Assembly: GCA_963738405.1 (NCBI GenBank) | Contig: CAVTWJ010000014.1 | Location: forward strand, 192,001 to 256,000 | Origin: a candidate division FCPU426 bacterium | GTDB taxonomy: Bacteria > Oederibacteriota > Muellerivitia > Muellerivitales > Muellerivitaceae | DNA: 64,000 nt | Direction: 5' to 3' | In this document: positions 1 to 64,000 of the stretch, in pieces | How positions within the stretch are numbered: position 1 is the stretch's first letter | How the letters are laid out: each line of letters begins with the position of its first letter | Program-made: the position numbers and the translations under genes | Notes under the pieces: model-generated | Seen by the model: only the letters and a program-made list of their open reading frames with translations | What the model was told of the DNA's origin: nothing | Database searches by the model: none

Positions 1-2903
1 GCCTTCAAGGCCGCTGAGGAGCCGGAAGGTTCTTGGCCCCAAACCAGAGACCCGCCCTCATAAGCCGTGATATGGGTCCAAGGCGTGTAGCTGGTGTAGG
101 CCGCGTAGCTCCAGTCGTTGTCCTGGAGCATGTTGCTCCAGTCGCTCTTGTTGAACCGGCTTTGGATCTGGATAGCCTGCCCAGGCTGGAGAACCAGATT
201 CCCCGTGAACTTGTAGCTGATGTAGTCGGTCTGGCCGCCCTGGCTGGTGGCAACAGTCGTGTGCAACACATCACTCGTCACTGAAGTCCCGGCAGGCATC
301 AACCCCGCCCAATCCACCCAGCTTTGGACGCTCTGGTTGGTGCAATCGCAGTTGAACCAGTAGCGCACTTCAACGTTATTCAGGTTCAAGGACCCGGACC
401 CTGTGTTGACCACCTCAATGAAGGGATGGGGGCTGTTGGTGGAATCGGTCGTGACCGACGACAACAGTTCCACGGTCAAGGCCGCAGCTCCGGAAGGCGT
501 GGGTGTGAAGGTAGCGGTTGGGGGCACCGGCGTGTTGGTAAAGGTGAATGTCGCTGTGGGCGGCACCGGCGTGTTGGTGTGGGTAAAGGTCGCCGTTGGC
601 GGAACCGCCGTGCTAGTACTGGTAACGGTCGGAGGCGCTGGGGTATTCGTGACCGTCGGTGGTACCGGCGTATTCGTCACCGTGGGCGGCACCGGACTAT
701 TGGTAGCCGTTGCCGTAGGCGGAACAGGCGTGCTGGTACTGGTAGATGTCGGAGGAGCCGCCGTATTCGTGGCTGTTGGAGGCGCCGGAGTGTTGGTAAC
801 CGTCGGCGGAGCAGGCGTATTGGTCACGGTCGGCGGTACCGGGCTGTTGGTAACCGTCGCTGTGGCAGGCACCGAGGTGAAGGTCGAAGTCGGCGGGATT
901 GCCGTATTCGTCGACGTTGGCGGCACGGCTGTGGCCGTTCTTGTGGCCGTCGACGTAAAGGTAGCGGTTGCGGTCGGCGTCCCCGTGGCTGTCGAAGTCC
1001 TCGTGGGGGTATTTGTAAAGGTTGGCGTAGCCGGTTGCGGAATGACCTGGATGGCTTCCACCATGGCGCTGGTATCGGTGCTGGTGGTTCCCGTAAAGGT
1101 GATGGTAATCACGCCGCCGGTGGGCGACACGTTGTTGATCACCTTGTCGTCCTGGGTGTTGGCGCCCACTTGGGCGTAAACGTCCAGGTTCGAAAGCGCC
1201 GTGCTTCCGTTGACGGCCACGTTGAAAACCCTGTCCCCTGTGGCGAAATCGCCCGAATAGGTCTCGGCGAATTTCAGGGTGACCTGGTAGCTCCCGGCTG
1301 GCACGTTGAAGGAATAGCTGAAGCTGTTCCCGTAGCGCTGGGTGTCGTAAAGGGTGGAATCGGAGGTGCCGGTCACGGCCGCTCCCTCAGCCACGGTGGT
1401 TCCGCCGCTGTAGTTCTCGTCCGCGGCCCAAACGTTGCTCGTGGTGTCCGTGTAAGCCGGACCGCCGGCGTTCACCCGCCAGCTGGAGGACACAATCGGA
1501 GTCGGTGTGGAGGTGACGGTGGGGGTGTGGGTAAAGGTGGCCGTGGGCGGGACGGGGGTGTTGGTGGCCGTGGGGGCCGACGGAGTGTTTGTCTTGGTCG
1601 GCGTAAAGGTAAAGGTCGCCGTCGGGTTGGTTACCCCCGAGACAACTCCCACGAAACTCGTGACGCTAGAGCCGGTCAAGGAATAGGTGAAACTGTTACC
1701 CGAGACTGCTACGGGGGATTTCGCAACAAGGTTATTGCTGCCGTCCGTCACCCAGGGGGTCACCGAAGTCACGTTGACGCCGTTAATGCTGAAAGTCTGG
1801 CTGGTGGTTGAACTGTTGTTGTTGATGGCGACGAAGACGATGGTCTGGGGTGAAGAGGTATTGGTATTTTTGAATGCGCTCACATTAACACCTGATGTCG
1901 GGCTCGCGGTTGCGCCCATGCGGTAATAACCAGGCCGGATGAACTTGCTGTAATTGCCCAGGACATAGGCCTTGATGGTGAAGGCGTTATTGCTGATCAG
2001 GTCGGTGAGCCACCAATAGTGAAAAGCGTTCATATTGGAATTAACCAGGCAGTTTTGTATCCATCCCGCTTCCGTCAATGCGCCCGGAATATCGGTGCTA
2101 TTCCCAGACATCTCAGTTTCCCACCATTCCTGATTCGTCACATGGGTGAAACCAAAGGAAGAAAGGGGCCCCGGATTGGGGGAACCATAAAGATGGGTCC
2201 CGATGATGCCGATCATGGGGGCCACGGTCGTGTCGTCCATGGCGGTCGAGGCCAGGTTCATCCCTCCGGTGTTGTCCGGCTCGGGGAGCATGATCTTGGT
2301 CGAAAGACCCGCGCTTTGGAGGGCGCTATGGAAAGCATTCGCGTAAACATCAAACTGGCCCGCCGTCCAAAGGCAGGCTTCGTAGGTGGGGTTGAAATTG
2401 GGTTCGTTCTGGATGGAAAGGGCGTAAAGGGGGGCGCCATGGCTTTGGGCATATTGGATGAAAGAGACTTGGTAAGAAGCTAATCCTGTGTCGGCGCTGT
2501 TGGGGGAGCCGGAGCCGGCGCCCAAAAAGGTATCGTTGCTGGCGCCGCCATTGACGTTATTGTTCGCCTTGTATTGGGCCGGGGGTGACCATTCGGTAGC
2601 CCATAAAAGGACATTGGGATTGACCGAATGGGCTGTCGCGAGGGTACTCACTTCCGGCGAGAAGTTGTTGTTGGGGTCGATGCGTGCCCGGAGGGAGCTG
2701 ATCCCGATGTGGCCGTTCACGTTGTCCTCGGCGAACAGGGCCTGGCCTAGGCTTCCGATACCGCTCCAGGCGCTGGAGGCCCCGATGCAATGGATGTACT
2801 GGTTGGTCTGGGTGGCGTCAACGGTACAGGTGCCGGCCAGTGCGGCAGAAGCAGCCGTGAAAATCACCGAGATGAAAAGACCCAGGAAATATTTTTTACC
2901 CAT
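1..2903 (-). CDS. Secreted GH30 glycoside hydrolase + malectin-like domain + Thr/Pro linker + CBM3; runs off the left window edge (absent from the ORF track)
   Basis: Manual translation from ATG 2903: MGKKYFLGLFISVIFTAASAALAG signal peptide; GH30 motifs TEWSPP, IQNEP, THLYG, WWETE, LGNYSKFIRPGYYR; malectin-like RVNAGG..LYDTQRYG..VTLKFAE..RVFNV; CBM3 VRYWF..IQSRFNKSDWSN..NDWS; frame stays open to position 1. Confidence 0.9.
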   Translation of the reverse strand, partial: MGKKYFLGLFISVIFTAASAALAGTCTVDATQTNQYIHCIGASSAWSGIGSLGQALFAEDNVNGHIGISSLRARIDPNNNFSPEVSTLATAHSVNPNVLLWATEWSPPAQYKANNNVNGGASNDTFLGAGSGSPNSADTGLASYQVSFIQYAQSHGAPLYALSIQNEPNFNPTYEACLWTAGQFDVYANAFHSALQSAGLSTKIMLPEPDNTGGMNLASTAMDDTTVAPMIGIIGTHLYGSPNPGPLSSFGFTHVTNQEWWETEMSGNSTDIPGALTEAGWIQNCLVNSNMNAFHYWWLTDLISNNAFTIKAYVLGNYSKFIRPGYYRMGATASPTSGVNVSAFKNTNTSSPQTIVFVAINNNSSTTSQTFSINGVNVTSVTPWVTDGSNNLVAKSPVAVSGNSFTYSLTGSSVTSFVGVVSGVTNPTATFTFTPTKTNTPSAPTATNTPVPPTATFTHTPTVTSTPTPIVSSSWRVNAGGPAYTDTTSNVWAADENYSGGTTVAEGAAVTGTSDSTLYDTQRYGNSFSYSFNVPAGSYQVTLKFAETYSGDFATGDRVFNVAVNGSTALSNLDVYAQVGANTQDDKVINNVSPTGGVITITFTGTTSTDTSAMVEAIQVIPQPATPTFTNTPTRTSTATGTPTATATFTSTATRTATAVPPTSTNTAIPPTSTFTSVPATATVTNSPVPPTVTNTPAPPTVTNTPAPPTATNTAAPPTSTSTSTPVPPTATATNSPVPPTVTNTPVPPTVTNTPAPPTVTSTSTAVPPTATFTHTNTPVPPTATFTFTNTPVPPTATFTPTPSGAAALTVELLSSVTTDSTNSPHPFIEVVNTGSGSLNLNNVEVRYWFNCDCTNQSVQSWVDWAGLMPAGTSVTSDVLHTTVATSQGGQTDYISYKFTGNLVLQPGQAIQIQSRFNKSDWSNMLQDNDWSYAAYTSYTPWTHITAYEGGSLVWGQEPSGSSAALK

Positions 2904-3000
2904 CGAAGCACCCCTTTGAATTTTCGCGACTTAAATTTCAATTAAATCGTTGTGAGCCAAGGACAAGGCATGGAAAGGCGTAGGGACCCTGACATCGATT

Positions 3001-3027
3001 AGTGTTTGGAGAATGCCGGTTTATTCC
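3001..3027 (-). promoter_or_regulatory. Putative ECF sigma promoter GGAATAAACC-N10-AAACACT upstream of the GH30 gene
   Basis: Same two boxes and spacing as at 7187-7213 upstream of the ECF sigma gene. Confidence 0.7.
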
Positions 3028-3081
3028 CGTCAGGCGACGGTTTTTATCCGGGAAGCGGGGAGGCTTATTTTATTAGGAAAA

Positions 3082-4413
3082 TCAGGGGTTTTGAGGGTGT
3101 TTAAGGTGGTATGTCCCCAACCATTGGCTTAAAGCTTGGTCGCTCGGGTTCAGGCGGAGGGCCTGTTCCAGGCATTGGAGAGCCTGGGCATTCTGGCCCA
3201 ATCGCAGGTAAACAATTCCCAGGTTCCGCCAGGCCCGGCTGTCCTGCGGGTTCGCCTGAACCGCCTGCTCATAGGGCCCTGTCAAACTGGAAGCCTGGTT
3301 CGCCGTGCCCGGGGTTGCCACGGCGGCGGGGAGTTCGAAACGCACTTCAACCTTCGATTTGGCGACTCCTTCCGGGAGGGGAGAGGGCATGGGCGTCGCC
3401 ACTACCGTAACCGGGAGGGCCTGAACCGTCACAGGTTTGGGGGAAACTGGGGTGGGATTGGCAAATTCGTATCCCACGCTAATACGGTGCGAGGTTCCCA
3501 GGTCGCCGTAAGGAACAAAGGCGTAGTCCAATTGAAAAGAACCTAACTTTACACCCGCTCCGGCAGTGAAACCCGTCAACCCGTTGATTTGGTTGTCAGA
3601 GAGCGCCCCTTGGTAACCCACCCGAAGGCTATAGTCCCGTTCAATGGTTCCTTCCAAACCGCATTGGAGGCGGCTCACGCCATTGGGCTCCCAGTCCCCC
3701 ACAAGAAGGGGGCAAAGATCCGCGCCCTTTCCCAAATACAGGATCGTCGAGAGGCCTAGGCGCAGATCCTGGGCCGGAGTTATGCCGGAAAGATCCGTCC
3801 CCAGTCCCGAGTAGGTCAAACCCAATCGAAAGTCAGGTGCCGGGATAAAGAGGGCGCCCACATCGCCGGACATACTCGTATAAAGCGCCTCAACGATCTT
3901 TTGTTGGAATCCGTGCAAGGCGATCCCCAGGGAAAATTCCCGCGCCACCCTAGTTCCCCAACCCAGGCTGAAGGCAGCGTCGCTGTCGGTGAAGGATCCA
4001 AGGTAAACCCCATTGGGATCCCGTTCATCCAAATTTCCCCAGGAAACATATTGAAGGGCCCCGGCGAAACCGCCCAGGGAGCCCGCGGGTAATCCGAAAA
4101 GAAGGGTCTCCTCGAAGGAACCTGCCAGATAGCTGTTATGGTTAATGGAAAGACTGGCGGCGCGCAATTGGGATAGCCCCGCGGCGTTAAAGAACAATGC
4201 CGAAGGATCGTCGGCGAGCCCCGCGAGGGCGTCCCCCAATGCGTCCGCCCGGGCCGAGGCCCCGAGAGCGGTGAGCGGAGTCTCCAGACCCGCGCCTGAA
4301 GAAACCGTCTGGACCGGAAGAGCCGTCTGCGGCAAGAAAAGAAACATGACGACGACCAAAATCGTTTTAGACCATCGTCGCGCCGTTTTGAAAGGGCGGA
4401 AAACCATTATCAT
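3082..4413 (-). CDS. PorV/PorQ-like (FadL-type) outer-membrane beta-barrel with C-terminal TPR
   Basis: Signal peptide; LGASARADALGDALAGLADDPSALFFNAAGL N-terminal motif; barrel end LDYAFVPYGDLGTSHRISVGYEF; TPR AWRNLGIVYLRLG..ALQCLEQALRLNP. Confidence 0.8.
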   Translation of the reverse strand: MIMVFRPFKTARRWSKTILVVVMFLFLPQTALPVQTVSSGAGLETPLTALGASARADALGDALAGLADDPSALFFNAAGLSQLRAASLSINHNSYLAGSFEETLLFGLPAGSLGGFAGALQYVSWGNLDERDPNGVYLGSFTDSDAAFSLGWGTRVAREFSLGIALHGFQQKIVEALYTSMSGDVGALFIPAPDFRLGLTYSGLGTDLSGITPAQDLRLGLSTILYLGKGADLCPLLVGDWEPNGVSRLQCGLEGTIERDYSLRVGYQGALSDNQINGLTGFTAGAGVKLGSFQLDYAFVPYGDLGTSHRISVGYEFANPTPVSPKPVTVQALPVTVVATPMPSPLPEGVAKSKVEVRFELPAAVATPGTANQASSLTGPYEQAVQANPQDSRAWRNLGIVYLRLGQNAQALQCLEQALRLNPSDQALSQWLGTYHLKHPQNP

Positions 4414-5840
4414 TTTTCGACCGCCAGAACCTGGGTCTTAAAGTTATCGGCCCGGCCCGAGGAGTAATTCAGCTCGACGCGGTAAAAATAATGTCCCGGC
4501 GCGAAGGCGGAAATGTTGAGAGTGCTTGATTGCAATCCAGACCCCTTGGGATCGCTCAGGGTGGCGGCAAGGTTTCCCCAGGCGTTCCAGATCTTGATAT
4601 TGGCGGTACCCGACTCGGCCATGGTGTAAACGAACTGCACGGTGTTCCCGCTGGTGGGGTTGGGAGCCACGTAGGGGTTGCCCCCAACAGGCGCGGGCGG
4701 TGTGGAAACAGGCGTAGGACAGGCGCCCGCCAGATTCATTTGGCCGTAATCGCTCGCGTTCGAATAATCGTCCGATTCGCCATTCCAGATGATTTGACCG
4801 TCCCGGCAATTGCCCCCGTTGTGGTTCACATCGACCCCTACATCAAAACCTAAAACCGTTCCGGGATTGGGACTGCCTATTCCTAATGTGGACCAGGGGA
4901 TCGAGGCCTCAATCACATATCCGGCGGGGATCGTCGTGGTCCGCATGCTGACCCCCGCGGTCCTTCCCTGGGACTCGGTAGCTGTCGTATCGTTCCATCG
5001 GAAAAAATATTCGAAGTCGGCATTCGTAACCGTGACACCTCGTGAATCCGCCGTATCCAGATAAAGTTCCACCGTCGAATTGACCCATACGGAGGCTGAT
5101 CCTGTATTCGTGAGCTGACTGTCAGTGACCGTTACGCCCAGATAAAGATTTGTCGAGTCCCATAGGGTCTTAAATTGGGCCGTGGTGCCATAAACATTGC
5201 CCAGCACAGTTTTGTTGACGGTATTCCAGCCTGTCGGGATTTCCCAGGGCCATTCGTTCAAAACCCCGTCCACGCTGACGCCCGCTTGGCAGGCGGAAGG
5301 TGTTTGGGGCGTGGGGGTGGGGTTGAGCGGGGCCCCCGAGAAGAGGTATTCCCGGGGTATATATTCCTGGGCTTGGGAAGGGCTCTGCCAGGCCAGTTGG
5401 ATGAGGTCCGTAGTTGGGTTGGCGCCGTTGGTGAAATAATCCAACTCGATCGAGACGGGCGTATTGGCGGTGAGCGTAATGACCCCTGCAAAGCCTCGGA
5501 TAGGCGGGGGGAAATCGGTCCATTGGTTGATGAGAACCTGTCCGTTGATGATCAGGCTCACACCCCCATTCACATCTGCGATGAAGGTGTAGGGTTCGCT
5601 ATAGGCGGGTTCCACTTGGCCCGTCCACTTCACCGAAAAGGAGGTGCCCGACATGCCCGGCTGGGGGGGACAGCCAAACCAGCGATAGCTGATCAGAGGA
5701 TCCACCACCGTTACCGCCGGGCTGGTCAAATTGGAGTTAATGTAATAGACGCCCTTGAGGCCGTCGCCGTTGAACTGGGCGAAGGAGGGTTTGGGGAGGC
5801 AAAGCAGAACAGCGCAAAGGGCGAATGGGATCCGTTTCAA
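4410..5840 (-). CDS. Secreted non-catalytic PA14 + CBM9/DOMON-like sugar-binding protein with T9SS-like C-terminal domain
   Basis: PA14 motifs GDGLKGVYY, FSVKWTGQVEP, IQLAWQSPS; CBM9-like VDGVLNEW, LWDSTNLYLGVTVTD, YVIEASIPWSTLG, GFDVGVD; tail PNP..IKIWNAWGN..APGHYFYRV. Confidence 0.8.
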   Translation of the reverse strand: MKRIPFALCAVLLCLPKPSFAQFNGDGLKGVYYINSNLTSPAVTVVDPLISYRWFGCPPQPGMSGTSFSVKWTGQVEPAYSEPYTFIADVNGGVSLIINGQVLINQWTDFPPPIRGFAGVITLTANTPVSIELDYFTNGANPTTDLIQLAWQSPSQAQEYIPREYLFSGAPLNPTPTPQTPSACQAGVSVDGVLNEWPWEIPTGWNTVNKTVLGNVYGTTAQFKTLWDSTNLYLGVTVTDSQLTNTGSASVWVNSTVELYLDTADSRGVTVTNADFEYFFRWNDTTATESQGRTAGVSMRTTTIPAGYVIEASIPWSTLGIGSPNPGTVLGFDVGVDVNHNGGNCRDGQIIWNGESDDYSNASDYGQMNLAGACPTPVSTPPAPVGGNPYVAPNPTSGNTVQFVYTMAESGTANIKIWNAWGNLAATLSDPKGSGLQSSTLNISAFAPGHYFYRVELNYSSGRADNFKTQVLAVEK

Positions 5841-5925
5841 GGCAGCCTCGAGAATGGTTCATTCGGACCGACCAAACCATTATTTACCCGGGGCCTAACA
5901 ACGCACCAGAGAATATTCGTGTTCT

Positions 5926-6603
5926 TTAGGGAGCCGTCGGCTGGAGCTTGATCCGGATGTTCTTGGACATGTGTGCCTCGCCCGCCTGCACATCAATGCG
6001 GTAATCGCCCGTGCCCGCCGCTTCCCCGTTATCCAAAAGGCCGTCCCATTTAAAGTCCCACCGCCCGGCCTGGACAAAACCGGCGTAAAGGGCCCTTACT
6101 TCCTTTCCGCCCGAATCGAGGATACGGACCGTCACGAGGGATTTTTGCGGCGCGTCCACCAGAACACTCAATTCTTGGCCTTCCTGACCGGGTCCGGCCG
6201 ATAAGGGTTGAATGGGAACGGGTTTTTGGACCACAGGTTTCAAGGTTGAAACGCTGGATTTTTCAATGGGTTGTTGGACGGTCTGCGGTTGAACCTGCAG
6301 AGGAACTTCCATTTTAGTTTGGGGCCAGAACTTCCAAAGGGCAGTCCCCCCGGCGGCCAGAACCACCAAAAGAAGCTTGGCCGCGCCGGACCAACCAACC
6401 GGGCCCGCGCCTCCGGGATGGGGAAGGGATTGCAGGCCCTGGGGGAGTGTCGGCTGGGGAAGGCCGGTGGCAAGATAATGCTGTTGGAGCATTTTCTCAT
6501 AGCTCAAAGCGGCATCGGGGGAACTTTCCAAAAGCTTGGAAAGGGCCGCATGTTCGGCCTCGCTCAGTTCCCTCGTGAAAAATTCTTGGACTAAATCAGC
6601 CAT
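5926..6603 (-). CDS. Putative single-pass anti-sigma factor with extracytoplasmic FlgD-Ig/CTD-like domain
   Basis: Overlaps the ECF sigma gene end; N-terminal helical domain (ELSEAEHAALSKLL), one TM segment, C-terminal VRILDSGGKEVRAL..WDGLLDNGEAAGTGDYRI. Confidence 0.7.
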   Translation of the reverse strand: MADLVQEFFTRELSEAEHAALSKLLESSPDAALSYEKMLQQHYLATGLPQPTLPQGLQSLPHPGGAGPVGWSGAAKLLLVVLAAGGTALWKFWPQTKMEVPLQVQPQTVQQPIEKSSVSTLKPVVQKPVPIQPLSAGPGQEGQELSVLVDAPQKSLVTVRILDSGGKEVRALYAGFVQAGRWDFKWDGLLDNGEAAGTGDYRIDVQAGEAHMSKNIRIKLQPTAP

Positions 6604-7168
6604 TTTCGCCTTCTTTTATGAACTGCTCGACTAGCACCTTGAGCGCCTTTTTGCACCGGGAAAGCCTCGACATCACGGTCCCCAAGGGGATCTTGAGCGT
6701 CTTTCCGACCTCGATATAACTCATTTCCTTCATTTCTCGTATTTGAATAATCTCCCGGCATTCCTGGCCTATCTTTTCCAGGCATTTCTCGATGATTCCC
6801 AGCTTGAAGCGTTTTTCCTGTTCCCGATCCCCAGCTTCCTGCCGGTCCTTGGCCGCGGATTGGAGCAAAAAATCTAATTCAGCGTGTTCTTGACTCACCA
6901 GCTTCGCCCTTTGCCGGTACCGGTTGTGGCACTTAAAGATGCAAATCTGCGTCAGCCAGGTCGAGAGACTGGACCGGAACTCGAATTCGGGCAATTTTTC
7001 AAAGGCTGTGATAAAGGTTTCTTGGACCAAATCTTCAGCCTCCGGGTCCTGATAGCCCAATAAATACACGCAGTTTCGATAAAGTCTTTCCCGATAGGTG
7101 ACGAAAAACTGGGTCTTAGCTTGATCGTCGCCTTGGAGGATCTTTTGAACCAACTCCCGTTCGTCCAA
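6596..7168 (-). CDS. ECF (sigma-70 group 4) RNA polymerase sigma factor
   Basis: Region 2 AEDLVQETF..FEFRSSLSTWL; region 4 MSYIEVGKTLKIPLGTVMSRLSR. Confidence 0.95.
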   Translation of the reverse strand: MDERELVQKILQGDDQAKTQFFVTYRERLYRNCVYLLGYQDPEAEDLVQETFITAFEKLPEFEFRSSLSTWLTQICIFKCHNRYRQRAKLVSQEHAELDFLLQSAAKDRQEAGDREQEKRFKLGIIEKCLEKIGQECREIIQIREMKEMSYIEVGKTLKIPLGTVMSRLSRCKKALKVLVEQFIKEGENG

Positions 7169-7186
7169 GAGTGCCCCTTACAGATG

Positions 7187-7213
7187 AGTGTTTTAACGTG
7201 AATGGTTTATTCC
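7187..7213 (-). promoter_or_regulatory. Putative autoregulatory ECF promoter GGAATAAACC-N10-AAACACT
   Basis: Lies 18 nt upstream of the sigma start codon; repeated at 3001-3027. Confidence 0.7.
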
Positions 7214-7274
7214 ATTTTGAACCCAAATGGGAGGTTTTCATCAAAAAACTTTCTCTTTAAAAAGCTGATTTCCC

Positions 7275-9089
7275 TTAACCTCGCTGGGATTTTTTCCGGA
7301 ATTGCTGTGGTGATTGAGCGGTTTTTCGCCGAAAGAACCGCGCGAAGTGGGAGCCGGGTTTGAATCCGCAGGATTTGGCGACTTGAGAGACTGGCAGGCT
7401 TCCAGTTTTCAAAAGCCGTTTCGCTTCCTCCAGCCGCAGGTTCTGTAAGTAGTTTTCCAAGCCCATTCCCGCGGTTTTCTTGAAATGACGGCTAAGAGTG
7501 GCGGTCGATACATCCGCAAGCCTCGCGAGTTTGGCGATTCTCAATGGTTCTCGGAAATGCTCGTTCAAATAATCACGGACCTTTTCCATTGAAAAGGCCG
7601 TCTTCAAAGCGCCAGGACCCTGCATGAGACGCAAAAGTTTTTCCAACGCGTCCTTGAAAGAGAAAACCATTTCCTGCGTGGTCCCGGCTTTCTCCAGGGA
7701 AAGCACCAGGTTTTGGTGGAGTTGATCGGCCTCCTTTTCGCTTAAGTTCCCTTGGGCGCGGATCGTATCTCTCATCTGGATCAAAGCGTACTGCAGGTGC
7801 AGGCGGATGCCGTCAGGGTCGTGCATGGAGAGGGTCAGGACCTGTTTCAAGAATTCATCCAGCACCGCTTCCATGCCTGAGAGGGATGAAACCTCGATGC
7901 GCTTCTTAAGTTCCCGCAAGAGGCTCGACAATTCCAAGATCCCTTCTGAAACTTCCAACCGGACGGGTTTGAAAAAAACAATTTCCTGGCCCGTTGCCCG
8001 GCCCAAGTGCAGGGCCAACACCGCCTGCTGATAGGAATCCAAAAGCGTTTCACCGGGCGTGACAGTTTCTCCCACTCCCACCAGAACAGGCCCCTCCAAT
8101 TCTTCCTGGGCGAAAGCGTGAATCCTTTCGGTAAGTTCCCTCAATTCATCCCGGCGTTGGGGCCGGCTCTTGGAAAGATCGGGCGAGGTGATGAAAAGTG
8201 CGCCGTAATTTTCAAGCCGTCCTCCCAAGGTTTGGGGCAGGGTCTTCGCGAAGCGGAAAGCCCGCCGCTGGAAACGGTAGATCCGAAACATTTCCTCAAT
8301 GGGGTCTCTCTTCTTCCCTTGAATGGTCAGCGGAATGGCTGTCAGGACCGTCGTCGGAATACGGCTGATGCCGATATCGGACTTGATCCAGTCCATTTTC
8401 GGAACTTCGGTGTTCCAAAGGGGCGTAGCCTGCCGGGTGGGAAGTCCCAGGGCCCAATCCATGAAATAACTGTGGGGAAAATGCCTGGAGAATATTTTCG
8501 TCGAAAGTTCCTGAAGACGGCGGGGCGCGTTGGAGAGATTTTCCCGGACCAAGATATCGGCGAACAGTTTCAACGCTTCCCGGTAAGCCGAAAGAACCGG
8601 CCCTTCCAGAACGGGTGTATCGAGCATGACGCGGACAAACTGCCGGAATTCGGGGTTTTCAGGAGTTGCGGTTTGTCCCGTCAATTGGTTCCAGCTCATT
8701 TTGAGGAGGGGGTAGGTCACTTCCTCTTTTGCGAAGGCGCCGGATAGGATCGTCCCAAACCGCACCTTCCCCCGCCGGATGGGCATGAAAATGTCATAAA
8801 ACCCCAGGGTCTCCAAAAGAAGCGGCTGGTCCTTGCCCTGTTTCGCCTCATATTCTGGATCAGTGAGTTTGTCCCAATTAAAAGATTGTCCGTATTTCTT
8901 CTCGAAATCGAAGAGCGAGGCGTCCCGGCGGTGATAATTGGCGGCCAACCATCCCTCGGTGCCGCTTCCCGGGTCTTTGGTGATGATGAAACAATTCAGG
9001 TCGACGTAATACCGAAGGATGTTGATGAACCCTTCATATCCAATGAGGTTCTCGAACACCCGGAAGGTTTTGGAAGGACGGGGAGCCAT
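7275..9089 (-). CDS. AraC-family transcriptional regulator with large N-terminal sensor region (possibly PocR-like plus CdaR-type GGDEF-like domains)
   Basis: C-terminal AraC double HTH (LSRHFKKTAG..RLEEAKRLL..VAKSCGF..FARFFRRKTAQSPQQFRK); central VLVGVG..SYQQAVLAL. Confidence 0.85.
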   Translation of the reverse strand: MAPRPSKTFRVFENLIGYEGFINILRYYVDLNCFIITKDPGSGTEGWLAANYHRRDASLFDFEKKYGQSFNWDKLTDPEYEAKQGKDQPLLLETLGFYDIFMPIRRGKVRFGTILSGAFAKEEVTYPLLKMSWNQLTGQTATPENPEFRQFVRVMLDTPVLEGPVLSAYREALKLFADILVRENLSNAPRRLQELSTKIFSRHFPHSYFMDWALGLPTRQATPLWNTEVPKMDWIKSDIGISRIPTTVLTAIPLTIQGKKRDPIEEMFRIYRFQRRAFRFAKTLPQTLGGRLENYGALFITSPDLSKSRPQRRDELRELTERIHAFAQEELEGPVLVGVGETVTPGETLLDSYQQAVLALHLGRATGQEIVFFKPVRLEVSEGILELSSLLRELKKRIEVSSLSGMEAVLDEFLKQVLTLSMHDPDGIRLHLQYALIQMRDTIRAQGNLSEKEADQLHQNLVLSLEKAGTTQEMVFSFKDALEKLLRLMQGPGALKTAFSMEKVRDYLNEHFREPLRIAKLARLADVSTATLSRHFKKTAGMGLENYLQNLRLEEAKRLLKTGSLPVSQVAKSCGFKPGSHFARFFRRKTAQSPQQFRKKSQRG

Positions 9090-9198
9090 AGCCCAAGTTA
9101 ACCCTCTTTTTAGAAAATAGTCACGAAAGATTTAATTCTGGGAAAGGTCATTGCGAGTTCGAAGTTCGGGAATCTTCAGCGAAATGGATCTGTAAGAT

Positions 9199-12100
9199 TT
9201 ATCTCAAAACCAGCAGTTTGCCGATGGTGCGCTTGCCGTTGACGGTCACAGTCACGTAATAAATGCCGTTGGCGAGGTTGTTCCCTCCCCTGCCTGTCAG
9301 GGTTAAGGTGATAGCTGTGCCGGAGGGTATAGAATCGAAGGTTTCGTCTTTCACCTTCCTGAAGGCCAGGGTGTAAACCTCCACCCGCACGTTCGATAGG
9401 CCCAAATAAGGCGGCGGAAGAATCTGTACCGTGGGGCCTGTCCCTGGATTGGGATAGATTTCAATAACCCCCGGGACGGCCGTCGGAGCCGGGGTGATAG
9501 ATGGGGTTGCCGTAACCGAAGGTGTGGCGGTGCCTGTTGGTGTCGAGGTCGGCTGTTGTACCACCACCGTATAGCCTGTTACCGGCAATCCCGTGAAAAA
9601 GGCTGGCTGGCCTCCGTTATTCCCGCTCTTCCCGGTCATAGCGCCGATCGAAAGATTGTAGGTGCCAGAAGACGAATTGGAGAAATTCACGACAATCTGC
9701 AGCGTCTGCGTACCGGAGAGTAGGACATAGTTCCCAAGTGTCAGGTTGGCCGTGGTCCCTGAGAAAACCGCTGGTGTGCCCGCAGTGGTTCCATTGATGA
9801 CTACGCTGACACTTGTGATGTCCGCCGTGTTGCCCGTGCCCGAGTCCATAAGGGTCAGATTTGTCAAAGTCACCGGCGCCCCGCTCGGGTTGGTCACACT
9901 TACTTGTATGGCCGTCACGTTGCCGCTTCCAGAGATCGTATTCACCGTTCCAACTAATCCCGAGCCCATATTGACGACCGCCGAGGTAGCCGTGGAGGTC
10001 GGAGTGTAGGTTTGGGTAGAAGTCAGAGTCGGGGTAAAGGTTTTGGTACTCGTAACAGTCGGTGTGAAGCTTGGCGTCCAACTAGAGGTGTTAGAGGCGG
10101 TAGGGGTGGAGGTAGAAGTAAAAGTACTGGTGGAGGTAGCTGTCGCGGTTGAGGTAAAGGTTGGGGTTTGAGTGTAGGTAAAGGGCGGGGTATCGGTGGG
10201 AGTAGGGGTTACGGTAGGCGTATCGGTCACCGTGGGGCTGTTGGTGGAAGTGAAAGTCGAAGTCACGGTCGGAGTAGCAGTCAGGGTGGCGGTGCGGGTC
10301 GGCGTGAAGGTTTGGGTAGGTGAAAGAGTATTCGTCGAGCTGTATTGCGCAGTGGAGGTGGCCGTTCCCGTGAGGGTGGGGGTCGGGGTCAGGGTTGCCG
10401 TCTGTGTGAATGTTTGAGTGGCCGTCATCGTATTAGTCTTGGTGTTGGTGGTAGTGGCCGTGGATGTCGTAGTCGGCGTCAGGGTCGTGGTTTTAGTGTT
10501 GGTGACGGTCGGCGTGGAAGAAGCTGTGGGGGATTGGGTGGGAGTGGAAGTTAGAGTCGCAGTCAGTGTCGCTGTTTTGCTATTGGTGACCGTCGGGGTG
10601 GAGGTTTGAGTCAGGGTTGAAGTTTGAGTAAAGGTTAGGGTTTGGGTCTTGGTCGCGGTTGGGGTGGAGGTGGGAGTGGCAGTCAGGGTATAGGTCCTTG
10701 TAACCGTCGGTGTGACGGTTAGGGTGAAGGTCGAGGTATTACCCGGGGTGGGGGAACTCGTCGGACTGGGAGTCGGGGTTCGGGTGGATGTGCCGGAGGG
10801 CGTAGGGGTAATGGTGCGGGTGGAGGTGATGGTATTGCTGGGAGTCGATGTTTTGGTCGGCGTGGCGGTAATTGTTGGGCTTGGAGTGTTCGTTCGGGTC
10901 GCTGTCAATGTCGGGGTGGGTGTGGCAGTACTAGAAACGGACACGACCCCCACGAAGGAAACCACGCTGGAAACCGGCATCGAGTAAGTAAAACTGTTCC
11001 CGGAAACTGGTACAGCAGCCTGCTGAACTAGGCCGTTGCCGACATCGGTCAGCCAGGGCGTGACCGATGTCACGGTAACGCCGTTCAGGGCGAAGGTCTG
11101 GTTCACCGAACTGGCGTTGTAGTTGATGGCCACGATGACGATGGTGGTGGGCGAGGAAGTGTTGGTGTTCTTATATGCGGAAACCGTCACGCCGGCCTGG
11201 GGGCCTTCGGTCGCTCCCATGCGGTAATAGCCGGGCCGGATGAACTTGGAATAATTGCCCAGCACGAAGGCCGCGTCGGTGAGATTGGTTCCATTGATCA
11301 GGTCGGCCAACCACCAATAATGGAAGGAGTTCATCTGGCCCTCGACCAGGGACTGGTGGGCCCAGCCCGCCACGCACAGGCCCGCCGAATTCTGGGCCGT
11401 GATAAGCCCGGTAGTACAGCCAGAAATCTCCGTCGCCCACCACTCCTGGTTCGTCAGGTGGGTATAACCGTAATTCGAGGCGATCTGGGCAAGAGTGTCG
11501 TAAAAGGTGCCGTACAAGTGGGTGTTGATGATGCTGACCAGGGGGGCCGCATTGGCGTCGGACATGGTGGCGGTGCCTAGGTTCATGCCCCATTCATTCG
11601 GCGGTTCCGGCATCATGATCTTGGTGGTAAGCCCCGCGCCCGTGATGGAGGCGGCCATGCAGGGGATGAAAATGTCGAACTGGCCGGTGGTCCAATTGGC
11701 GCCTTCATAGGTGACCTCGAAACTGGGTTCGTTTTGAGCCGAGATGGAGTAAAGGCTCACACCGGTATAGGTTTTGCAGTATTGGAGGTATTGAGTCAGG
11801 TATTGGGCGTAGCCAGTGTCGGCGCTGTTGGGGGCGTTGCCCGTGTCGGAACCAGTGAAGGCACCGACGTTGGTGACCCCCGCGTTCACAACCTCCCCAT
11901 CGACGCTGTTGTTGGTTTTGTACATGGCAGGGGGAGACCACTCGGTGCTCCAGAAAAGGACGTTGGGGTTGACCGCATGGGCCGCAGTGATATTGTTCAG
12001 CTCGCTGTTCCAGGCGCCGGTGTTGCCGCCGACGGCGGTGGGGTCGATGCGGGTCCTCAGCGAGGTCAGCCCGATGTGGCCGTTCACCGTGTCGTCGGCG

Positions 12101-12282
12101 AACAGGGCCTGCCCCATGCTTCCCACGCCGCTCCAGGCGCTGGAGGCCCCGATACAATGGATATATTGGTTCGTCTGGGTGGCGTCCACTGTGCAGGTAC
12201 CCGCCCAAAGAGTATGCGTGACAAAAAAAAACCCAAAGGCCAGCGTGCAATTTTGAATGTTTAGGGCGAATAGTTTTTTCAA
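9199..12282 (-). CDS. Secreted GH30 glycoside hydrolase + Thr-rich linker + Ig-like domain + T9SS-like CTD (start probably TTG 12282; ORF track starts at 12345)
   Basis: QNEP and WWATE catalytic motifs; paralog of 1-2903; CTD IYPNP..VYTLAFRKV..LANGIYYV..KLLVLR; GGAG RBS before TTG. Confidence 0.9.
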   Translation of the reverse strand: MKKLFALNIQNCTLAFGFFFVTHTLWAGTCTVDATQTNQYIHCIGASSAWSGVGSMGQALFADDTVNGHIGLTSLRTRIDPTAVGGNTGAWNSELNNITAAHAVNPNVLFWSTEWSPPAMYKTNNSVDGEVVNAGVTNVGAFTGSDTGNAPNSADTGYAQYLTQYLQYCKTYTGVSLYSISAQNEPSFEVTYEGANWTTGQFDIFIPCMAASITGAGLTTKIMMPEPPNEWGMNLGTATMSDANAAPLVSIINTHLYGTFYDTLAQIASNYGYTHLTNQEWWATEISGCTTGLITAQNSAGLCVAGWAHQSLVEGQMNSFHYWWLADLINGTNLTDAAFVLGNYSKFIRPGYYRMGATEGPQAGVTVSAYKNTNTSSPTTIVIVAINYNASSVNQTFALNGVTVTSVTPWLTDVGNGLVQQAAVPVSGNSFTYSMPVSSVVSFVGVVSVSSTATPTPTLTATRTNTPSPTITATPTKTSTPSNTITSTRTITPTPSGTSTRTPTPSPTSSPTPGNTSTFTLTVTPTVTRTYTLTATPTSTPTATKTQTLTFTQTSTLTQTSTPTVTNSKTATLTATLTSTPTQSPTASSTPTVTNTKTTTLTPTTTSTATTTNTKTNTMTATQTFTQTATLTPTPTLTGTATSTAQYSSTNTLSPTQTFTPTRTATLTATPTVTSTFTSTNSPTVTDTPTVTPTPTDTPPFTYTQTPTFTSTATATSTSTFTSTSTPTASNTSSWTPSFTPTVTSTKTFTPTLTSTQTYTPTSTATSAVVNMGSGLVGTVNTISGSGNVTAIQVSVTNPSGAPVTLTNLTLMDSGTGNTADITSVSVVINGTTAGTPAVFSGTTANLTLGNYVLLSGTQTLQIVVNFSNSSSGTYNLSIGAMTGKSGNNGGQPAFFTGLPVTGYTVVVQQPTSTPTGTATPSVTATPSITPAPTAVPGVIEIYPNPGTGPTVQILPPPYLGLSNVRVEVYTLAFRKVKDETFDSIPSGTAITLTLTGRGGNNLANGIYYVTVTVNGKRTIGKLLVLR

Positions 12283-12356
12283 GGAGACTCCGTCACATCT
12301 GTCGGCATCCAGGTTGTTGAGAATGAAATTTCTTAATCTATCCAATTTTTAATAGC

Positions 12357-15300
12357 TTACCGCAAAACTAGCAGTTTGCCGATGGAACGGTTCCCGTTGA
12401 CGGTTACGACTACGTAGTAGATGCCGTTGGCGAGGTTGTTCCCACCCCTGCCCGTCAAGGTCAGGGTCACGGCCGTTCCTGATGGAATGGAATCAAAGGT
12501 CACGTCCTTCACCTTCCTGAAGGCCAGCGTGTAAACCTCCACCCTCACGTTCGATATCCCAATATAGGGCGGTGGTAGAACCTGTACCGTCGGGCCTGTC
12601 CCTGGGTTGGGGTAGATTCCCACATGCCCTGGGATGGCCGTGGGGGCCGGAGTGATGGAGGGGGTCGCTGTCACCGAGGGTGTGGCCGTTTCGGTTGGTG
12701 TCGACGTCGGCCGCGTTACCACCACCGTATAGCCTGTCACTGGTAATCCCGTGAAGGATGCCGCCTGGCCTCCGTTGTTGCCGCTCGTTCCAGTCATGGT
12801 GGTGATCGAAAGATTGTAAGTGCCAGAAGAAGAATTAGAGAAATTCACGACAATCTGCAGGGTCTGGGTCCCCGGCGGTAGGACATAGTTGCTTAGAGTC
12901 AGGTTGGCTGTGTTTCCCGTGAAGACCGCCTGTATGCCAGCAGCGGTTCCATTGATCACTACGCTGACCCCTGTAATATCAGCTGTATTGCCCGTTCCTG
13001 AGTCAGTGAGTGTCAGGTTATTCAAGGTGACAGGCGCCCCGCTGGGGTTGGTCACACTTACTTGTATATCCGTTATATTACCGCTTCCAGAAATTGTATT
13101 CACCGTTCCCACGAATCCCGAGCCCATATTTACTACCGCTGAGGTCGCCGTGGAGGTAGGCGTGTAGGTTTGGGTGGAAGTCAGGGTCGGGGTAAAGGTT
13201 TTGGTACTCGTAACAGTCGGTGTGAAGCTTGGCGTCCAACTGGAGGTGTTAGAGGCGGTAGGGGTGGAGGTAGAAGTAAAAGTGCTGGTGGAGGTAGCTG
13301 TCGCAGTTGAGGTAAAGGTTGGGGTTTGAGTGTAGGTAAAGGGCGGGGTATCGGTGGGAGTGGGGGTTACGGTAGGCGTATCGGTCACCGTAGGGCTGTC
13401 GGTGGAAGTGGAGGTCGAAGTCACAGTCGGAGTAGCAGTCAGGGTGGAGGTGCGGGTCGGCGTGAAGGTTTGGGTAGGCGTGTATGTCTGTGTCGGGGTG
13501 CTGGTAAAAGTGGGGCTCAAGGTCATGGTGGGGGTTCTGCTAGCCGTGCTTGTTTGGGTCGGGGTAGAAGTCGTGGTAACGGTCAGGGTATGGGTGGGTG
13601 AGAGGGTGTTCGTCGGGCTGAATTGAGAGGTGGGGGTCGGGGTTTCGGTGGTGGTGGGAGTATTAGTAACCGTGTTAGTCGTTGTACGGGTGGATGTTGA
13701 AGTAAGCGTTGCCGTCAGGGAATAGGTTGAAGTGGCTGTTAAGGAAGCCGTAGGCGTATTGGTCTGGGTTCGGGTGGATGTAGAGGTACCTGTCTGGGTG
13801 GAGGTAACGGTGGTTGTGAGTGAAAGGGTAGGTGTTGGAGATAGGGTGTTGGTGGCGCTGAATTGGAAGGTGGCTGTAGGGGTCCCAGTAAACACAGGAG
13901 TAGAGGTCAAAGAAGATGTAGCGGTTTGAGTGGGGGTTACCGTGGCCGTAAAGGTCCGACTGGTAGTAGGAGTTTGAGTCAGGGTGGTCGTTTTGGTGTT
14001 GGTGGTGGTCGCGGTCAAGGTGGGGGTACTGGTACTGACGGGCGTGGAAGTGGTAGTAGCCGTGGAGGTAGAGGTACGGGTGGATGTTCCCGTAACCGTG
14101 AGGGTGGCCGTGGGAGTCACCGTCTGGGTGGCGGTCAGGGTGGTCGTTTTCGTCACGGTGGGGGTGGAAGTTTGGGTCGCCGTCAAGGTGCGGGTGGCAG
14201 TGGAGGTAGAAGTTGAGGTATTCGCCGGGGTGGGAGAGGAAGTCGAGCTCGGAGTAGGTGTACGGGTTGCGGTACTGGAAGGTGTAGGCGTGTTCGTAAG
14301 AGTCGGAGTGATCGTATTACTGGGAGTAGATGTCTTTGTAGGACTGGGGGTCGGCGTTAGGGATGGCGTGTTTGTTCGAGTGGCCGTCAAGGTGGGGGTG
14401 GGAGTGTTGGTCGATCCAGAAGAAATATCGCCGTACAAAATCCCGCGACCATTAGTGCCTATATACATCCGTCCATAAACGGTCTCATCACCGCCGGCAT
14501 ACCCCGCGGCTCCAAACTGGTGGTTGGCGTCGTTGATGCGGGTCCAGGTAGTCCCCACCCCGTCGTCGCAACGGAAGAAACCATAGGTGCCGCTCACCGT
14601 CCCCACTAGATAGACGGCCGGATGGTTGGCGGGGGGAGCCCCATTGGTGGATATACCAAACCCAACCGCAGTGGCGCTGGAAACATTGGCAATGGTGGCC
14701 TTCGTGGTTCCCCCATTGGTAAATCGGAACAAACCGCTTCCACCCGCGGGCACCCAAACCTCTCCCGCCTCCCCAAAAACCGCCCGAGGCATCCCGGTTC
14801 CAGTGAAGGTGTTGACCGAGGCAAAACTAGACCCGCTATTCGTGCTGACGTAAAGGGTGTTGCCGCTGGTGGCATAGATAGTAGTGGGGTTGACCCGGTC
14901 AGAGGCCAACTGGGCTCCCGAGGGAAGCCCCGTACAGGTAGTCCAGGCCCCGCCCAAGGATGAGGCATAAGCCGGAGAACCATAACCGTTATAGGGAGAA
15001 ACAACTACATGAGAGCCATTGGCGGCCACAGCTACCGAGCCCATTTCATTCGAAGTTCCATAGCCCGGAGGAGCGCTCCCCCAAGGGGTCCAGGTTTGGC
15101 CGTTGTTGGTGGAATAGGCCACGTCGGAAGTGGTCGTACTGCTGTTCCCCACTCTCACCACGTCGTTAGTGTTTGACTCGGCAAAGTCCACGCAGTTGGT
15201 GTTGGTGAAGCTGGGATTACAGTACATGCCTCCCGCGGGCGATTGGGTCAAGTTGGTATGGCGCATCCCCGAGATGTCCCCCACGGCGCTGAAAAAGATT

Positions 15301-16622
15301 CCGCCCGCCGAGGCCGAGTTAATCGCCAGCACGGCCGTTTCTTCCAGGCCGTAATCTTTAAAGGTCCAAGTGACACCGGCGGGCTGAGTTCCGGCCGTGA
15401 TGTTGGAGCTATCCCAAACCCCGCCCCCGGTGGTGTAAATGGCGTGGCCCGAATTGAAAGGGTCGATTCTGACGTCCCCTTGCCATCCTACGCCTCCGTC
15501 ATAGGTCGAGCAAAATCTTGTCCATAAAGCACCGTTGTTGTTGTAATTGGCGAAAGGTCCGCCATCCCAGCTATTTTGCGCGTTCCCAATGACCGACCAG
15601 CTGGTCCCGCCATTGGTCGTGCTGTAGATATGGTCAGGGCCGCCCCACCAATCCAAGGTGGCGACTACCACATGCTGGGCGTTTTCGGCATCCACGCTGA
15701 GACCACCAAATCCGCCGCTTCCCGCCGCCGGATTGGGCATTGTCACCTGCGTCCAAGCTAAGGTGCTGGTGTTTAACTTCCAGATTTGTCCGGTGGTAAT
15801 GCTATTGGGGCCGTATCCACCGCTGTCATAAACAACCCATAAATTGCCGTCGGTCCCAAGACAGGCGCGGGGAGTAATCATGTTGCTGGGTCCGCCAGGC
15901 ACGAGAGTCCAGCTGGCGCCCGCGTTCGTGGACCGGTAGAGGTTGCTGTTGCCCGAGGCCATGGCTTCCACCCCGACATAGATCGTGGCGGAGGCGGTTC
16001 CCGAGGTGCCATGGGGATCAAAAAGTACGTAACTCAAACCGTAACCGGCGTCGCCGCTTACCGGAAATCCCCCGACTTTGCTCCAACTGGCGGCGGAATT
16101 CGTGCTGGTCCATAACCCGTTGCTTCGAGAGGCGAAATAGAGGGTAGAGGTCAAATTGGGATCGACCGCAAGGCGTTCCCCGGCTTCGCGGCCGTCGTTG
16201 TTTCCGCCCATGGGCACGGCAATGGTGTTGACGGCCCAAGTATTTCCCTGGTCGGTGGAAGAAAGGATGACCCCGTTTCCACTGGCGGTGTACATTCCCG
16301 CAGCCTCATAAACCACATTTGCGTTTTTGGGATCAGGGGCAATGCTTTCCCCGCCGTAATAGTTGTACTGGCTGTTGCTGTACATGTCGTTGAGGGGAAC
16401 CCAGACGCTGTTGGCGTTGTCCCAACGATAGACGCCTCCGATATCCGTGCGGCAATAATAAAGACCGCTCTGAACCGGGCTGAATTCCACCCCGGCCACA
16501 AACCCTCCGGCTGGAATGGTTACGTTTTTCCAAGTATAGGTTTGGGCAAACGCTTGGGTAACAAATAGGCAGATGCCAATTGTCAGCGCTTTCATAAAAA
16601 GAGACTTCAATCCCTTGTTCAC
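12357..16622 (-). CDS. Secreted GH74 xyloglucanase-like enzyme + Thr-rich linker + Ig-like domain + T9SS-like CTD
   Basis: YTWKNVTIPAGGFV..YCRTDIGGVYRWD, GERLAVDPN, GLEETAV, AVGDISG, TNGRGILYG; BNR repeats. Confidence 0.92.
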   Translation of the reverse strand: MNKGLKSLFMKALTIGICLFVTQAFAQTYTWKNVTIPAGGFVAGVEFSPVQSGLYYCRTDIGGVYRWDNANSVWVPLNDMYSNSQYNYYGGESIAPDPKNANVVYEAAGMYTASGNGVILSSTDQGNTWAVNTIAVPMGGNNDGREAGERLAVDPNLTSTLYFASRSNGLWTSTNSAASWSKVGGFPVSGDAGYGLSYVLFDPHGTSGTASATIYVGVEAMASGNSNLYRSTNAGASWTLVPGGPSNMITPRACLGTDGNLWVVYDSGGYGPNSITTGQIWKLNTSTLAWTQVTMPNPAAGSGGFGGLSVDAENAQHVVVATLDWWGGPDHIYSTTNGGTSWSVIGNAQNSWDGGPFANYNNNGALWTRFCSTYDGGVGWQGDVRIDPFNSGHAIYTTGGGVWDSSNITAGTQPAGVTWTFKDYGLEETAVLAINSASAGGIFFSAVGDISGMRHTNLTQSPAGGMYCNPSFTNTNCVDFAESNTNDVVRVGNSSTTTSDVAYSTNNGQTWTPWGSAPPGYGTSNEMGSVAVAANGSHVVVSPYNGYGSPAYASSLGGAWTTCTGLPSGAQLASDRVNPTTIYATSGNTLYVSTNSGSSFASVNTFTGTGMPRAVFGEAGEVWVPAGGSGLFRFTNGGTTKATIANVSSATAVGFGISTNGAPPANHPAVYLVGTVSGTYGFFRCDDGVGTTWTRINDANHQFGAAGYAGGDETVYGRMYIGTNGRGILYGDISSGSTNTPTPTLTATRTNTPSLTPTPSPTKTSTPSNTITPTLTNTPTPSSTATRTPTPSSTSSPTPANTSTSTSTATRTLTATQTSTPTVTKTTTLTATQTVTPTATLTVTGTSTRTSTSTATTTSTPVSTSTPTLTATTTNTKTTTLTQTPTTSRTFTATVTPTQTATSSLTSTPVFTGTPTATFQFSATNTLSPTPTLSLTTTVTSTQTGTSTSTRTQTNTPTASLTATSTYSLTATLTSTSTRTTTNTVTNTPTTTETPTPTSQFSPTNTLSPTHTLTVTTTSTPTQTSTASRTPTMTLSPTFTSTPTQTYTPTQTFTPTRTSTLTATPTVTSTSTSTDSPTVTDTPTVTPTPTDTPPFTYTQTPTFTSTATATSTSTFTSTSTPTASNTSSWTPSFTPTVTSTKTFTPTLTSTQTYTPTSTATSAVVNMGSGFVGTVNTISGSGNITDIQVSVTNPSGAPVTLNNLTLTDSGTGNTADITGVSVVINGTAAGIQAVFTGNTANLTLSNYVLPPGTQTLQIVVNFSNSSSGTYNLSITTMTGTSGNNGGQAASFTGLPVTGYTVVVTRPTSTPTETATPSVTATPSITPAPTAIPGHVGIYPNPGTGPTVQVLPPPYIGISNVRVEVYTLAFRKVKDVTFDSIPSGTAVTLTLTGRGGNNLANGIYYVVVTVNGNRSIGKLLVLR

Positions 16623-16669
16623 TTCAGCAAATCCTTTTTCAAAGCAAAAACGTTATGAGTTGATATTAC

Positions 16670-16682
16670 AAAACCGGTTACA
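16670..16682. promoter_or_regulatory. LacI-type operator-like site AAAACCGGTTACA
   Basis: Near-palindrome upstream of GH74; AACCGGTTACA core recurs at 20592 and 24665. Confidence 0.5.
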
Positions 16683-16860
16683 TCGTTGAAATATATGGCA
16701 TTGAAGCGATACCAAAGTTTACCGAATTCTTCATTTTTCAGCGTAGAAAACGCTTTTCCGTTTCACGGTTAACTTCGATTGTTTTGAAGGAATTGAAATA
16801 AATTTTGAAGCGTTTCCCGTTTGACCGGCCACACAAGTCTTAATGTTTCACCCGCTTCAT

Positions 16861-19800
16861 CTAACGCAAGATCAGCAATTTAGCTGTGGATCTTCCCCCG
16901 CCTGTTGTCACCACGAGGTAATAAAGACCGTTCGACAAGGGATGCCCGCTTCTTCCCGTTAAGTTCAAGATCACCGCCGTGCCTGAGGGAACCGAAGTGA
17001 ATGTCACGTCCTGCACTTTCCTAAAGGCCAAACTGTAAATCTCAACCCTCACATTGGATGTTCCTGAATAGGAAGGGGGAAGAACATTGACGGTCGGACC
17101 AGTTGCGGGATTGGGATAAACACCAAGGAGCTCGGCAGTGGGGGTGTAAGTTTGTGTTACCGTACCCTGAAGAATAGTTGTGGAAGTCGGGCTTGGCGAA
17201 GGAGTGGCGCTGAATGACGCTGTGGAAGTTACAGTAGCCGTGGGCACAACAGGCGTATGGGTACTCGTGAGGGTCGGAGGGACTGATGTAAAAGTCGAAG
17301 TGGGCTGAGGTGTATTTGTCGATGTCGGAGGTATGGAAGTGTTCGTGGCGGTCGGCGGCACCGGGGTATTCGTCGATGTTTGCGGAACAAGCGTAGAGGT
17401 TCTGGTCGCGGTGGGAGGAAGGGGCGTGGCAGTCGATGTGAAAGTAGGAGGGACGGGCGTATTCGTGGCGGTTGGGAGAACCGCCGTACTGGTCAAGGTG
17501 GGCGGAACCGGACTATTCGTAGCCGTAAGGGTAGGCGGCACAAGAGTTTGTGTTGGGGTGCTGGAGGGCGGTGCCAATGTTTGAGTCGGCGTAAGGGTAG
17601 GGGGTACAGGCGTGGCGGTGGGCGTTAAAGTAGGTGGAACCGGGCTGTTTGTATTTGTGGCCGTTGGCGGGACCTGAGTATTGGTTCTCGTCGAAGTCGC
17701 GGTCGCCGTTACGGTCAAGGTGGCCGTCGGAGGCACAACGGTATTTGTTTTGGTAGCCGTAACCGTGCCGGTTGAGGTGGAAGTAACGGTCGGTGGAACG
17801 GGTGTATTGGTAGAGGTTGGGGGAACAGGGGTATGGGTGCGGGTCGCCGTTAAAGTCAGTGTGACGGTGGTCGTCGAGGTATTGGTCGGCGGCACAAGTG
17901 TGTTCGTGCCCGTGGCCGTGGGGGTACTCGTCACCGTCGAGGTCGCGGTTGGAGGAACCGGCGTATTTGTCTTTGTCGGGGTCGGCAGATTACACCCATT
18001 CCCGAATGCATCCATCGCGTGGGTAGGCTTCCCCGTGTTATCGAATGCCACCAACCCATAACCCATCCAGTTGTAGGCTTCCGGCTCCCAATAAAAAACC
18101 CCCAATCCATTCCCGCCCGGAAGGCCGCTGTTCTTGGCGATGATATCGGAAAGGAACGCGAAAGAATTCGTCGGGTCCGTAACGTCCATTCCCACTTCCG
18201 AAATGACAACAGGCTTTCCATAGCGGGTGATCATGTCGTTCATATTGGTCAGGCATTGGGAATCCAAGGTGGCCCAGTTGGTCGTGGAAGGGTAAAGGGA
18301 CATGCCGATGGCGTCCCAATTGGCGCCGGCAGCCTTTAATCCATCGAACATCCAGCGGAACAAAGTATTATCGTAGCCATTGGAAATGTGGATGACCACC
18401 TTGGCGGCCGGTTCCACCGATTTGACCGCCGCGTAACCGCTGTTAATAAGTTGGGCGAATGCCGGGAATCCGTTGACGGAGACCCGCCCCCCCGGGTCTC
18501 CCGTATTAACCGGCCACAGCATCCCATCATTCGTTTCGTTCCCCACCTGTACCCATTCGGGATGGACTCCCGCCGCCGACAAGGCGCTCAACACATCAAC
18601 CGTATGGTCATGGACCCCTTGGACCAGCTGGGCCATGGTGTAGGAGGCCCAAGCCGCCGGCTTGTTCTGTTGGCCGGGGTCAGCCCAGGAATCGCTGTAA
18701 TGGAAATCGATCATGATCCGGTAACCCATGGCATTGGCCCGGATGGCCATGGCCACCACGTCCGCTTTGCCTGACCATCCCGGCGCCGCGGGATTGACCC
18801 AAACCCGAAGTCGAATGGCATTAATGCACTTTTCCTGGAGGACCGACAGACATCCCATGGTCACCCCGGAATTGTCCTGGAAGGTTCGCCCCTGGGATTC
18901 CATTTGAGACAACCAACCCACATCCGCTCCCCGAGCGAAGGGAGCAGAAACACTCGAAGTAGCCGTCCAAGTTGGTATGGCGGTTAGAGTGCTTGTTTCG
19001 ATTGCCGTGGCTGTATTCGTGAATGTCGGTGGAACCACAGTATTTGTTCTTGTGGAGGTCGGTGTCAGAGTAAATGTTGGAGGCAAAGCCGTGTTGGTCC
19101 TAGTGGCGGTGGACGTTCCAGTCGCGGTTGAAGTAGGGGTGGGGGGAACAGGCGTTGAGGTGTGGGTTGAAGTCGAGGTTGCCGTGCTGATCGCCGTACT
19201 GGTACGGGTGGGTGTGGCGGTTGCAGTCGCTGTATTCATTGGAGTATTCGTTCGAGTCGCGGTTGAGGTGCCGGTTGTTGTAGCCGTCGGAGGAACTGCC
19301 GTGTTGGTACGGGTTGGAGTGGAGGTGAAGGTCGCTGTGGCGGCGGATGGCGTGTTGGTTCTCGTAAAAGTAGCCGTTGGCCCGCAAGCCGGAAAAGCCA
19401 CATCGTCCGTCCCCGCCATAGCCGCGTTGTAGGTTGTGACCGCAGCGGTATTGGAAGGCGCCTTGCCGTTGATCAGGCAGTTGCAATCGAAGGTGACTCC
19501 TTGGGTGTTGAACACGTCGAAAATCTTGGAGCCCGTCAGGGTGCAGGCGTCGAACAAGATGTTGGAGACCGGTGCCTGGGGCAGTCCCCACATAATCCCC
19601 ACGTTGGCCGTGCCGGTGGAAGCCTGACTCGCGGTGACATTCTGGAACTTGATATTTTCCCAGAAGGGCGTAGTGCTGTTGGCGGCTGAACCCGTGTCCG
19701 TGGCCGGATTGGAAGGCACGGTGGGGTAGTAGCTGTACATGAGGATGGGGTTGACCATGATGTTGGACATGGTGACGTTGGAGTAGGTGATGTTGGAGGT

Positions 19801-20649
19801 GATTCCGCCTTCGGTGTTGTTCGACTTCAGCCTCAACCCGTACTGGGTGCCGTTAAACACGCAGTTGTCGACCAGAACGTTGGAGACCCCTCCCGAAGTG
19901 ATGCTTCCGATGGAAAGACCGTGCCCCGTGCCGAAGGTACAGCCCGAGACCGTGACCCCGTTGCAGGCGTTGGAACCGCCGATCTGCACCACGTCGTCCC
20001 CGTCGCTGATGTAGCAGTTTTGGATGTTGACGTTCACGCCGCGCAGGTCGATGCCGTCGGTATTGGGGGAAGGCCAGGGGGCGGTGATGGAAAGGGCCGA
20101 AGCCAAAATGTTGGTGCCGTTGCCCAGAAACTGGATATGGAACTTGGGCGAGTTCTGCACCGTGATGCCCGACACCGTCACGCTCGTGCATCCCGTGAGC
20201 TCGATCATGGCGGGCGGGCGGTTGTCCGTTCCCCCGCCGTTGAAATAGGTCCACCATTCCTGCCCCTGGCCGTCCATGACGCCCGAACCGTTGATGGTGG
20301 TATTGGTCAGCTTGGAGCCGTAGAGAAAATCGGCGCTCACCGGATAGGCCGGGTGGCTTCCGGTGGCCGTCATGGGAAGCATCATGAGGGTGGCCCCGGC
20401 GGAAATTTGGAAGATCATGTTGCTCTTGAGGGTCATCGGGCCGCTATAGAAGGTGCCAGCTGGAACCAAGACAGTACCGTTGGTTCCTACCGCGTTGATG
20501 GCGGCCTGAATGGCGGCGGCGTTATCAGCATTACCCGTCGAGGCGTTATAGGGCGCCGAGGTAATATTGATGGTTTGGGAATTGGCGGTTGAACCGGTTA
20601 CACAAAAGAGGCCTATCAAAGTGAACAATGAAATGAATTTAAGTTTCAT
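16861..20649 (-). CDS. Bifunctional secreted pectinase: GH28 polygalacturonase + GH53 endo-beta-1,4-galactanase, PT linkers, T9SS-like CTD
   Basis: GH28 NTDGID, GDD, GHG, RLKS; GH53 [44 protein letters not shown]. Confidence 0.92.
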
Positions 20650-20652
20650 CTT

Positions 20653-23600
20653 TTATCCCAATATTAGGATTTTGGAGAGGACCGAGCTCTTTTGTCCGTT
20701 GGACTCCACCGAGACCCGCAGGATGTAGACCCCGTTGGCAAGATGCGATCCCTTGATCGCCCGCTCGTTCCAGTAAAGCTCATGCTCCCCGGTCGTCCCA
20801 TAGGCCCCGCCCGTGACCGTCTGGGTCCAGATCAGCCTCATGGCCATGGTGTAGATACTCAAGGTGATCTTGGCGTTCGGGTCCAATAAAAGTGGATGAT
20901 TGGCAACTAACAATGAAGCCACCGCCCCGGTCTGATTTCCATTAAGAACAAACGAAAGAGTTGTTCCGTTTCCGGTCGAGGGGTTCGGAAAAGCCACCGC
21001 ACTGGCTACCGTCAAGGCCGCCGGAGCCGCCACTGGCTCTTGGCCCCAAGTCAGTGTTCCGTTCAAGTATCCGGTCACCTGTATCCAATCGGTGAAGCTC
21101 GTGTAGGCTGCGAAGCTCCAGTCATTGCCCTGGGCCATATTGCTCCAGTCGTTCTTGTTGAACCGGCTCTGGATTTGAATCGCCTGGCCCGGCTGCAAGA
21201 CCATGTTCCCCGTAAAGGTGTAAAGCACGTAGTTGGTCTGTCCTCCCAAGCTGGTTCCCTGCACTGACACCTGCACGTCGCCCGTAGCTGTGGTACCCGC
21301 CGGCATCAACCCAGCCCAATCCACAAAGGCTTGAACCGTCTGGTTCGTGCAATCGCAGTTAAACCAGTACTTCACCTGCACGTTGTTCAGGCTCAAGGGT
21401 CCGGTACCAGTGTTGACCACCTGGATCTGAGGATGGGGGCTGTTGGTGGTGCCGCTGGTCACTCCGCTCAGCAATTGAATCTTGAAGCTCGTGCTGGCGA
21501 CTATTACGGTGGGGGTCGGGGTGTCCGTCGGCAAAGGAGTAACGGTGAAAGTCATGGTCGGAGGGACAGGGGTCCTTGATGGAGTGGGAGAGGCTGTCCT
21601 CGTGGCGGTTCCAGTGGGTGTGGAAGTTCCCGTCGAGGTCGGAGGAACCGGTGTATTGGTTCGGGTAGCGGTAGAAGTAGAAGTGGAAACCAAGGTGTTC
21701 GTTGCGGTGGCTGTTGGCGGCAGAGCCGTAAAGGTGGAAGTGGGTGTTCGAGTTGGGGACGAGGGCACCGGGCTATTGGTATTTGTGGCTGTTGAGGTAC
21801 TCGTCGGTGGAACAGGCGTTGCAGTCCTCGTGGTGGTAGGCGGCACAGGGGTTGAAGTCGATGTGGAAGTGGGTGGAACAGGGGTACTTGTAGAAGTTGC
21901 GGGTACGGGTGTGCTGGTCGAGGTTGGCGGCACAGGCGTTTGAGTCATGGTGGGGGTAGCGGGAACGGGTGTGTTCGTTGTCGTGGGAGGAACAGATGTG
22001 CTTGTTGATGTTGCGGGCACAGGGCTGTTAGTGCTCGTAACGGTGGGAGGCACGAGAGTTGAAGTAGAGGTCGCGGGGACAGAAGTGCTGGTAGATGTTG
22101 GCGGGACCAAAGTGTTTGTAGATGTAGGCGGTACCGGGCTATTGGTATTCGTTGCCGTAGGCGGCACAGGTGTTTGAGTTGAGGTTGGGGATGGCGGTAC
22201 AGGACTATTCGTAGCGGTTGCGGTGGGCGGCACGGCCGTATTGGTTTTCGTGGAAGTCGCGGTGGCCGTTGGCGGAATGGAAGTATTGGTAGATGTAGGT
22301 GGTATAGCTGTATTCGTTCTCGTGGCGGTAGCCGTCGAAGTGGCCGTGGTGGTGGGTGTGGAGGTCGGCGGAACGGCCGTATTGGTCTTAGTTGCGGTGG
22401 CCGTACCTGTCGCGCTCGCCGTGGGAGTATTCGAGGGGGTGGGGGTGCGGCTCGGGGTGGAACTAGACGTGCTGGTCGCTGTCGGTACCGCCGTGTTCGT
22501 TCGGGTCGAGGTTGCGGTGGGCGGCAGGGGTGTGTTCGTTTTAGTCGCGGTAGCGCCCGTCCCCACCGTGGGTGTGGGGGTTGGGAACCCGGTTAATTCG
22601 AGACGTAGGTAATCATATTCAAACCCGTTTCCAACACCCGCCCCGCCGGTCGCCCGCATACCGATATCGATCTCGTTCATTCCTGCCTTCAGTTTATTGC
22701 CCGCGAAGTTCAGGTAAGCGTCACCCCATGCCCCCTGAGAACCCAGACGAAGGATGGAATCAAAACTGACGTTCGGCGGGTAGAAGCCGGTGGTGGCGTT
22801 GGTGATCGTGGTGTAGTTTCCGTCGGTGGAACCCATAACCGAGGCGGTTTGGACGGTACCGTTGATGGTGAGGATGCAGGCCGAGCTGAAAGCGGAAGCG
22901 AAGGCGATGTATAGCCTTGCGGTTTGGGACGTCGTGGGTGCCGTTGCCAAGTTGAAAAAAATCTTGGACGTGGACCCATTGAAGCCTCCCGATCCATTGG
23001 AAACGGTCGGCTGGCAATAGTCCCAAGCGGTGCCGGGGTCGCTGGTCCCGACCACAAAACTGACCCCGTTGGGATACTGGGCGGGATAAGCCATGAAAGC
23101 GCCCCAAGCCGCCGGAACATCGTAAGGAGGGCCGCCCGCGTAGGCCGGCAGGATACCGCTATAGGGCGTCGATTGGTGTTCTCCATTATTGAACTCATTC
23201 GAATTTCGGTCGGGAGAGCCGATTTCCCACACGGTGGGCCCCAGGCGCAAGGGCGACCAGGTCAGGGTGCCCAAATTCAAAGACTGGCCTGCGGTTACAG
23301 AGACATTGGCCTGCTCAAAGGTTCCGATCACGCCGGGGCCGAAAGCCCAAAGGTTATAGGTTCCGGGCAACACATTGGGAATTGAAAATGTTCCTCCCGT
23401 TCCCGTGCGGACCCAAAACTGGCTGGTGAAGTACTGCTGTTGGAAATCCACCCCGCCATCGACCGGCGCAAGCCCGATCCACAAGCTGACTGGCGAGGTT
23501 CCCGGATTGTTCGGATCATTGATTCCGAGAGTACCGCTCACCGTGGCGCGGCTTGAAGCCTGGGGATAGACCGTGCCGGTTGCGCCGGCCACCGGTTGGG

Positions 23601-24615
23601 GGTTGAACCAAGTGTAGGGCCAAGCCGCCTGTTCCGCAGCCGCTTGGGCCTGGGCGTCCGCCCAAAGCACCCGAGCCTTGAGCGAAACGGGATCGCTGGA
23701 GGAACCGGTGTACTGGTTGGCGTAAATAAAAGCGGGTCCGAAGGTCTTGGATGAAAAAGTTCCCGCGGGCTGGTCTTGAGTCAGGCCGAACCCGTAGTGG
23801 CCGCCTCCGAACATGTCCAACAAAGTGTTTCCAATGTGCTCGGTGAGCTCCCGGTGCATCGGCCCGCCGTCTTCAAACTCGTGACTGGGCAGCGTCTGCC
23901 AGACGCCGTATTTGGAGGTCGAAGAAGCCCAACCCCAGGTATCCACTTGGCCCAGGGGAGAGCTGTAGGAATATTTGCAATTCGTGAGTCCGTTATAGGG
24001 TCCGGCGGTATATTGCATCACTTCCGGGGGCGCGCCCGGCACGGTGGTTACCGCGGTACTGGGAGGCGCCATCTGCCGGAATCGGTAGGGATCCACGCAC
24101 AGCCAGTCGAACGCGGAGCCGACGTACATATTGGTGCGCAGTTCGGCGCCGGGGTAGTCGGGGTAGCCTGCCTCGTGGGTGAGGACCATGGTGTCGTAGA
24201 TGCCCTGTTGTCCGCGCAGTAGATCGTAATAGACGGCCATGTCCATGGGGCTAGCGGTTGATTGCAGCCACACTTCCGCCTGGTTGCCGCCGTTGTTGGC
24301 GGGGTTCACGCTCAGCGTATAAACCGTATTGGCCAGGGTGGGCCCGCCGGAACCGTCGAAGTAAAAGTACCCTCCTCCGTTTCCTCCTGATAGGAGGTTC
24401 GTACCGTTGTAGGTGAAGTTGGTGATATTCCCGTTGGATTTGTTGATGGTAATAGAGACGATGCCGTTCGCGAGGACCACGGTTCCGCCGTTATCAGTCA
24501 CGGTCACGTTGGCGCCGGTGCCGGTACCGCCTCCGGCAACGTTCGCGAAGGTGTTAGGGACGCAAAATGAGACGGCTCCCAACAGGAAAAGGAAAATGAT
24601 TTTAATTCGGTTCAT
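20653..24615 (-). CDS. Secreted PL4 rhamnogalacturonan lyase + PT linker + CBM3 + CTD/FlgD-like tail
   Basis: CKYSYS, EFEDGGP, GGGHYG, KTFGP, QFWVRT..FSIPNVLPGTYNLWA, WEIGSPDR, YDYLRLE; CBM3 VKYWF..QSRFNKNDWSN. Confidence 0.88.
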   Translation of the reverse strand: MNRIKIIFLFLLGAVSFCVPNTFANVAGGGTGTGANVTVTDNGGTVVLANGIVSITINKSNGNITNFTYNGTNLLSGGNGGGYFYFDGSGGPTLANTVYTLSVNPANNGGNQAEVWLQSTASPMDMAVYYDLLRGQQGIYDTMVLTHEAGYPDYPGAELRTNMYVGSAFDWLCVDPYRFRQMAPPSTAVTTVPGAPPEVMQYTAGPYNGLTNCKYSYSSPLGQVDTWGWASSTSKYGVWQTLPSHEFEDGGPMHRELTEHIGNTLLDMFGGGHYGFGLTQDQPAGTFSSKTFGPAFIYANQYTGSSSDPVSLKARVLWADAQAQAAAEQAAWPYTWFNPQPVAGATGTVYPQASSRATVSGTLGINDPNNPGTSPVSLWIGLAPVDGGVDFQQQYFTSQFWVRTGTGGTFSIPNVLPGTYNLWAFGPGVIGTFEQANVSVTAGQSLNLGTLTWSPLRLGPTVWEIGSPDRNSNEFNNGEHQSTPYSGILPAYAGGPPYDVPAAWGAFMAYPAQYPNGVSFVVGTSDPGTAWDYCQPTVSNGSGGFNGSTSKIFFNLATAPTTSQTARLYIAFASAFSSACILTINGTVQTASVMGSTDGNYTTITNATTGFYPPNVSFDSILRLGSQGAWGDAYLNFAGNKLKAGMNEIDIGMRATGGAGVGNGFEYDYLRLELTGFPTPTPTVGTGATATKTNTPLPPTATSTRTNTAVPTATSTSSSTPSRTPTPSNTPTASATGTATATKTNTAVPPTSTPTTTATSTATATRTNTAIPPTSTNTSIPPTATATSTKTNTAVPPTATATNSPVPPSPTSTQTPVPPTATNTNSPVPPTSTNTLVPPTSTSTSVPATSTSTLVPPTVTSTNSPVPATSTSTSVPPTTTNTPVPATPTMTQTPVPPTSTSTPVPATSTSTPVPPTSTSTSTPVPPTTTRTATPVPPTSTSTATNTNSPVPSSPTRTPTSTFTALPPTATATNTLVSTSTSTATRTNTPVPPTSTGTSTPTGTATRTASPTPSRTPVPPTMTFTVTPLPTDTPTPTVIVASTSFKIQLLSGVTSGTTNSPHPQIQVVNTGTGPLSLNNVQVKYWFNCDCTNQTVQAFVDWAGLMPAGTTATGDVQVSVQGTSLGGQTNYVLYTFTGNMVLQPGQAIQIQSRFNKNDWSNMAQGNDWSFAAYTSFTDWIQVTGYLNGTLTWGQEPVAAPAALTVASAVAFPNPSTGNGTTLSFVLNGNQTGAVASLLVANHPLLLDPNAKITLSIYTMAMRLIWTQTVTGGAYGTTGEHELYWNERAIKGSHLANGVYILRVSVESNGQKSSVLSKILILG

Positions 24616-24662
24616 AATTCTTTCCGCTTGCAGGCGGGTTTTTTAACCGGTAGCGCTTTCAC

Positions 24663-24674
24663 GTAACCGGTTAC
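24663..24674. promoter_or_regulatory. Perfect palindrome GTAACCGGTTAC, LacI-type operator candidate
   Basis: In the divergent intergenic region between PL4 and GH127/146 genes; adjacent GGTAGCGCTTTCAC is also LacI/cre-like. Confidence 0.55.
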
Positions 24675-24912
24675 AATTGGCTTAATTAAAGAAAAAGGTG
24701 CCTCTTCAAAGGCGCACTAATTTTAAGCCCTCTCTTTCTATTTTGTCCCCTCGAAAAGGAGCCTACAAAAGTAAAACGAGGAACGGGTTTAAAAGTAAAC
24801 AGGGTTTAACGCAATATCGATTCACTCCAAATGTGCTTTACTAAAACTTTACCGTGGAATAGCAAACTAAAATCCGCTTGTTTTTGATTCAATTCACTGG
24901 AAGATAGGTTCC

Positions 24913-26985
24913 ATGCCGGAAATCATCCCACCTCCCACTCCAAGCAGCCCCTCCAAACCCCGATCCCTCATGGTTCCCCTTCTTATATTAATCGTCATCG
25001 TATCGGGCATCCTGGCCTGGGCCCTTTACAAGCGCTCAGAAGAAAACCGGATGGCCAGCCACATGACCGCCCTGGAACCCCTGGTCTTCCAACCCCTCCC
25101 CTTGGGGGCGGTCAAACCACAGGGGTGGTTGTTGGATCAGTTGAAGCTCCAGGCTTCTGGCCTTTCCGGACATTTGGATGAGTTTTGGCCCGACGTGATG
25201 GGAAGCGGATGGATCGGCGGGAAAAACGAGGGCTGGGAAAGGGCTCCCTATTGGCTGGACGGCATGGTGCCCCTGGCCTATTTGACCGGCGACGAAAGGC
25301 TGAAGAAAAAGGCAACTCGCTGGATCGACTATATTCTCAAACATCAGTTGGCCGACGGATGGCTGGGGCCCGAAAAAAGCCCCCCGCCTTTTGGCAGTCC
25401 GCCTGGGGCCGAAGCCCCCAACCCAAGGGACCCATGGCCCCAATTCATTATCCTAAAAGTTCTGGCCCAATATGAGGAAGCCACCGGCGACCCTCGAGTT
25501 ATCCCGGCAATGGAAAAAGATATTCAAGCCATCAGCGCCCAGATGGACCGCAACACCCAAACGATCGGCCAGGGGCTTTATGCTTGGAACTTTTTCCGCT
25601 GGGGCGATTTCGCCCTGACCCTCGACTGGCTTTTTGACCGCACCGGCGAGCCCTGGCTCTTGGACCTGGAGCGCAAGGTGGCCAGCCAAGGCTACAACTG
25701 GGCCAAGCATTTCGACGACCTGCCGGTGAAGGAACGCTCCCCCCGCTGGAACTGGCTGGGACACGTAGTGAACAACGCCATGGGCCTCAAGACTCCCGCC
25801 CTGCTTTACCGCCTGACGGGCGACAGCTACTTTAAAAAATCGACCCTCAAGGAACTTGAAAACCTGGACCGCTACCACGGCGAACCCAACGGCCTGATGA
25901 GCGGGGACGAGTGCCTGGCGGGTTTGAGCCCTTCCCAGGGTACGGAACTTTGCGCCATTGTGGAAACCATGTTCTCCATGGAAAACCTGGTGTCATTGAC
26001 GGGCGAGGTGAAATATTCGGACCGGTTGGAAAAGGTGGCCTTCAACGCCCTGCCCGCCGCCATCACCCCCGACTTCTGGGGCCATCAATACGACGAGCAA
26101 TCCAACCAGATCGCCTGTGTCTATGACCGGGAACCCGTCTATACCACGAACCGGGGCGACGCCAATCTATTCGGATTAGAACCCCAATTCGGCTGCTGTC
26201 TGGCCAACTTTCACCAGGGCTGGCCCAAGTTCACTTCCCACCTTTGGATGGGCACCCCCGACGGGGGTTTGGCCGCGATCGCCTACGCACCTAGCCTGGT
26301 AGAAACTAACATCAACGGGAACCCAGTGAAGATTCAGTTAGTGACCGACTATCCCTTCAGCGAAGACCTGGTCTTCAACGTGACAGTACAACAGAGTCTG
26401 GAATTTCCCCTCTACTTAAGGATTCCTGCTTGGGCTAAGGGTGCAACCTTGAAGTTGCCCGATGGAACGGTGCAAAACCTGGAGACGGGTAAATTTAATA
26501 AAATCCTAAGGAAATGGACTGGTGGCGAAGCCGTCACTCTGCACCTGCCTATGGGCTTCCATGTGCGCAAGGGTTACAACGATTCTTTAAGCGTGGAACA
26601 CGGCCCCTTGGTTTACAGCCTGGGGCTCAAGGAAGAATGGCATAAATTTATGCCCTTCAAGCAACAGCCGCCGGGAGAAAAGAAGTACGACTACGCCATC
26701 ACGCCCCAAAGCCCCTGGAATTTCGCGCTGATTTTGGACCCCGGCAACCCGGATAAGTACCTGACCTTTGAGGCTGGCACCTTAAAAGGCAACCCCTTCA
26801 CTTTGGAGGGAGCCCCCTCGAAGGTGATGGTTCAGGGAAGAAGCATTGAGTGGGGCTACGATCACGGGGCCTTGATTCCCCCGCCCCAGAGCCCAGTGAA
26901 AAGCGCCAGCCCGCCTGAGAATTTAGTGCTGGTTCCCTACGGCTCGACCAAACTTAGGGTCACGGCCTTTCCCGAGACGAAATAG
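24913..26985 (+). CDS. GH127/GH146 beta-L-arabinofuranosidase-like protein with N-terminal membrane anchor
   Basis: LPLGAVKPQGWL, GWERAPYWLDG, GTELC, DRLEKVAFNALP, GCCLANFHQGWPK, TDYPF, LRIPAW. Confidence 0.88.
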   Translation: MPEIIPPPTPSSPSKPRSLMVPLLILIVIVSGILAWALYKRSEENRMASHMTALEPLVFQPLPLGAVKPQGWLLDQLKLQASGLSGHLDEFWPDVMGSGWIGGKNEGWERAPYWLDGMVPLAYLTGDERLKKKATRWIDYILKHQLADGWLGPEKSPPPFGSPPGAEAPNPRDPWPQFIILKVLAQYEEATGDPRVIPAMEKDIQAISAQMDRNTQTIGQGLYAWNFFRWGDFALTLDWLFDRTGEPWLLDLERKVASQGYNWAKHFDDLPVKERSPRWNWLGHVVNNAMGLKTPALLYRLTGDSYFKKSTLKELENLDRYHGEPNGLMSGDECLAGLSPSQGTELCAIVETMFSMENLVSLTGEVKYSDRLEKVAFNALPAAITPDFWGHQYDEQSNQIACVYDREPVYTTNRGDANLFGLEPQFGCCLANFHQGWPKFTSHLWMGTPDGGLAAIAYAPSLVETNINGNPVKIQLVTDYPFSEDLVFNVTVQQSLEFPLYLRIPAWAKGATLKLPDGTVQNLETGKFNKILRKWTGGEAVTLHLPMGFHVRKGYNDSLSVEHGPLVYSLGLKEEWHKFMPFKQQPPGEKKYDYAITPQSPWNFALILDPGNPDKYLTFEAGTLKGNPFTLEGAPSKVMVQGRSIEWGYDHGALIPPPQSPVKSASPPENLVLVPYGSTKLRVTAFPETK

Positions 26986-26987
26986 TT

Positions 26988-27425
26988 TTATTTAAGGGCT
27001 TTTTCGATCTTGTCCAAGTGGTTTCGCCGATGCAGGGCCCGATGCAAAAACCTTTCGTTCCCCACCTTCAAAAACTCGTCCACCTGCGCTTGGGTTAGTT
27101 TCTCAACCGTTTGGTCCGCGATCTCAGCCGCCGCCTTAGTGAATTTCACAACGGTTGCCGAAGGTATGGCTTCACAAAGAAGGTTTAATGGATCGTTGAC
27201 CGCGTCCGCATCGAGCGTGCCGGGCGCCTTGCCTTCCGAAATCCAGCGCTGAAACATGGTGGCTTGCCGGAAATCCCAAAAGGCCAAGTGGGCCAAGGTG
27301 ACCGATACCGACCAGCCGTTTGCCAAGCGGCGTTTGAAATCTTCCTCTTTTAAACCCGCCATGAGGGTTAAAAGCCTTTGACGCTCCTCTTGATTGTCCC
27401 GGATCATCGTTTGAAGATCGGCCAT
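26988..27425 (-). CDS. DinB/maleylpyruvate-isomerase-like four-helix protein
   Basis: GWSVSVTLAHLAFWD and C-terminal HRRNHL; GGAGGG RBS before ATG 27425. Confidence 0.75.
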   Translation of the reverse strand: MADLQTMIRDNQEERQRLLTLMAGLKEEDFKRRLANGWSVSVTLAHLAFWDFRQATMFQRWISEGKAPGTLDADAVNDPLNLLCEAIPSATVVKFTKAAAEIADQTVEKLTQAQVDEFLKVGNERFLHRALHRRNHLDKIEKALK

Positions 27426-27503
27426 ATTTCCCTCCGAATAGTGCATTTTGAGAAAAGAATGAATAAAGTAAACGCATCCTAAAACAACAGCGAGGGAAAA
27501 ACT

Positions 27504-28025
27504 ATGGAAGCTCCCCAATATCCCGTCGGTCCATATAATTCAGAAGAAGATAACCAGCCTTCCCGCCGTGAAGCATTGATTAGCGTGATCGAGAAGGCAC
27601 CCCAAGCCCTTCGGGAGGCGGTGAAAGGGCTCTCGGACGCCCAGTTAGACGCGAAATATAAGAACTGGACCATCCGCCAGATCGTGCATCACTTGGCCGA
27701 CAGCCACGTGAATAGTTATATTCGATTTAAGTGGGCCCTTACCGAGGATAACCCGGTCATCAAGGCCTATGACGACGGCAAATGGGCCGAATTGGACGAT
27801 TCCAAGTTGGGCCCAATTGAAGCGCCCCTAGCCATGATGGAAGGTGTTCATAAGCAGTGGGTTGTTTTATTGAAGTCCATGACTGACGATCATTTTGCCC
27901 GAACCTTCGTGCATCCCACCAATAATCGAGTGACCGTTCTTTCTAATGCGCTGGGCATCTATGCTTGGCATGGACGCCACCACACTGGACAGATACTTTG
28001 GATGAGGGAACAAAAGAAAGTCTAA
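27504..28025 (+). CDS. yfiT: YfiT/BstA-family (DinB) thiol transferase / metal-dependent hydrolase
   Basis: QYPVG, WTIRQIVHHLADSH, ALTEDNPVIKAYD, YAWHGRHH. Confidence 0.85.
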   Translation: MEAPQYPVGPYNSEEDNQPSRREALISVIEKAPQALREAVKGLSDAQLDAKYKNWTIRQIVHHLADSHVNSYIRFKWALTEDNPVIKAYDDGKWAELDDSKLGPIEAPLAMMEGVHKQWVVLLKSMTDDHFARTFVHPTNNRVTVLSNALGIYAWHGRHHTGQILWMREQKKV

Positions 28026-28185
28026 CTACGTTTCAATTAGTCCGAAGCGACAGATCAGACAGCCAATATCTTGAAGCCGGGTTTCCCAATCCTGCTTGGT
28101 TGTCGAACTTTCGGAAAGCTTCTCGATCTCTTTATTACGAAGAAAACAAAGATCTCGCGCCACATAAGACGAGATTATTCCTGTT

Positions 28186-29196
28186 TTATCCGCCCCTCAG
28201 TACGTATTTACCCGTTTTCTTGGTTCCAACCTTCTCAATCAGTCCGGCCTTCATCAACGGCCTTAAAAGATTCATGGCCCCCTGCTTTGAAACACCCAGG
28301 GCTTCCCATAATTCACGGGGCGTCAGGCTTCCACGATCCCTCAAAATGGTTAAAAGTTTTTCTTGGCGGGGCAAGAGAACAACCTTTTCCGAGCCCTTCA
28401 TGCCTTTCAATCGTTGACTCCGTTCCCAAACCCTCTCCAAGGTCAGCTGAACGGCCTTTGCGTTATATTCCAACCAGCTCGTTAAATCTTCTCCGTGGGT
28501 TCGGACCATTTCTAATTGCCGATAATAGGTCTCTCTCTCTTCCCAAAAAACCTCGTCCACGGAAAATATGTGATGGGTATCAAATCCAAATCTAAAGAGT
28601 TCCCAGAGAGAAAGCATTCTTCCCACTCGACCGTTCCCGTCCGCAAATGGATGAATAGCCTCAAATCGATAATGAAGAATCCCCGAAGAGATAACTGGCA
28701 GCCATACTTTAGACTCCATGTTCCACCATTCCAAAAGTTCGCGCATCAAACCACTAACCTGTGCAGGCGGTGGCGGAAGGTGCTTTCCTACCCTCACTTG
28801 AATTGTTCGATATCTTCCAACCTCACCTTGATCCATGACCTTTGAAGCCAAAAGCTTGTGGAGTTTGAACAAATCCTCGTGAGTTATCACTTTCTTTTTC
28901 GCATTTTTTTCAACAAACCTGAGTCCCGCAAAGTAATTGAGCACTTCCCGCTTCGAGCGTTCCATTGTGGTCGGGAGTTCTTTTCCCGCCTCCAATATCC
29001 GCACTTCCGCCAAAGTAAGGGGGTTTCCCTCGATGGCGGTAGAACTGTGCCCATTGCGGGCCCGGGTGTCTTTTTGAAGGGCCGGAATCCAGGATACCTG
29101 CAAGGTGGCAGCCTGGATCTTTTCCCGCAAAGCGGAGATATCCGACAGAGTTTTGACAAGATGGTGGGTAACTGTGAATTTAGGTTCGTAAGCCAT
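28186..29196 (-). CDS. Class II Fic protein with C-terminal winged HTH
   Basis: Catalytic HPFADGNGRVGR; inhibitory SSTAIEGN; C-terminal LTPRELWEALGVSKQGAMNLL..GLIEKVG. Confidence 0.93.
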   Translation of the reverse strand: MAYEPKFTVTHHLVKTLSDISALREKIQAATLQVSWIPALQKDTRARNGHSSTAIEGNPLTLAEVRILEAGKELPTTMERSKREVLNYFAGLRFVEKNAKKKVITHEDLFKLHKLLASKVMDQGEVGRYRTIQVRVGKHLPPPPAQVSGLMRELLEWWNMESKVWLPVISSGILHYRFEAIHPFADGNGRVGRMLSLWELFRFGFDTHHIFSVDEVFWEERETYYRQLEMVRTHGEDLTSWLEYNAKAVQLTLERVWERSQRLKGMKGSEKVVLLPRQEKLLTILRDRGSLTPRELWEALGVSKQGAMNLLRPLMKAGLIEKVGTKKTGKYVLRGG

Positions 29197-29202
29197 AAAA
29201 AC

Positions 29203-29243
29203 AGTCTAATTATTAGTCAATTATTAGTCAAGTTATGAGTCAA
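29203..29243 (-). promoter_or_regulatory. Sigma-70 promoter TTGACT-N17-TAGACT overlaid by three tandem direct repeats; probable leaderless fic mRNA
   Basis: Minus strand TTGACTcataacTTGACTaataaTTGACTaataatTAGACTgtttttATG; no RBS. Confidence 0.65.
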
Positions 29244-29253
29244 CTCGGATTAG

Positions 29254-32200
29254 CTATCGAACCGCGAAATACTCGCATTCGGGGTGATGGATCACGATAG
29301 CGCTAGTGGATTGCTCAGGCACCATCATGTGGGCCTCCGTCAAGGTGATGCCGATGGCCTTGGTGGCGTCCAACAGCCTGAAATACTTCTCCTGGTCCGA
29401 CTGCTCGGGGCATGCGGGATAGCCGGGGCTGTATCGCTTACCCTGCCCGATAGGCAAATCCCATTCTTTGCGAACCCGGCGGTGAATCCATTCGGCCATG
29501 GCCTCGGCAGTCTGTACGGCCAGCCCGTGTAAATAATAGGAATCGGTGTATTTCCCGTCTTTATTCAATTTCTCCACCAGCTCGGTGGCCTTGTCACCGA
29601 TGGTGACCACTTGGAAAGCCACCACGTCTTTCTCACCCGAGGAGACCGGCTTGAAATAATCGGAAAGGCACAGGTGGCGGCCCACCCTTTGGCGGGGAAA
29701 CTTGAAGCGTTCCAGTTCTTTCTTAGGATCGTTGCCGTCGTAAATAATCAAGTCGTTGCCATCCGAATTGGCCAGCCAGAAGCCATAAACCAGCTTGGGC
29801 TCGAACCAGTTCTTGGCCAAAATCTCATCCTGCATCTTGAGGCGCATGGGCTCGAACTGCTCTTTGATCAGCTTCTTATATTCATCCGAATCCTTGCCCT
29901 TCACGCCCCAGTTGAGTTTGTAAAGCTGGGTCAGGTCCAGATAGGGCCAAACTTCCCTTAAAGGCACCTTGTTGATGATGGAGGTTCCCGCGAAGGGGTT
30001 TTTGGGGATGCTCAAGGCCGGTTTGACCGTGGGCGGATATTTTTCCGGCGTGGCTTCTTCCTCTTCGTGCTTCACTTCGGCAAAACCCGAGGCTTTCGAT
30101 TTCAGAGCCTCTTCCTTGATTCGGTTGCGGAAGGTTTCCCGGCTGGCCAAATCCGACAGGGCGTTCAATATATCCAATCCCTCGAAGGCGTCCTTGGCGT
30201 AGTAAACGCCCGGTTCGTAAAGTTTCTCGTCCACAAAGCTGATGCGGTAGCCGTAGCGGCGGTTGATGGCGGCGCCCCCCACGACCACGGGATATTGCAG
30301 GCCCAGCTTTTCCAATTCCTGCACGCAAATGGGCATTTGCTTGGAAGTGACAACGAGAAGAGCCGAAAGCCCGATGGCGTCGGCCTTCACTTCCTGCGCC
30401 TTGGCGATGATGGTAGAAATCGGAACCTGCTTGCCCAGGTCGTGCACGGTGTAGCCGTTGTTGGAGAGAATTGTACGCACCAAGTTCTTGCCGATGTCGT
30501 GCACATCGCCGTAAACGGTGGCCAAAACCACTGTGCCCTTGGTGGTAGCGGTGGATTTATCTAGAAACTGCTCCACGTAGGACACGGCCTTCTTCATACA
30601 TTCGGCGGATTGAAGCACGAAGGGCAAGATCAATTCTCCCGCGCCGAACTTGTCCCCCACTTCCTTCATGGCGGGAAGAAGCACGGTGTTCAACGCCTCC
30701 ACCGCCGTTTTTTCTTTCAGCACCTCCGCCAGGTCCGCCTCGATGCCGTCGGGCTTGCGGTTCACGATTTTCCAATGCACTTTCTGCGCGGGGGCCATGC
30801 CCTCGGTCGGGTCAGCGGGGCCGGAGGATTCCACCGGCGCCTTGCCAGCGAAGTATTGAATGAAATTGGCCAAGGCCTGAGGGTCTCGGTTGAAAACCAG
30901 GTCGTCGGCCATCTTGCGTTCTTCCTCGGGGATGGCCGGGTAGGGCTTGATGTCGGCGGGATTCAAAATGGCCATATCGAGCCCGGCATGGACGCAGTGA
31001 TAAAGAAAGACGGAATTCAGCACTTCGCGGGCGGGCTTGGAAAGGCCGAAGGAGACGTTGGAAAGCCCCAGTACGGTGCGCACACCCGGAATTTCCTTCT
31101 TGATGGCCTTGATGCCTTCCATGGTCTCCACGGCGGAATTGCGAAATTCTTCCTCGCCCGTGGCCAGGGTAAAGGTGAGGGCGTCGAACACGATGTCTTC
31201 CGCCGGGATGCCGTATTCGTTCACGCAGATATCGGTGATCTTCTTGGCCACCTCCAGCTTTCTCGCGGCGGTTTTGGCCATGCCCTTTTCGGCGGGTTTG
31301 GACTTGTCGTAATAGAGGTCGTCAATCGTCATGGCCACCACGGCGGCACCGTATTTCTTAATAAGGGGGCAGAGTCTTTTTACGCGCCCGCCGTCGCCTT
31401 CCAGGTTGATGGAATTAACCAGCGCCCTTCCGGGGTAAATCTTTAGGGCGGCCTCGATGACGTCCGATTCGGTGGAATCGATCATCAGGGGGGTATCGAC
31501 CCCCAGGGCCAGCTTCTTGACCACCTTCATTATCTGTTCTTTCTCGTCCACCCGCTCGGTCACGGCCACGCACACATCCAGCACATGCGCCCCGCCCTCG
31601 GCCTGGCCCCGGCCCACCGTCACCATGCCGTCGTAATCGTCGGCGAGGAGTAATTGCTTGATCTTGCGGGAGCCTTGGGCGTTCACCCTTTCGCCAACGA
31701 TAAGGGGCTTGGGGTCCTGGTCCATGGAGACCGACTTGATCATGGAAGATGCGTCGCAGATATGGGTGACGTCGCGTTTTTTGGGAGCCTGGTTGCCGAT
31801 GGCTTGAACCACCTGGCGCAGATGCTCGTGGGTGGTGCCGCAGCAGCCGCCGATCACGTTAACGCCGAATTCTTCCACAAATTCCTTAAGTGCCGCCGCC
31901 AGGGCCTCTGGTTTCAAGGGGTATACCGCCTGCCCGCCCCGGTTCTCGGGAAGCCCCGCGTTGGGAATGGTGGAAATGGGGATATTGGAAAATTGGCTTA
32001 AGTACCGCACCGAATCCTTCATTTCCTTGGGGCCGGTGGAACAGTTCATTCCGATGACATCGATTGGAAGACGGGAGAAGGTGGATAGCACCGAGCCGAT
32101 GTCGGTGCCCAAGAGCATGCGCCCCGTAGTGTCCAGGGTGGTCTGGGCCATGATGCCGACCGGGGATTTTTTTTCCGTGCGGGCCTTATGGCAACCGTAA

Positions 32201-32727
32201 ACCGCCGCGCGCATTTCCAAAATATCCTGGCTGGTCTCAACGAGGAGTGCGTCCACCCCCGCGTCGATCATGATGCAGGCCTGTTCGTAATAGATGGCTT
32301 CCAGCTGATCAACCGTGATCTTGCCGAGATCCGGGTCTTCCGAGGCGGGGAGCATACCCGTGGGGCCCATGGAACCCACCACGAATCGGGGATGGTCGGG
32401 GGTGGAATACTGGTCGGCCAGCTCCCGGGCCAGTTTGACGGCGGCGGTGTTGATTTCAACGATCCGGTCGCCCAGCCCGTATTCTTCCAGTTTCAGGCGG
32501 TTGGAGCCGAAGGTGTTGGTTTCCAGGCAGTCCACCCCCGCCTTCAAAAAGCCCTCGTGCACTTCCCTTACAACCTGGGGTTTGGTGATCACCAGATAAT
32601 CGTTCAGGCCTTCCTTGCCGCCGAAATCCTCCTTCGTGAGGTTATAGACCTGCAGGTTGGTGCCCATGGCCCCGTCAAAAATGAGGACTTTTTTCTTGAG
32701 AGCGTCCAAAAAGAGCGGCCGAGGCAT
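29254..32727 (-). CDS. metH: Cobalamin-dependent methionine synthase
   Basis: DGAMGT, GMNCSTGP, GGCCGTT, pterin-binding domain GERVNAQGS, B12 motif GDVHDIGKN, RYSPGYPACP. Confidence 0.97.
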   Translation of the reverse strand: MPRPLFLDALKKKVLIFDGAMGTNLQVYNLTKEDFGGKEGLNDYLVITKPQVVREVHEGFLKAGVDCLETNTFGSNRLKLEEYGLGDRIVEINTAAVKLARELADQYSTPDHPRFVVGSMGPTGMLPASEDPDLGKITVDQLEAIYYEQACIMIDAGVDALLVETSQDILEMRAAVYGCHKARTEKKSPVGIMAQTTLDTTGRMLLGTDIGSVLSTFSRLPIDVIGMNCSTGPKEMKDSVRYLSQFSNIPISTIPNAGLPENRGGQAVYPLKPEALAAALKEFVEEFGVNVIGGCCGTTHEHLRQVVQAIGNQAPKKRDVTHICDASSMIKSVSMDQDPKPLIVGERVNAQGSRKIKQLLLADDYDGMVTVGRGQAEGGAHVLDVCVAVTERVDEKEQIMKVVKKLALGVDTPLMIDSTESDVIEAALKIYPGRALVNSINLEGDGGRVKRLCPLIKKYGAAVVAMTIDDLYYDKSKPAEKGMAKTAARKLEVAKKITDICVNEYGIPAEDIVFDALTFTLATGEEEFRNSAVETMEGIKAIKKEIPGVRTVLGLSNVSFGLSKPAREVLNSVFLYHCVHAGLDMAILNPADIKPYPAIPEEERKMADDLVFNRDPQALANFIQYFAGKAPVESSGPADPTEGMAPAQKVHWKIVNRKPDGIEADLAEVLKEKTAVEALNTVLLPAMKEVGDKFGAGELILPFVLQSAECMKKAVSYVEQFLDKSTATTKGTVVLATVYGDVHDIGKNLVRTILSNNGYTVHDLGKQVPISTIIAKAQEVKADAIGLSALLVVTSKQMPICVQELEKLGLQYPVVVGGAAINRRYGYRISFVDEKLYEPGVYYAKDAFEGLDILNALSDLASRETFRNRIKEEALKSKASGFAEVKHEEEEATPEKYPPTVKPALSIPKNPFAGTSIINKVPLREVWPYLDLTQLYKLNWGVKGKDSDEYKKLIKEQFEPMRLKMQDEILAKNWFEPKLVYGFWLANSDGNDLIIYDGNDPKKELERFKFPRQRVGRHLCLSDYFKPVSSGEKDVVAFQVVTIGDKATELVEKLNKDGKYTDSYYLHGLAVQTAEAMAEWIHRRVRKEWDLPIGQGKRYSPGYPACPEQSDQEKYFRLLDATKAIGITLTEAHMMVPEQSTSAIVIHHPECEYFAVR

Positions 32728-32873
32728 GGGTTTTCCTTTCAAATTCGATCAAAGGGACGCTAGTTTAGGACCTCGCCCCGCGCGCTTCAAGCCGTTAAAC
32801 CGATTCCTTCGTATATAACTGCGGGAAAAGTGGTATTAACTTTGGGAATAAATCAACTTAAGGAGAAACGCCC

Positions 32874-33206
32874 ATGCGCACCATCGGCTTATTGCTGGTA
32901 TCCAACATCTTTATGACCTTCGCCTGGTACGGGCACCTGAAGTACCGCGCCTCACCGCTTTGGATCGCCATCCTCGTTTCTTGGGGCATCGCCTTTTTTG
33001 AATACTGCTTCCAAGTACCCGCCAACCGCATTGGGAGCTACGAGTTCACCACCGCGCAACTGAAGACCATCCAGGAAGTCATCACCCTGGTGGTCTTTTG
33101 CGGCTTTTCGGTTTTCTATCTTAAAGAAGATCTAAAGTGGAACTACTTGGTGGGTTTCGGCTTCATGGTGGGCGCCGTCTTTTTTGTCTTTAAGAAGTGG
33201 GCGTGA
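32874..33206 (+). CDS. DMT-family small membrane protein (DUF486-like)
   Basis: SNIFMTFAWYGHLK, SWGIAFFEYCFQVPANRIG, QLKTIQEVITL. Confidence 0.9.
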   Translation: MRTIGLLLVSNIFMTFAWYGHLKYRASPLWIAILVSWGIAFFEYCFQVPANRIGSYEFTTAQLKTIQEVITLVVFCGFSVFYLKEDLKWNYLVGFGFMVGAVFFVFKKWA

Positions 33207-33210
33207 ACAA

Positions 33211-33240
33211 AAAAGGCGCCCCCCTCAAGGGGCGCCTTTT
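33211..33240 (+). terminator. Intrinsic terminator, potentially bidirectional
   Basis: AAAAGGCGCCCC-loop-GGGGCGCCTTTT. Confidence 0.8.
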
Positions 33241-33332
33241 GCTTTAAGGGTTTCAATCCCCGTCAAAGGAATCGGAACGTTTTCATTAACGGCTTTCTTC
33301 TTGTTGCCCGAATAAAGCTCTACCATTAAGCT

Positions 33333-33941
33333 GTGCCCATGAATTTCCAACTTTTAACCCATCCCGTGATCAACCTTCCCCTTTTCGGGTCCACTTTTGT
33401 CCTTATTTTCCTGGCCGAACTACCCGACAAGACGGCTTTGGCCATCATCCTCATGGCCAGCCGTTATAAACCCCTTGGGGTCTTCGCGGGGGTGGCCGCG
33501 GCTTACGTGGTTCAAAACCTAGTGGCCGTCTTCTTTGGCGGGCTTATTTCCCTTTTGCCTTCGGTGATTGTCCATACCTGCGCGGGCGTCCTGTTTTTGA
33601 TCTTCGCCTATCTGGTTTGGCGCCATCGCGAGGAGGTGAACGAAAAATTCTCGGCCCAGAAGACGTTCTTCAAGTCGGCGATTGCCTCCTTTACGGTCAT
33701 TTTTCTCGCCGAATGGGGCGATTTAACCCAATTGGCCACCGTAACCCTGATCGCCAAAACGCGGGATCCATGGACCATCTTTCTCGCCTCCACTTCCGCC
33801 CTCTGGGTTTGCTCGGGCCTCATGATTTGGCTCGGCCGAAAGGCCCGAAAACTGTTGAAACCGGAGCCGCTTCACAAAATCGCCGCCCTCGCCTTCGCGG
33901 TTGTTGGAATCCTTTTGCTGGCGGGGTTTTGGGATAAGTAG
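33333..33941 (+). CDS. TMEM165/GDT1 (UPF0016) cation transporter
   Basis: Twin motifs AELPDKT and AEWGDLTQ. Confidence 0.9.
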   Translation: MPMNFQLLTHPVINLPLFGSTFVLIFLAELPDKTALAIILMASRYKPLGVFAGVAAAYVVQNLVAVFFGGLISLLPSVIVHTCAGVLFLIFAYLVWRHREEVNEKFSAQKTFFKSAIASFTVIFLAEWGDLTQLATVTLIAKTRDPWTIFLASTSALWVCSGLMIWLGRKARKLLKPEPLHKIAALAFAVVGILLLAGFWDK

Positions 33942-34032
33942 ACCTCTCCCGCCGGGCCTTTCCACTTGCGATAAAAAAGCCGTTTTGGGTAATATACTCG
34001 TCCTTTCCCGGGCTTTCGGGGAAGCAACCGAT

Positions 34033-34109
34033 GCGCCTGTGGCTCAATTGGATAGAGCGACTGACTACGGATCAGTAGGTTGGGGGTTCAAGTCCCTCCA
34101 GGCGCACCA
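34033..34109 (+). tRNA. tRNA-Arg(ACG)
   Basis: Cloverleaf; anticodon arm ACTGA-CT-ACG-GA-TCAGT; GGTTCAAG T-loop; encoded CCA. Confidence 0.97.
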
Positions 34110-34118
34110 TTTTAAAAT

Positions 34119-34240
34119 GACTTGAACCCTGGGAAAGGGTTCGGGAAAACGGAAGTTTTACCGTGTGTTTCGACGGGGTACGTAGGGGGAGTTTCCCCTA
34201 CGAGCGCTTTGCGCGGTTCAAGCCCCTCCTCATCACACCA
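34119..34240 (+). repeat. tRNA-3'-associated structured mini-element, copy A
   Basis: Starts with the reverse complement of the tRNA-Arg T-arm, has three internal hairpins, ends in a degenerate tRNA 3'-end copy with CCA. Confidence 0.7.
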
Positions 34241-34261
34241 TCTTTCTTTAGAAGAATATAT

Positions 34262-34735
34262 TTGAGGTGTCCGCTGTTCCCCTCCGATGAACCCTTCATG
34301 CGGGAAGCCCTGAAAGAAGCTGCCAAGGCCGCCCAAAAGGGAGAGGTGCCCGTGGGCGCGGTGGTGGTATATGAAGGAAAGATTATCGGCCGGGGCCATA
34401 ACCTCACCGAGAAAAAACAAAGCGCCCTGACCCACGCCGAAATGGGAGCCCTCAGCCGGGCAACCCAGAAGATTAAAAGCTGGCGGTTGGCGGACTGCGA
34501 CCTTTACGTGACGCTGGAGCCCTGCACCATGTGCGCGGGGGCGATTGTTTTATCCCGAGTCCGGCGGCTGGTTTTCGGGGCGATGGACCCCAAGGCGGGA
34601 GCGGTCGTGAGCACGGCCCAGGTGATGGACAACGGGAAATTGAACCACCGGGTTCAAATCTCGGATGGTATATTAAAAGAAGAATGTTCGCGGGTCCTCA
34701 CGGACTTCTTTAGGACTTTGCGAAACAAGAAGTGA
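34262..34735 (+). CDS. tadA: tRNA-specific adenosine deaminase (start uncertain, 34262 or 34298)
   Basis: GEVPVGAV, HAE, LYVTLEPCTMCAGA, FGAMDPKAGA. Confidence 0.95.
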   Translation: MRCPLFPSDEPFMREALKEAAKAAQKGEVPVGAVVVYEGKIIGRGHNLTEKKQSALTHAEMGALSRATQKIKSWRLADCDLYVTLEPCTMCAGAIVLSRVRRLVFGAMDPKAGAVVSTAQVMDNGKLNHRVQISDGILKEECSRVLTDFFRTLRNKK

Positions 34736-34742
34736 CGGACGT

Positions 34743-34818
34743 GGGGATGTAGCTCAGCTGGGAGAGCGTCTCGTTCGCAACGAGAAGGTCGGCGGTTCGA
34801 TCCCGCTCATCTCCACCA
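34743..34818 (+). tRNA. tRNA-Ala(CGC)
   Basis: G3-U70 pair in the acceptor stem; anticodon arm TCTCG-TT-CGC-AA-CGAGA; CCA. Confidence 0.96.
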
Positions 34819-34929
34819 ATTTTTAGAAGTAATACTTTTGAGCAGTTGAACAATAGAACAGTTGAAGAGTGGATGAAGGCAACTGCGGTCAACTGCTCTA
34901 CTGGTCAATTGCTCGTTTTTTTGAGTGCT

Positions 34930-35020
34930 GGAGAGATGGCCGAGCGGTCGAAGGCGCACGCCTGGAAAGCGTGTAGGCTCCAAAAGGGTCTCAAGGGTTC
35001 GAATCCCTTTCTCTCCGCCA
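34930..35020 (+). tRNA. tRNA-Ser(GGA)
   Basis: Anticodon arm CACGC-CT-GGA-AA-GCGTG, long variable arm, CCA. Confidence 0.96.
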
Positions 35021-35101
35021 TATTTTGCGTTTTTTTCCTCTTCTTCCCTCTACCTCAAGCATGGAAAGTTCGCGGACTTTTCGATTAAGATAGTCAACCC
35101 A

Positions 35102-35220
35102 CCTCGGCGTGGAAGTCGGGTCCTATACGGCGGGCGGGCCCCAACTCCGCTAGGTCCGGAAGGAAGCAACGGTAAGGTCAGTGCCCGGGTGTTGTGGGTA
35201 ACCTGGCTTCCACGACGAGG
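35102..35220 (+). ncRNA. ffs: Small bacterial SRP RNA (4.5S type)
   Basis: Domain IV AGGTCCGGAAGGAAGCAAC inside a long hairpin; usual position between tadA and dnaX. Confidence 0.9.
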
Positions 35221-35317
35221 CGGGCCGCATCTTAAGATGCGAAGTTTAAAGCGAGAAGTTCGGAGCGATAAGTTTTAACCCCTAACCGCTAATTCCTAAC
35301 TCTTCCGAAGGAAATTT

Positions 35318-37060
35318 ATGCCCCAAGTCATGGCCCTCAAATGGCGTCCCCAGGTCTTTGCCGACATGGTGGGCCAGGAGCACGTCACCCGAACCCTTCA
35401 AAACTCCATCAAGGCCGACCGGGTAGCCCACGCCTACATCTTCGCCGGCCCCCGCGGCGTCGGCAAAACCACCACCGCCCGCATCTTCGCCAAGGCCCTC
35501 AACTGCCGAAATCTTAAAGACGCCGAACCCTGCAACGCCTGCGACCTCTGCGAGGAAGTCAACCAAGGCTCGGCCATGGACGTCATCGAGATCGACGCGG
35601 CCTCCTTCAACCGAGTGGAAGATATCCGCAACCTGCAGGAACAGGTGGGCACCTACCCCGCCAAGGCCCGCTACAAGGTTTACATCTTTGACGAAGCGCA
35701 CCGCATCACCAAACAGGGTTTCGACGCCTTCTTGAAGACTCTGGAAGAACCTCCCGCCCACGTCATCTTTATCCTCGCCTCAACTGAAATTCACCAATTC
35801 CCCCCCACTGTTCAGTCGCGCTGCCAGCGTTTCGAGTTCCGCTCCATGGGGATGGACACGCTGGTCAAACAGCTCCGCCGGATCAGCGACGCTGAAAAAA
35901 TAGAGATCGACGACAAGGCCCTCTACCAGGTGGCCCGGGCCGCCGGGGGTTCCATGCGCGACGGCCAAAGGACCCTGGACCAAGTCGTGGCCTTCTCCGG
36001 TAAAAAAGTGACCTTGGACGATCTTCGGATGGTTTTGGGGTCGATTGAGGGGGAAGTTTTCCTTAAATTGGCCGAAGCGGCCCTGGCCCAAGACGCCCAG
36101 GCCGGGCTGGCGGTGGTTCGATCAGTCATGGAAAGCGGCAAAGATTTAGAACATTTCCATTCCGGGCTCTTGGAAACTTTCCGCCACCTAGCCGTTTCCA
36201 AAACCTATCCTCAGGCCTCCGGTGAGCTGATCCCCCTTCCGGCGGAAGAAATAACCCGGTTAACGGAATTGGCCTCCAGGATGAGCGAAGCCCAAATCCT
36301 TTCCTCTTTGCGCCTCCTGTTAGAGCAGGAATGGGCGGTTCGTCACTCCGGCAGCCCCATGGTCGTCGTGGAAACCCTGGTGCTGGAACTGTGCCGTTTG
36401 GGTTCCTTGATTTCCGTGGGCGATCTTTTAAAGCAGGCTGAAACGGGTTCCGTTAAGATCCCGTCCGCTCCCGCTCGCCCCACAGCCCCAGCCGTAAACC
36501 CCGCGGTGGCGGTAATGTCGGAGGCGCCAAAACCCTACACCGCTCCTGTTGCCCCCGCCCCTGTTTCGGTTTCCGAGGGGGAACCCGCCTTAGCCGTGGA
36601 TGAGATCGAAGACGCTTCTGAAACAAGCTCCAACCCCGAATTCGCCAAGATCAAAAACCGTTGGCGCGAGATTCTTGAAAAGGTCGCGGCCCAAAAGAAA
36701 GCGCTGGAAGCCGTACTGCGCGATACCCGCCCCAAAAAGCTGGACGAGGGCACCCTGGTTCTTTCCTGCCTGGGCCCCTTTCACCAGGAACAAATGACCA
36801 AACCGGAAAACAAAATACTGGTCGAGAAAATACTGGAAGAAGAGGTGGGCCGGCCCATCCATCTGGTTCCCGTGCTCTCAGGCCCCGCCCCAACGGGCAC
36901 CGCCGCCAAACCGAGCGGTCCCAGGTCTCCCAAGCCCCTTTCAAGCCCCAAAATCGACGAAAAAGAACTGGAAAAAGAAGAACCGATCGTGGCCGCCGCG
37001 TTGAAAATGTTCGGTGGAAAAATTGTCGAGGTCAAACGCAATCCGCCGCCGGCGAGATAA
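35318..37060 (+). CDS. dnaX: DNA polymerase III subunit gamma/tau
   Basis: KWRPQ, GPRGVGKTT, Zn cysteines, EIDAAS, DEAH, SRC. Confidence 0.97.
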   Translation: MPQVMALKWRPQVFADMVGQEHVTRTLQNSIKADRVAHAYIFAGPRGVGKTTTARIFAKALNCRNLKDAEPCNACDLCEEVNQGSAMDVIEIDAASFNRVEDIRNLQEQVGTYPAKARYKVYIFDEAHRITKQGFDAFLKTLEEPPAHVIFILASTEIHQFPPTVQSRCQRFEFRSMGMDTLVKQLRRISDAEKIEIDDKALYQVARAAGGSMRDGQRTLDQVVAFSGKKVTLDDLRMVLGSIEGEVFLKLAEAALAQDAQAGLAVVRSVMESGKDLEHFHSGLLETFRHLAVSKTYPQASGELIPLPAEEITRLTELASRMSEAQILSSLRLLLEQEWAVRHSGSPMVVVETLVLELCRLGSLISVGDLLKQAETGSVKIPSAPARPTAPAVNPAVAVMSEAPKPYTAPVAPAPVSVSEGEPALAVDEIEDASETSSNPEFAKIKNRWREILEKVAAQKKALEAVLRDTRPKKLDEGTLVLSCLGPFHQEQMTKPENKILVEKILEEEVGRPIHLVPVLSGPAPTGTAAKPSGPRSPKPLSSPKIDEKELEKEEPIVAAALKMFGGKIVEVKRNPPPAR

Positions 37061-37129
37061 GCGTTTTTCCGGTTAATTATCGCCCAGAAAAGGTTTATAA
37101 AAGATTCATCCCAAACGATGGAGGCGCTC

Positions 37130-37441
37130 ATGCCGGATATGCTCGACCTTTTCCGCCAAGCCCAGTTGATGAAAGAAAAAATGGCCCAGTTCCAGAAAGA
37201 AATGGAAACCCAGACCTTCGACGGGTCGGCGGGGGGAAACGCGGTGACGGTCACGGTCAACGGCAAACATGAGGTTCAAAACATCTCTATCAACCCCCGG
37301 GTCATCGCCACCGGCGACAAAGAACAGCTGGAAGATCTTGTAAAAACCGCGCTCAATAACGCGGGCCGCCAGGTGAATGAAAAAATGAAGGAAGAAGTCA
37401 ACCGAATGACCGGCGGATTAGGCATCCCCGGCCTTTTATAA
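37130..37441 (+). CDS. ybaB: YbaB/EbfC nucleoid-associated protein
   Basis: GSAGGNAVTVTVNG, LEDLV..ALNNA; located between dnaX and recR. Confidence 0.93.
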   Translation: MPDMLDLFRQAQLMKEKMAQFQKEMETQTFDGSAGGNAVTVTVNGKHEVQNISINPRVIATGDKEQLEDLVKTALNNAGRQVNEKMKEEVNRMTGGLGIPGLL

Positions 37442-37459
37442 AACTCAGCAGCCCACAAC

Positions 37460-38062
37460 ATGCCCGACTATCCCCCGTCCCTCGAAAAACTGCTTCACGA
37501 ACTGGAAAAACTTCCGGGGGTCGGTCCCCGTTCGGCCCAACGCCTGGCCTTTCACCTGTTGAAGCAACCCGTCGAAAACTCCCAGCTTCTGGCCAAGGCC
37601 CTGGTTGAAGCCCGAACCAAACTTCACCCCTGCCGGGATTGCCACAACCTGACTGAAGAAACCCTTTGCCGAATCTGCCTTGCTCCCGGAAGGGACAAGC
37701 AATTGTTGTTGGTGGTGGAAGATCCCAGCGACGTCATCGCCTTTGAGCGCACCCACGAGTTTCACGGCCTTTACCATGTCTTGGGCGGTAACCTTTCCCC
37801 ATTGGAAGGGCGGGGCCCGGACGATCTGAAACTGGATTCACTGGTGGAAAGGGTGAAAACAAACAGTGTGTTCAAAGAAGTCATTGTCGCGACCGACCCC
37901 ACGGTGGAAGGGGATTCCACGGCCCTTTATATTCAACATCTATTAAAAGGAAACCCCATCAAGGTCACCCGCCTCGCCCGGGGCCTGCCCTCGGGCGGGG
38001 ATGTGGAGTATGCGGACGAATCGACACTTCTAAAGGCCCTGGAAGGGCGCCGGGAATTATAA
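37460..38062 (+). CDS. recR: Recombination mediator RecR
   Basis: LPGVGPRSAQRLA, C4 zinc finger, YHVLGG, Toprim ATDPTVEGD. Confidence 0.97.
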   Translation: MPDYPPSLEKLLHELEKLPGVGPRSAQRLAFHLLKQPVENSQLLAKALVEARTKLHPCRDCHNLTEETLCRICLAPGRDKQLLLVVEDPSDVIAFERTHEFHGLYHVLGGNLSPLEGRGPDDLKLDSLVERVKTNSVFKEVIVATDPTVEGDSTALYIQHLLKGNPIKVTRLARGLPSGGDVEYADESTLLKALEGRREL

Positions 38063-38164
38063 ATGGTTGATTCAGTACCATCTTCCTTAAACGACTTATC
38101 GGAAGATGGTGCGAATCTGCGCTCCTGCAAATACTCAAAGGTCGGCGTGAATTATAAGAAGGGC

Positions 38165-39244
38165 ATGCGAAGCCATCCGCAAATCCTTGTCTGGGTCCTA
38201 ACCTTGCTCAACCTGATTCCCATTTCCCTACAAGCCGAAGAAACCATTCCGCCCGATAGCCCCCTCATCCGTTATTCCGGCCGGGTCATCGTGAATAAAA
38301 CCCGCGGGGCCATTTTCGATTGGCCGGGGGTATCGATTCACGCGGGTTTCAAGGGAACGGAGGCGGGTTTTCTGATCGACGGAGCCAAAAATAATCTGGA
38401 AGTTAAAGTGGACGGAGAAGCCGTCACCACCTGGACCTGCGACCCCTCCCCCCAAACCTACTGGATCAAAGGCCTTTCCGAGGGAAACCACCAGGTGGAA
38501 ATCGTCAAACGAACCGAGGGATTGTTCGGACCCGTCATCTTCCAAGGAATGGTGCTTGATTCAAAGAGCGAGGCGCAAAAACCTTTTCCCCCCCCGGAGC
38601 ATCGAATCGAGTTCATCGGGGATTCCTGGATTTGCGGGTACGGGGACGAAGCCACCACCCTTCACTGCAAGGACCTGCGCCCCTACGAAAACGCAGACCG
38701 GGCCTTTGGGGCCCTAACCGCCCGCGCGTTGGGGGCGGAATACCACCTCACCGCCTTCTCAGGCCGGGGGGTGGTGCGCAATTACGCTGAAAAAGGCACT
38801 TCTTCCCAAGAGCCTTTCGGCGTCCTGTTTAACCGCACGCTGGTGGAGGCCCGGGATTGCCCTTGGGATTTTTCGCAGTGGGTCCCGGACGCAGTGGTGA
38901 TCCATTTGGGATTGAACGATTTTTCCTCCACGCCCCATCCCGCACCGCAGGATTTCATTGAAGGCTATCGTAAACTTCTTCAACAGGTTCGAGCGGCTTA
39001 TCCCCAGGCTTGGATTATCTGCTTTGCCACCACCGGCTGGCCCTTTTTCAGCCCCTTGGTGAAGGAAGCCTCGGACAGCTTCAACCGCGGAGGAGATCCC
39101 AAGGTGATGTTCGCCGGGTATCCGAGTGTTCCTTTATCGGAACTCGGCTGCGATTATCACCCCCAGGTCGTCGCCCACCAGCGGCTGGCGGATATCTTGG
39201 CGCCGGTTATTCGGAAGACTCTCGGCTGGGGTCCATTACAATAG
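38165..39244 (+). CDS. Secreted SGNH/GDSL esterase, CE2-like (acetylxylan esterase)
   Basis: FDWPG N-terminal domain, RIEFIGDSWICGYG, HLGLND, DYHP. Confidence 0.85.
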   Translation: MRSHPQILVWVLTLLNLIPISLQAEETIPPDSPLIRYSGRVIVNKTRGAIFDWPGVSIHAGFKGTEAGFLIDGAKNNLEVKVDGEAVTTWTCDPSPQTYWIKGLSEGNHQVEIVKRTEGLFGPVIFQGMVLDSKSEAQKPFPPPEHRIEFIGDSWICGYGDEATTLHCKDLRPYENADRAFGALTARALGAEYHLTAFSGRGVVRNYAEKGTSSQEPFGVLFNRTLVEARDCPWDFSQWVPDAVVIHLGLNDFSSTPHPAPQDFIEGYRKLLQQVRAAYPQAWIICFATTGWPFFSPLVKEASDSFNRGGDPKVMFAGYPSVPLSELGCDYHPQVVAHQRLADILAPVIRKTLGWGPLQ

Positions 39245-39277
39245 ACTGCGCTGTTCAATCCTTTTTTAGGAGTTCCC

Positions 39278-40312
39278 GTGAAAGTTCTCATCCTTGGCGG
39301 AACCGGCCTCATTTCAACCGCCATTGTGAACCAGCTCGTCGAGCGGGGGGATGAAGTGACGGTTTATAACCGGGGTGTCACGCCTTGGCGCATCCCCAAA
39401 ACCGTTAAGGAGATCAAGGGCAACCGCTGGGACACCCCCGCCTTCGAGGCCCAGATGAAAGATGTTTCTTTTGACGCGGTTATCGACATGGTGGCTTTCG
39501 CGCCCGAGAACGCCGAGTCGGTTCTAAGGGCCTTCACCGGCAAGGTCAAACAAATCGTGGTTTGTTCTACTGTTTGCGTTTACGGCGGGCCCATGACCAA
39601 GCTTCCCGCCACGGATGACGAACCCCACCGGTCTGTCACCGATTACGGACGCAACAAATCCAAAATTGAGAATATCCTTCTTTCCGCCAACGGTAAGAAC
39701 GGGCTCCACACCACCGTCATCCGTCCTTCTTATACAACAGGGGAAGGGGCCGAATATCCGGGATTACTTTTTGACAACAGCCTTCCCAACCGCCTCAAAG
39801 AGGGCCTGCCGGTCATCGTGATGGATGAGGGAAAAGCGGCCTGGGCGGTCGCGCATGTGAGCGACGTGGGCCGGGCCTTCGTGAATTCACTCTTGAACCC
39901 CCAAGCCTATGGCCAGGCCTACCATGCCACCAGCGACGAGCACACTACTTGGGATGGGGTTTATGAGGCCATGGCCAAAGCCGTAGGAGGAAAATTCAAC
40001 CCGGTTCACATCCCCACCGATTGGCTCTATTCCAACGCTCCTCGCCGAAGCCTCGGGGTGAAATTTATTTATCAGTACCCTTCGATCTTCGATAACTCTA
40101 AAGCCAAAAAGGATTTGGGTTTCAAGACCACCGTTCCTTTGGTTGAAACTTGGCGGCGCCAATTTGAATGGATGGAACAAAACGGAAAAACCAAGAAGAC
40201 ATCCGAAGATACTTTCGAAGACTTGATGATCGAAGCCTATCAAAAGGGCGTGAAACCCGCGCTACCCGAGGGGATGGACTTTAATCCTTGGGGGAACGGA
40301 ACGACCAACTAG
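39278..40312 (+). CDS. NAD-dependent epimerase/dehydratase family protein
   Basis: ILGGTGLIS Rossmann motif, YGRNK. Confidence 0.9.
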   Translation: MKVLILGGTGLISTAIVNQLVERGDEVTVYNRGVTPWRIPKTVKEIKGNRWDTPAFEAQMKDVSFDAVIDMVAFAPENAESVLRAFTGKVKQIVVCSTVCVYGGPMTKLPATDDEPHRSVTDYGRNKSKIENILLSANGKNGLHTTVIRPSYTTGEGAEYPGLLFDNSLPNRLKEGLPVIVMDEGKAAWAVAHVSDVGRAFVNSLLNPQAYGQAYHATSDEHTTWDGVYEAMAKAVGGKFNPVHIPTDWLYSNAPRRSLGVKFIYQYPSIFDNSKAKKDLGFKTTVPLVETWRRQFEWMEQNGKTKKTSEDTFEDLMIEAYQKGVKPALPEGMDFNPWGNGTTN

Positions 40313-40493
40313 TGGCCGTTCCGTTGGTGCCGTTCACTTTATTGTTGGATATCAAAACGGCAAAACGAGACCATGAACTAAGGTAAACTTGACTTTTGGA
40401 AGGGGTGAATTAGACTATCCCTCCCCCGAAAACCCTTGGTTTTTGGGGTTTTATTTGCATCTACAACTTAAAACACCCGTGTTTCGGGTAAAT

Positions 40494-40568
40494 TCCCCGG
40501 TAGCTCAATGGTGGAGCATGCGACTGTTAATCGCAGGGTTGTTGGTTCGAGTCCAACCCGGGGAGCCA
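40494..40568 (+). tRNA. tRNA-Asn(GTT)
   Basis: Anticodon arm TGCGA-CT-GTT-AA-TCGCA; CCA; upstream TTGACT-N16-TAGACT at 40389-40416. Confidence 0.97.
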
Positions 40569-40575
40569 TAAACGT

Positions 40576-40615
40576 AAAGGGCCCATTCCAAGAGGAATCG
40601 GGCCCTTTTCTTTTT
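40576..40615 (+). terminator. Intrinsic terminator after tRNA-Asn
   Basis: AAAGGGCCC..GGGCCCTTTT followed by a T-run. Confidence 0.8.
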
Positions 40616-40620
40616 GTGTT

Positions 40621-40725
40621 TCCCCGGGTTAAGAGGGTATGGGGGATGATAGGCCCCCATGTCGTTCAAAGGGGTCTACAGGGGTCTTTTCCCCTGTAAG
40701 CGCGAATGCGCACCCGGGTGAGCCA
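40621..40725 (+). repeat. tRNA-3'-associated structured mini-element, copy B
   Basis: TCCCCGGGTT (reverse complement of tRNA-Asn 40555-40564), three hairpins, then ACCCGGGTGAGCCA (tRNA 3'-end copy). Confidence 0.7.
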
Positions 40726-40774
40726 TTTTAATAGAGCCGTCCGCCATAAAGCGGATGGCCTTTTTTTGTATTTA

Positions 40775-40860
40775 CCGGGTTGGACGAGAACCAAAAAGGG
40801 GTATGGGGCGGAACGGAGGTTCTGCCCCGGTCTTGAACTGGGGGTATACAGGGGGGTATA
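40775..40860 (+). repeat. tRNA-3'-associated structured mini-element, copy C (3'-truncated)
   Basis: CCGGGTTGGACGAGAACCAA (17/20 to the reverse complement of the tRNA-Asn T-arm), hairpin 1, GGGGTATACAGGGG. Confidence 0.6.
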
Positions 40861-40915
40861 TTGCGCCACTTTTTCCGTTATACTTCACCTGTTTTCCACT
40901 GTGGGAGGAACCCCA

Positions 40916-41110
40916 ATGACGCCCATTACCTTAGTCAATAACCCAGACCTCTATTCCGGCCAATACGTGGCCGTGAAATCATTCACAGACCGTGAAGTCA
41001 TCAGCCACGGTGAAATCCCCATGAATGTTGTCAATGAGGCAAAAGAGAAGGGCTTTCAAGAGCCCGTACTATTATTCATCCCTGAAAAAGGCATGCTGAA
41101 CGTTTATTAA
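40916..41110 (+). CDS. Small DUF5678-like protein
   Basis: YSGQYVAV..VISHG..AKEKGFQEPVLLFIP; GGAGG RBS. Confidence 0.65.
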   Translation: MTPITLVNNPDLYSGQYVAVKSFTDREVISHGEIPMNVVNEAKEKGFQEPVLLFIPEKGMLNVY

Positions 41111-41517
41111 TGCCCATTCAAAATATTCCATTTCTAAACGACCACCCCTACCTAGCGATCAGGATCATTAATCCGCATACGGGCTTACAGCAAAAATTAT
41201 TCGCCTTGGTGGATACCGGGGCGGATGAATGCACGATTCCCGCCTTGTACGCCCCTTTACTGGGGCACAATTTAACGCTCGGCAATCCTAAAAACGCCGC
41301 CACTGCGGGCGGCCCGGCCACGGGTTTCGGCCATACCACCACCATCGAAATTTACGACCACCGAACAAGCGCCCTTCTTTTCACCATCAAGGATGTCATT
41401 GTCGATTACATGCCGGGCCTTCACATACCTTTGTTGGGGGTTAAGCATTTTCTTGAGAATTTCGAACTGAATATCCATTACCCCAACAAGGTATTTTCGA
41501 TTAAATGGCCCCAATAA
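41110..41517 (+). CDS. Retropepsin-like (clan AA) aspartyl protease
   Basis: ALVDTGADEC catalytic motif, TAGG flap, PLLGVKHFL. Confidence 0.85.
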   Translation: MPIQNIPFLNDHPYLAIRIINPHTGLQQKLFALVDTGADECTIPALYAPLLGHNLTLGNPKNAATAGGPATGFGHTTTIEIYDHRTSALLFTIKDVIVDYMPGLHIPLLGVKHFLENFELNIHYPNKVFSIKWPQ

Positions 41518-41796
41518 TTTTTTCCGTATAACGGCCTACGTGTAAAACCCGTGTTGTCATTTTGGCCCATCCACGCCAAGGCTTCGTGGATGCCCACCGG
41601 GTTGTTGTTTTTCAATATTCAAATTTCTTTTTTCAGCCCTGTCCCTTTTTCTCCAAATTGACCTTTTTCATTCCCATCGTCCGGCCCGAACGAAAATCGA
41701 TTCCCGGCGGTTGAAACCTGAAGAGCCCCCTCCCTAGCCTTATTGTGAAGGGGAGGTCCCAATCCTCCCCTGCAACATAGACCTAAGGAGGAACCC

Positions 41797-42177
41797 ATGA
41801 AAAACCCGATAGTTGTCTTCGCAGGCGCCTTATTTTTTGGCGCCCTTTCCCTGCCTTTGCCGATCCGGGCGGGTATCTCCGCGGGCCCGGTCAGGGCCGA
41901 CATCAATGCGGATTATTCCGATTTGATCCAGGCGGAAAGCGGAATTCAAAAAGCGGACGAGGAAATGGACAATTCCCGGAAAAAGATGGAGAGAAATGTC
42001 CTTAGCCAATACGAGCGTGATTCCTTGAAAGACATCATCATGCGGGACCACGACATCATCGCGGCCTACCGGGCCGAGGCTCTGGAGGATATCCAATTCC
42101 TAAGCATCCGGCCGGGGGCCCTGACGCGGGCGCAAAGGGACACGGTGGACGAGGCGGAAATTGAGATGAAGGATTAA
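41797..42177 (+). CDS. Hypothetical secreted helical protein
   Basis: AAGGAGG RBS, signal-peptide-like N-terminus. Confidence 0.55.
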   Translation: MKNPIVVFAGALFFGALSLPLPIRAGISAGPVRADINADYSDLIQAESGIQKADEEMDNSRKKMERNVLSQYERDSLKDIIMRDHDIIAAYRAEALEDIQFLSIRPGALTRAQRDTVDEAEIEMKD

Positions 42178-42274
42178 AACCGGCTTAGGTTCATAAGGGG
42201 CCTGGCTGGCCCCTTAATTCAGATCGGTTTTTGGGTGTCCCAGGGAATTGGGCCTAAAATGGAAAATGGTGGCC

Positions 42275-43536
42275 TGGACTTCCCCCGATTTAGTGGACAA
42301 TCTAGTTTAGTGTAGTTGTTCCCTCAAACTCCACCGGACTTTTGTAGCCCAAGGTGGAATGCAATCTCTTCCGGTTGTAAAAAATCTCTATATATTCAAA
42401 CAACTTAGCTTTCGCCTCTTCCTTCGTGTTGAACCGCACGGTTCTCACCAACTCTGCTTTCAAGGTTTTGAAGAAGCTTTCGACCACCGCGTTGTCGTAG
42501 CAACTTCCCCTTTGGTTCATCGAGCTTTGGATCCGATGCTCTTTCAGTTCATTAATAAAAGCTCTCGAAGAATACTGACTGCCTTGATCCGAATGATGAA
42601 TCTTCGGCGTTTGATCACCTCTTTCTTGAATCGCCATCTTCAAGGCATCGATGGCCAATTCCTCCCGCAGATGGGGTTGCATTGACCAACCAATGATTCG
42701 CCGAGAAAAAAGATCCATCACGACCGCCAGGTACAACCAACCAGCCCCTGTACGAAACTGGGTAATATCAGATGCCCAGATTCTATTGGGCTTCTTAATA
42801 TCGAACTTTTGTTTCACCAGGTTCTTGGTTCTTATCCTCCCATGATTCGTCAACGTGCAACGTCGGTAGTAGTACTGCCTCAAGGCCCGAATTCCAGCCA
42901 TTTTCATCAATCTAGCGATTCGATTGCGCCCCCAACCAAAACCTTCTTTCTTCAGCCCCGCGTGAATTCTCGGGGATCCATACGCCTTTCTCGATATCAA
43001 ATAGACTTCTCGAATTTCCTGTAAAACCAATATGTTTTCTTTGTCTCTCTTCGACGGTTCTCGATTCAACCATGCGTAATAGCCACTACGAGAGACCCCA
43101 AGAACACGACACAACATCGTTATGGAGTATTGGGTTTGTTGTTCTCGGATGCATTCGAATTTTTGGCTTCTTCGGCCGCGAAGAAGACTAGAGTTTTTTT
43201 TAGTATGTCGCGCTCATCCGTGAGCCGTTTGACTTCCTTGCGCAGACGGATGATCTCAGCATTTTCGGGGCTTTTGACACTCCGGCCAGGCTTTCCCGGA
43301 AAAGCTTTGGAACCTTCTTTATGGATTTCATCACGCCAACGGTAAAGAAAAGCGGGATTGATATTCAGATCGCGGGCCACTTGAGTAACTGGCTTACCCG
43401 ACTCATTCGAGAGTCGAACCGCTTCCAGCTTAAACTCAAGGCTATATTTCCTATTGATTCGATGCGCCATGACAGACACCCCCGTAAGCTGTATTCTACA
43501 CTCATCTCAGGTGTCCATTTTTTCGGGGGAAGTCCA
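42275..43536 (-). mobile_element. IS3-family insertion sequence, copy 1 (1262 bp), 3-bp TSD GCC
   Basis: Terminal IRs TGGACTTCCCCCGA..TGGACA; orfA 43120-43479, orfB 42302-43117; GCC at 42272-42274 and 43537-43539. Confidence 0.95.
42302..43479 (-). CDS. IS3 transposase OrfAB (probable -1 frameshift at A8 run)
   Basis: OrfA HTH; OrfB WASDIT, HHSDQGSQY, DNAVVESFF. Confidence 0.92.
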
Positions 43537-43569
43537 GCCTGACCCCTTTTTCATTTTTTCTTTCCTGAA

Positions 43570-44892
43570 TTATTTGGGAGTGGTTGTTATTTGAAAATAT
43601 TCATCATCAAATGTTTTACCCATAATCGAATGCGAATCATCGTCCCAACTTGCGCCGTTAATAGTTTTAGGGAAATGCAATATTTGTTTAATTTTCAAAT
43701 CTTCGCCAATTCTCATTAACATCGCTTGACCAGATCGATCCTTAATATCATGAGAATTGAATTGATCGATGACCAGCCAAACATCGGGAGAATCTTTTGG
43801 TGTAACTGCATAATAGATACCGCATGATTTACCATTTATAGGCGGAGGTAAAAATCTCTTATTCGATTCAGCGGAATAAAATTTTTTAACTGTTTTCAGC
43901 GTAGATAAGCTGATAATTTTCGTAGTGACATCTTCCGAATAATGAAATGGATCTTTTTTACTTGAGAGCTTCGTTTGAGCCAAAGAACCTTCGACTAAAT
44001 CGGAACAATTATCACCATTGATACCATATGATTTGGTTATTCCTGTGATGGTATTCACCAAATAACAAATTCCACGATTACAGCCAATAATTGTTCCAGT
44101 ACTATTTATAATAGGTGTACCAGATCCGATTTCAGGATATTTTTGTTTTATCGAAAATCCCGGCAGATTATATAAAACCATTTCATTAGCTTCTTGATGC
44201 AACATAGTATTGCCATCTAATGATTCAAAAACATCATCAGTACCCCACACCATATCTTTATCTATATTAATAATTTGAATCGGATTTTCTAAATCAACAA
44301 TTCCTTGTTGCCTTTTTTTAAGGACAATCGCAAAACGTCCCTGTCCAAGAAATTTAGAAAATATCCACCCATTACTTAAAGTAATCTTTTTCATCTCAGG
44401 GATTTTATAGATGCCGTTAAACGAAACAGCCGCACTGCTCTCTGAAGGTCCTCTCACATTAAGGTAATTACCATTTTTGGATATTTCTAATCCATTTTCT
44501 AAAGAAGCTTGAAAGATAATCCTATTAGACTTTCCGTCATAAAGAATGTTATCGGCTAACCAATAATTTCCAGAATCATCAGAACTCAAATTAGGATAAT
44601 TCCCGTTTTTAACGTTTTTTTGAATTAGACTGTTTAATCTATTAAACTTCCACGGCTTAGAATTCTCACGCAACGGAAGAGATTTATCTCTTCGAAATTT
44701 ATTGCAAATTTCCTCATCGATAGAAATTATGGTGGAGGACGGGATCTCTTCTATTGAAGAGGCTTTTATGTCTTCATCCTGTCCAAAAGTCGCGGAAGTA
44801 GGAATGGGCGTTTGAGAATAAACAGGTGTTATTAATAAGGAAATTAAACTAATAAGAGGGACGCAACCGGATAATTTTCTCAAGTTAAACAC
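43570..44892 (-). CDS. Hypothetical secreted protein, possibly beta-propeller-like, low GC
   Basis: Signal-peptide-like N-terminus; beta-rich repeats; visibly AT-rich DNA. Confidence 0.6.
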   Translation of the reverse strand: MFNLRKLSGCVPLISLISLLITPVYSQTPIPTSATFGQDEDIKASSIEEIPSSTIISIDEEICNKFRRDKSLPLRENSKPWKFNRLNSLIQKNVKNGNYPNLSSDDSGNYWLADNILYDGKSNRIIFQASLENGLEISKNGNYLNVRGPSESSAAVSFNGIYKIPEMKKITLSNGWIFSKFLGQGRFAIVLKKRQQGIVDLENPIQIINIDKDMVWGTDDVFESLDGNTMLHQEANEMVLYNLPGFSIKQKYPEIGSGTPIINSTGTIIGCNRGICYLVNTITGITKSYGINGDNCSDLVEGSLAQTKLSSKKDPFHYSEDVTTKIISLSTLKTVKKFYSAESNKRFLPPPINGKSCGIYYAVTPKDSPDVWLVIDQFNSHDIKDRSGQAMLMRIGEDLKIKQILHFPKTINGASWDDDSHSIMGKTFDDEYFQITTTPK

Positions 44893-45175
44893 TTTTCATA
44901 TTCTCCGTCACATTTAACTTACTGAGTAACTGTTTCCTTTTTCATCACAAACGGAGAATCAGCAGTTCGTGTTAAAGATAAACAAATCATGATCAATATT
45001 TACATTATTCATTCTGACCTGCCCCAATTCTTTGTACCACTTCCTATCTCACACCATAGGCCCAGTTTGTTGAACCCATTAGTGGAATAGGTTTCATCTT
45101 GGGTTCTAAAATCCAAGTTTCTGGTGCTGGTGGCAGTTGGCCCAACGAACTGTGCGGAGAACAAAGGGGCCAAGC

Positions 45176-46437
45176 TGGACTTCCCCCGAAAAAATGGACA
45201 CCTGAGATGAGTGTAGAATACAGCTTACGGGGGTGTCTGTCATGGCGCATCGAATCAATAGGAAATATAGCCTTGAGTTTAAGCTGGAAGCGGTTCGACT
45301 CTCGAATGAGTCGGGTAAGCCAGTTACTCAAGTGGCCCGCGATCTGAATATCAATCCCGCTTTTCTTTACCGTTGGCGTGATGAAATCCATAAAGAAGGT
45401 TCCAAAGCTTTTCCGGGAAAGCCTGGCCGGAGTGTCAAAAGCCCCGAAAATGCTGAGATCATCCGTCTGCGCAAGGAAGTCAAACGGCTCACGGATGAGC
45501 GCGACATACTAAAAAAAACTCTAGTCTTCTTCGCGGCCGAAGAAGCCAAAAATTCGAATGCATCCGAGAACAACAAACCCAATACTCCATAACGATGTTG
45601 TGTCGTGTTCTTGGGGTCTCTCGTAGTGGCTATTACGCATGGTTGAATCGAGAACCGTCGAAGAGAGACAAAGAAAACATATTGGTTTTACAGGAAATTC
45701 GAGAAGTCTATTTGATATCGAGAAAGGCGTATGGATCCCCGAGAATTCACGCGGGGCTGAAGAAAGAAGGTTTTGGTTGGGGGCGCAATCGAATCGCTAG
45801 ATTGATGAAAATGGCTGGAATTCGGGCCTTGAGGCAGTACTACTACCGACGTTGCACGTTGACGAATCATGGGAGGATAAGAACCAAGAACCTGGTGAAA
45901 CAAAAGTTCGATATTAAGAAGCCCAATAGAATCTGGGCATCTGATATTACCCAGTTTCGTACAGGGGCTGGTTGGTTGTACCTGGCGGTCGTGATGGATC
46001 TTTTTTCTCGGCGAATCATTGGTTGGTCAATGCAACCCCATCTGCGGGAGGAATTGGCCATCGATGCCTTGAAGATGGCGATTCAAGAAAGAGGTGATCA
46101 AACGCCGAAGATTCATCATTCGGATCAAGGCAGTCAGTATTCTTCGAGAGCTTTTATTAATGAACTGAAAGAGCATCGGATCCAAAGCTCGATGAACCAA
46201 AGGGGAAGTTGCTACGACAACGCGGTGGTCGAAAGCTTCTTCAAAACCTTGAAAGCAGAGTTGGTGAGAACCGTGCGGTTCAACACGAAGGAAGAGGCGA
46301 AAGCTAAGTTGTTTGAATATATAGAGATTTTTTACAACCGGAAGAGATTGCATTCCACCTTGGGCTACAAAAGTCCGGTGGAGTTTGAGGGAACAACTAC
46401 ACTAAACTAGATTGTCCACTAAATCGGGGGAAGTCCA
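45176..46437 (+). mobile_element. IS3-family insertion sequence, copy 2 (1262 bp, inverted relative to copy 1), 3-bp TSD AGC
   Basis: Same IRs and identical translated ORFs; AGC at 45173-45175 and 46438-46440. Confidence 0.95.
45233..46410 (+). CDS. IS3 transposase OrfAB (slippery A8 at 45511-45518)
   Basis: Translations identical to copy 1. Confidence 0.92.
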
Positions 46438-46825
46438 AGCCTACATTTTACACCTTAGAAGCCTCTTGGCGAATGTCCGGTCTTTGGCCGTGATCCGATA
46501 AAGAAGCAAGGTGCCTGGCCTACATTCAAAACTTTAGGTTTTATCCCCGCCCCTCAATTCGTGCACAAATGCCTTCATTGGCATTTGCATAACCAAACCT
46601 TACCCAATAACTTGCGGTTATTGGGTAGATACTCTCGAAACCTTACAAACCTCCGGTCCCTTCAGGCCCTAGCGCACATCCACAATCACCGTCACGGGCA
46701 CGGTGGAAACCACCTCCCCCTGGTAATGCAGGTCACTCTGGGTGATCAACAACTCTTTTACGGAACTTTCACCCCAATGTTTTGTATGACATTGGGGTAG
46801 TCAAGACAAGTGCCGTAGCTGGTGG

Positions 46826-48841
46826 CTACGGCACAGCCAACTCCAACTTCGCCCTTTTCGGGTTGAAGACCCAAGTTCTGTTTCTGGGGCCCGCCATTCC
46901 CTTCACCCATTCGCCCGGGTCCACCACATACAGCGCGTGCTGGCCCGGCGGCAGGCTTTGAAGTTTCGAGAGCAATTCCTCGTTGCCCATGCGCGTGCCG
47001 GGGTTGGAATCCACGGACCAAATATGGTCGCCCGGCTTAAGACCCGCTTTCGCGATGGGGCTGTCATCCCAAGTGCCTGTTACTTCGCCTTCACTGCCTA
47101 TCAAAAGGCCCTGGTACAGGCATGGCAAAGCGCCAATCGGCGCGTTTTTTCCCCCTTGGGCGTTTCGCACCCAAAATTCCGCACCCGAAACCAGATGCAC
47201 TAAATCATCTTCGCTATTGCACTGCACGGCGAAGGGCTTTTTAAAATCCGCAAACTGCATGGAGAATTGATAAAAGGTGCGGGGGTGGTCCCCCAGCACA
47301 TCGACCTCACAACAATGGATGGCCCGCACGTCTTCCCAATAAAAGGCCATTCCCTTCTTTGAGCTATCACCCAAGACGGGGTTGATATCCCCAAACGAAA
47401 AGCCGCCCTGGATCTCCAAGGTGAACTGGGAGCCATTTACCACCGCCGAGGTAATCTTTTTTTCATCGGGGCCCAACCAAAACGAATATTTTTCCGGGTC
47501 TTGGATATCCATGAAGCGGCGGCCCGCCATTTCGGCGCCCATATTTGCGTCGGGTTCGAGGGAATAGGCCTTCACCCGGCAGGGCCTGGGCAGGGCGGCT
47601 ATTTCCGTTTCCAAAGAGGCCTTATCTTCCTTGGGCATAACCATTTCAGGAGCAGGTTGTGTAGCGGACACCTGTGCGGCCTCATGTTTTGGGACGGAAA
47701 ATTTGTTTTGTGAGTGAGGGTGCGCCTGGTTTTTTGTAGTTATGGGGCTTTGGATTTTGCTTTTATCAAAAACTTGGTCGTTCTTAGTGTCTTGGTGACT
47801 TGGTGGTGAGAATTGGTTTATCAAAGGTGTGAGATGGTCCATTATCCAATCTCTAAAAAACCATCCCGCCCCCAAAACCGCCGCGACGATAAGAGTGGCA
47901 ACCAACCCCGTTCGGAATTCCTTGTGAATCCCCCAGACCAATGCCGCGCCCAACGCAATGACCACCCAGGGCTTGGCGAAGGCCTGGGCCAAAAGCCACA
48001 TGAGCGATTGAACCAAAAGGTGAATCAGATAAACCCAACCTGCGTCGATCCAGTGACCGACAAAGGGAACAAAGTGCCCCACAAAGCTGAAAGCACTGCC
48101 ATAGGTGAACAGGATGATGAACCAGTAGAGCCCCCAATGGCCCGCGAACCTAAAGGGATCGGGTAGGGAGGAAGTGCCGCCCCGCTTGCGGCTGGATCGA
48201 GAGTGGAGAGGCACGAAATAATTGGCCGTGGTCTTGCTGGCTGCCTTGACGTATTCGTGAACAAACTTCGCCCCTTCCTTAAGAAGGGCCTTTACCCCCT
48301 TTCCTGCCGCCTGGGCGGCGCGGCCTTTGCCCCGTGGCTTCCGGGCCTTAGGCATACCCTGGCTTCCTTGATCCGGGGTTTCATCTAAACCTTCGTCTTC
48401 GCTTTCGGGACCAGGGGTTAGGTCTTCCTGCGTCTTAGGTTTGACTTTGGGGTCAAAATCCTTGGCGGGCTTCCCCGCCACGACCCATTCCACCAGGGCT
48501 TTGATATGGCTGGTCTTATAGTGTCGGACCAAAACCTCGTCCAGGGTCTCATGAAAGGCGGAAGGGAGATCCTTGACCTTTCCCTCAAGACCCGTCAGGG
48601 CCAAGGCGCTGTTTAAAGAGAGGTCAAAAGAGGGGATGACTTCCGCCGCTTGGCGCACCTTTTCCCTGGCCGGGGGGTCAAAAAGGTCATTCAGGGCCGA
48701 AAAGTTGGCGATCATGCCGGTGCTGGTATTTAAGGCTTTTGCCAGGCCGGGGTATTTGAGGGAGGGGTTCTTTTCCCTTTCAGCGGTTAAGGCGGAAAGG
48801 CTGTCCAGCCAACTTCTTGATTTGGGCTTATATTTGGCCAA
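46826..48841 (-). CDS. Membrane protein with N-terminal ParB/Spo0J-like HTH region, about 4 TM helices and a C-terminal PDZ-like domain
   Basis: LAKALNTSTGMIANFSALNDLF..LSLNSALALTGL..HYKTSHIKALV follows the ParB DNA-binding-domain pattern; hydrophobic block at about aa 235-330; DSPIAKAGLKPGDHIWSVD. Confidence 0.65.
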   Translation of the reverse strand: MAKYKPKSRSWLDSLSALTAEREKNPSLKYPGLAKALNTSTGMIANFSALNDLFDPPAREKVRQAAEVIPSFDLSLNSALALTGLEGKVKDLPSAFHETLDEVLVRHYKTSHIKALVEWVVAGKPAKDFDPKVKPKTQEDLTPGPESEDEGLDETPDQGSQGMPKARKPRGKGRAAQAAGKGVKALLKEGAKFVHEYVKAASKTTANYFVPLHSRSSRKRGGTSSLPDPFRFAGHWGLYWFIILFTYGSAFSFVGHFVPFVGHWIDAGWVYLIHLLVQSLMWLLAQAFAKPWVVIALGAALVWGIHKEFRTGLVATLIVAAVLGAGWFFRDWIMDHLTPLINQFSPPSHQDTKNDQVFDKSKIQSPITTKNQAHPHSQNKFSVPKHEAAQVSATQPAPEMVMPKEDKASLETEIAALPRPCRVKAYSLEPDANMGAEMAGRRFMDIQDPEKYSFWLGPDEKKITSAVVNGSQFTLEIQGGFSFGDINPVLGDSSKKGMAFYWEDVRAIHCCEVDVLGDHPRTFYQFSMQFADFKKPFAVQCNSEDDLVHLVSGAEFWVRNAQGGKNAPIGALPCLYQGLLIGSEGEVTGTWDDSPIAKAGLKPGDHIWSVDSNPGTRMGNEELLSKLQSLPPGQHALYVVDPGEWVKGMAGPRNRTWVFNPKRAKLELAVP

Positions 48842-48916
48842 GTCGTCCTCCTATGCGGTCGAGAAGGGGGTCTTGTACATCTATTGGGGCTTATTTTATT
48901 TAAACGAACCCCGGCC

Positions 48917-49098
48917 GTTCAACGAAAAATTGCGGGCGTTCAATGGAAACGGGGCTGTCGTTCAACGGAAATAGTTCCCCGTTCAATGGAAATGCTTAGT
49001 CTGTTCAACGGAAATAGTTCCCCGTTCAATGGAAATTTCGGCCCGTTCAATGGAAAAACGGTCATGTTCAATGGAAATGCCGTCCCCTTCACCGGAAA
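48917..49098 (+). repeat. Array of nine GTTCAAYGGAAA-type direct repeats with 21-22 bp period
   Basis: Repeat starts 48917, 48938, 48960, 48981, 49003, 49024, 49045, 49066, 49087. Confidence 0.9.
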
Positions 49099-49210
49099 CG
49101 GGGGCTTTACCGTAGGTTGAGGCACCCCCTTTAATCTTTATATTCCAAGAGGCTGAAACTTGGCTCAAAACCGGGTATCTTCCACTCAATTCAGGAAAGA
49201 AAGGGTGCCC

Positions 49211-49777
49211 GTGAAAAAGCCACTCAAACGCTGCCCCTGGCCCGGTGACGATGCCCTTATGACCGCCTACCATGATAAGGAATGGGGAAAGCCCATCCAT
49301 GATGACCGGAAGATCTTTGAATTCCTGGTGCTGGAGGCCTTCCAGGCCGGGCTATCCTGGCGGACTATTCTTTATAAACGTGAGAATTTCCGAAAGGCCT
49401 TCAAGGGCTTCGACTTCAAAAAAATAGCCCGTTTCGGGGCCAAGGACCGGGCGAGGTTGATGAAAGACGCGGGCATTGTGCGCAACCGCGCCAAGATCAA
49501 GGCGGCCATCGTGAACGCCCAGCTCTTTATGGAAGTTCAAAAGGAATTCGGAACCTTTTCCCGCTATATGTGGAGCTGGGTGAAGGGCAAACCCATGGTC
49601 CACCGCTTCAAGAGCCTGAAGGATTACCCGGCGGTCACGCCAGAGGCTGAGGCCTGGGCCAAGGACTTGAAAATGCGCGGGTTCAAGTTTCTCGGGCCCA
49701 CGGTTCTATACGCCCACATGCAGGCATCCGGAATGGTGAACGACCACACGGTGGATTGTTTCCGCCACCGCTCTTAA
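49211..49777 (+). CDS. tag: DNA-3-methyladenine glycosylase I
   Basis: RCPW, YHDKEWG, LEAFQAGLSW, IVRNRAKI, GMVNDH..C. Confidence 0.96.
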   Translation: MKKPLKRCPWPGDDALMTAYHDKEWGKPIHDDRKIFEFLVLEAFQAGLSWRTILYKRENFRKAFKGFDFKKIARFGAKDRARLMKDAGIVRNRAKIKAAIVNAQLFMEVQKEFGTFSRYMWSWVKGKPMVHRFKSLKDYPAVTPEAEAWAKDLKMRGFKFLGPTVLYAHMQASGMVNDHTVDCFRHRS

Positions 49778-49801
49778 TAAACTAGGGCACCGCTAATAAT
49801 T

Positions 49802-49829
49802 CACCACCAAGACTCCAAGACACCAAGAA
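49802..49829 (+). repeat. Solo arm of the CACCACCAAGAC.. repeat family
   Basis: CACCACCAAGACTCCAAGACACCAAGAA matches the left arm at 56814. Confidence 0.7.
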
Positions 49830-49979
49830 AAGCCAATTTGTGGATGCCTGCAAAACCCCAAAAGCGATTTTAGAGGTCCCTATCGGCAAGTACCCGCCCG
49901 TTTTGAAGAACTTTTGGGACGCCTATAAATTTAACCAAAAAAATTCAAACCACCTCTTGATATTTTTCTTCCGCTCCTG

Positions 49980-50001
49980 TATTTAACCAATTAGTTAAAT
50001 A
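49980..50001. promoter_or_regulatory. Palindromic ArsR operator candidate TATTTAAC-N6-GTTAAATA
   Basis: Perfect 8-bp inverted repeat just upstream of the ArsR RBS. Confidence 0.75.
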
Positions 50002-50015
50002 CAGGAAGGAAAAAC

Positions 50016-50369
50016 ATGCCCGTCGATCAACTAAGCGGAACATTCCAAGCCCTGGCCGACCCCACCCGGCGCGCCCTCATGGCCCGCCTGACGGAGGGGG
50101 AGGCCTCGGTACAGGAACTGGCCAAACCCTTCAAGATGAGCCTGCCGGCCATTTCCAAGCACTTGAAAGTTTTGGAAAAAAGCGGGCTCATCATCCGCCG
50201 CAGCCAGGCCCAGCAGAGGCTTTGCAAACTGCAAACCCAGCCCATCAAGGACGCCGTGGATTGGCTGGAGCACCACCGCAAACTCTGGGAAGACAGGTTG
50301 GACCGTTTGGACGATTACCTGAAGGAATTACAGCAAAAGGAGAAAGAAAATGACCGCCACAAAAAATAA
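50016..50369 (+). CDS. ArsR/SmtB-family transcriptional regulator
   Basis: FQALADPTRR, SLPAISKHLKVLEKSGLI. Confidence 0.93.
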   Translation: MPVDQLSGTFQALADPTRRALMARLTEGEASVQELAKPFKMSLPAISKHLKVLEKSGLIIRRSQAQQRLCKLQTQPIKDAVDWLEHHRKLWEDRLDRLDDYLKELQQKEKENDRHKK

Positions 50370-51324
50370 TTCGAATGAAATAAAGCTCACCCGCGTCTAC
50401 GACGCCCCCGTGAAGACGGTATGGGCCGCCTGGAACGAACCCGCCCAAGCCGCCCAATGGTGGGGCCCCCGCGGTTTCACCATCACCACTCACAGCAAGG
50501 ATCTGCGTCCGGGCGGCATGTGGCATTACACTATGCACGGGCCCGAAGGCGTGGACTACGTCAACAAGACCCAATACCTGGAGGTCGAGGAATATTCCAA
50601 GCTCGTCTATGACCACGGCGGGAACGATGAACAAAAACCCCTGTTCCGGGTCACTGTCCTCTTCAAGGAAGTCGACGGCAAGACCCGCATGGACATGACC
50701 ATGGCCCATTCCACTCCGGAAGCGGCGGAGCAGAGCCGGCAGATCATCAAGAAAGCTAGCGGCAATTCGACTTGGGACCGTTTGGCCGAGTACCTGGAAA
50801 AGGAGACGAAGAAAAAGGAACTCTTCTTCATCAACCGTTCCTTCCAAGTTCCATTGGAAAAAATGTTCGAGATCTGGACGACCCCGGAACACATGGCCCG
50901 CTGGGTCGTGCCGACGGGCTTTACCATGAAGTTCATCCAGGCGGACATCCGGCCTGGAGGCGAGAGTTTTTATTCCATGACCGACGCCAGCGGCAAGATG
51001 ACCATGTACGGGAAAGCCCGGTACTTGGAGATCGCCAAGCCCCACCGCATCGTCTATACCCAGCAGTTCGCGGACGAAAAGGGCCAGACGGCGCGCCACC
51101 CCATGAGCCCCACCTGGCCCGAGACCATGCTGACCACGGTGGTCCTGACCGCGGAGGGACCGGATCAGACCCGCGTGACCCTCACCTGGGAACTCACGGA
51201 CCAGGCGACGGCCGTGGAACTGGAAACCTTTATCAAGGCTCGAAGCGGCATGGCCCAGGGCTGGACCGGCTCCTTCGACAAACTGGACGATTATCTTTTG
51301 GAACATCAAGGAGCGAAAAAATGA
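50350..51324 (+). CDS. Tandem SRPBCC/AHSA1 domain protein
   Basis: Two units with WWGP/WVVP, DLRPGG, GWTGSFDKL. Confidence 0.9.
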   Translation: MTATKNNSNEIKLTRVYDAPVKTVWAAWNEPAQAAQWWGPRGFTITTHSKDLRPGGMWHYTMHGPEGVDYVNKTQYLEVEEYSKLVYDHGGNDEQKPLFRVTVLFKEVDGKTRMDMTMAHSTPEAAEQSRQIIKKASGNSTWDRLAEYLEKETKKKELFFINRSFQVPLEKMFEIWTTPEHMARWVVPTGFTMKFIQADIRPGGESFYSMTDASGKMTMYGKARYLEIAKPHRIVYTQQFADEKGQTARHPMSPTWPETMLTTVVLTAEGPDQTRVTLTWELTDQATAVELETFIKARSGMAQGWTGSFDKLDDYLLEHQGAKK

Positions 51325-51725
51325 AAAAGGAACTTTTGGTCGAGGCGGCTTATTTCTTATTAAGGGTGGTGGCGGGGCTTCTCTTCCTCCAGGCGGGGGG
51401 CGTCAAGATATTGGATTGGTTCGGGGGCGTCCCGGCCCAATACGGAGGCCACCCCCACTTCCCCGCCGAAATTTGGTTCGCGGGGATGCTGGAGCTGATC
51501 GGCGGAACCCTGATCCTCTTGGGGTTATGTACCCGCTGCGCGGCATTCGTCGTTTCGGGCGAGATGGCGGTGGCCTATTTCCAAGCCCACTTCCCCCAGG
51601 GTTTTTGGCCCGTCCAGAACCACGGCGAGCCCGCCGTGCTTTTCTGCTTCATCTTTCTTTTCTTCGCCGCCTATGGAAGCGGGGCTTGGAGCTTGGACGC
51701 CTTGATCGCAAGGAGGAAAAAATGA
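51321..51725 (+). CDS. DoxX family membrane protein
   Basis: LRVVAGLLF, ELIGG, SGEMAVAYF..H, NHGE, GAWSLD. Confidence 0.9.
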   Translation: MKKELLVEAAYFLLRVVAGLLFLQAGGVKILDWFGGVPAQYGGHPHFPAEIWFAGMLELIGGTLILLGLCTRCAAFVVSGEMAVAYFQAHFPQGFWPVQNHGEPAVLFCFIFLFFAAYGSGAWSLDALIARRKK

Positions 51726-52210
51726 GCGAGACCCCATTCGACTTCCAAAACCGTCCGCACCCCAAAGACCTGACCTTCAGCCGCGCCTTCAAGGCCCCCC
51801 GGAAGCTGGTGTTTGAAGCCATGACCCAGTGTGAACACCTGGTGCGCTTTTGGGCGCCCCAACCCTTTACCACCCACAATTGCAAGCTGGACCTGCGCCC
51901 GGGCGGAAAATGGACCTACACCTTCCGCTCGCCCGAGGGCTTGGAGCACCACGCCGAGCATACTTACCGGGAAGTGGACCCTCCCCAAAAACTCGTCATG
52001 GAAGCCGGCGTACCAGGACCCGAAGGCAAGCCCTTCTTCAAGATCCGCCAGACCCTTACCTTTCAAGAGAAAGGGGACGGGACCGAATTGGCCTTTGAAG
52101 TAAAGGTCCTGGAAGCCAATCCGGGCTCCGATCCCTTCTTGGGCGGCATGGAACAAGGGACCAACATGACCCTGGACAATCTTCAAAAATACCTGGCAAA
52201 GAATCACTGA
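51722..52210 (+). CDS. SRPBCC/AHSA1 domain protein
   Basis: RAFKAPRKLVF, DLRPGGKW, GMEQG..TLDNL. Confidence 0.88.
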   Translation: MSETPFDFQNRPHPKDLTFSRAFKAPRKLVFEAMTQCEHLVRFWAPQPFTTHNCKLDLRPGGKWTYTFRSPEGLEHHAEHTYREVDPPQKLVMEAGVPGPEGKPFFKIRQTLTFQEKGDGTELAFEVKVLEANPGSDPFLGGMEQGTNMTLDNLQKYLAKNH

Positions 52211-52232
52211 CAAAACCCAAAAACAAATAAGA

Positions 52233-52376
52233 TTTTCACCACCAAACACTTCGGCCCGCAACCGAAGTGTCGATGACCAAGGCACCAAGAACTTCGTTAG
52301 GCAGATAGGTTATCAACAAGGCAAATAAAAATCTTTTGTTTGGTTTTCTTGGTGTCTTTGTGTCTTGGTGGTGAAA
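52233..52376. repeat. MITE/REP-like intergenic element with long terminal inverted repeats; left arm interrupted by a small hairpin
   Basis: Right arm TTCTTGGTGTCTTTGTGTCTTGGTGGT identical to 56974-57000; interiors homologous. Confidence 0.75.
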
Positions 52377-52433
52377 TTGGATGTTGCCTTAGGATTTTGT
52401 TGGAGACTCTAAATAAGATTATGGAGGCACCTC

Positions 52434-52916
52434 ATGCAAAAAATAACGCCGTTTTTGTGGTTCGACGGGAACGCCGAAGAGGCCGCGAAGTTTTATGTCT
52501 CCGTCTTCAAGAAGTCCAAGATCAAAAGGGTGGTCCGCCAGCCGGAAGGGGGACCGGGCCCCAAGGGATCGGTCCTCGTTGTGGACTTTCAAATCAACGG
52601 CCAGGATTTCACGGCCTTAAACGGCGGCCCCGGGCACCCCTTGACCGACGCTGTTTCCTTCGTCGTTCATTGCAAGACGCAAAAAGAAGTGGACCGCTAC
52701 TGGAAAAAGCTTTCCCAGGGCGGCAAGGAAGTGGCCTGCGGCTGGCTGACGGACAAATTCGGCCTTTCCTGGCAGATCGTGCCGGAGGAAATGCTGCGGA
52801 TGCTTAGCGGCAAGGAACCCAAAAAGACCCAAAGAGCCTTCCAGGCCATGATGAAGATGGTCAAGCTGGACATTAAAAAATTAAAACAAGCCTATTCGGG
52901 ACAGCGTCCATCATGA
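52434..52916 (+). CDS. VOC/PhnB-like (3-demethylubiquinone-9 3-methyltransferase-like) protein
   Basis: QKITPFLWFD, ALNGGP, CGWLTDKFGLSWQIVP. Confidence 0.92.
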   Translation: MQKITPFLWFDGNAEEAAKFYVSVFKKSKIKRVVRQPEGGPGPKGSVLVVDFQINGQDFTALNGGPGHPLTDAVSFVVHCKTQKEVDRYWKKLSQGGKEVACGWLTDKFGLSWQIVPEEMLRMLSGKEPKKTQRAFQAMMKMVKLDIKKLKQAYSGQRPS

Positions 52917-53428
52917 AAAAAATCGCCCTTTTGGTCGGCAAGGACTTCGAGGATATGGAAGTCATGTACCCCTACTACCGTTTAATCGAGGCGGGCTTTC
53001 AGGTGGATGTTATCGGCGAGGATCCGGTCCGAACGAAATACTTGGGGAAAAATGGTTATCCCATCGCCTCGACCCTGGAAATCTCCAAAGCGAAGGCGAA
53101 AAACTATGCCGGGCTAGTGGCGCCAGGCGGCTGGGCGCCCGACAAGCTACGCCGCAACCCCAAGATTCTGAAACTGGTCGCCGATATCGACCGCCAAGGG
53201 GGTGTCATCGCCTCCATTTGCCACGGACCCTGGATTCTCATTTCAGCCGGAGTGGTGAGGGGTAAGAAAACCACCTCCACGGTCGCGCTGAGGGACGACT
53301 TGGTCAACGCCGGGGCCCGCTGGGAAGACCGGGAAGTGGTCGTGGACGGCCAAATGGTGACCAGCCGTAAACCGGACGACCTGCCCGCTTTCATGAGGGA
53401 GATGTTGAAACTATTGGGAAAAAATTAG
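52913..53428 (+). CDS. PfpI/DJ-1 family type 1 glutamine amidotransferase-like protein
   Basis: FEDME, PGGWAPDKLR, ICHGPW, TSRKPDDL. Confidence 0.93.
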   Translation: MKKIALLVGKDFEDMEVMYPYYRLIEAGFQVDVIGEDPVRTKYLGKNGYPIASTLEISKAKAKNYAGLVAPGGWAPDKLRRNPKILKLVADIDRQGGVIASICHGPWILISAGVVRGKKTTSTVALRDDLVNAGARWEDREVVVDGQMVTSRKPDDLPAFMREMLKLLGKN

Positions 53429-53674
53429 GCTGGAACCAATTCTACCCGGGTGATTCGTCGATTAACCCCAGAAGAACAGCGGTTTTTGCTAATTGATACA
53501 TCCCTATTACCCCGGAATTTACACAGTTCTTTTGCCCATTCGGGCGTTGAACGGGTTATACTTCCTGCTCGAACAAATTGAACTGACAAGTGACGTCTTT
53601 CCCTCCGCAGAGAATGACCAAGGAAATCAGAAGAGACAATTGGGTATGGCGTTATTAGTCGACTGGACAACCTT

Positions 53675-54733
53675 TTGGCCTTCCTCGACCGCGTATTGGA
53701 CCCCCCTTCTTATGGCTATGTGCGTGATCAAAAGTTATACGTTCCGACGAGCCGGGAACTATTCAATGAATTCTTCACCCGAATCAACATCCTTAATTCC
53801 CGCAAAAACTGGCTGGCGCTTTTTAGCTGGGTGGTCGTGCTGTTTTTCGCGCCCTTCTTTTTCATGTTCTTCTTCCACTACTTCACCTGGAAGCTTTTTT
53901 TAATCGGCTTCATTTACAGCATGGTCGTTTTGGGAACCCACGGCACCGTTTACCTGCACCGCTACGCCACCCACCACGCCTTTACTTTTACCAACCGCAT
54001 CTGGCTTTTCATCGTGAGCAACCTGGTCGTCAAGATCGTGCCGGAAGAGGTTTATGTGGTCTCGCACCATGTTCACCATTACATCTCTGAGAAGCCGGGC
54101 GATCCTTACAACGTCTATGGCGGGTTTCTCTACTGCTTTCTGGCCGACGCCAATCACCAAGCTATCGCCAGGGATTTTTCACGTGAAGATTACGCCAAAA
54201 CCGCCAAGTTGATTGAACACACCGTCGTTCCCTTGAACAGCTACGAGCAGTACCAGAAATGGGGTTCCATCTGCCACCCCCTGCCCACCCTGCTTCAATT
54301 CACCTTGAACTGGGCCTTCTGGTTCGGGGCCTTCTATTTAATCGGCGGCATGCCCTTGGCCGTCGCCATCTTCGGCATGAGCGCGGTTTGGGCGGTGGGA
54401 ATCCGCACCTTCAATTTTGACGGCCACGGGCGGGGCAAAGACATGCGCCAGGACGGTATCGACTTCAACCGCGCCGACCTTTCCATCAACCAGCCCTGGC
54501 CCGGCATGATCACGGGCGAGTGGCACAACAACCATCACCTCTACCCCAATGGAATCCGCGCCGGGTTTTTAACCTACCAATGGGATTACGCCTGGCTTTT
54601 CATCTGCGCCTGCCGGTCCCTCGGGGGCATCAAAAACTGCCGGGACTACAAGGATCAATTCATGGAAAAACATTACAAGCCCTACCTGGCCCGGCAAAAC
54701 AAGGCCAAGTTCGCCAGCCAAATTTCCGCTTAA
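53675..54733 (+). CDS. Membrane fatty acid (acyl-CoA) desaturase
   Basis: His boxes HRYATH, HHVHH, HNNHH. Confidence 0.9.
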   Translation: MAFLDRVLDPPSYGYVRDQKLYVPTSRELFNEFFTRINILNSRKNWLALFSWVVVLFFAPFFFMFFFHYFTWKLFLIGFIYSMVVLGTHGTVYLHRYATHHAFTFTNRIWLFIVSNLVVKIVPEEVYVVSHHVHHYISEKPGDPYNVYGGFLYCFLADANHQAIARDFSREDYAKTAKLIEHTVVPLNSYEQYQKWGSICHPLPTLLQFTLNWAFWFGAFYLIGGMPLAVAIFGMSAVWAVGIRTFNFDGHGRGKDMRQDGIDFNRADLSINQPWPGMITGEWHNNHHLYPNGIRAGFLTYQWDYAWLFICACRSLGGIKNCRDYKDQFMEKHYKPYLARQNKAKFASQISA

Positions 54734-54851
54734 TCCCGCTTTGCCCCTCTTGATGGAAACCCTTTTTTGTCGTTTGCCTTTTGCTAACCATTTGAATCCC
54801 TCCTGTTAGAATACCGGCTCCTCTGTTTCACTTGCTTTTAAAGGAGCCTTC

Positions 54852-55802
54852 ATGCAACCCCGCCCGCTTGGAAATTCAGACTTAAACATCACCCCCCTCG
54901 GCATCGGCACCTGGGCCATCGGCGGCCCGGACGGCAACTGGAACTGGGGGCCACAGGACGATCAAGATTCCATCGCGGCCATCCACAAGGCGGTGGACCT
55001 GGGCATCAATTGGATCGACACCGCCCCGGCCTACGGCAAGGGCCATTCGGAAGAGGTGGTGGGCAAGGCCCTGAAGGCTCTCACGAAAAAGCCCTATGTT
55101 TTCACCAAGAACTCCCTGGCCTGGGACGCGGATCGGGTCATCGTGAACCGCCTCAAGGCAGATTCCATCCGCAAGGAATGCGAGGACAGCCTAAAGCGCC
55201 TCGGGGTGGAGGCGCTGGACCTTTGGCAAATCCATTGGCCTAACCCGGACCCTGATATTGAGGAGGGCTGGGCTGAGATGGCGAAAATGCGAAAGGCCGG
55301 CAAGGTGCGCTGGATCGCGGTTTCTAATTTCACTATCGCCCAAATGAAAAGGGCCCAGGCCATCGCCCCCGTCACTTCCCTCCAGCCCCCCTACTCGGCC
55401 ATCCGGCGGGACATTGAAAAGGAAATCCTTCCCTTCTGCGCCAAGGAGAACATCGGTGTTTTGGTTTACTCTCCCATGCAAGCGGGACTCCTCAGCGGCC
55501 GGATGACAAAGGAAAGGATTCTGAACCTGCCCGAATCGGATTGGCGCAGGAAAGACATCAACTTTCAAGAGCCAAGGTTGTCTAAAAACTTGGCCTTGCA
55601 GGCAGCTTTCGGCAAAATCGCCTTAAGCCATGGCCATCAGGCGGGTGTGGCGGCTTTGGCCTGGGTTTTACTTAGGAGTGAAATCACCGGAGCTATTGTG
55701 GGGGTTCGAAACGCCCGGCAGGTCGAGGAAATGGCGCCCGCGCTGGATTTCCGGTTGAAACCAGCTGAACTTTCTGAAATTAACGGATTGCTGACGGCCT
55801 GA
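54852..55802 (+). CDS. Aldo/keto reductase
   Basis: GIGTWAIGG, DTAPAYG, QIHWP, LQPPYS, YSPMQAGLL. Confidence 0.95.
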   Translation: MQPRPLGNSDLNITPLGIGTWAIGGPDGNWNWGPQDDQDSIAAIHKAVDLGINWIDTAPAYGKGHSEEVVGKALKALTKKPYVFTKNSLAWDADRVIVNRLKADSIRKECEDSLKRLGVEALDLWQIHWPNPDPDIEEGWAEMAKMRKAGKVRWIAVSNFTIAQMKRAQAIAPVTSLQPPYSAIRRDIEKEILPFCAKENIGVLVYSPMQAGLLSGRMTKERILNLPESDWRRKDINFQEPRLSKNLALQAAFGKIALSHGHQAGVAALAWVLLRSEITGAIVGVRNARQVEEMAPALDFRLKPAELSEINGLLTA

Positions 55803-55880
55803 TTTCACTTTATAGCTTGAGTCATAAAGTAATCCCAAACCGCAACCTACTATGGGTTATTCCAAATTCGAGGTGACCCC

Positions 55881-56231
55881 ATGCGAGAAATAACAGCCGA
55901 TCCATCCTTGGTGGCCTGCTGCGGGCTTTATTGCGGAGCTTGCGGTTCCTACCTGAAGGAAAAATGCGAGGGCTGTCAAAAGAGCGAGAAGAATGCCTGG
56001 TGCCAGGTCAAGAAATGCACGAACAAAAAGGGCATTTCCACCTGCGCCCAGTGTTTGCTTTATCCCGACCCGCAGAAATGCTCGAAATTTAACAATTTCA
56101 TCTCAAAAACTTTTTCTTTTATTTTCAAGTCGGATCGGCCCGCTTGCCTCAAGGAAATAAGCGCCTCAAGCCTTTCGGCCTACGCTGAAAAAATGGCGGG
56201 CTTGAAACAGCAATCCATCAAGCGTTCCTGA
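55881..56231 (+). CDS. Cys-rich DUF3795-like protein
   Basis: CCGLYCGAC..CEGC..C..KKC..TCAQC. Confidence 0.8.
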   Translation: MREITADPSLVACCGLYCGACGSYLKEKCEGCQKSEKNAWCQVKKCTNKKGISTCAQCLLYPDPQKCSKFNNFISKTFSFIFKSDRPACLKEISASSLSAYAEKMAGLKQQSIKRS

Positions 56232-56297
56232 GACCATCGGGTCCCGCAAGGTTCGCCCGGCATGTACTTCGCTTCCCTCCAAAGATAAACTTTCCCC

Positions 56298-56804
56298 ATG
56301 GATACCCTGAAATTCGTCCCGGTCAAAACCCATGGGGACTGCCATGCCCTTGAGGCCCTGGCCTTTCCCATTTGGCGGGAGCATTACACCCCCATCATTG
56401 GAAGCGCCCAGGTGGAATATATGCTCCAAAAATTCCAGACCGCCCATGCCATCGGCGCGCAGATTCAGGAAGGGGTCCATTACTATTTCCTGAGGACTGA
56501 CGGGGAAGAAAATGCCGGGTATCTTTCGGTGGTTTACCGCCCAGCGGAAATTTTCTTGAGCAAACTTTACCTGCTCAAAAGCCACCGGGGGCAAGGCTTT
56601 GCGGGAGCGGCCTTGGAATTTGTGAAGACGATGGCCCGAAATAAAAACTTGGAACGCATTACCCTCACGGTTCACAAGCGAAACCCTTCGGTGAAAGCCT
56701 ATCAGGCCCTGGGTTTTGAGATTCTGGAACCGGTTGTGACGGATATCGGGGGCGGATTCGTGATGGACGATTACCGCATGGGGTTGAACCTGACTAGTCC
56801 CTAG
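56298..56804 (+). CDS. GNAT N-acetyltransferase
   Basis: IWREHYTPIIG, LSKLYL..RGQG, GGGFVMDDY. Confidence 0.9.
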   Translation: MDTLKFVPVKTHGDCHALEALAFPIWREHYTPIIGSAQVEYMLQKFQTAHAIGAQIQEGVHYYFLRTDGEENAGYLSVVYRPAEIFLSKLYLLKSHRGQGFAGAALEFVKTMARNKNLERITLTVHKRNPSVKAYQALGFEILEPVVTDIGGGFVMDDYRMGLNLTSP

Positions 56805-56813
56805 CACCAATAT

Positions 56814-57000
56814 CACCACCAAGACACAAAGACACCAAGAACGGCGGAATGATCGAGGCCTTAAACTTAAAACACGTCACAAAGTCAAAAAAATAATTTA
56901 ACCGCCAAGTCTCCAAAAACTTCATTAGGAAAATGGGTTGTAAGCAAGGCAAAACAAATCTTTTGTTTGGTTTTTCTTGGTGTCTTTGTGTCTTGGTGGT
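56814..57000. repeat. MITE/REP-like intergenic element with 27-bp perfect terminal inverted repeats
   Basis: ACCACCAAGACACAAAGACACCAAGAA ... TTCTTGGTGTCTTTGTGTCTTGGTGGT. Confidence 0.8.
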
Positions 57001-57044
57001 AAAAACGGTTTTTATAGGTGGTTCTTAAACTCTTTCAAGTCATG

Positions 57045-57935
57045 TCAATTTCCGGCGATGGGCGGAAGGGGCAGCTCAACCTGCTGGGTATCGGTTCCAT
57101 CGGAAGAAATAATCGAGACGGTCGCCGTGTCCCCCCCGCAATCCACCTTGTCGATCGTTCCCCCGTTTTGAAGGCGCAGGGCTGCCGAATCGACCGGAGT
57201 GGCCGCGACCTTGACCCCCGCATCACTTAAATCCACCCGGATCAAAAAATAATTTTTTTCTCCCGGCGTGGGCGTTGTTTGACTGTCCGAAAATGAAGCG
57301 ATGAAGGCGGCGGTCAAGGAGTCGGCGGCCCAGCCTATCGTTCCCTCAAGTGTGGGCGTTTCCCCGTCGGGAACATGGGAAGACTTGAGGAGATTTACTT
57401 GAGCGGTAGCGGAATAGATCAAACCCAATGAAGCCGGTTTATCACCCCACCGAATCAGTCCCAGGGATTGGGTGACCGACCCTCCCGCCGTTCCTTCAGT
57501 AAAAGAAGCGATGAGCGCCCGATTATCGGTCGAAAAATAATATTTTTGGATACCGCTGTATTGCCTCGAATCGTTGGGAGAATCCAGGTTCAACTGCATG
57601 AAACCATAAAGCGGTTTGGTGCCGGAACTTTTCGGGGTATCGCGGGTGATGAGATTCAAGAGGTTGCCGCTGAAGAAATATTCCTGGATGGCATAGACCT
57701 TTAAAGGAAACCGGGTCCCCGTTCCATGCAGTTTGTCCTGAACATCGACGTTGATAAGGGGGTCCACACCGGGAATCAGTGCGTCATCCACCCCCGGCGT
57801 GGTTTCGGATAGGGTCACCTTGTATTGAAGATTCTCAATTGTTCCAGGGTCTGCGGCCACGGCGAAGGGCAGGAAAAGAAGGCCTAAACAGCTAAATATG
57901 AGTCTGAGCAAAGAAGGTATTTGGGTTGGGGTCAT
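57045..57935 (-). CDS. Hypothetical secreted protein
   Basis: Signal peptide ending FAVAA; long open frame. Confidence 0.6.
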   Translation of the reverse strand: MTPTQIPSLLRLIFSCLGLLFLPFAVAADPGTIENLQYKVTLSETTPGVDDALIPGVDPLINVDVQDKLHGTGTRFPLKVYAIQEYFFSGNLLNLITRDTPKSSGTKPLYGFMQLNLDSPNDSRQYSGIQKYYFSTDNRALIASFTEGTAGGSVTQSLGLIRWGDKPASLGLIYSATAQVNLLKSSHVPDGETPTLEGTIGWAADSLTAAFIASFSDSQTTPTPGEKNYFLIRVDLSDAGVKVAATPVDSAALRLQNGGTIDKVDCGGDTATVSIISSDGTDTQQVELPLPPIAGN

Positions 57936-57996
57936 AGGGTATAGACGACAGGAACCGTTAAAGGGATTGCTCATAACCACTTTAAACTAAAAAAAA

Positions 57997-58356
57997 TTAA
58001 ACCACTTCCAATACACAGCCCGGAAGCCCCACCTGGGCCAAAAGGGACTTGGCGTAAAAATAAGTCTGGGCTTGCGGCGTGGAGAACCCGCCGGGGAGGG
58101 GCTTCACCGAATGCATGGCGATTTCCGCCTGCTGGGCCATTCCCGTTAACAGATCCAGTTTTTGTTCGAACGCCTCGTAAGCGGCCTGGGCCTGGATAGC
58201 GGATTGCTTCCCACCTGTTCCGGGCATGGTTTGCGTAATGAGTTGATTCAGTAAGGTATCAAAGTCGCTTCCCTGGCTGCTGATGAGCGAGGGAAGAAAG
58301 GGTTTGACCTCCGGCGAAGCATTCATCAACCCATTGATGTTCATTAAGGACGACAT
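57997..58356 (-). CDS. Hypothetical protein
   Basis: ORF with AGGAAGAGG RBS; no recognised motif. Confidence 0.5.
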   Translation of the reverse strand: MSSLMNINGLMNASPEVKPFLPSLISSQGSDFDTLLNQLITQTMPGTGGKQSAIQAQAAYEAFEQKLDLLTGMAQQAEIAMHSVKPLPGGFSTPQAQTYFYAKSLLAQVGLPGCVLEVV

Positions 58357-58453
58357 GGCCTCTTCCTTGGTTTAACTTCGAAGAATTCCTTCTATAATCC
58401 CTAACGGTTTTATCCGGACAAACTTGAATCTTTATTTTTTAAGGAGATTTGCG

Positions 58454-59305
58454 GTGTATTTACTCAAGATTTTCATCCTGGCCTGCGTCCAGGGGCTGGC
58501 GGAACTGCTTCCTATTTCCTCTTCCGCCCATGTCATTTTGGCGGAAAAACTGCTGGGGTTGGATCCCACCCAGCCGGAGCTGACCCTTTTATTGGTCATG
58601 CTTCACACCGGAACCATGTTCGCGGTACTGGTCTATTTTTGGAAGGATTGGCGCGACCACTATTTTCAGACCCGGGAAAGGGCCGCGGCCTTTTTGAAAC
58701 AGGTTTTTCTGGCCACCCTAGCCACAGGCCTTCTGGGAGGCGGACTTCTGATATTGATCGAAAAGGTTTATCTGAGGGGGTCGGCCCACGCCGAAGTGGA
58801 AAGCCTTTTTGGTAACTTGAAACTGATCTCCTTTTCCCTGGCGGCCGCAGGCGCCTTGATCTTGTACGCTTCCCTTTTTAAGCCAAAGGAAATCAACAAA
58901 AAGCTGGGGCCCGAGGAATCCCTTTGGATCGGCTTCGTCCAGGGTCTTTGCCTGCCCTTTCGCGGATTCTCCCGTTCCGGCGCCACCATCTCCACCGGCC
59001 TGATCCTTGGGATCGACCGCCGCAAAGCGGAAGAATTCAGTTTCGCCCTGGCCGTGGTATTGACCCCGCCGGTGCTTTTGAGGGAAATCCACCGTTTGAT
59101 GAAGGCCCAATCCGCGGCGGGGGCTCCCCTTGCGTCCTTGGGCCACGCATTCATGCCTGGGATACTGGGCATGGTCTTCAGTTTTGCCGCCGGTCTTCTG
59201 GCTTTGAGGTGGCTTTCCGCCTGGCTGGAAAAAGGACGTTGGAATTATTTTGGCTTTTATTGCCTGGGCTTATCGGCCCTGGTCTGGATTTTGGGCGGAC
59301 GTTAG
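58454..59305 (+). CDS. uppP: Undecaprenyl-diphosphate phosphatase
   Basis: QGLAELLPISSSAH, GFSRSGATI, AEEFSF. Confidence 0.92.
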   Translation: MYLLKIFILACVQGLAELLPISSSAHVILAEKLLGLDPTQPELTLLLVMLHTGTMFAVLVYFWKDWRDHYFQTRERAAAFLKQVFLATLATGLLGGGLLILIEKVYLRGSAHAEVESLFGNLKLISFSLAAAGALILYASLFKPKEINKKLGPEESLWIGFVQGLCLPFRGFSRSGATISTGLILGIDRRKAEEFSFALAVVLTPPVLLREIHRLMKAQSAAGAPLASLGHAFMPGILGMVFSFAAGLLALRWLSAWLEKGRWNYFGFYCLGLSALVWILGGR

Positions 59306-59321
59306 GAAAAAGGAGAGTTTC

Positions 59322-59669
59322 ATGGAAATGACCATTTATCAAAAACCCACCTGCACCACCTGCCGTCAGGTTTACCAAGCCTTGAAAGAAAGCGGCGTGG
59401 ATTTTAACTCGGTCAATTATTACCTCGAGCCCCTCCCCAAGCCCCGATTAATGGAACTTTTAAAAAAGATGGGGATCACCGCCAGGGAATTGCTTCGAAC
59501 AAAGGAAGCAATTTATAAAGAGCTGGGGTTGGCTAAAAAGGAATTGTCCGAGGAAGAGATCATCGACTTGATGGTGAAACACCCGGACCTCATCCAGCGC
59601 CCCATCGTGGAAAGGGGCTCCAAGGCCATCCTGGCCCGGCCCGCTGAACGGCTAAAGGAAATTCTTTAA
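59322..59669 (+). CDS. ArsC/Spx-family protein
   Basis: IYQKPTCTTCR, HPDLIQRPIV. Confidence 0.88.
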   Translation: MEMTIYQKPTCTTCRQVYQALKESGVDFNSVNYYLEPLPKPRLMELLKKMGITARELLRTKEAIYKELGLAKKELSEEEIIDLMVKHPDLIQRPIVERGSKAILARPAERLKEIL

Positions 59670-59886
59670 ATCTCCGCCCTATCGGTATCGTGGAAACAGC
59701 CATGATTGAAGGCGCCGAGAAGGTATCGAATCACGGTCGAAAATAAGAAAACCCCGCAATTTGGACATAAAATGTGCGAAATGGCGGTTTCGATGTCCTT
59801 TTTCCAATTTCATCCCCCATTCAGGAAAGTAAAACGATAAAATGGCTGGTAATAATACAACTTGATTTTTCCTGATAGGAACACTT

Positions 59887-61234
59887 TTGAAAATCTTGAT
59901 CATCGACGATGAAGAATCGCTGGTTAAAATCCTCTCCAAAATTCTAAAACAGGAAGGCCACGAGGTCTTTCCCGCCTATACCGCTTCCGAAGGCATAGAA
60001 AAACATAAGATCCTCCAACCGGACATGCTGCTTCTGGACATCCATCTGCCGGACCAAACGGGCATGGAGGTTCTGGAGCAGTTGAATAGGGCTTATAACG
60101 CCAGTTCGGTCGTGATCATCACCGGGGACGGAAATGTCAACTCAGCCATCCAAGCCATGAAGCTCGGCGCCGAGGATTACCTGGAAAAACCCATTGATCC
60201 CCAAAAACTGAAGCTCGTCACCAAGCGCATCGCGGAAAAAAGGGGGCTCCTCAACCAGGTGAACCTGCTTAAGAGCATGCACCTGGAAATGTACCAGAAA
60301 GATTATCTTTTCCTGTCCCATCCCGAAATGCAGAAGCTTTACGATTCCATCGCCCAAGTGGCGAAACAGGACCAGCTGTCGGTTTTAATCCTGGGCGAAA
60401 CGGGAACCGGCAAGGAACATGTGGCCCGCTTGATCCACCGGATGTCCCAAAGGGCCGGGAAGCCCTTTATGGAAATCCATTGCGGGGCCCTTCCGGAAAC
60501 CATCCTGGAATCGGAGCTGTTCGGGTACGAGCCCGGGGCCTTTACCGACGCGCGCAAGCAAAAACCCGGCCTTTTCGAGGTGGCCCAGGGGGGAAGCCTA
60601 TTCTTGGACGAGATCGGGGAGCTCGACGCCCGCGGTTCAAACCAAACTCTTGAAGGTTCTGGAGCAAAAATCCTCCCGCCGTCTGGGAGGCGTCAAGGAA
60701 ATACCTTTTGACGTGAGGATCATCGCGGCCACCCACCGCAACCTGGAGAAAGAGGTTGAAAAGGGGCATTTCCGGGCGGACCTATTCTACCGGCTCAACG
60801 TGATTCCCCTCGAAATTCCGCCGCTGCGCCACCGCCCGGAGGATGTTTCCCAATTGGCCCAATTTTTTCTCCAAGAATCCTGCAAAAACTTCGGCAAAAA
60901 CCTTTCCCTCTTGGGGGAAGATATGGTTAAAGCCCTGCAAGTCTATTCCTGGCCGGGCAATATCAGGGAACTGAAGCACGTCATCGAGCGCATGGTGGTC
61001 ATGGCCAAGGGGGGCAGCCTGACCTTGAAGGACTTGCCGAAGGATATTCGGGAGGCCCAATCCGTTCCCGCGCCCGGAAAAATCGTCCTCAACCGAAAAG
61101 AGTCGGAAATCGAGAACATCCGCCGGGCCTTGACCCAAACCAACGGCAACCAGTCCAAGGCCGCCGCCCTTTTGGGCGTCACCCGCAAAACCCTTTTTAA
61201 CAAGATCAAACGCTACGGCTTGAAAACCTCTTAA
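59887..61234 (+). pseudogene. NtrC-type sigma-54 response regulator (REC-AAA+-HTH) split by a one-base insertion near 60624
   Basis: REC domain, [23 protein letters not shown]; next frame continues [33 protein letters not shown]. Confidence 0.8.
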
Positions 61235-61266
61235 AATTCCATGGCGCGGACCCAAACCCGGCCTGT

Positions 61267-64000
61267 CTATTTTTTCTTCTCGTCCAGAACCTTCCGAATT
61301 TCCTGAACCAATTCTTCCGACGTAAAGGGTTTTCTGAGAAGGTGGATGCTGGGATCGATGGCTCCCTCTTCGGAAAGAATCTCGCGGGGATATCCGGACA
61401 TGAACATGACTTTCATTTTGGGGCGGCTGCGGCTTAATTCCTCCGCCAATTCGCGGCCGTTGATTTTGGGCATAACCGTATCGGTCAGGAGCAGGTCGAT
61501 CTTTTCTTTGTAATTCCAGCTGGTCTTGATGGCTTCCACCCCGTTTTCCGCCTCCAACACCTTATATCGGTATTTTTTCAGGGTTCGAACCACGATCTTT
61601 CGCACCGCGGCATCATCCTCCGCCACGAGAATGGTTTCGTTTCCTTCGGGAATCAGGGCCGCCTGCTGGGACCTTTGGTTCTTTTTCGCCTCCTCTTCCC
61701 GAACGGGGAAATAGAGCGAAAAAACCGATCCCTTTCCAGGAGCACTTTGAAGCTCGATATGCCCCTTCCATTGCTGGAGGATGGCATACACCGTGGAAAG
61801 GCCCAGTCCCGTTCCCTTGGCACCCTTGGTGGTAAAGAAGGGTTCAAAGATCTTTTTTTGAATCTCCGGATTCATCCCGATCCCGGTATCCGAGATGGAA
61901 AGTTTCACCCATGCGCCGGTTTGGGACGGGGAACCTTCCACCGGGCCTGTTTCGTTGCGGGTCTGGATCCGGAGGCTGCCCCCCTTGGGCATGGCGTCCC
62001 TGGCGTTCAAGACCAGGTTCAGGATGACCTGCTGGATTTGGGCCGGGTCCGCGTAGGTCCATTTCAGGTCCGGGTCCAAATCAATCCCCAGTTCGATGGA
62101 AGGATCGATCAGGCGCTTGAGCATCCGGTTCATTTCTTGGCAATGATCGTTGAGTTGAACCGCCTTCGCTTGAGTCACCTGTTTTTGGCCCAAGAGAAGC
62201 ATTTGGCGGGTCAAATCCGCCCCGCTTTTAACGGCGTTTTTAATTTCTTCGAGCTCTTCCCGGTGGGGCCCCAAGGGGGTCGGGCTTTCCAGGATAAAAT
62301 CGGCGTTTCCCCCTATGACGCTCAACAAATTGTTGAAATCATGGGCCACGCCCCCCGCCAAACGGCCGATGGCTTCCATTTTTTGGGCCAGCTTCACTTG
62401 TTCTTCCTGCTGTTTAAAAGCCTCCTCGGCCCGCTTTTGTTCGGTCACGTCCATGGACAGGGTCGTCATCCCTGTAATATTTCCATTATTATCCCGGTAG
62501 GGAATGAGGGTGGCTGAAATGGTAATCACCGCTCCGTCTTTTCTCATCCGGACCAACTCGACATTCGAGAGGACCTGTCCCTGAAGAACTTTGTTTCGTA
62601 AAATTTTGAGATTTTCGATTTGATCGTCTGGGATAAGCTGTTGACTGGATAACCCGAGTATTTCACCGGCCTTAAACCCAAATAGGTTCTCGGAGGCGTG
62701 GTTCCATTCGATGATAAAGCCGTTGATATCGGTGGTGGTAATCGCGTAGGGGCTGTTTTCAAGAATGTCCGCTAAACGGTCCTTCGCTTCCCTCGCCCTT
62801 TTGGATTCGGTGATGTCACGGATGATGACAGAAATGGCCGTGACCCTTCCCGAATCATCCTTGAAGGGGGAGGCGTTGACGGAAACATCGATCAAAGACC
62901 CGTTCTTTCGCTGCCTTACGGTTTCAAAATTGGAAACCGCCCTTCCTTGAGCCACTCCTTCCCTGAGAAATTTAACCTCCGGCTGGCGGTCTTTGGGCGT
63001 GATCAGTTCTCCCGTTTGGCCGAGAACCTCCGCCGCCGAATAACCGAACATTTCCTCGGCGCCCTTGTTCCAATGGGTGATTTTGCCGTCAATGTCGGCC
63101 CCGATAATGGCGTCGTGGGAAAAATTGAGGATATCGGACAGCCGGTCCCGTGTTTCACGTGCGTTTTTCTGATCCGTGATGTCTTCCATCATCCCCAGGA
63201 CCAGGGGTTCCCCGTGTGAGAGTCCCCTCAACATCGACACCACCAGATGGCCCCAAATCCAACGGCCGTCCTTGTGCCGATACCTTTTTTCCATTTCGTA
63301 AGACTGAAGCTCACCCCTCAACAATTTCTGAAACAATTCCATGTCCTTCGGGGCGTCCTCGGGATGGGTGATTTCGATGAAAGACCGGTCGGTTAATTCA
63401 GAGGCGGGGTATCCCATAATTTGGCAGAACTTGGGGTTGACGATCCGCATCTTTCCCCCGACGGTGACGAGGGCCATTCCGATGGGGCTTCCCTCAAAAA
63501 CGTGCCGGAAACGGGCTTCGGCTTCTCGAATGACTTTATGAACGTGGAGCTTTTCGCTGATATCCAGAGCGATGGCGGTCAGACCCACAATCTTGCCCGA
63601 CGCGTCCACCGCCGGAAAGAGTTGATAATCCAAATCGATGGCGCTGCCGTCTTTTTTTTGCCGCCGGGCCTGGTAATGAAGGGGCGGCCCGCCGGAGAGA
63701 ATTTCGTTTCGAAGCCGGGCCATTTCTCCCTGTTGATCCGGCGGTTCCAGGATATCCGCCTTTTGGTCCATCATCTCCTCCGCCCTAAAGCCAAAGAGCT
63801 TATCCGCGGTCCGGTTCCAGAGGGTGACCCTTCCATCCCTGTCGGTACTGATGATGGCGACGGGCGCGTATTCGAGAAGGTTGGTAAGGCGTTTGGCGGC
63901 TTCGATCGATTTTTGTATTTCCGAAATATCTCGGGCGATGACCGACACGCGATCAATCTTCCCATCCATTTCCTGGATGGGGGAAAGGGTCAGGGAAACC
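61267..64000 (-). CDS. Multi-PAS hybrid sensor histidine kinase with receiver domain; N-terminus lies outside the window
   Basis: At least four PAS/PAC units, AHDFNN H-box, NLVLNARDAM, FEPFFTTK, GTGLGL, C-terminal REC; frame open to 64000. Confidence 0.93.
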   Translation of the reverse strand, partial: VSLTLSPIQEMDGKIDRVSVIARDISEIQKSIEAAKRLTNLLEYAPVAIISTDRDGRVTLWNRTADKLFGFRAEEMMDQKADILEPPDQQGEMARLRNEILSGGPPLHYQARRQKKDGSAIDLDYQLFPAVDASGKIVGLTAIALDISEKLHVHKVIREAEARFRHVFEGSPIGMALVTVGGKMRIVNPKFCQIMGYPASELTDRSFIEITHPEDAPKDMELFQKLLRGELQSYEMEKRYRHKDGRWIWGHLVVSMLRGLSHGEPLVLGMMEDITDQKNARETRDRLSDILNFSHDAIIGADIDGKITHWNKGAEEMFGYSAAEVLGQTGELITPKDRQPEVKFLREGVAQGRAVSNFETVRQRKNGSLIDVSVNASPFKDDSGRVTAISVIIRDITESKRAREAKDRLADILENSPYAITTTDINGFIIEWNHASENLFGFKAGEILGLSSQQLIPDDQIENLKILRNKVLQGQVLSNVELVRMRKDGAVITISATLIPYRDNNGNITGMTTLSMDVTEQKRAEEAFKQQEEQVKLAQKMEAIGRLAGGVAHDFNNLLSVIGGNADFILESPTPLGPHREELEEIKNAVKSGADLTRQMLLLGQKQVTQAKAVQLNDHCQEMNRMLKRLIDPSIELGIDLDPDLKWTYADPAQIQQVILNLVLNARDAMPKGGSLRIQTRNETGPVEGSPSQTGAWVKLSISDTGIGMNPEIQKKIFEPFFTTKGAKGTGLGLSTVYAILQQWKGHIELQSAPGKGSVFSLYFPVREEEAKKNQRSQQAALIPEGNETILVAEDDAAVRKIVVRTLKKYRYKVLEAENGVEAIKTSWNYKEKIDLLLTDTVMPKINGRELAEELSRSRPKMKVMFMSGYPREILSEEGAIDPSIHLLRKPFTSEELVQEIRKVLDEKKK

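Follow-up and report, generated by a model that had tools for sequence, protein, structure and literature searches.

A sigma/anti-sigma unit with its own PorV-like barrel and tagged sugar-binding protein, a candidate glycan-sensing system of an uncultured soil bacterium

A 64,000-nucleotide window from the genome of an uncultured soil bacterium, whose lineage is rich in plant-cell-wall enzymes, contains four adjacent genes for an ECF sigma factor, a putative membrane anti-sigma factor, a secreted protein with sugar-binding domains and a type IX secretion system (T9SS) sorting tag, and a PorV-like barrel. We propose that the four parts form a surface unit that senses xylan-type polymers and switches on neighboring xylan-enzyme genes, a reading for which we judge the chances to be evenly balanced.

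Organization of the four-gene module

All four module genes lie on the minus strand. The features considered here, in window coordinates, are the following.

7184-7213, minus strand: predicted ECF-type promoter of the sigma operon, with a -35 element GGAATAAACC (7204-7213) and, about 45 nt upstream of the TTG start codon, a CACTCAT-type -10 element
6596-7168, minus strand: ECF sigma factor gene (190 aa, TTG start)
5926-6603, minus strand: putative single-pass anti-sigma factor gene (225 aa)
4410-5840, minus strand: gene for a secreted tagged protein (PA14, CBM9 and type A sorting tag; 476 aa)
3082-4413, minus strand: gene for a PorV/PorQ-family barrel with a TPR tail (443 aa)
2998-3027, minus strand: second predicted ECF-type promoter, lying 124 nt upstream of the GH30 gene
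3-2903, minus strand: GH30 (XynC-like)-malectin-CBM3 gene with a C-terminal sorting tag, a predicted regulon member

The gene calls and junction coordinates agree with the original prediction of four co-oriented genes with two overlapping junctions inside a CAZyme cluster. The sigma and anti-sigma genes share 8 nt and the tagged-protein and barrel genes share 4 nt, while gaps of 85 and 178 nt separate the anti-sigma gene from the tagged-protein gene and the barrel gene from the GH30 gene, respectively. CAZyme genes form both flanks: a GH28+GH53 fusion, PL4, GH127 and others upstream, and downstream the GH30-malectin-CBM3 gene, which extends beyond the window (full gene, C14:191637-194903) and whose product scored 166.9 bits against NF052681, below the cut-off of 650. 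Inside the module, neither terminators (10 terminator-like sites versus 7.9 expected) nor σ70 promoters (one promoter-like site versus 2.1 expected) were enriched. A search of public sequencing runs revealed no RNA run and three DNA soil runs from one study (shares 0.06-0.23).

Pfam and NCBIfam profile matches bore out the domain make-up claimed for the four proteins. The sigma factor matched Sigma70_r2 (E 1.4e-12, 47.6 bits), Sigma70_r4_2 (E 4.6e-7, 29.8 bits) and TIGR02937 (85.9 bits, cut-off 42.9), and all specific equivalog models scored below their cut-offs. Having regions 2 and 4 only and a small size, it is, as judged from its sequence, of the ECF type (σ70 group 4). Paralogues are encoded on contigs C11, C23 and C9 of the same genome.

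The tagged protein consists of a signal peptide, PA14 (residues 26-162), CBM9 (190-372) and a tag matching the T9SS type A sorting domain TIGR04183 (391-457; 30.5 bits, above the cut-off of 23). Its score against Pfam Por_Secre_tail (PF18962), 25.1, falls just short of the cut-off of 27. The match to a profile of module tags, CTDmod, was strong (E 8e-48), and the tag is classed as a module-specific subtype of type A. The protein is predicted to be non-catalytic, as its 476 residues leave no space for a catalytic domain.

The barrel matched the PorV/PorQ family model NF033709 (107.9 bits, cut-off 90). It scored below the equivalog cut-offs for both PorV proper (NF033710; 36.9 bits versus 250) and PorQ proper (NF033711; 99.2 versus 220). 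About 18 such paralogues, this one included, are encoded in the genome. An AlphaFold2 model shows a 14-strand FadL-like barrel at about residues 87-316, and the best Foldseek matches were the PorV chains 8gl6_F (E 1.2e-13) and 6h3i_F (E 1.3e-11). The barrel is followed by a Pro-rich linker (323-370) and a two-repeat TPR (371-438; Pfam TPR match 381-433). With 14 strands, an outer-membrane barrel has both termini on the periplasmic side, and the C-terminal TPR tail of the modeled protein is probably periplasmic. As for the rest of the secretion machine, an SprA-like ORF of 1973 aa was matched in four pieces, each under the cut-off; profile searches for GldK, GldL and GldM yielded no match in this 90.7% complete genome, with uninformative controls; and a PorU model search of the genome found nothing but tag tails belonging to other proteins.

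From gene position and architecture, we infer that the 225-aa protein is the anti-sigma factor, though its N-terminal domain matched none of the Pfam or NCBIfam anti-sigma models. The AlphaFold2 model contains three N-terminal helices (pLDDT about 90 or more), one membrane helix (74-92), a disordered P/Q-rich linker and a beta sandwich (146-218). The last corresponds to a C-terminal FlgD-type Ig domain (about 142-218; FlgD_ig match at 142-208, E 1.9e-12, 47.4 bits versus a cut-off of 27). The outer domain had been described as resembling both FlgD-Ig and secretion C-terminal domains. The FlgD part stands; the tag part is seen in profile-profile and fold comparisons, but not with the tag models themselves, as TIGR04183 and PF18962 gave no match at E of 0.1 or below and only FlgD_ig/FlgD models did. 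The hhalign comparison of the tail with the module tag yielded a probability of 86.6% (E 4.5e-6). Fold matches of the tail were to FlgD first, followed by the T9SS tags of PorZ, PorU and RgpB, and included tag chains 8glk_D and 8gl6_D (from NucA- and RemA-CTD-bound complexes). Against sequences of solved structures, the anti-sigma profile found only FlgD entries, and no anti-sigma or tag entry. The tail is thus an Ig domain of the FlgD type, whose homology to secretion tags is recognizable at the level of profiles and modeled folds, and only there.

A division of cargo tags into two classes, with the anti-sigma tail resembling one of the two, was rejected: in a genome-wide comparison, both profiles failed to pick up the tags of the GH30 and GH43 proteins. 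Among 37 large neighbor proteins, a small set, 15/37 match the anti-sigma-tail profile and 8/37 the module-tag profile.

Promoters and predicted regulon

The promoter consensus GGAATAAACC-N-CACTNAT is present before the sigma gene, before the GH30 xylanase gene next to the module and before a GH43 gene close by; the 10-mer GGAATAAACC occurs just twice in the window. Upstream of sigma genes, the motif is conserved in 16 modules. A PWM was trained on sigma-upstream sites only, so that the GH30 site lay outside the training set, and the GH30 promoter obtained the top score in the whole genome (26.7). The sigma-operon promoter and the promoter of the GH43-CBM6-malectin-CBM3 gene each scored 23.3, compared to a maximum of 20.7 in a reversed-genome control; at scores of at least 21, five real matches and no control matches were found. 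When 20 other loci (301.5 kb) were scanned at scores of at least 20, there were 19 real matches, six of them training sites, versus none in the control. The flavor of the -10 element co-varies between the sigma factor's own promoter and targets in the same locus (CATTATT in locus L122, for example). The sigma regulon predicted from these sites includes CAZymes, the best genome match lying in front of the GH30 gene. The freed sigma factor presumably uses these sites. Within the four-gene unit, a scan at PWM scores of at least 15 gave no second site, and transcription from the sigma promoter appears to cover all four genes as a single operon.

Recurrence of the unit and exchange of heads

The host genome contains three full units (C14, C11 and C23) and, on C9, a lone sigma/anti-sigma pair with no adjoining barrel or tagged protein. 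The unit was found in 31/31 searched genomes of the same family, with 1-10 copies each; the barrel-TPR protein was present in all 31 at E of 1e-40 or below (1-8 copies) and the anti-sigma factor in the 30/30 other family genomes at E of 1e-12 or below. For 63 of the 81 anti-sigma matches examined, a barrel gene is found no more than 3 kb away, always on the same strand, and for five more the distance is 3-6 kb. Of 20 loci sampled from other genomes, 18 encode a protein with the module-type tag directly beside the barrel gene. Such recurrence, within one genome and across the family, argues that the four-gene neighborhood is not due to chance, and the synteny expected at the outset is conserved.

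Sampled modules show three gene orders, in all of which the tagged protein is encoded beside the barrel, and their tagged proteins carry different heads. The PA14+CBM9 head was seen at six loci, all six of which continue with GH30 and/or GH62 genes or, on C11, with a malectin-CBM3 protein gene followed by GH62. A pectate lyase+malectin head adjoins GH28; GH59_C-lectin or LamG plus DUF11 heads adjoin PL4, GH53 and GH9; and NHL propeller heads adjoin giant NHL proteins. In every headed module examined, the head type agrees with the neighboring genes. The head would therefore be a plug-in part that sets specificity, other copies of the unit having other heads, or none, and other target genes.

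Proposed mechanism and alternatives

In the mechanism that we propose, the anti-sigma factor would hold the ECF sigma factor at the inner membrane. By analogy with PorU-PorV, PorZ-PorQ and PorA-PorV, the exported PA14-CBM9 protein would retain its special tag uncleaved and, through it, stay attached to a PorV-like barrel of its own; the sugar-binding head would thus be displayed on the cell surface. The linker and TPR tail of the barrel protein would reach into the periplasm, where the barrel protein would meet the Ig domain of the anti-sigma factor. Binding of a xylan-type polymer to the head, or a change in tag occupancy of the barrel, would alter this contact and free the sigma factor, which would then transcribe its own operon and the neighboring xylan-enzyme genes.

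The contact was modeled by complex prediction, using a mark that was reached by 116/157 solved complexes and 2/215 mismatched pairs. The pair of barrel protein and anti-sigma tail scored 0.37 (best control, 0.00), within the range of 0.60 or below in which the mark was reached by just 18/157 solved complexes and by both passing mismatches. Runs agreed in at least 55% of contacts, and the partner pLDDT was at least 68. The predicted interaction of tail and barrel, a check named in the original prediction, thus surpasses its control at a score in the range of the passing false pairs, and the model argues weakly for contact. PorV binds tags at its outer face, which a domain tethered to the inner membrane cannot reach; this speaks against the contact. 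Overall, the earlier interpretation holds for synteny, tail homology and the predicted CAZyme regulon, and draws weak support from the complex prediction; its alternative, a tail engaged by the secretion machine, is conceivable.

A tentative reading, in our view rather doubtful, gives the anti-sigma tail the role of a decoy: as a copy of a sorting tag, it would compete with the tag of the surface protein for the private PorV-like barrel, and barrel occupancy, set outside by what the head binds, would be read by the transcription machinery. The tagged protein and barrel-TPR protein would then be a front end that replaces TonB-dependent transducers in this lineage and may also be linked to transmitters of other kinds, partner-switching modules for example.

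Distances among modules bear on these readings. A distance-matrix (mirror-tree) comparison was possible for the 13 of 25 modules in which all six parts were recovered after crude ORF picking. In these 13 interrelated modules, distances of the anti-sigma tail track those of the barrel and of the tag (r 0.67 each), and the three co-diverge beyond the sigma factor (partial r 0.45-0.46); the correlation of the tail with the TPR, a short and very conserved part, was r 0.16, which speaks weakly against the TPR as the specificity contact.

The co-divergence and the homology of the tail to cargo tags would also suit a unit that senses export load in the manner of PorA or FlgM, a reading that we consider unlikely. 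Here the tag itself would be the signal: a periplasmic tagged protein would bind the anti-sigma Ig domain, or compete with it for the barrel or the secretion machine, so that sigma activity reports clearance of cargo by the private barrel, with heads tuning retention and no direct sensing of glycans. In five sampled modules, the place of the headed protein is indeed taken by tag-only proteins of 118-141 aa (signal peptide and tag), and the PorA tag alone is reported to activate PorY from the periplasmic side in Porphyromonas gingivalis (PMC12152298). Because of the tag-only proteins, ligand binding by the head cannot be the core mechanism; the idea of a separate lectin as the sensor keeps its basis in heads that vary and match neighboring genes, but the lectin head is dispensable. 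A pure load sensor, however, needs no such agreement between heads and targets, the targets are specific enzyme genes rather than genes of the secretion machine, and co-divergence among just 13 related modules is a weak argument in its favor.

It is improbable that the unit is an ordinary ECF operon, in which the sigma/anti-sigma pair senses something else, such as envelope stress or a periplasmic sugar bound to the Ig domain (Ig-like domains can bind glycans), and the lectin and barrel are just products, anchoring substrate or enzymes close to the cell surface: the apparent single operon lacking an internal site and the C9 pair would suit it, but barrel and tag remain associated with the sigma/anti-sigma pair over three gene orders and at least 17 genera, and the anti-sigma tail is tag-like, not CBM-like. 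In addition, loci L014, L121 and L127, with the order tag-barrel-sigma-anti-sigma, have a recognizable sigma-type promoter after the barrel gene, and the barrel-tag pair is therefore not an obvious product there.

Comparison with known systems

To our knowledge, nearly all known cell-surface signaling to ECF sigma factors runs through TonB-dependent transducers, and we know of one demonstration of a T9SS tag in signaling, that of PorA. Our literature search found no description of the present arrangement of sigma factor, anti-sigma factor, tagged protein and PorV-like barrel. In the main text of a reclassification of ECF sigma factors, type IX occurs only within a reference, and FlgD, PF13860, PorV and Por_Secre_tail are absent from one supplement (PMC7826278). 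If the proposed surface unit is real, its readable promoter code predicts the enzyme genes under each copy; it would offer a route to reading substrate-specific regulons from metagenomes and make experiments on an uncultured soil lineage possible.

In FecA-FecR-FecI and the SusC-like/anti-sigma/ECF units of Bacteroidota, adjacent uptake or degradation genes are controlled by an ECF sigma factor together with a single-pass anti-sigma factor and an outer-membrane barrel. The logic proposed for the module is the same, but its barrel is of the FadL/PorV type and its ligand-binding part is a separate tagged protein; profile searches of the four module proteins found no FecR domain, TonB-dependent transducer or N-terminal signaling domain. 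RsgI-SigI of Clostridium thermocellum likewise combines CBM or PA14 sensor modules, an alternative sigma factor and plant-cell-wall enzyme genes. In RsgI, however, sugar-binding module and anti-sigma factor are one fused protein of a single-membrane cell, whereas in the four-gene unit the sugar-binding part belongs to a separate secreted protein of a two-membrane cell. Domain tests on the four proteins rule out membership of the module in either the FecR or the RsgI group. FlgM, a soluble anti-sigma factor for σ28, is itself exported. As proposed for the module, its activity is coupled to a secretion route, and the module tail is FlgD-like in sequence; the putative anti-sigma factor of the module, in contrast, is anchored in the membrane, and its tail has no way out of the cell.

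Dedicated pairs of a barrel and a tagged protein, encoded by neighboring genes as in the module, are known from T9SS: in PorU-PorV, PorZ-PorQ and SprB-SprF, a PorV-like barrel holds a protein whose tag is not removed, and the genes are often adjacent (PMC10202324). Those pairs are structural or adhesin anchors, and none is reported to have a TPR tail or a link to a sigma/anti-sigma pair.

The nearest published system, missing from the comparisons in the original prediction, is PorA-PorV-PorXY-SigP of P. gingivalis. Two reports describe a PorA tag that binds PorV and signals to PorY (PMC7712824, PMC12152298). As described there, the circuit resembles the module, whose signaling is proposed, in having a small, lectin-headed protein that keeps its tag and is bound to PorV, a tag that signals to an inner-membrane sensor (PorY), and an ECF sigma factor as output. 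The receiver in P. gingivalis is a histidine kinase and the targets are secretion-machine genes; in the module, the receiver would be a membrane anti-sigma factor whose Ig domain resembles a tag, and the predicted targets are glycan enzymes. The module also has a PorV paralogue of its own, which bears a TPR tail and is encoded in the apparent operon of the other three genes, and it is multi-copy with exchangeable heads. If true, the module would be a second, self-contained and modular case of tag-based signaling, with a different receiver and exchangeable sensor heads.

The four-gene module and its recurrence

The original prediction described a co-oriented set of genes for an ECF sigma factor, an anti-sigma factor, a secreted sugar-binding protein and a PorV-like barrel with TPR. 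Domain models, gene overlaps and predicted structures all agree with this description.

Genes of the module
3082-7168, minus strand: four-gene module, all genes co-oriented
6596-7168, minus strand: ECF sigma factor, first gene
5926-6603, minus strand: putative anti-sigma factor, second gene, 8 nt overlap with the sigma gene
4410-5840, minus strand: tagged protein (signal peptide, PA14, CBM9, T9SS type A sorting tag), third gene
3082-4413, minus strand: PorV/PorQ-family barrel, fourth gene, 4 nt overlap with the tagged-protein gene

The sorting tag scored 30.5 bits with TIGR04183 (cut-off 23), and the barrel 107.9 bits with NF033709 (cut-off 90). In the AlphaFold2 model of the anti-sigma factor (mean pLDDT 77.8), three N-terminal helices are followed by a membrane helix (74-92), a disordered P/Q-rich linker and a beta sandwich (146-218), which is a FlgD_ig domain (E 1.9e-12). 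The barrel model (pLDDT 77.5) has 14 strands at 87-316, a low-confidence Pro-rich linker (323-370) and four C-terminal helices (371-438) that score as TPR. Its top Foldseek matches were PorV of the solved translocon (8gl6_F, E 1.2e-13; 6h3i_F, E 1.3e-11), followed by FadL and TodX.

Module copies recur within the 3.18-Mb host genome (G000). Contig C11 has all four genes, arranged as in the window, and its tagged protein too bears a PA14+CBM9 head; the copy on C23 is permuted (tag-only protein, barrel, sigma, anti-sigma), and C9 has a sigma and anti-sigma pair alone. Within the family, the barrel-TPR profile matched 31 of 31 genomes at E <= 1e-40, with 1-8 copies each, and the anti-sigma profile matched all 30 other genomes at E <= 1e-12. 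Gene neighbourhoods were compared for 81 anti-sigma matches (E below about 1e-15) among the 150 matches listed, 190 more lying outside the sample. Synteny was conserved: a barrel-TPR match lay within 3 kb in 63 of the 81, on the same strand in every case. The barrel was 3-6 kb away in five others and further in three; for the remaining ten the contig, in many cases a short one, gave no barrel match. The parts are co-inherited, and the four-gene set is a unit, not a mere neighbourhood.

Beyond the family the distribution is narrow. Full-length anti-sigma matches were found in one of 68 other genomes of the phylum (G075, three copies); in the rest, matches were confined to the Ig domain, on large proteins. 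In the genome_contigs collection, a close barrel-TPR relative was present in only two loci, L016 (the same DNA as L126, and counted once) and L017. A search of 1.84 billion representative proteins gave 273 matches at E <= 1e-30. Among the best 150 of these, 130 were proteins of 201-338 aa, nearly all matched over almost the whole profile, and 20 were multi-repeat giants; such proteins were annotated at source only as "hypothetical" or "FlgD Ig-like domain containing".

Gene orders and heads

Twenty loci (L numbers) from 17 other genomes were compared, using crudely picked ORFs scored with our own profiles. A protein with a module-type tag at its C-terminus adjoined the barrel gene in 18; of the two exceptions, L131 lies on a contig that ends 1.3 kb beyond the barrel gene, and in L120 the ORF picker returned no tagged gene. 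Three gene orders were seen: sigma, anti-sigma, tagged protein, barrel (order 1, as in the window); tagged protein, barrel, sigma, anti-sigma (order 2); and sigma, anti-sigma, barrel, tagged protein (order 3). A sigma profile match stood beside the anti-sigma gene in 14 of the 20. For L116, L118, L119, L125 and L135 the picker returned no sigma ORF where one would be expected, having mostly kept an opposite-strand ORF instead, and in L132 the sigma gene is about 1.4 kb from the anti-sigma gene. Genome searches placed the anti-sigma factor as expected in L118 and L134.

The heads of the tagged proteins differ and follow the neighbouring genes. Wherever the head is PA14+CBM9 (the window, its C11 copy L013, L116, L117, L118 and L134), the genes that come next encode GH30 and/or GH62 enzymes carrying malectin and CBM3; in L013 the GH62 gene stands behind that of a malectin-CBM3 protein. 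A pectate lyase+malectin head (L119) adjoins GH28, and heads with GH59_C-lectin or LamG plus DUF11 (L016/L126, L017, L129) stand beside PL4, GH53, GH9 and GH8. NHL propeller heads occur in four loci (L123, L124, L128, L135), with giant NHL proteins alongside in L124 and L135, and a Kelch head in L125. In five loci (L014, which is the C23 copy, L121, L122, L127, L133) the tagged protein is a signal peptide and tag alone.

Some anti-sigma copies are split or carry an in-frame stop, among them L126/L016 6652-7098, at the anti-sigma place, and several genome-search matches (G020:C11, one TGA; G044:C26:342416-343051, in two pieces). Either decay of the gene copies or errors of assembly may account for this.

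Predicted promoters and regulon

The sigma genes are preceded by GGAATA(A/T)(A/T), 14-16 nt and a CACTA-like block, ending about 15-20 nt before the start codon. A two-block weight matrix was built from 16 of 19 upstream regions; L129, L130 and L131 were left out, the motif being cut off, not evident, or in a stretch with N. The five best sites of the host genome all belong to modules, three being training sites. The highest score of all (26.7; window 2998-3027) fell on a site that is not in the training set, 124 nt before the GH30 gene. Another site, scoring 23.3, is 100 nt ahead of the GH43-CBM6-malectin-CBM3 gene that lies two genes beyond. The reversed-genome control reached at most 20.7, and at >= 21 there were five real sites and no control sites. 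Within the 64-kb window the string GGAATAAACC is present at just two places, the predicted promoters of the sigma operon (7184-7213) and of the GH30 gene (2998-3027) (chance mean 0.21; two matches reached in 3 of 100 shuffles).

In 20 other loci (301.5 kb), 19 sites of the sigma type scored >= 20, six of them training sites, against none in the control. Untrained sites stand ahead of plausible targets: the enzyme gene that comes first behind the module (GH30 in L116, L117 and L134), the NHL giant in L135 and, in modules of gene order 2, the divergent neighbouring gene. The sigma factor's own site and the targets within a locus have a -10 flavour in common: ACACNAAT in xylan modules, ACACTATA in tag-only modules, CACTAG in NHL modules, and CATTATT at the sigma site and three other sites of L122. 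Of all the evidence presented here, this co-variation speaks most strongly for a local sigma factor that reads the targets of its own locus.

A match to the sigma-type promoter (score 19.4) also lies 247 nt upstream of the serpin gene that is divergent from the tag-only module on C23 (L014 5136-6467, minus strand).

The matrix scan found no other site >= 17 in the window, so the pectin genes (9199-24615) are probably under other control, perhaps that of the AraC-type gene at 7275-9089 (minus strand). That gene, which separates the sigma module from the pectin-type enzyme genes, encodes a 604-aa AraC-family regulator whose long N-terminal part has no assigned domain. One of the pectin-type genes encodes a 1262-aa protein (16861-20649, minus strand) that joins catalytic GH28 (59-375) and GH53 (573-862); the enzymes beside it have long Pro/Thr-rich linkers in common, and several also share malectin and CBM3.

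Elsewhere in the window, a 336-aa fusion of a Fic/DOC domain and a MarR-type winged helix (28186-29196, minus strand) adjoins metH. Two 271-aa integrase-core (rve) transposase genes with identical Pfam scores lie inverted at 42302-43117 (minus strand) and 45595-46410 (plus strand), and between them is a 440-aa ORF (43570-44892) without a family match; the arrangement resembles that of a composite transposon.

The anti-sigma tail and the host export system

The anti-sigma tail had been described as resembling a FlgD-Ig/secretion C-terminal domain. It matched FlgD_ig (E 1.9e-12) and fell below the curated type A tag model. By sequence, it matched only FlgD among solved structures (E 2e-12). At the profile level it aligned with the module tag over 65 columns (probability 86.6%, E 4.5e-6), and its profile matched the C-termini of 15 of 37 large neighbouring proteins. 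The best fold match of its model was FlgD (E 2.5e-4), followed by PorZ (1.5e-3), PorU (2.4e-3), the RgpB tag (5.1e-3) and, at about 5e-3, the tag chains 8glk_D and 8gl6_D of NucA- and RemA-CTD-bound translocon complexes. Given the profile alignment, the fold matches and the miss by the curated model, we conclude that the tail is a tag-like Ig domain, not a certified tag.

The host genome has about 18 PorV/PorQ-family genes and a SprA-like ORF of 1973 aa, and many of its large proteins carry tags. GldK, GldL and GldM had no match in this 90.7% complete genome, with controls silent for GldL and GldM, so these genes may still be present. Its export system may be a reduced or divergent type IX-like one.

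Another PorV-like barrel with a TPR tail was seen on C11 (7708-9339 of L137, G000:C11:37001-55000). Its gene comes immediately behind that of a 2435-aa protein, and the next ORF combines HATPase_c_2 (RsbW-like), sCache, HAMP and SpoIIE phosphatase domains, with a STAS protein after it. Barrels of this one kind may therefore feed a partner-switching module as well.

Proposed mechanism

A 14-strand outer-membrane barrel has both termini on the periplasmic side, and the TPR tail would for this reason lie in the periplasm, where the anti-sigma tail would meet the barrel protein. A complex of barrel protein 34-443 and anti-sigma 125-225, predicted with our own alignments, scored 0.37 (runs 0.36, 0.37 and 0.43; best of three controls 0.00), in a range, 0.60 or under, that held only 18 of 157 solved complexes and both mismatched pairs that passed the benchmark mark. 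The mark was reached by 116 of the 157 solved complexes and 2 of 215 mismatched pairs. The runs shared at least 55% of contacts, with partner pLDDT of at least 68, which lends weak support to contact between the barrel protein and the anti-sigma tail.

In a distance comparison of 13 modules, the anti-sigma tail tracked both barrel and tag (r 0.67 each; partial r given sigma 0.45 and 0.46, respectively) and did not track the TPR (r 0.16). This comparison, a weak one, hints that specificity is set by barrel and tag rather than by the TPR. The tagged protein would stay on its own private barrel with the tag in place, after the precedent of PorU with PorV, PorZ with PorQ and PorA with PorV (PMC10202324, PMC7712824). 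The tag-only versions point to a triad of tag, barrel and tail as the probable core of the device, and the heads would be add-ons coupling it to an outside ligand.

We give an even chance to surface sensing through the head and barrel. An export-load sensor of the PorA or FlgM kind is rather unlikely. A plain ECF operon with the lectin and barrel merely as products is improbable.

Comparison with known systems

A full-text literature search, with most subscription journals outside its scope, returned no paper on this arrangement. The module would work like FecARI-type signalling, yet falls outside that family in membership tests. The nearest published system is PorA-PorV-PorXY-SigP (PMC7712824, PMC12152298), where, as proposed for the module, a lectin-like tagged protein sits on PorV, the tag signals to an inner-membrane sensor and the output is an ECF sigma factor. 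The module differs in its putative receiver, an anti-sigma factor that bears a tag-like domain, in its private barrel with a TPR tail, in its predicted targets, which are glycan enzymes, and in being multi-copy and modular.

Follow-up and report, generated by a model that had tools for sequence, protein, structure and literature searches.

Sublocation classes for integration into tRNA genes were reportedly set out by Williams in 2002. Integrated elements have ends marked by tRNA fragments (PMC9897764), and decayed elements that retain both attL and attR are stacked through accretion, including at tRNA genes (PMC5704250). In tandem ssrA islands, every direct repeat is immediately preceded by a conserved motif of the element (PMC3146451). 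The present work concerns three short elements located behind the tRNA-Arg and tRNA-Asn genes of a candidate division FCPU426 bacterium, within a 64-kb stretch of DNA that was analysed as a whole (hereafter, the window).

Folded single strands also serve as recombination sites, as in the integron attC and the CTX-phage attP(+) hairpin. Imperfect inverted repeats in such sites fold one strand into a stem imitating a double-stranded target, with sequence varying and structure being kept. The present units could conceivably work in a similar manner, should single-strand recombination take place here at all. Unlike in integron attC, however, the R''/L''-L'/R' boxes as compared by eye do not fit all copies and the window encodes no integron integrase domain, and unlike in CTX-phage attP(+), no Xer-type site was identified. 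Bacterial MITEs and REP/REPIN repeats are short, non-coding, palindromic and intergenic, and the present units share these properties. They differ in that their ends are target-derived and locus-specific, the known copies are all tRNA-linked and in one orientation, and no partner transposase was found.

Structure of the elements

Two intact tRNA genes on the + strand, both with encoded CCA, were identified with ARAGORN and Rfam, namely tRNA-Arg(ACG) at 34033-34109 (69.3 bits) and tRNA-Asn(GTT) at 40494-40568 (68.5 bits). One copy of the element lies behind tRNA-Arg (Arg, 34119-34240) and two lie behind tRNA-Asn (Asn1, 40621-40725; Asn2, 40775-40866), all on the same + strand as the tRNA, and their sequences and coordinates are as given in an earlier note on this DNA. 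The order common to all three copies consists of a reverse-complement arm corresponding to the 3' part of the tRNA, an AGGGT-type motif, hairpin 1, a spacer, GGGGT(A/C) and hairpin 2, of which Asn2 has the 5' strand only. An A, a GCGC-N3-4-GCGC hairpin (hairpin 3) and a tRNA-3'-like arm ending in CCA follow only in the two complete copies, Arg and Asn1. The recurring layout that had been proposed for all copies is therefore borne out by alignment from the reverse-complement arm through hairpin 2, but its last parts are limited to Arg and Asn1, and the spacer, said to be 10-11 nt, spans 10-12 nt. Within the core, the linkers AGGGT..., ...TTCRAM GGGGTM and A are conserved. Aligning the units from one repeat to the next reveals a common plan of CCA, A/T trailer, (terminator, T tract, TGTRTTT), reverse-complement arm and core. 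The units are 105-156 bp in size and carry no real gene.

Behind tRNA-Arg, a short A/T trailer (34110-34118) leads into the element with no terminator in between. The Arg 5' arm (GACTTGAACCC, 34119-34129) is, as noted earlier, the exact reverse complement of 34084-34094 (tRNA-Arg positions 52-62), a match reached by 1 of 2000 shuffles, and this T-arm region is the template for the Arg arms. The arm is followed by a linker (34130-34142) that contains AGGGT (34136-34140) and pairs with the 5' arm in the minimum-energy fold, hairpin 1 (34143-34162; 8-bp stem with one mismatch, GGAA loop), a 12-nt spacer with GGGGTA (34163-34180), hairpin 2 (34181-34202; perfect 8-bp stem, 6-nt loop), and the A with hairpin 3 (GCGC-TTT-GCGC, 34203-34214), which joins the 3' arm without a linker. 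In the 3' arm (34215-34240), the first 15 nt equal tRNA-Arg positions 53-67 at 14 of 15 positions and the end is CACCA. Its acceptor part is unlike tRNA-Arg, being unable to pair with the 5' acceptor strand of that tRNA, and resembles the 3' end of tRNA-Ala. The resemblance extends to the 21-35 nt beyond the CCA, as the flank at 34241-34275 is similar to the flank that follows tRNA-Ala (34819-34853; 0 of 2000 shuffles).

At tRNA-Asn, the tRNA and Asn1 are separated by terminator 1 (40579-40616). This G+C-rich hairpin has a bulge of one base and precedes a T tract; it was recognised from sequence and fold and overlooked by a simple terminator scan. The 5' arm of Asn1 (TCCCCGGGTT, 40621-40630) is likewise the exact reverse complement of its tRNA, at 40555-40564 (tRNA-Asn positions 62-71; 0 of 2000 shuffles). 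The Asn1 core (40631-40711), with a covariance-model score of 87.2 bits, is made up of the linker with AGGGT (40631-40639), hairpin 1 (40640-40659), the spacer and GGGGTC (40660-40676), hairpin 2 (40677-40698), the A (40699) and the GCGC hairpin 3 (40700-40711). The 3' arm (40712-40725) is a copy of tRNA-Asn positions 62-75 that contains one extra T, agrees at 13 of the 14 aligned positions and ends in GAGCCA (2 of 2000 shuffles). It is followed by a trailer and terminator 2 (40726-40768), with a stem at 40736-40759 and then a T tract. In an intrinsic-terminator test, the two terminators flanking Asn1 qualify and the core hairpins 1-3 do not.

The 5' arm of Asn2 (40775-40797) is the reverse complement of tRNA-Asn positions 46-68 (40539-40561) at 20 of 23 positions (0 of 2000 shuffles), and its core (40798-40866) is decayed, with a covariance-model score of 46.9 bits. 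Hairpin 1 (40805-40828) is intact, and an internal gap of 15 nt has deprived hairpin 2 of its 3' strand and the GCGC hairpin of its 5' strand. By alignment, Asn2 is thus incomplete and without a recognisable 3' arm, but it is not simply cut short, as the word truncated had implied. The iteration of the unit at tRNA-Asn with a second terminator stands, with Asn1, terminator 2 and Asn2 in tandem.

Arms and the adjoining tRNA genes

The arms had been said to track the adjoining tRNA, and their match to their own tRNA is reached in only 0-3 of 2000 shuffles, although the Arg 3' arm tracks tRNA-Arg over 15 nt only. In four cross-controls against the other tRNA, the score was reached in 39, 592, 184 and 658 of 2000 shuffles, which is not significant. 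The tRNA-like ends repeat the 3' part of the tRNA in direct orientation, and the part that is repeated varies by locus, from the T-loop region at Arg to the acceptor strand at Asn1. The sequences beyond these ends are typical of a genuine tRNA gene end, consisting of the trailer and terminator 2 for Asn1 and the tRNA-Ala-like flank for Arg; in particular, the end of Asn1 with terminator 2 parallels tRNA-Asn with terminator 1. Additionally, the reverse-complement arm is perfectly complementary over 10-11 bp to the upstream, functional tRNA copy, compared to an uninterrupted 7-8 bp with the downstream copy, as would be expected if the tRNA end and the reverse-complement arm travel together and the displaced end decays.

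Three other origins for these sequences were considered and rejected. The reverse-complement arm is not a tRNA primer-binding site of a retro-element, since the arms do not extend to the discriminator and CCA. For the core as a decayed tRNA or tRNA pseudogene, 24 tests with four tRNAs on both strands gave a best z of 3.4 (7 of 500 shuffles), with all others having z below 2. A tRNA-like cloverleaf with acceptor mimicry is approached by Asn1 in topology only and fails at Arg, where the closing stem is unfavourable and the T arm is the source of the arms.

Searches for relatives and enzymes

A covariance model scanned over the 64 kb recovers only the three copies, all of them less than 300 nt downstream of a tRNA and on the tRNA strand, in line with the expectation that matches adjoin tRNA 3' ends (three of three in the window); the next match scores 14.7 bits and lies within an ORF. 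At the gathering score, no Rfam family overlaps the elements, with tRNA, tmRNA, T-box, Y-RNA-like and self-cleaving ribozyme families among those covered, and at E up to 10 the only overlaps are Qrr (22.1 bits, cutoff 50) and Corona_FSE (18.5 bits, cutoff 46), so the family matches no described Rfam class. In 'distant' blastn searches at E up to 1, no match was found for the Arg copy among phages or for the Asn region among plasmids. A literature search, which was not exhaustive, found no description of such an element.

A strict pattern of the core, scanned across 185,579 species with a single genome for each, matched 30 loci, with the source genome not among them and none showing the tRNA-element arrangement; a looser pattern might yield more. 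At 27 of the 30 loci there is no tRNA within 3 kb. In two others (L009 and L017) the match is upstream of a tRNA-Asp on the other strand, and in the last (L028) it follows the 3' end of a tRNA-Pro call of 93 nt at a distance of 7 nt, is on the opposite strand and lacks the 5' half of the core. Six loci (L005, L008, L012, L014, L024 and L027) are intergenic multi-hairpin repeats of the sponge-symbiont Ca. Poriferihabitaceae that are loosely similar in their 3' half. These repeats align to the full-length covariance model with scores of 13-27 bits. As chance pattern matches reach 16-19 bits, homology is not shown; Rfam found nothing on them.

Among the 55 ORFs of at least 80 aa in the window, no recombinase, HUH or reverse-transcriptase domain was found. 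The earlier statement that the window holds no integrase is accurate for site-specific recombinases, but two IS3-family DDE transposase gene pairs are present 1.5-5.5 kb downstream of Asn2, the copies being 99% identical. These copies, as nearby mobile DNA, were counted on the side of a mobile-element origin, as were the absence of an Rfam match and of recombinase, HUH or reverse-transcriptase ORFs, in the sense that the libraries offered no other explanation.

Comparison with elements that recombine at tRNA genes

Cis-mobilizable elements (CIMEs) and products of tandem accretion resemble the present units in being bounded by the target gene 3' end and a direct repeat, in having no integration or transfer genes, in stacking in tandem behind the gene, and in carrying conserved element-derived sequence immediately upstream of the repeat (PMC5704250, PMC3146451). 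Such bounds are found at Arg (14/15 nt plus CACCA) and at Asn1 (13/14), with Asn2 having no downstream repeat, and no integrase or transfer genes lie inside the units. In contrast, known CIMEs are kilobases in size with cargo (PMC5704250, PMC3146451), while the present units of ~110-156 bp have none. The present units also possess a conserved core of three hairpins and, in inverted form, the complement of the tRNA segment, and they have no known parent element or recombinase. The attR-type tRNA fragments of genomic islands share a partial 3' tRNA copy including CCA downstream of the intact gene (PMC9897764). Here, however, the fragment is only ~105-150 nt from the gene, the acceptor part at Arg does not fit the tRNA, and the repeated part of the tRNA differs between loci.

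Of the three readings offered in the earlier note, that of att sites fits best, given the direct repeats, the tRNA-type flanks and the tandem stacking at tRNA-Asn. Most likely, mobile elements that enter tRNA genes have left the present elements behind as minimal remnants, or carry them along as hitch-hikers. A more specific version, proposed tentatively, is that they are minimal units, without genes or integrase, of an element family recombining at tRNA 3' ends, stacked twice at tRNA-Asn and similar to miniature cis-mobilizable elements in that they would comprise att sites and element ends but neither cargo nor recombinase. The retargetable homing element of the earlier note is compatible with one core family bearing arms for two tRNAs and is unproven, as no recombinase in the window, empty site, relatives or dispersed copies beyond the two loci were found.

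If the units are of this kind, each (~130-156 bp) would consist of a replacement tRNA 3' segment with its trailer and, at Asn, an intrinsic terminator, followed by the inverted complement of the same tRNA segment, the three-hairpin core with its conserved linkers, and the left portion of another tRNA-like repeat. A recombinase encoded elsewhere would cross the tRNA-like segment of the unit with the tRNA gene, which would retain a working 3' end that is now supplied by the unit, while the former 3' end and its own flank would be shifted downstream to become the 3' arm. At tRNA-Asn, another such event would have stacked Asn1 on Asn2, after which Asn2 may have decayed, leaving remnants that resemble a promoter of the next gene. 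The parts with their order and orientation, the tRNA-specific arms, the stacking and the lack of genes are directly observed; the recombination origin and the direction of these events are inferred, and the units may or may not still be mobile. As the Arg acceptor part is unable to pair with the 5' acceptor strand of tRNA-Arg, displacement of the original end does not by itself account for the Arg 3' arm, and this reading has to invoke either subsequent gene conversion from tRNA-Ala or some other history.

Several features sit uneasily with this origin. A single recombinase family would not usually have a repeated tRNA part that depends on the locus, a double-stranded circle of only 130-156 bp would be very small, and classical att sites of tyrosine recombinases make no use of an inverted arm. 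The conserved hairpins and compensatory changes point to single-stranded RNA or DNA, which a plain att-scar does not need. Furthermore, neither an excised form nor an empty site is known, and the three known copies come from just two loci.

Folding and a possible role as RNA

A rather unlikely alternative is that the elements are structured RNAs in tRNA 3' trailers, in which hairpins 1-3 and a closing stem formed by the arms meet in a four-way junction whose linker bases are conserved. Acting either in cis or as a small RNA, it might for instance serve as a module for processing or stability, or divert a factor that recognises tRNA 3' ends by being its decoy. In its favour, Asn1 adopts precisely this junction, closed by the arms, in its minimum free energy fold (-55.8 kcal/mol; z = -4.5), and hairpin 3 directly adjoins the closing stem in both complete copies. 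In Arg (z = -3.2), enforcing the closing stem gives -44.4 kcal/mol compared to -52.2 kcal/mol for the minimum-energy fold, a cost of 7.8 kcal/mol that arises because the 5' arm favours a local hairpin; the z-score of Asn2, in which half of two hairpins is missing, is -1.9. Over the whole structure in the three sequences, 92.9% of cells pair. Of the covariation claimed earlier, three pairs of hairpin 2 are altered on both sides, and hairpin 1 varies in sequence with pairing kept, as had been observed, and also in length. The whole-structure score, however, is reached by 29 of 500 shuffles, and with three sequences covariation is suggestive but not significant. The G-U wobbles in hairpin 1 of Asn1 and Asn2, as read by eye, allow pairing on the + strand alone.

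Also in favour of an RNA, every copy is on the tRNA strand, and at Arg no terminator parts the tRNA, the element and the downstream tadA gene. At Asn, however, a strong terminator precedes the element, with no promoter-like site found in between. Pairing of a cis-acting RNA with the pre-tRNA, one of the roles put forward in the earlier note, is disfavoured at Asn because this terminator separates the tRNA from the reverse-complement arm, and at Arg the arm prefers its local hairpin. An RNA would not evidently need a closing stem copied from the adjoining tRNA, and neither Rfam nor the strict-pattern scan of 185,579 species yields a recognisable member.

Possible local duplication, folded cassettes or transposition

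It is also unlikely that the elements are immobile, functionless by-products, in which replication slippage, template switching or gene conversion produced partial duplications, both direct and inverted, of tRNA 3' ends around a lineage-specific intergenic repeat, with Asn1 and Asn2 representing an old local tandem duplication. Asn1 and Asn2 are neighbours that share hairpin 2 letters and linker variants, and the chimeric Arg 3' arm, with its Arg-like T arm and Ala-like acceptor part and flank, suggests gene conversion among neighbouring tRNAs. Moreover, the Asn1 reverse-complement arm can be read as an Asn2-type arm with a 13-nt deletion. Two homologous arms would then explain the 7-bp repeat CCGGGTT (40624-40630 and 40775-40781) as well as a target duplication would, and a nested insertion with such a duplication, though possible, is not needed. 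On the other hand, the same core is present at two loci 6.4 kb apart with arms re-matched to different tRNAs, for which local duplication alone is insufficient. Hairpin 1 and the terminators are strongly unlike between Asn1 and Asn2, and compensatory change preserves pairing.

By analogy to the folded sites described above, the units might instead be integrating cassettes of ~130-156 nt that act as folded single strands, gene-less and re-aimable partners of an unknown recombinase targeting tRNA genes, a distinctly doubtful proposal. Pairing of the two arms would then form a stem imitating the target tRNA stretch, by which the cassette itself would display a copy of the attachment site, and a change of arms would redirect the same three-hairpin core between tRNA genes. 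The tRNA gene would survive through the spare tRNA end, sometimes with a terminator, that the cassette brings along.

Very improbable, finally, is a classical MITE- or REP-like element moved by a transposase, such as those of the nearby IS3 copies, or by a HUH enzyme, with adjacency to tRNAs by chance: the units are small, gene-less and hairpin-rich with inverted ends, IS3 transposase genes lie within the window and the 3' half of the Ca. Poriferihabitaceae repeats is loosely alike, but the inverted ends are locus-specific and derived from the adjacent tRNA rather than being terminal inverted repeats common to all copies and a parent IS, the IS3 ends are unlike the arms (compared by eye only), the window ORFs encode no HUH transposase domain, the covariance model finds no copy away from tRNAs in 64 kb, and the Ca. 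Poriferihabitaceae repeats score only 13-27 bits against 16-19 bits for chance matches, their flanks are fixed and they lack a tRNA within 3 kb.

Implications and neighbouring genes

If the preferred reading of units recombining at tRNA 3' ends is true, the units show how far a tRNA-targeting integrative element can shrink, down to att-type sequence and a structured core, and a single core can be combined with arms for different tRNA genes. This would bear on shifts of integration specificity between tRNA genes, on the build-up behind them of tRNA-fragment arrays that mislead tRNA annotation, and on the re-aiming of small structured DNA or RNA modules as recombination sites. If the units are scars only, they represent a tidy, ordinary case of tRNA-linked genome plasticity in an uncultured lineage. 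Under the preferred reading, decayed copies may in addition provide raw material for promoters, as Asn2 lies upstream of the next gene and a promoter-like pair, TTGAAC (40833-40838) and TATATT (40857-40862), overlaps its core.

Downstream of the Arg flank, tadA has a probable start near 34288. The ORF at 34163-34735 reaches into the Arg copy only by way of an upstream GTG, and its homology to TadA begins at residue 41.

tRNA-associated units and their core

The window holds four tRNA genes on the forward strand, recognized by Rfam at 59.6-69.3 bits: tRNA-Arg(ACG) at 34033-34109, tRNA-Ala(CGC) at 34743-34818, tRNA-Ser(GGA) at 34930-35020 and tRNA-Asn(GTT) at 40494-40568. A single layout recurs in three copies of a non-coding unit, where the earlier note had placed it: one copy lies behind tRNA-Arg (the Arg copy, 34119-34240) and two lie behind tRNA-Asn (Asn1, 40621-40725, and Asn2, 40775-40866). 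Alignment of the three cores shows a linker containing A(A/G)GGGT(A/T), followed by hairpin 1, whose sequence and length vary: it has 8 bp with one mismatch in one copy, 6-8 bp in another and 10 bp in the third. A spacer of 10-12 nucleotides containing TT(C/G)(G/A)A(C/A) leads to GGGGT(A/C) and hairpin 2, which pairs AGGGG with CCCCT on the inside and CGT with ACG, or TAC with GTA, on the outside, and the core ends with one A and GCGC-N3-4-GCGC (hairpin 3). Asn2 lacks the 3' half of hairpin 2 and the 5' half of the GCGC hairpin through a gap of 15 nucleotides, and no tRNA-like end follows it downstream. Taken from repeat to repeat, the units measure about 130, 154 and 150 bp, are alignable along their full length and follow a common plan: CCA, trailer, (terminator, T tract, TGTRTTT), an arm that is the reverse complement of the tRNA, and core.

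A covariance model built from the three cores, applied without filters to the whole 64 kb, scores the copies at 97.3, 87.2 and 46.9 bits, and its fourth-best match, within an ORF, reaches 14.7 bits. Folding energies give z = -3.2 for Arg and -4.5 for Asn1, with none of 200 shuffles equally good, and z = -1.9 for Asn2, with 7 of 200 equally good. Among the three sequences, paired cells make up 92.9% of the structure, compared with 44-59% when the partners are slid. The covariation of stems proposed previously holds as far as changes on both sides of a pair are concerned (three in hairpin 2, one in hairpin 1), but its score is reached by 29 of 500 column shuffles with only three sequences, so no significance is claimed for it.

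Arms matched to the local tRNA

Each 5' arm is the reverse complement of part of the adjacent tRNA (11/11 positions in Arg, 10/10 in Asn1 and 20/23 in Asn2), and the 3' arms are direct tRNA copies (14/15 in Arg; 13 of 14 aligned positions plus one extra T in Asn1). Since the score of an arm against its own tRNA is reached by 0-3 of 2000 shuffles, and that against the other tRNA by 39, 592, 184 and 658 of 2000 in four cross-controls, the arms follow the local tRNA. The earlier claim to this effect stands except for the Arg 3' arm past its T-arm part, which is unable to form pairs with the acceptor strand at the 5' end of tRNA-Arg. The remainder of this arm, together with 21-35 nucleotides past the CCA, resembles the 3' end of tRNA-Ala (570 nucleotides downstream) and the flank behind it. 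For the arm itself, 3 of 2000 shuffles reach the score against tRNA-Ala; for the flanks (34241-34275 and 34819-34853), none of 2000 do. The two flanks have TTTAGAAG, AATA and TTTGAG in common, in the same order, and each contains a TAnnTTTG-like word; duplication, gene conversion or a common signal may lie behind this likeness.

At the other locus, an intrinsic terminator lies behind the A/T trailer of the tRNA-like end of Asn1, paralleling tRNA-Asn and its own terminator. The flanks past the tRNA-like ends of the Arg copy and Asn1 are of the kind that follows a genuine tRNA gene end. The reverse-complement arms show perfect complementarity to the upstream functional tRNA over 10-11 bp, as against only 7-8 uninterrupted bp with the downstream repeat. 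Those of Asn1 and Asn2 are overlapping pieces of one 26-nucleotide complement of tRNA-Asn positions 46-71, with CCGGGTT common to both, which fits either insertion into an arm or homologous arms with different deletions.

Search for a recombinase and for relatives

A Pfam screen of 54 of the 55 window ORFs of at least 80 amino acids (the one left out, 34925-35278, overlaps tRNA-Ser and the SRP RNA) found no tyrosine or serine recombinase, HUH or reverse-transcriptase domain, in agreement with the earlier statement that the window lacks an integrase. Fourteen ORFs remained without a Pfam match at E 1e-5; a looser re-search gave weak matches for six and none for eight, so an unrecognised enzyme may be present.

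No Rfam family matches the Arg and Asn units, a match to a described Rfam class being one of the outcomes that the note said would refute its finding. A strict core pattern, scanned against one genome each of 185,579 species in a collection that does not include the source genome, found no recognisable family member. The scan yielded 30 matches, mostly G+C-rich chance ones along with a repeat family of sponge symbionts, whose relation to the Arg and Asn units is doubtful. The latter is an intergenic family of two Ca. Poriferihabitaceae genomes, about 130-150 nucleotides long with four or five stacked G+C-rich hairpins (loci L005, L012 and L014 in OZ243042.1; L008, L024 and L027 in CBDFMY01). 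Locus L014 contains three copies in 1.1 kb, on both strands. These repeats have no tRNA within 3 kb and no Rfam match.

Origin of the units

Tentatively, the three copies are best read as cargo-less, recombinase-less units of a tRNA-integrating element family. This reading rests on a succession that occurs in tandem: an intact tRNA gene, element sequence, and a displaced 3' fragment that has a flank of its own. Such a pattern is characteristic of site-specific integration into tRNA genes and of the accretion of decayed elements (PMC9897764; PMC5704250; PMC3146451). Each unit would supply a replacement tRNA end and shift the previous end downstream; Asn1 would have been stacked onto Asn2, which would have decayed afterwards. 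Recombination, the direction of events and any lasting mobility of the units are what we infer from this arrangement. At the most speculative, the conserved hairpins, together with an arm that pairs with the tRNA segment of the same unit, would suggest a putative folded single-strand stage. Against integration stand the chimeric Arg 3' arm and the different part of the tRNA repeated at the two loci, and neither a recombinase (among the screened window ORFs) nor an empty site or relative is known. A unit-sized circle would also be awkward as duplex DNA.

It is possible, but rather unlikely, that the units are instead a structured RNA in which the two arms close a stem around a four-way junction. 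The support for an RNA is nevertheless real: the closed junction is the minimum-energy fold of Asn1, in the two complete copies hairpin 3 stacks straight onto the closing stem, and the wobble pairs suit the + strand. However, Asn1 is preceded by a terminator, the closing stem of the Arg copy costs 7.8 kcal/mol and Asn2 is broken; the lack of a matching Rfam family and of a recognisable member in the scanned collection, of which the source genome is not part, also argues against an RNA. Less probable still are by-products of purely local duplication or gene conversion, which would account for the Asn pair and for the chimeric Arg arm, but fail to explain why tRNAs of two kinds are followed by the same core. 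A classical MITE is very unlikely, as the inverted ends come from the target.

Surroundings of the two loci

The tRNA-Asn locus is ordered as tRNA, terminator 1 (40579-40616), Asn1, trailer with terminator 2 (40726-40768), and Asn2. The remains of Asn2 include a -35/-10-like pair, TTGAAC-18-TATATT (40833-40862), upstream of the next gene, with TATATT falling on the internal deletion junction, followed by a GGGAGGA ribosome-binding site and an ATG at 40916. This putative promoter may have been born from the dead element. The gene 3' of Asn2 (40916-41110, 64 amino acids) encodes a DUF5678 protein (E 3e-8) and overlaps stop-to-start with a 135-amino-acid ORF of weak likeness to clan-AA aspartic proteases (TIGR03698, E 7.6e-5, below cutoff). 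Spanning 40916-41517, the two form an apparent two-gene module at the edge of a mobile region. Downstream of the locus lie two inverted, 99% identical IS3-family copies (42254-43549 and 45163-46458), each of 1296 nucleotides with 41-42-nucleotide terminal inverted repeats. They enclose 1613 nucleotides with a 440-amino-acid ORF (43570-44892) that has no Pfam or NCBIfam match, and the whole resembles a composite transposon.

At the other locus, the Arg copy separates tRNA-Arg(ACG) from tadA, after which come, in order, tRNA-Ala, tRNA-Ser, the SRP RNA, dnaX, ybaB and recR. Metagenome contigs of relatives encode RecR at 80-95% identity. In the ORF at 34163-34735, TadA homology (NCBIfam equivalog) begins at residue 41, which places the start of tadA near 34288. 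tRNA-Arg(ACG) is the substrate of the A34 deaminase TadA. As no terminator was found between tRNA-Arg, the Arg copy and tadA, substrate and enzyme may share a common transcript through the Arg copy. The 111-nucleotide spacer between tRNA-Ala and tRNA-Ser (34819-34929) contains, at about 34839-34915, a long hairpin with imperfect pairing and recurrent AGTTGAA words, and then a T tract. It has only weak Rfam matches of microRNA-precursor type and, by the covariance model scan, is not related to the Arg and Asn units.

Other features of the window

A sigma-54 activator with receiver, AAA+ and HTH_8 domains (59887-61234) is split into two overlapping ORFs; its Sigma54_activat domain is interrupted at profile position 110/114, which points to a frameshift or a sequencing error. 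A large cluster at 3082-26985 encodes secreted polysaccharide-degrading proteins (PA14/CBM9, GH53+GH28, PL4, CBM3, GH127 and a weak Por_Secre_tail) along with an ECF sigma factor and an AraC regulator, and its content hints at a host that is an FCB-type or similar degrader of plant polymers.
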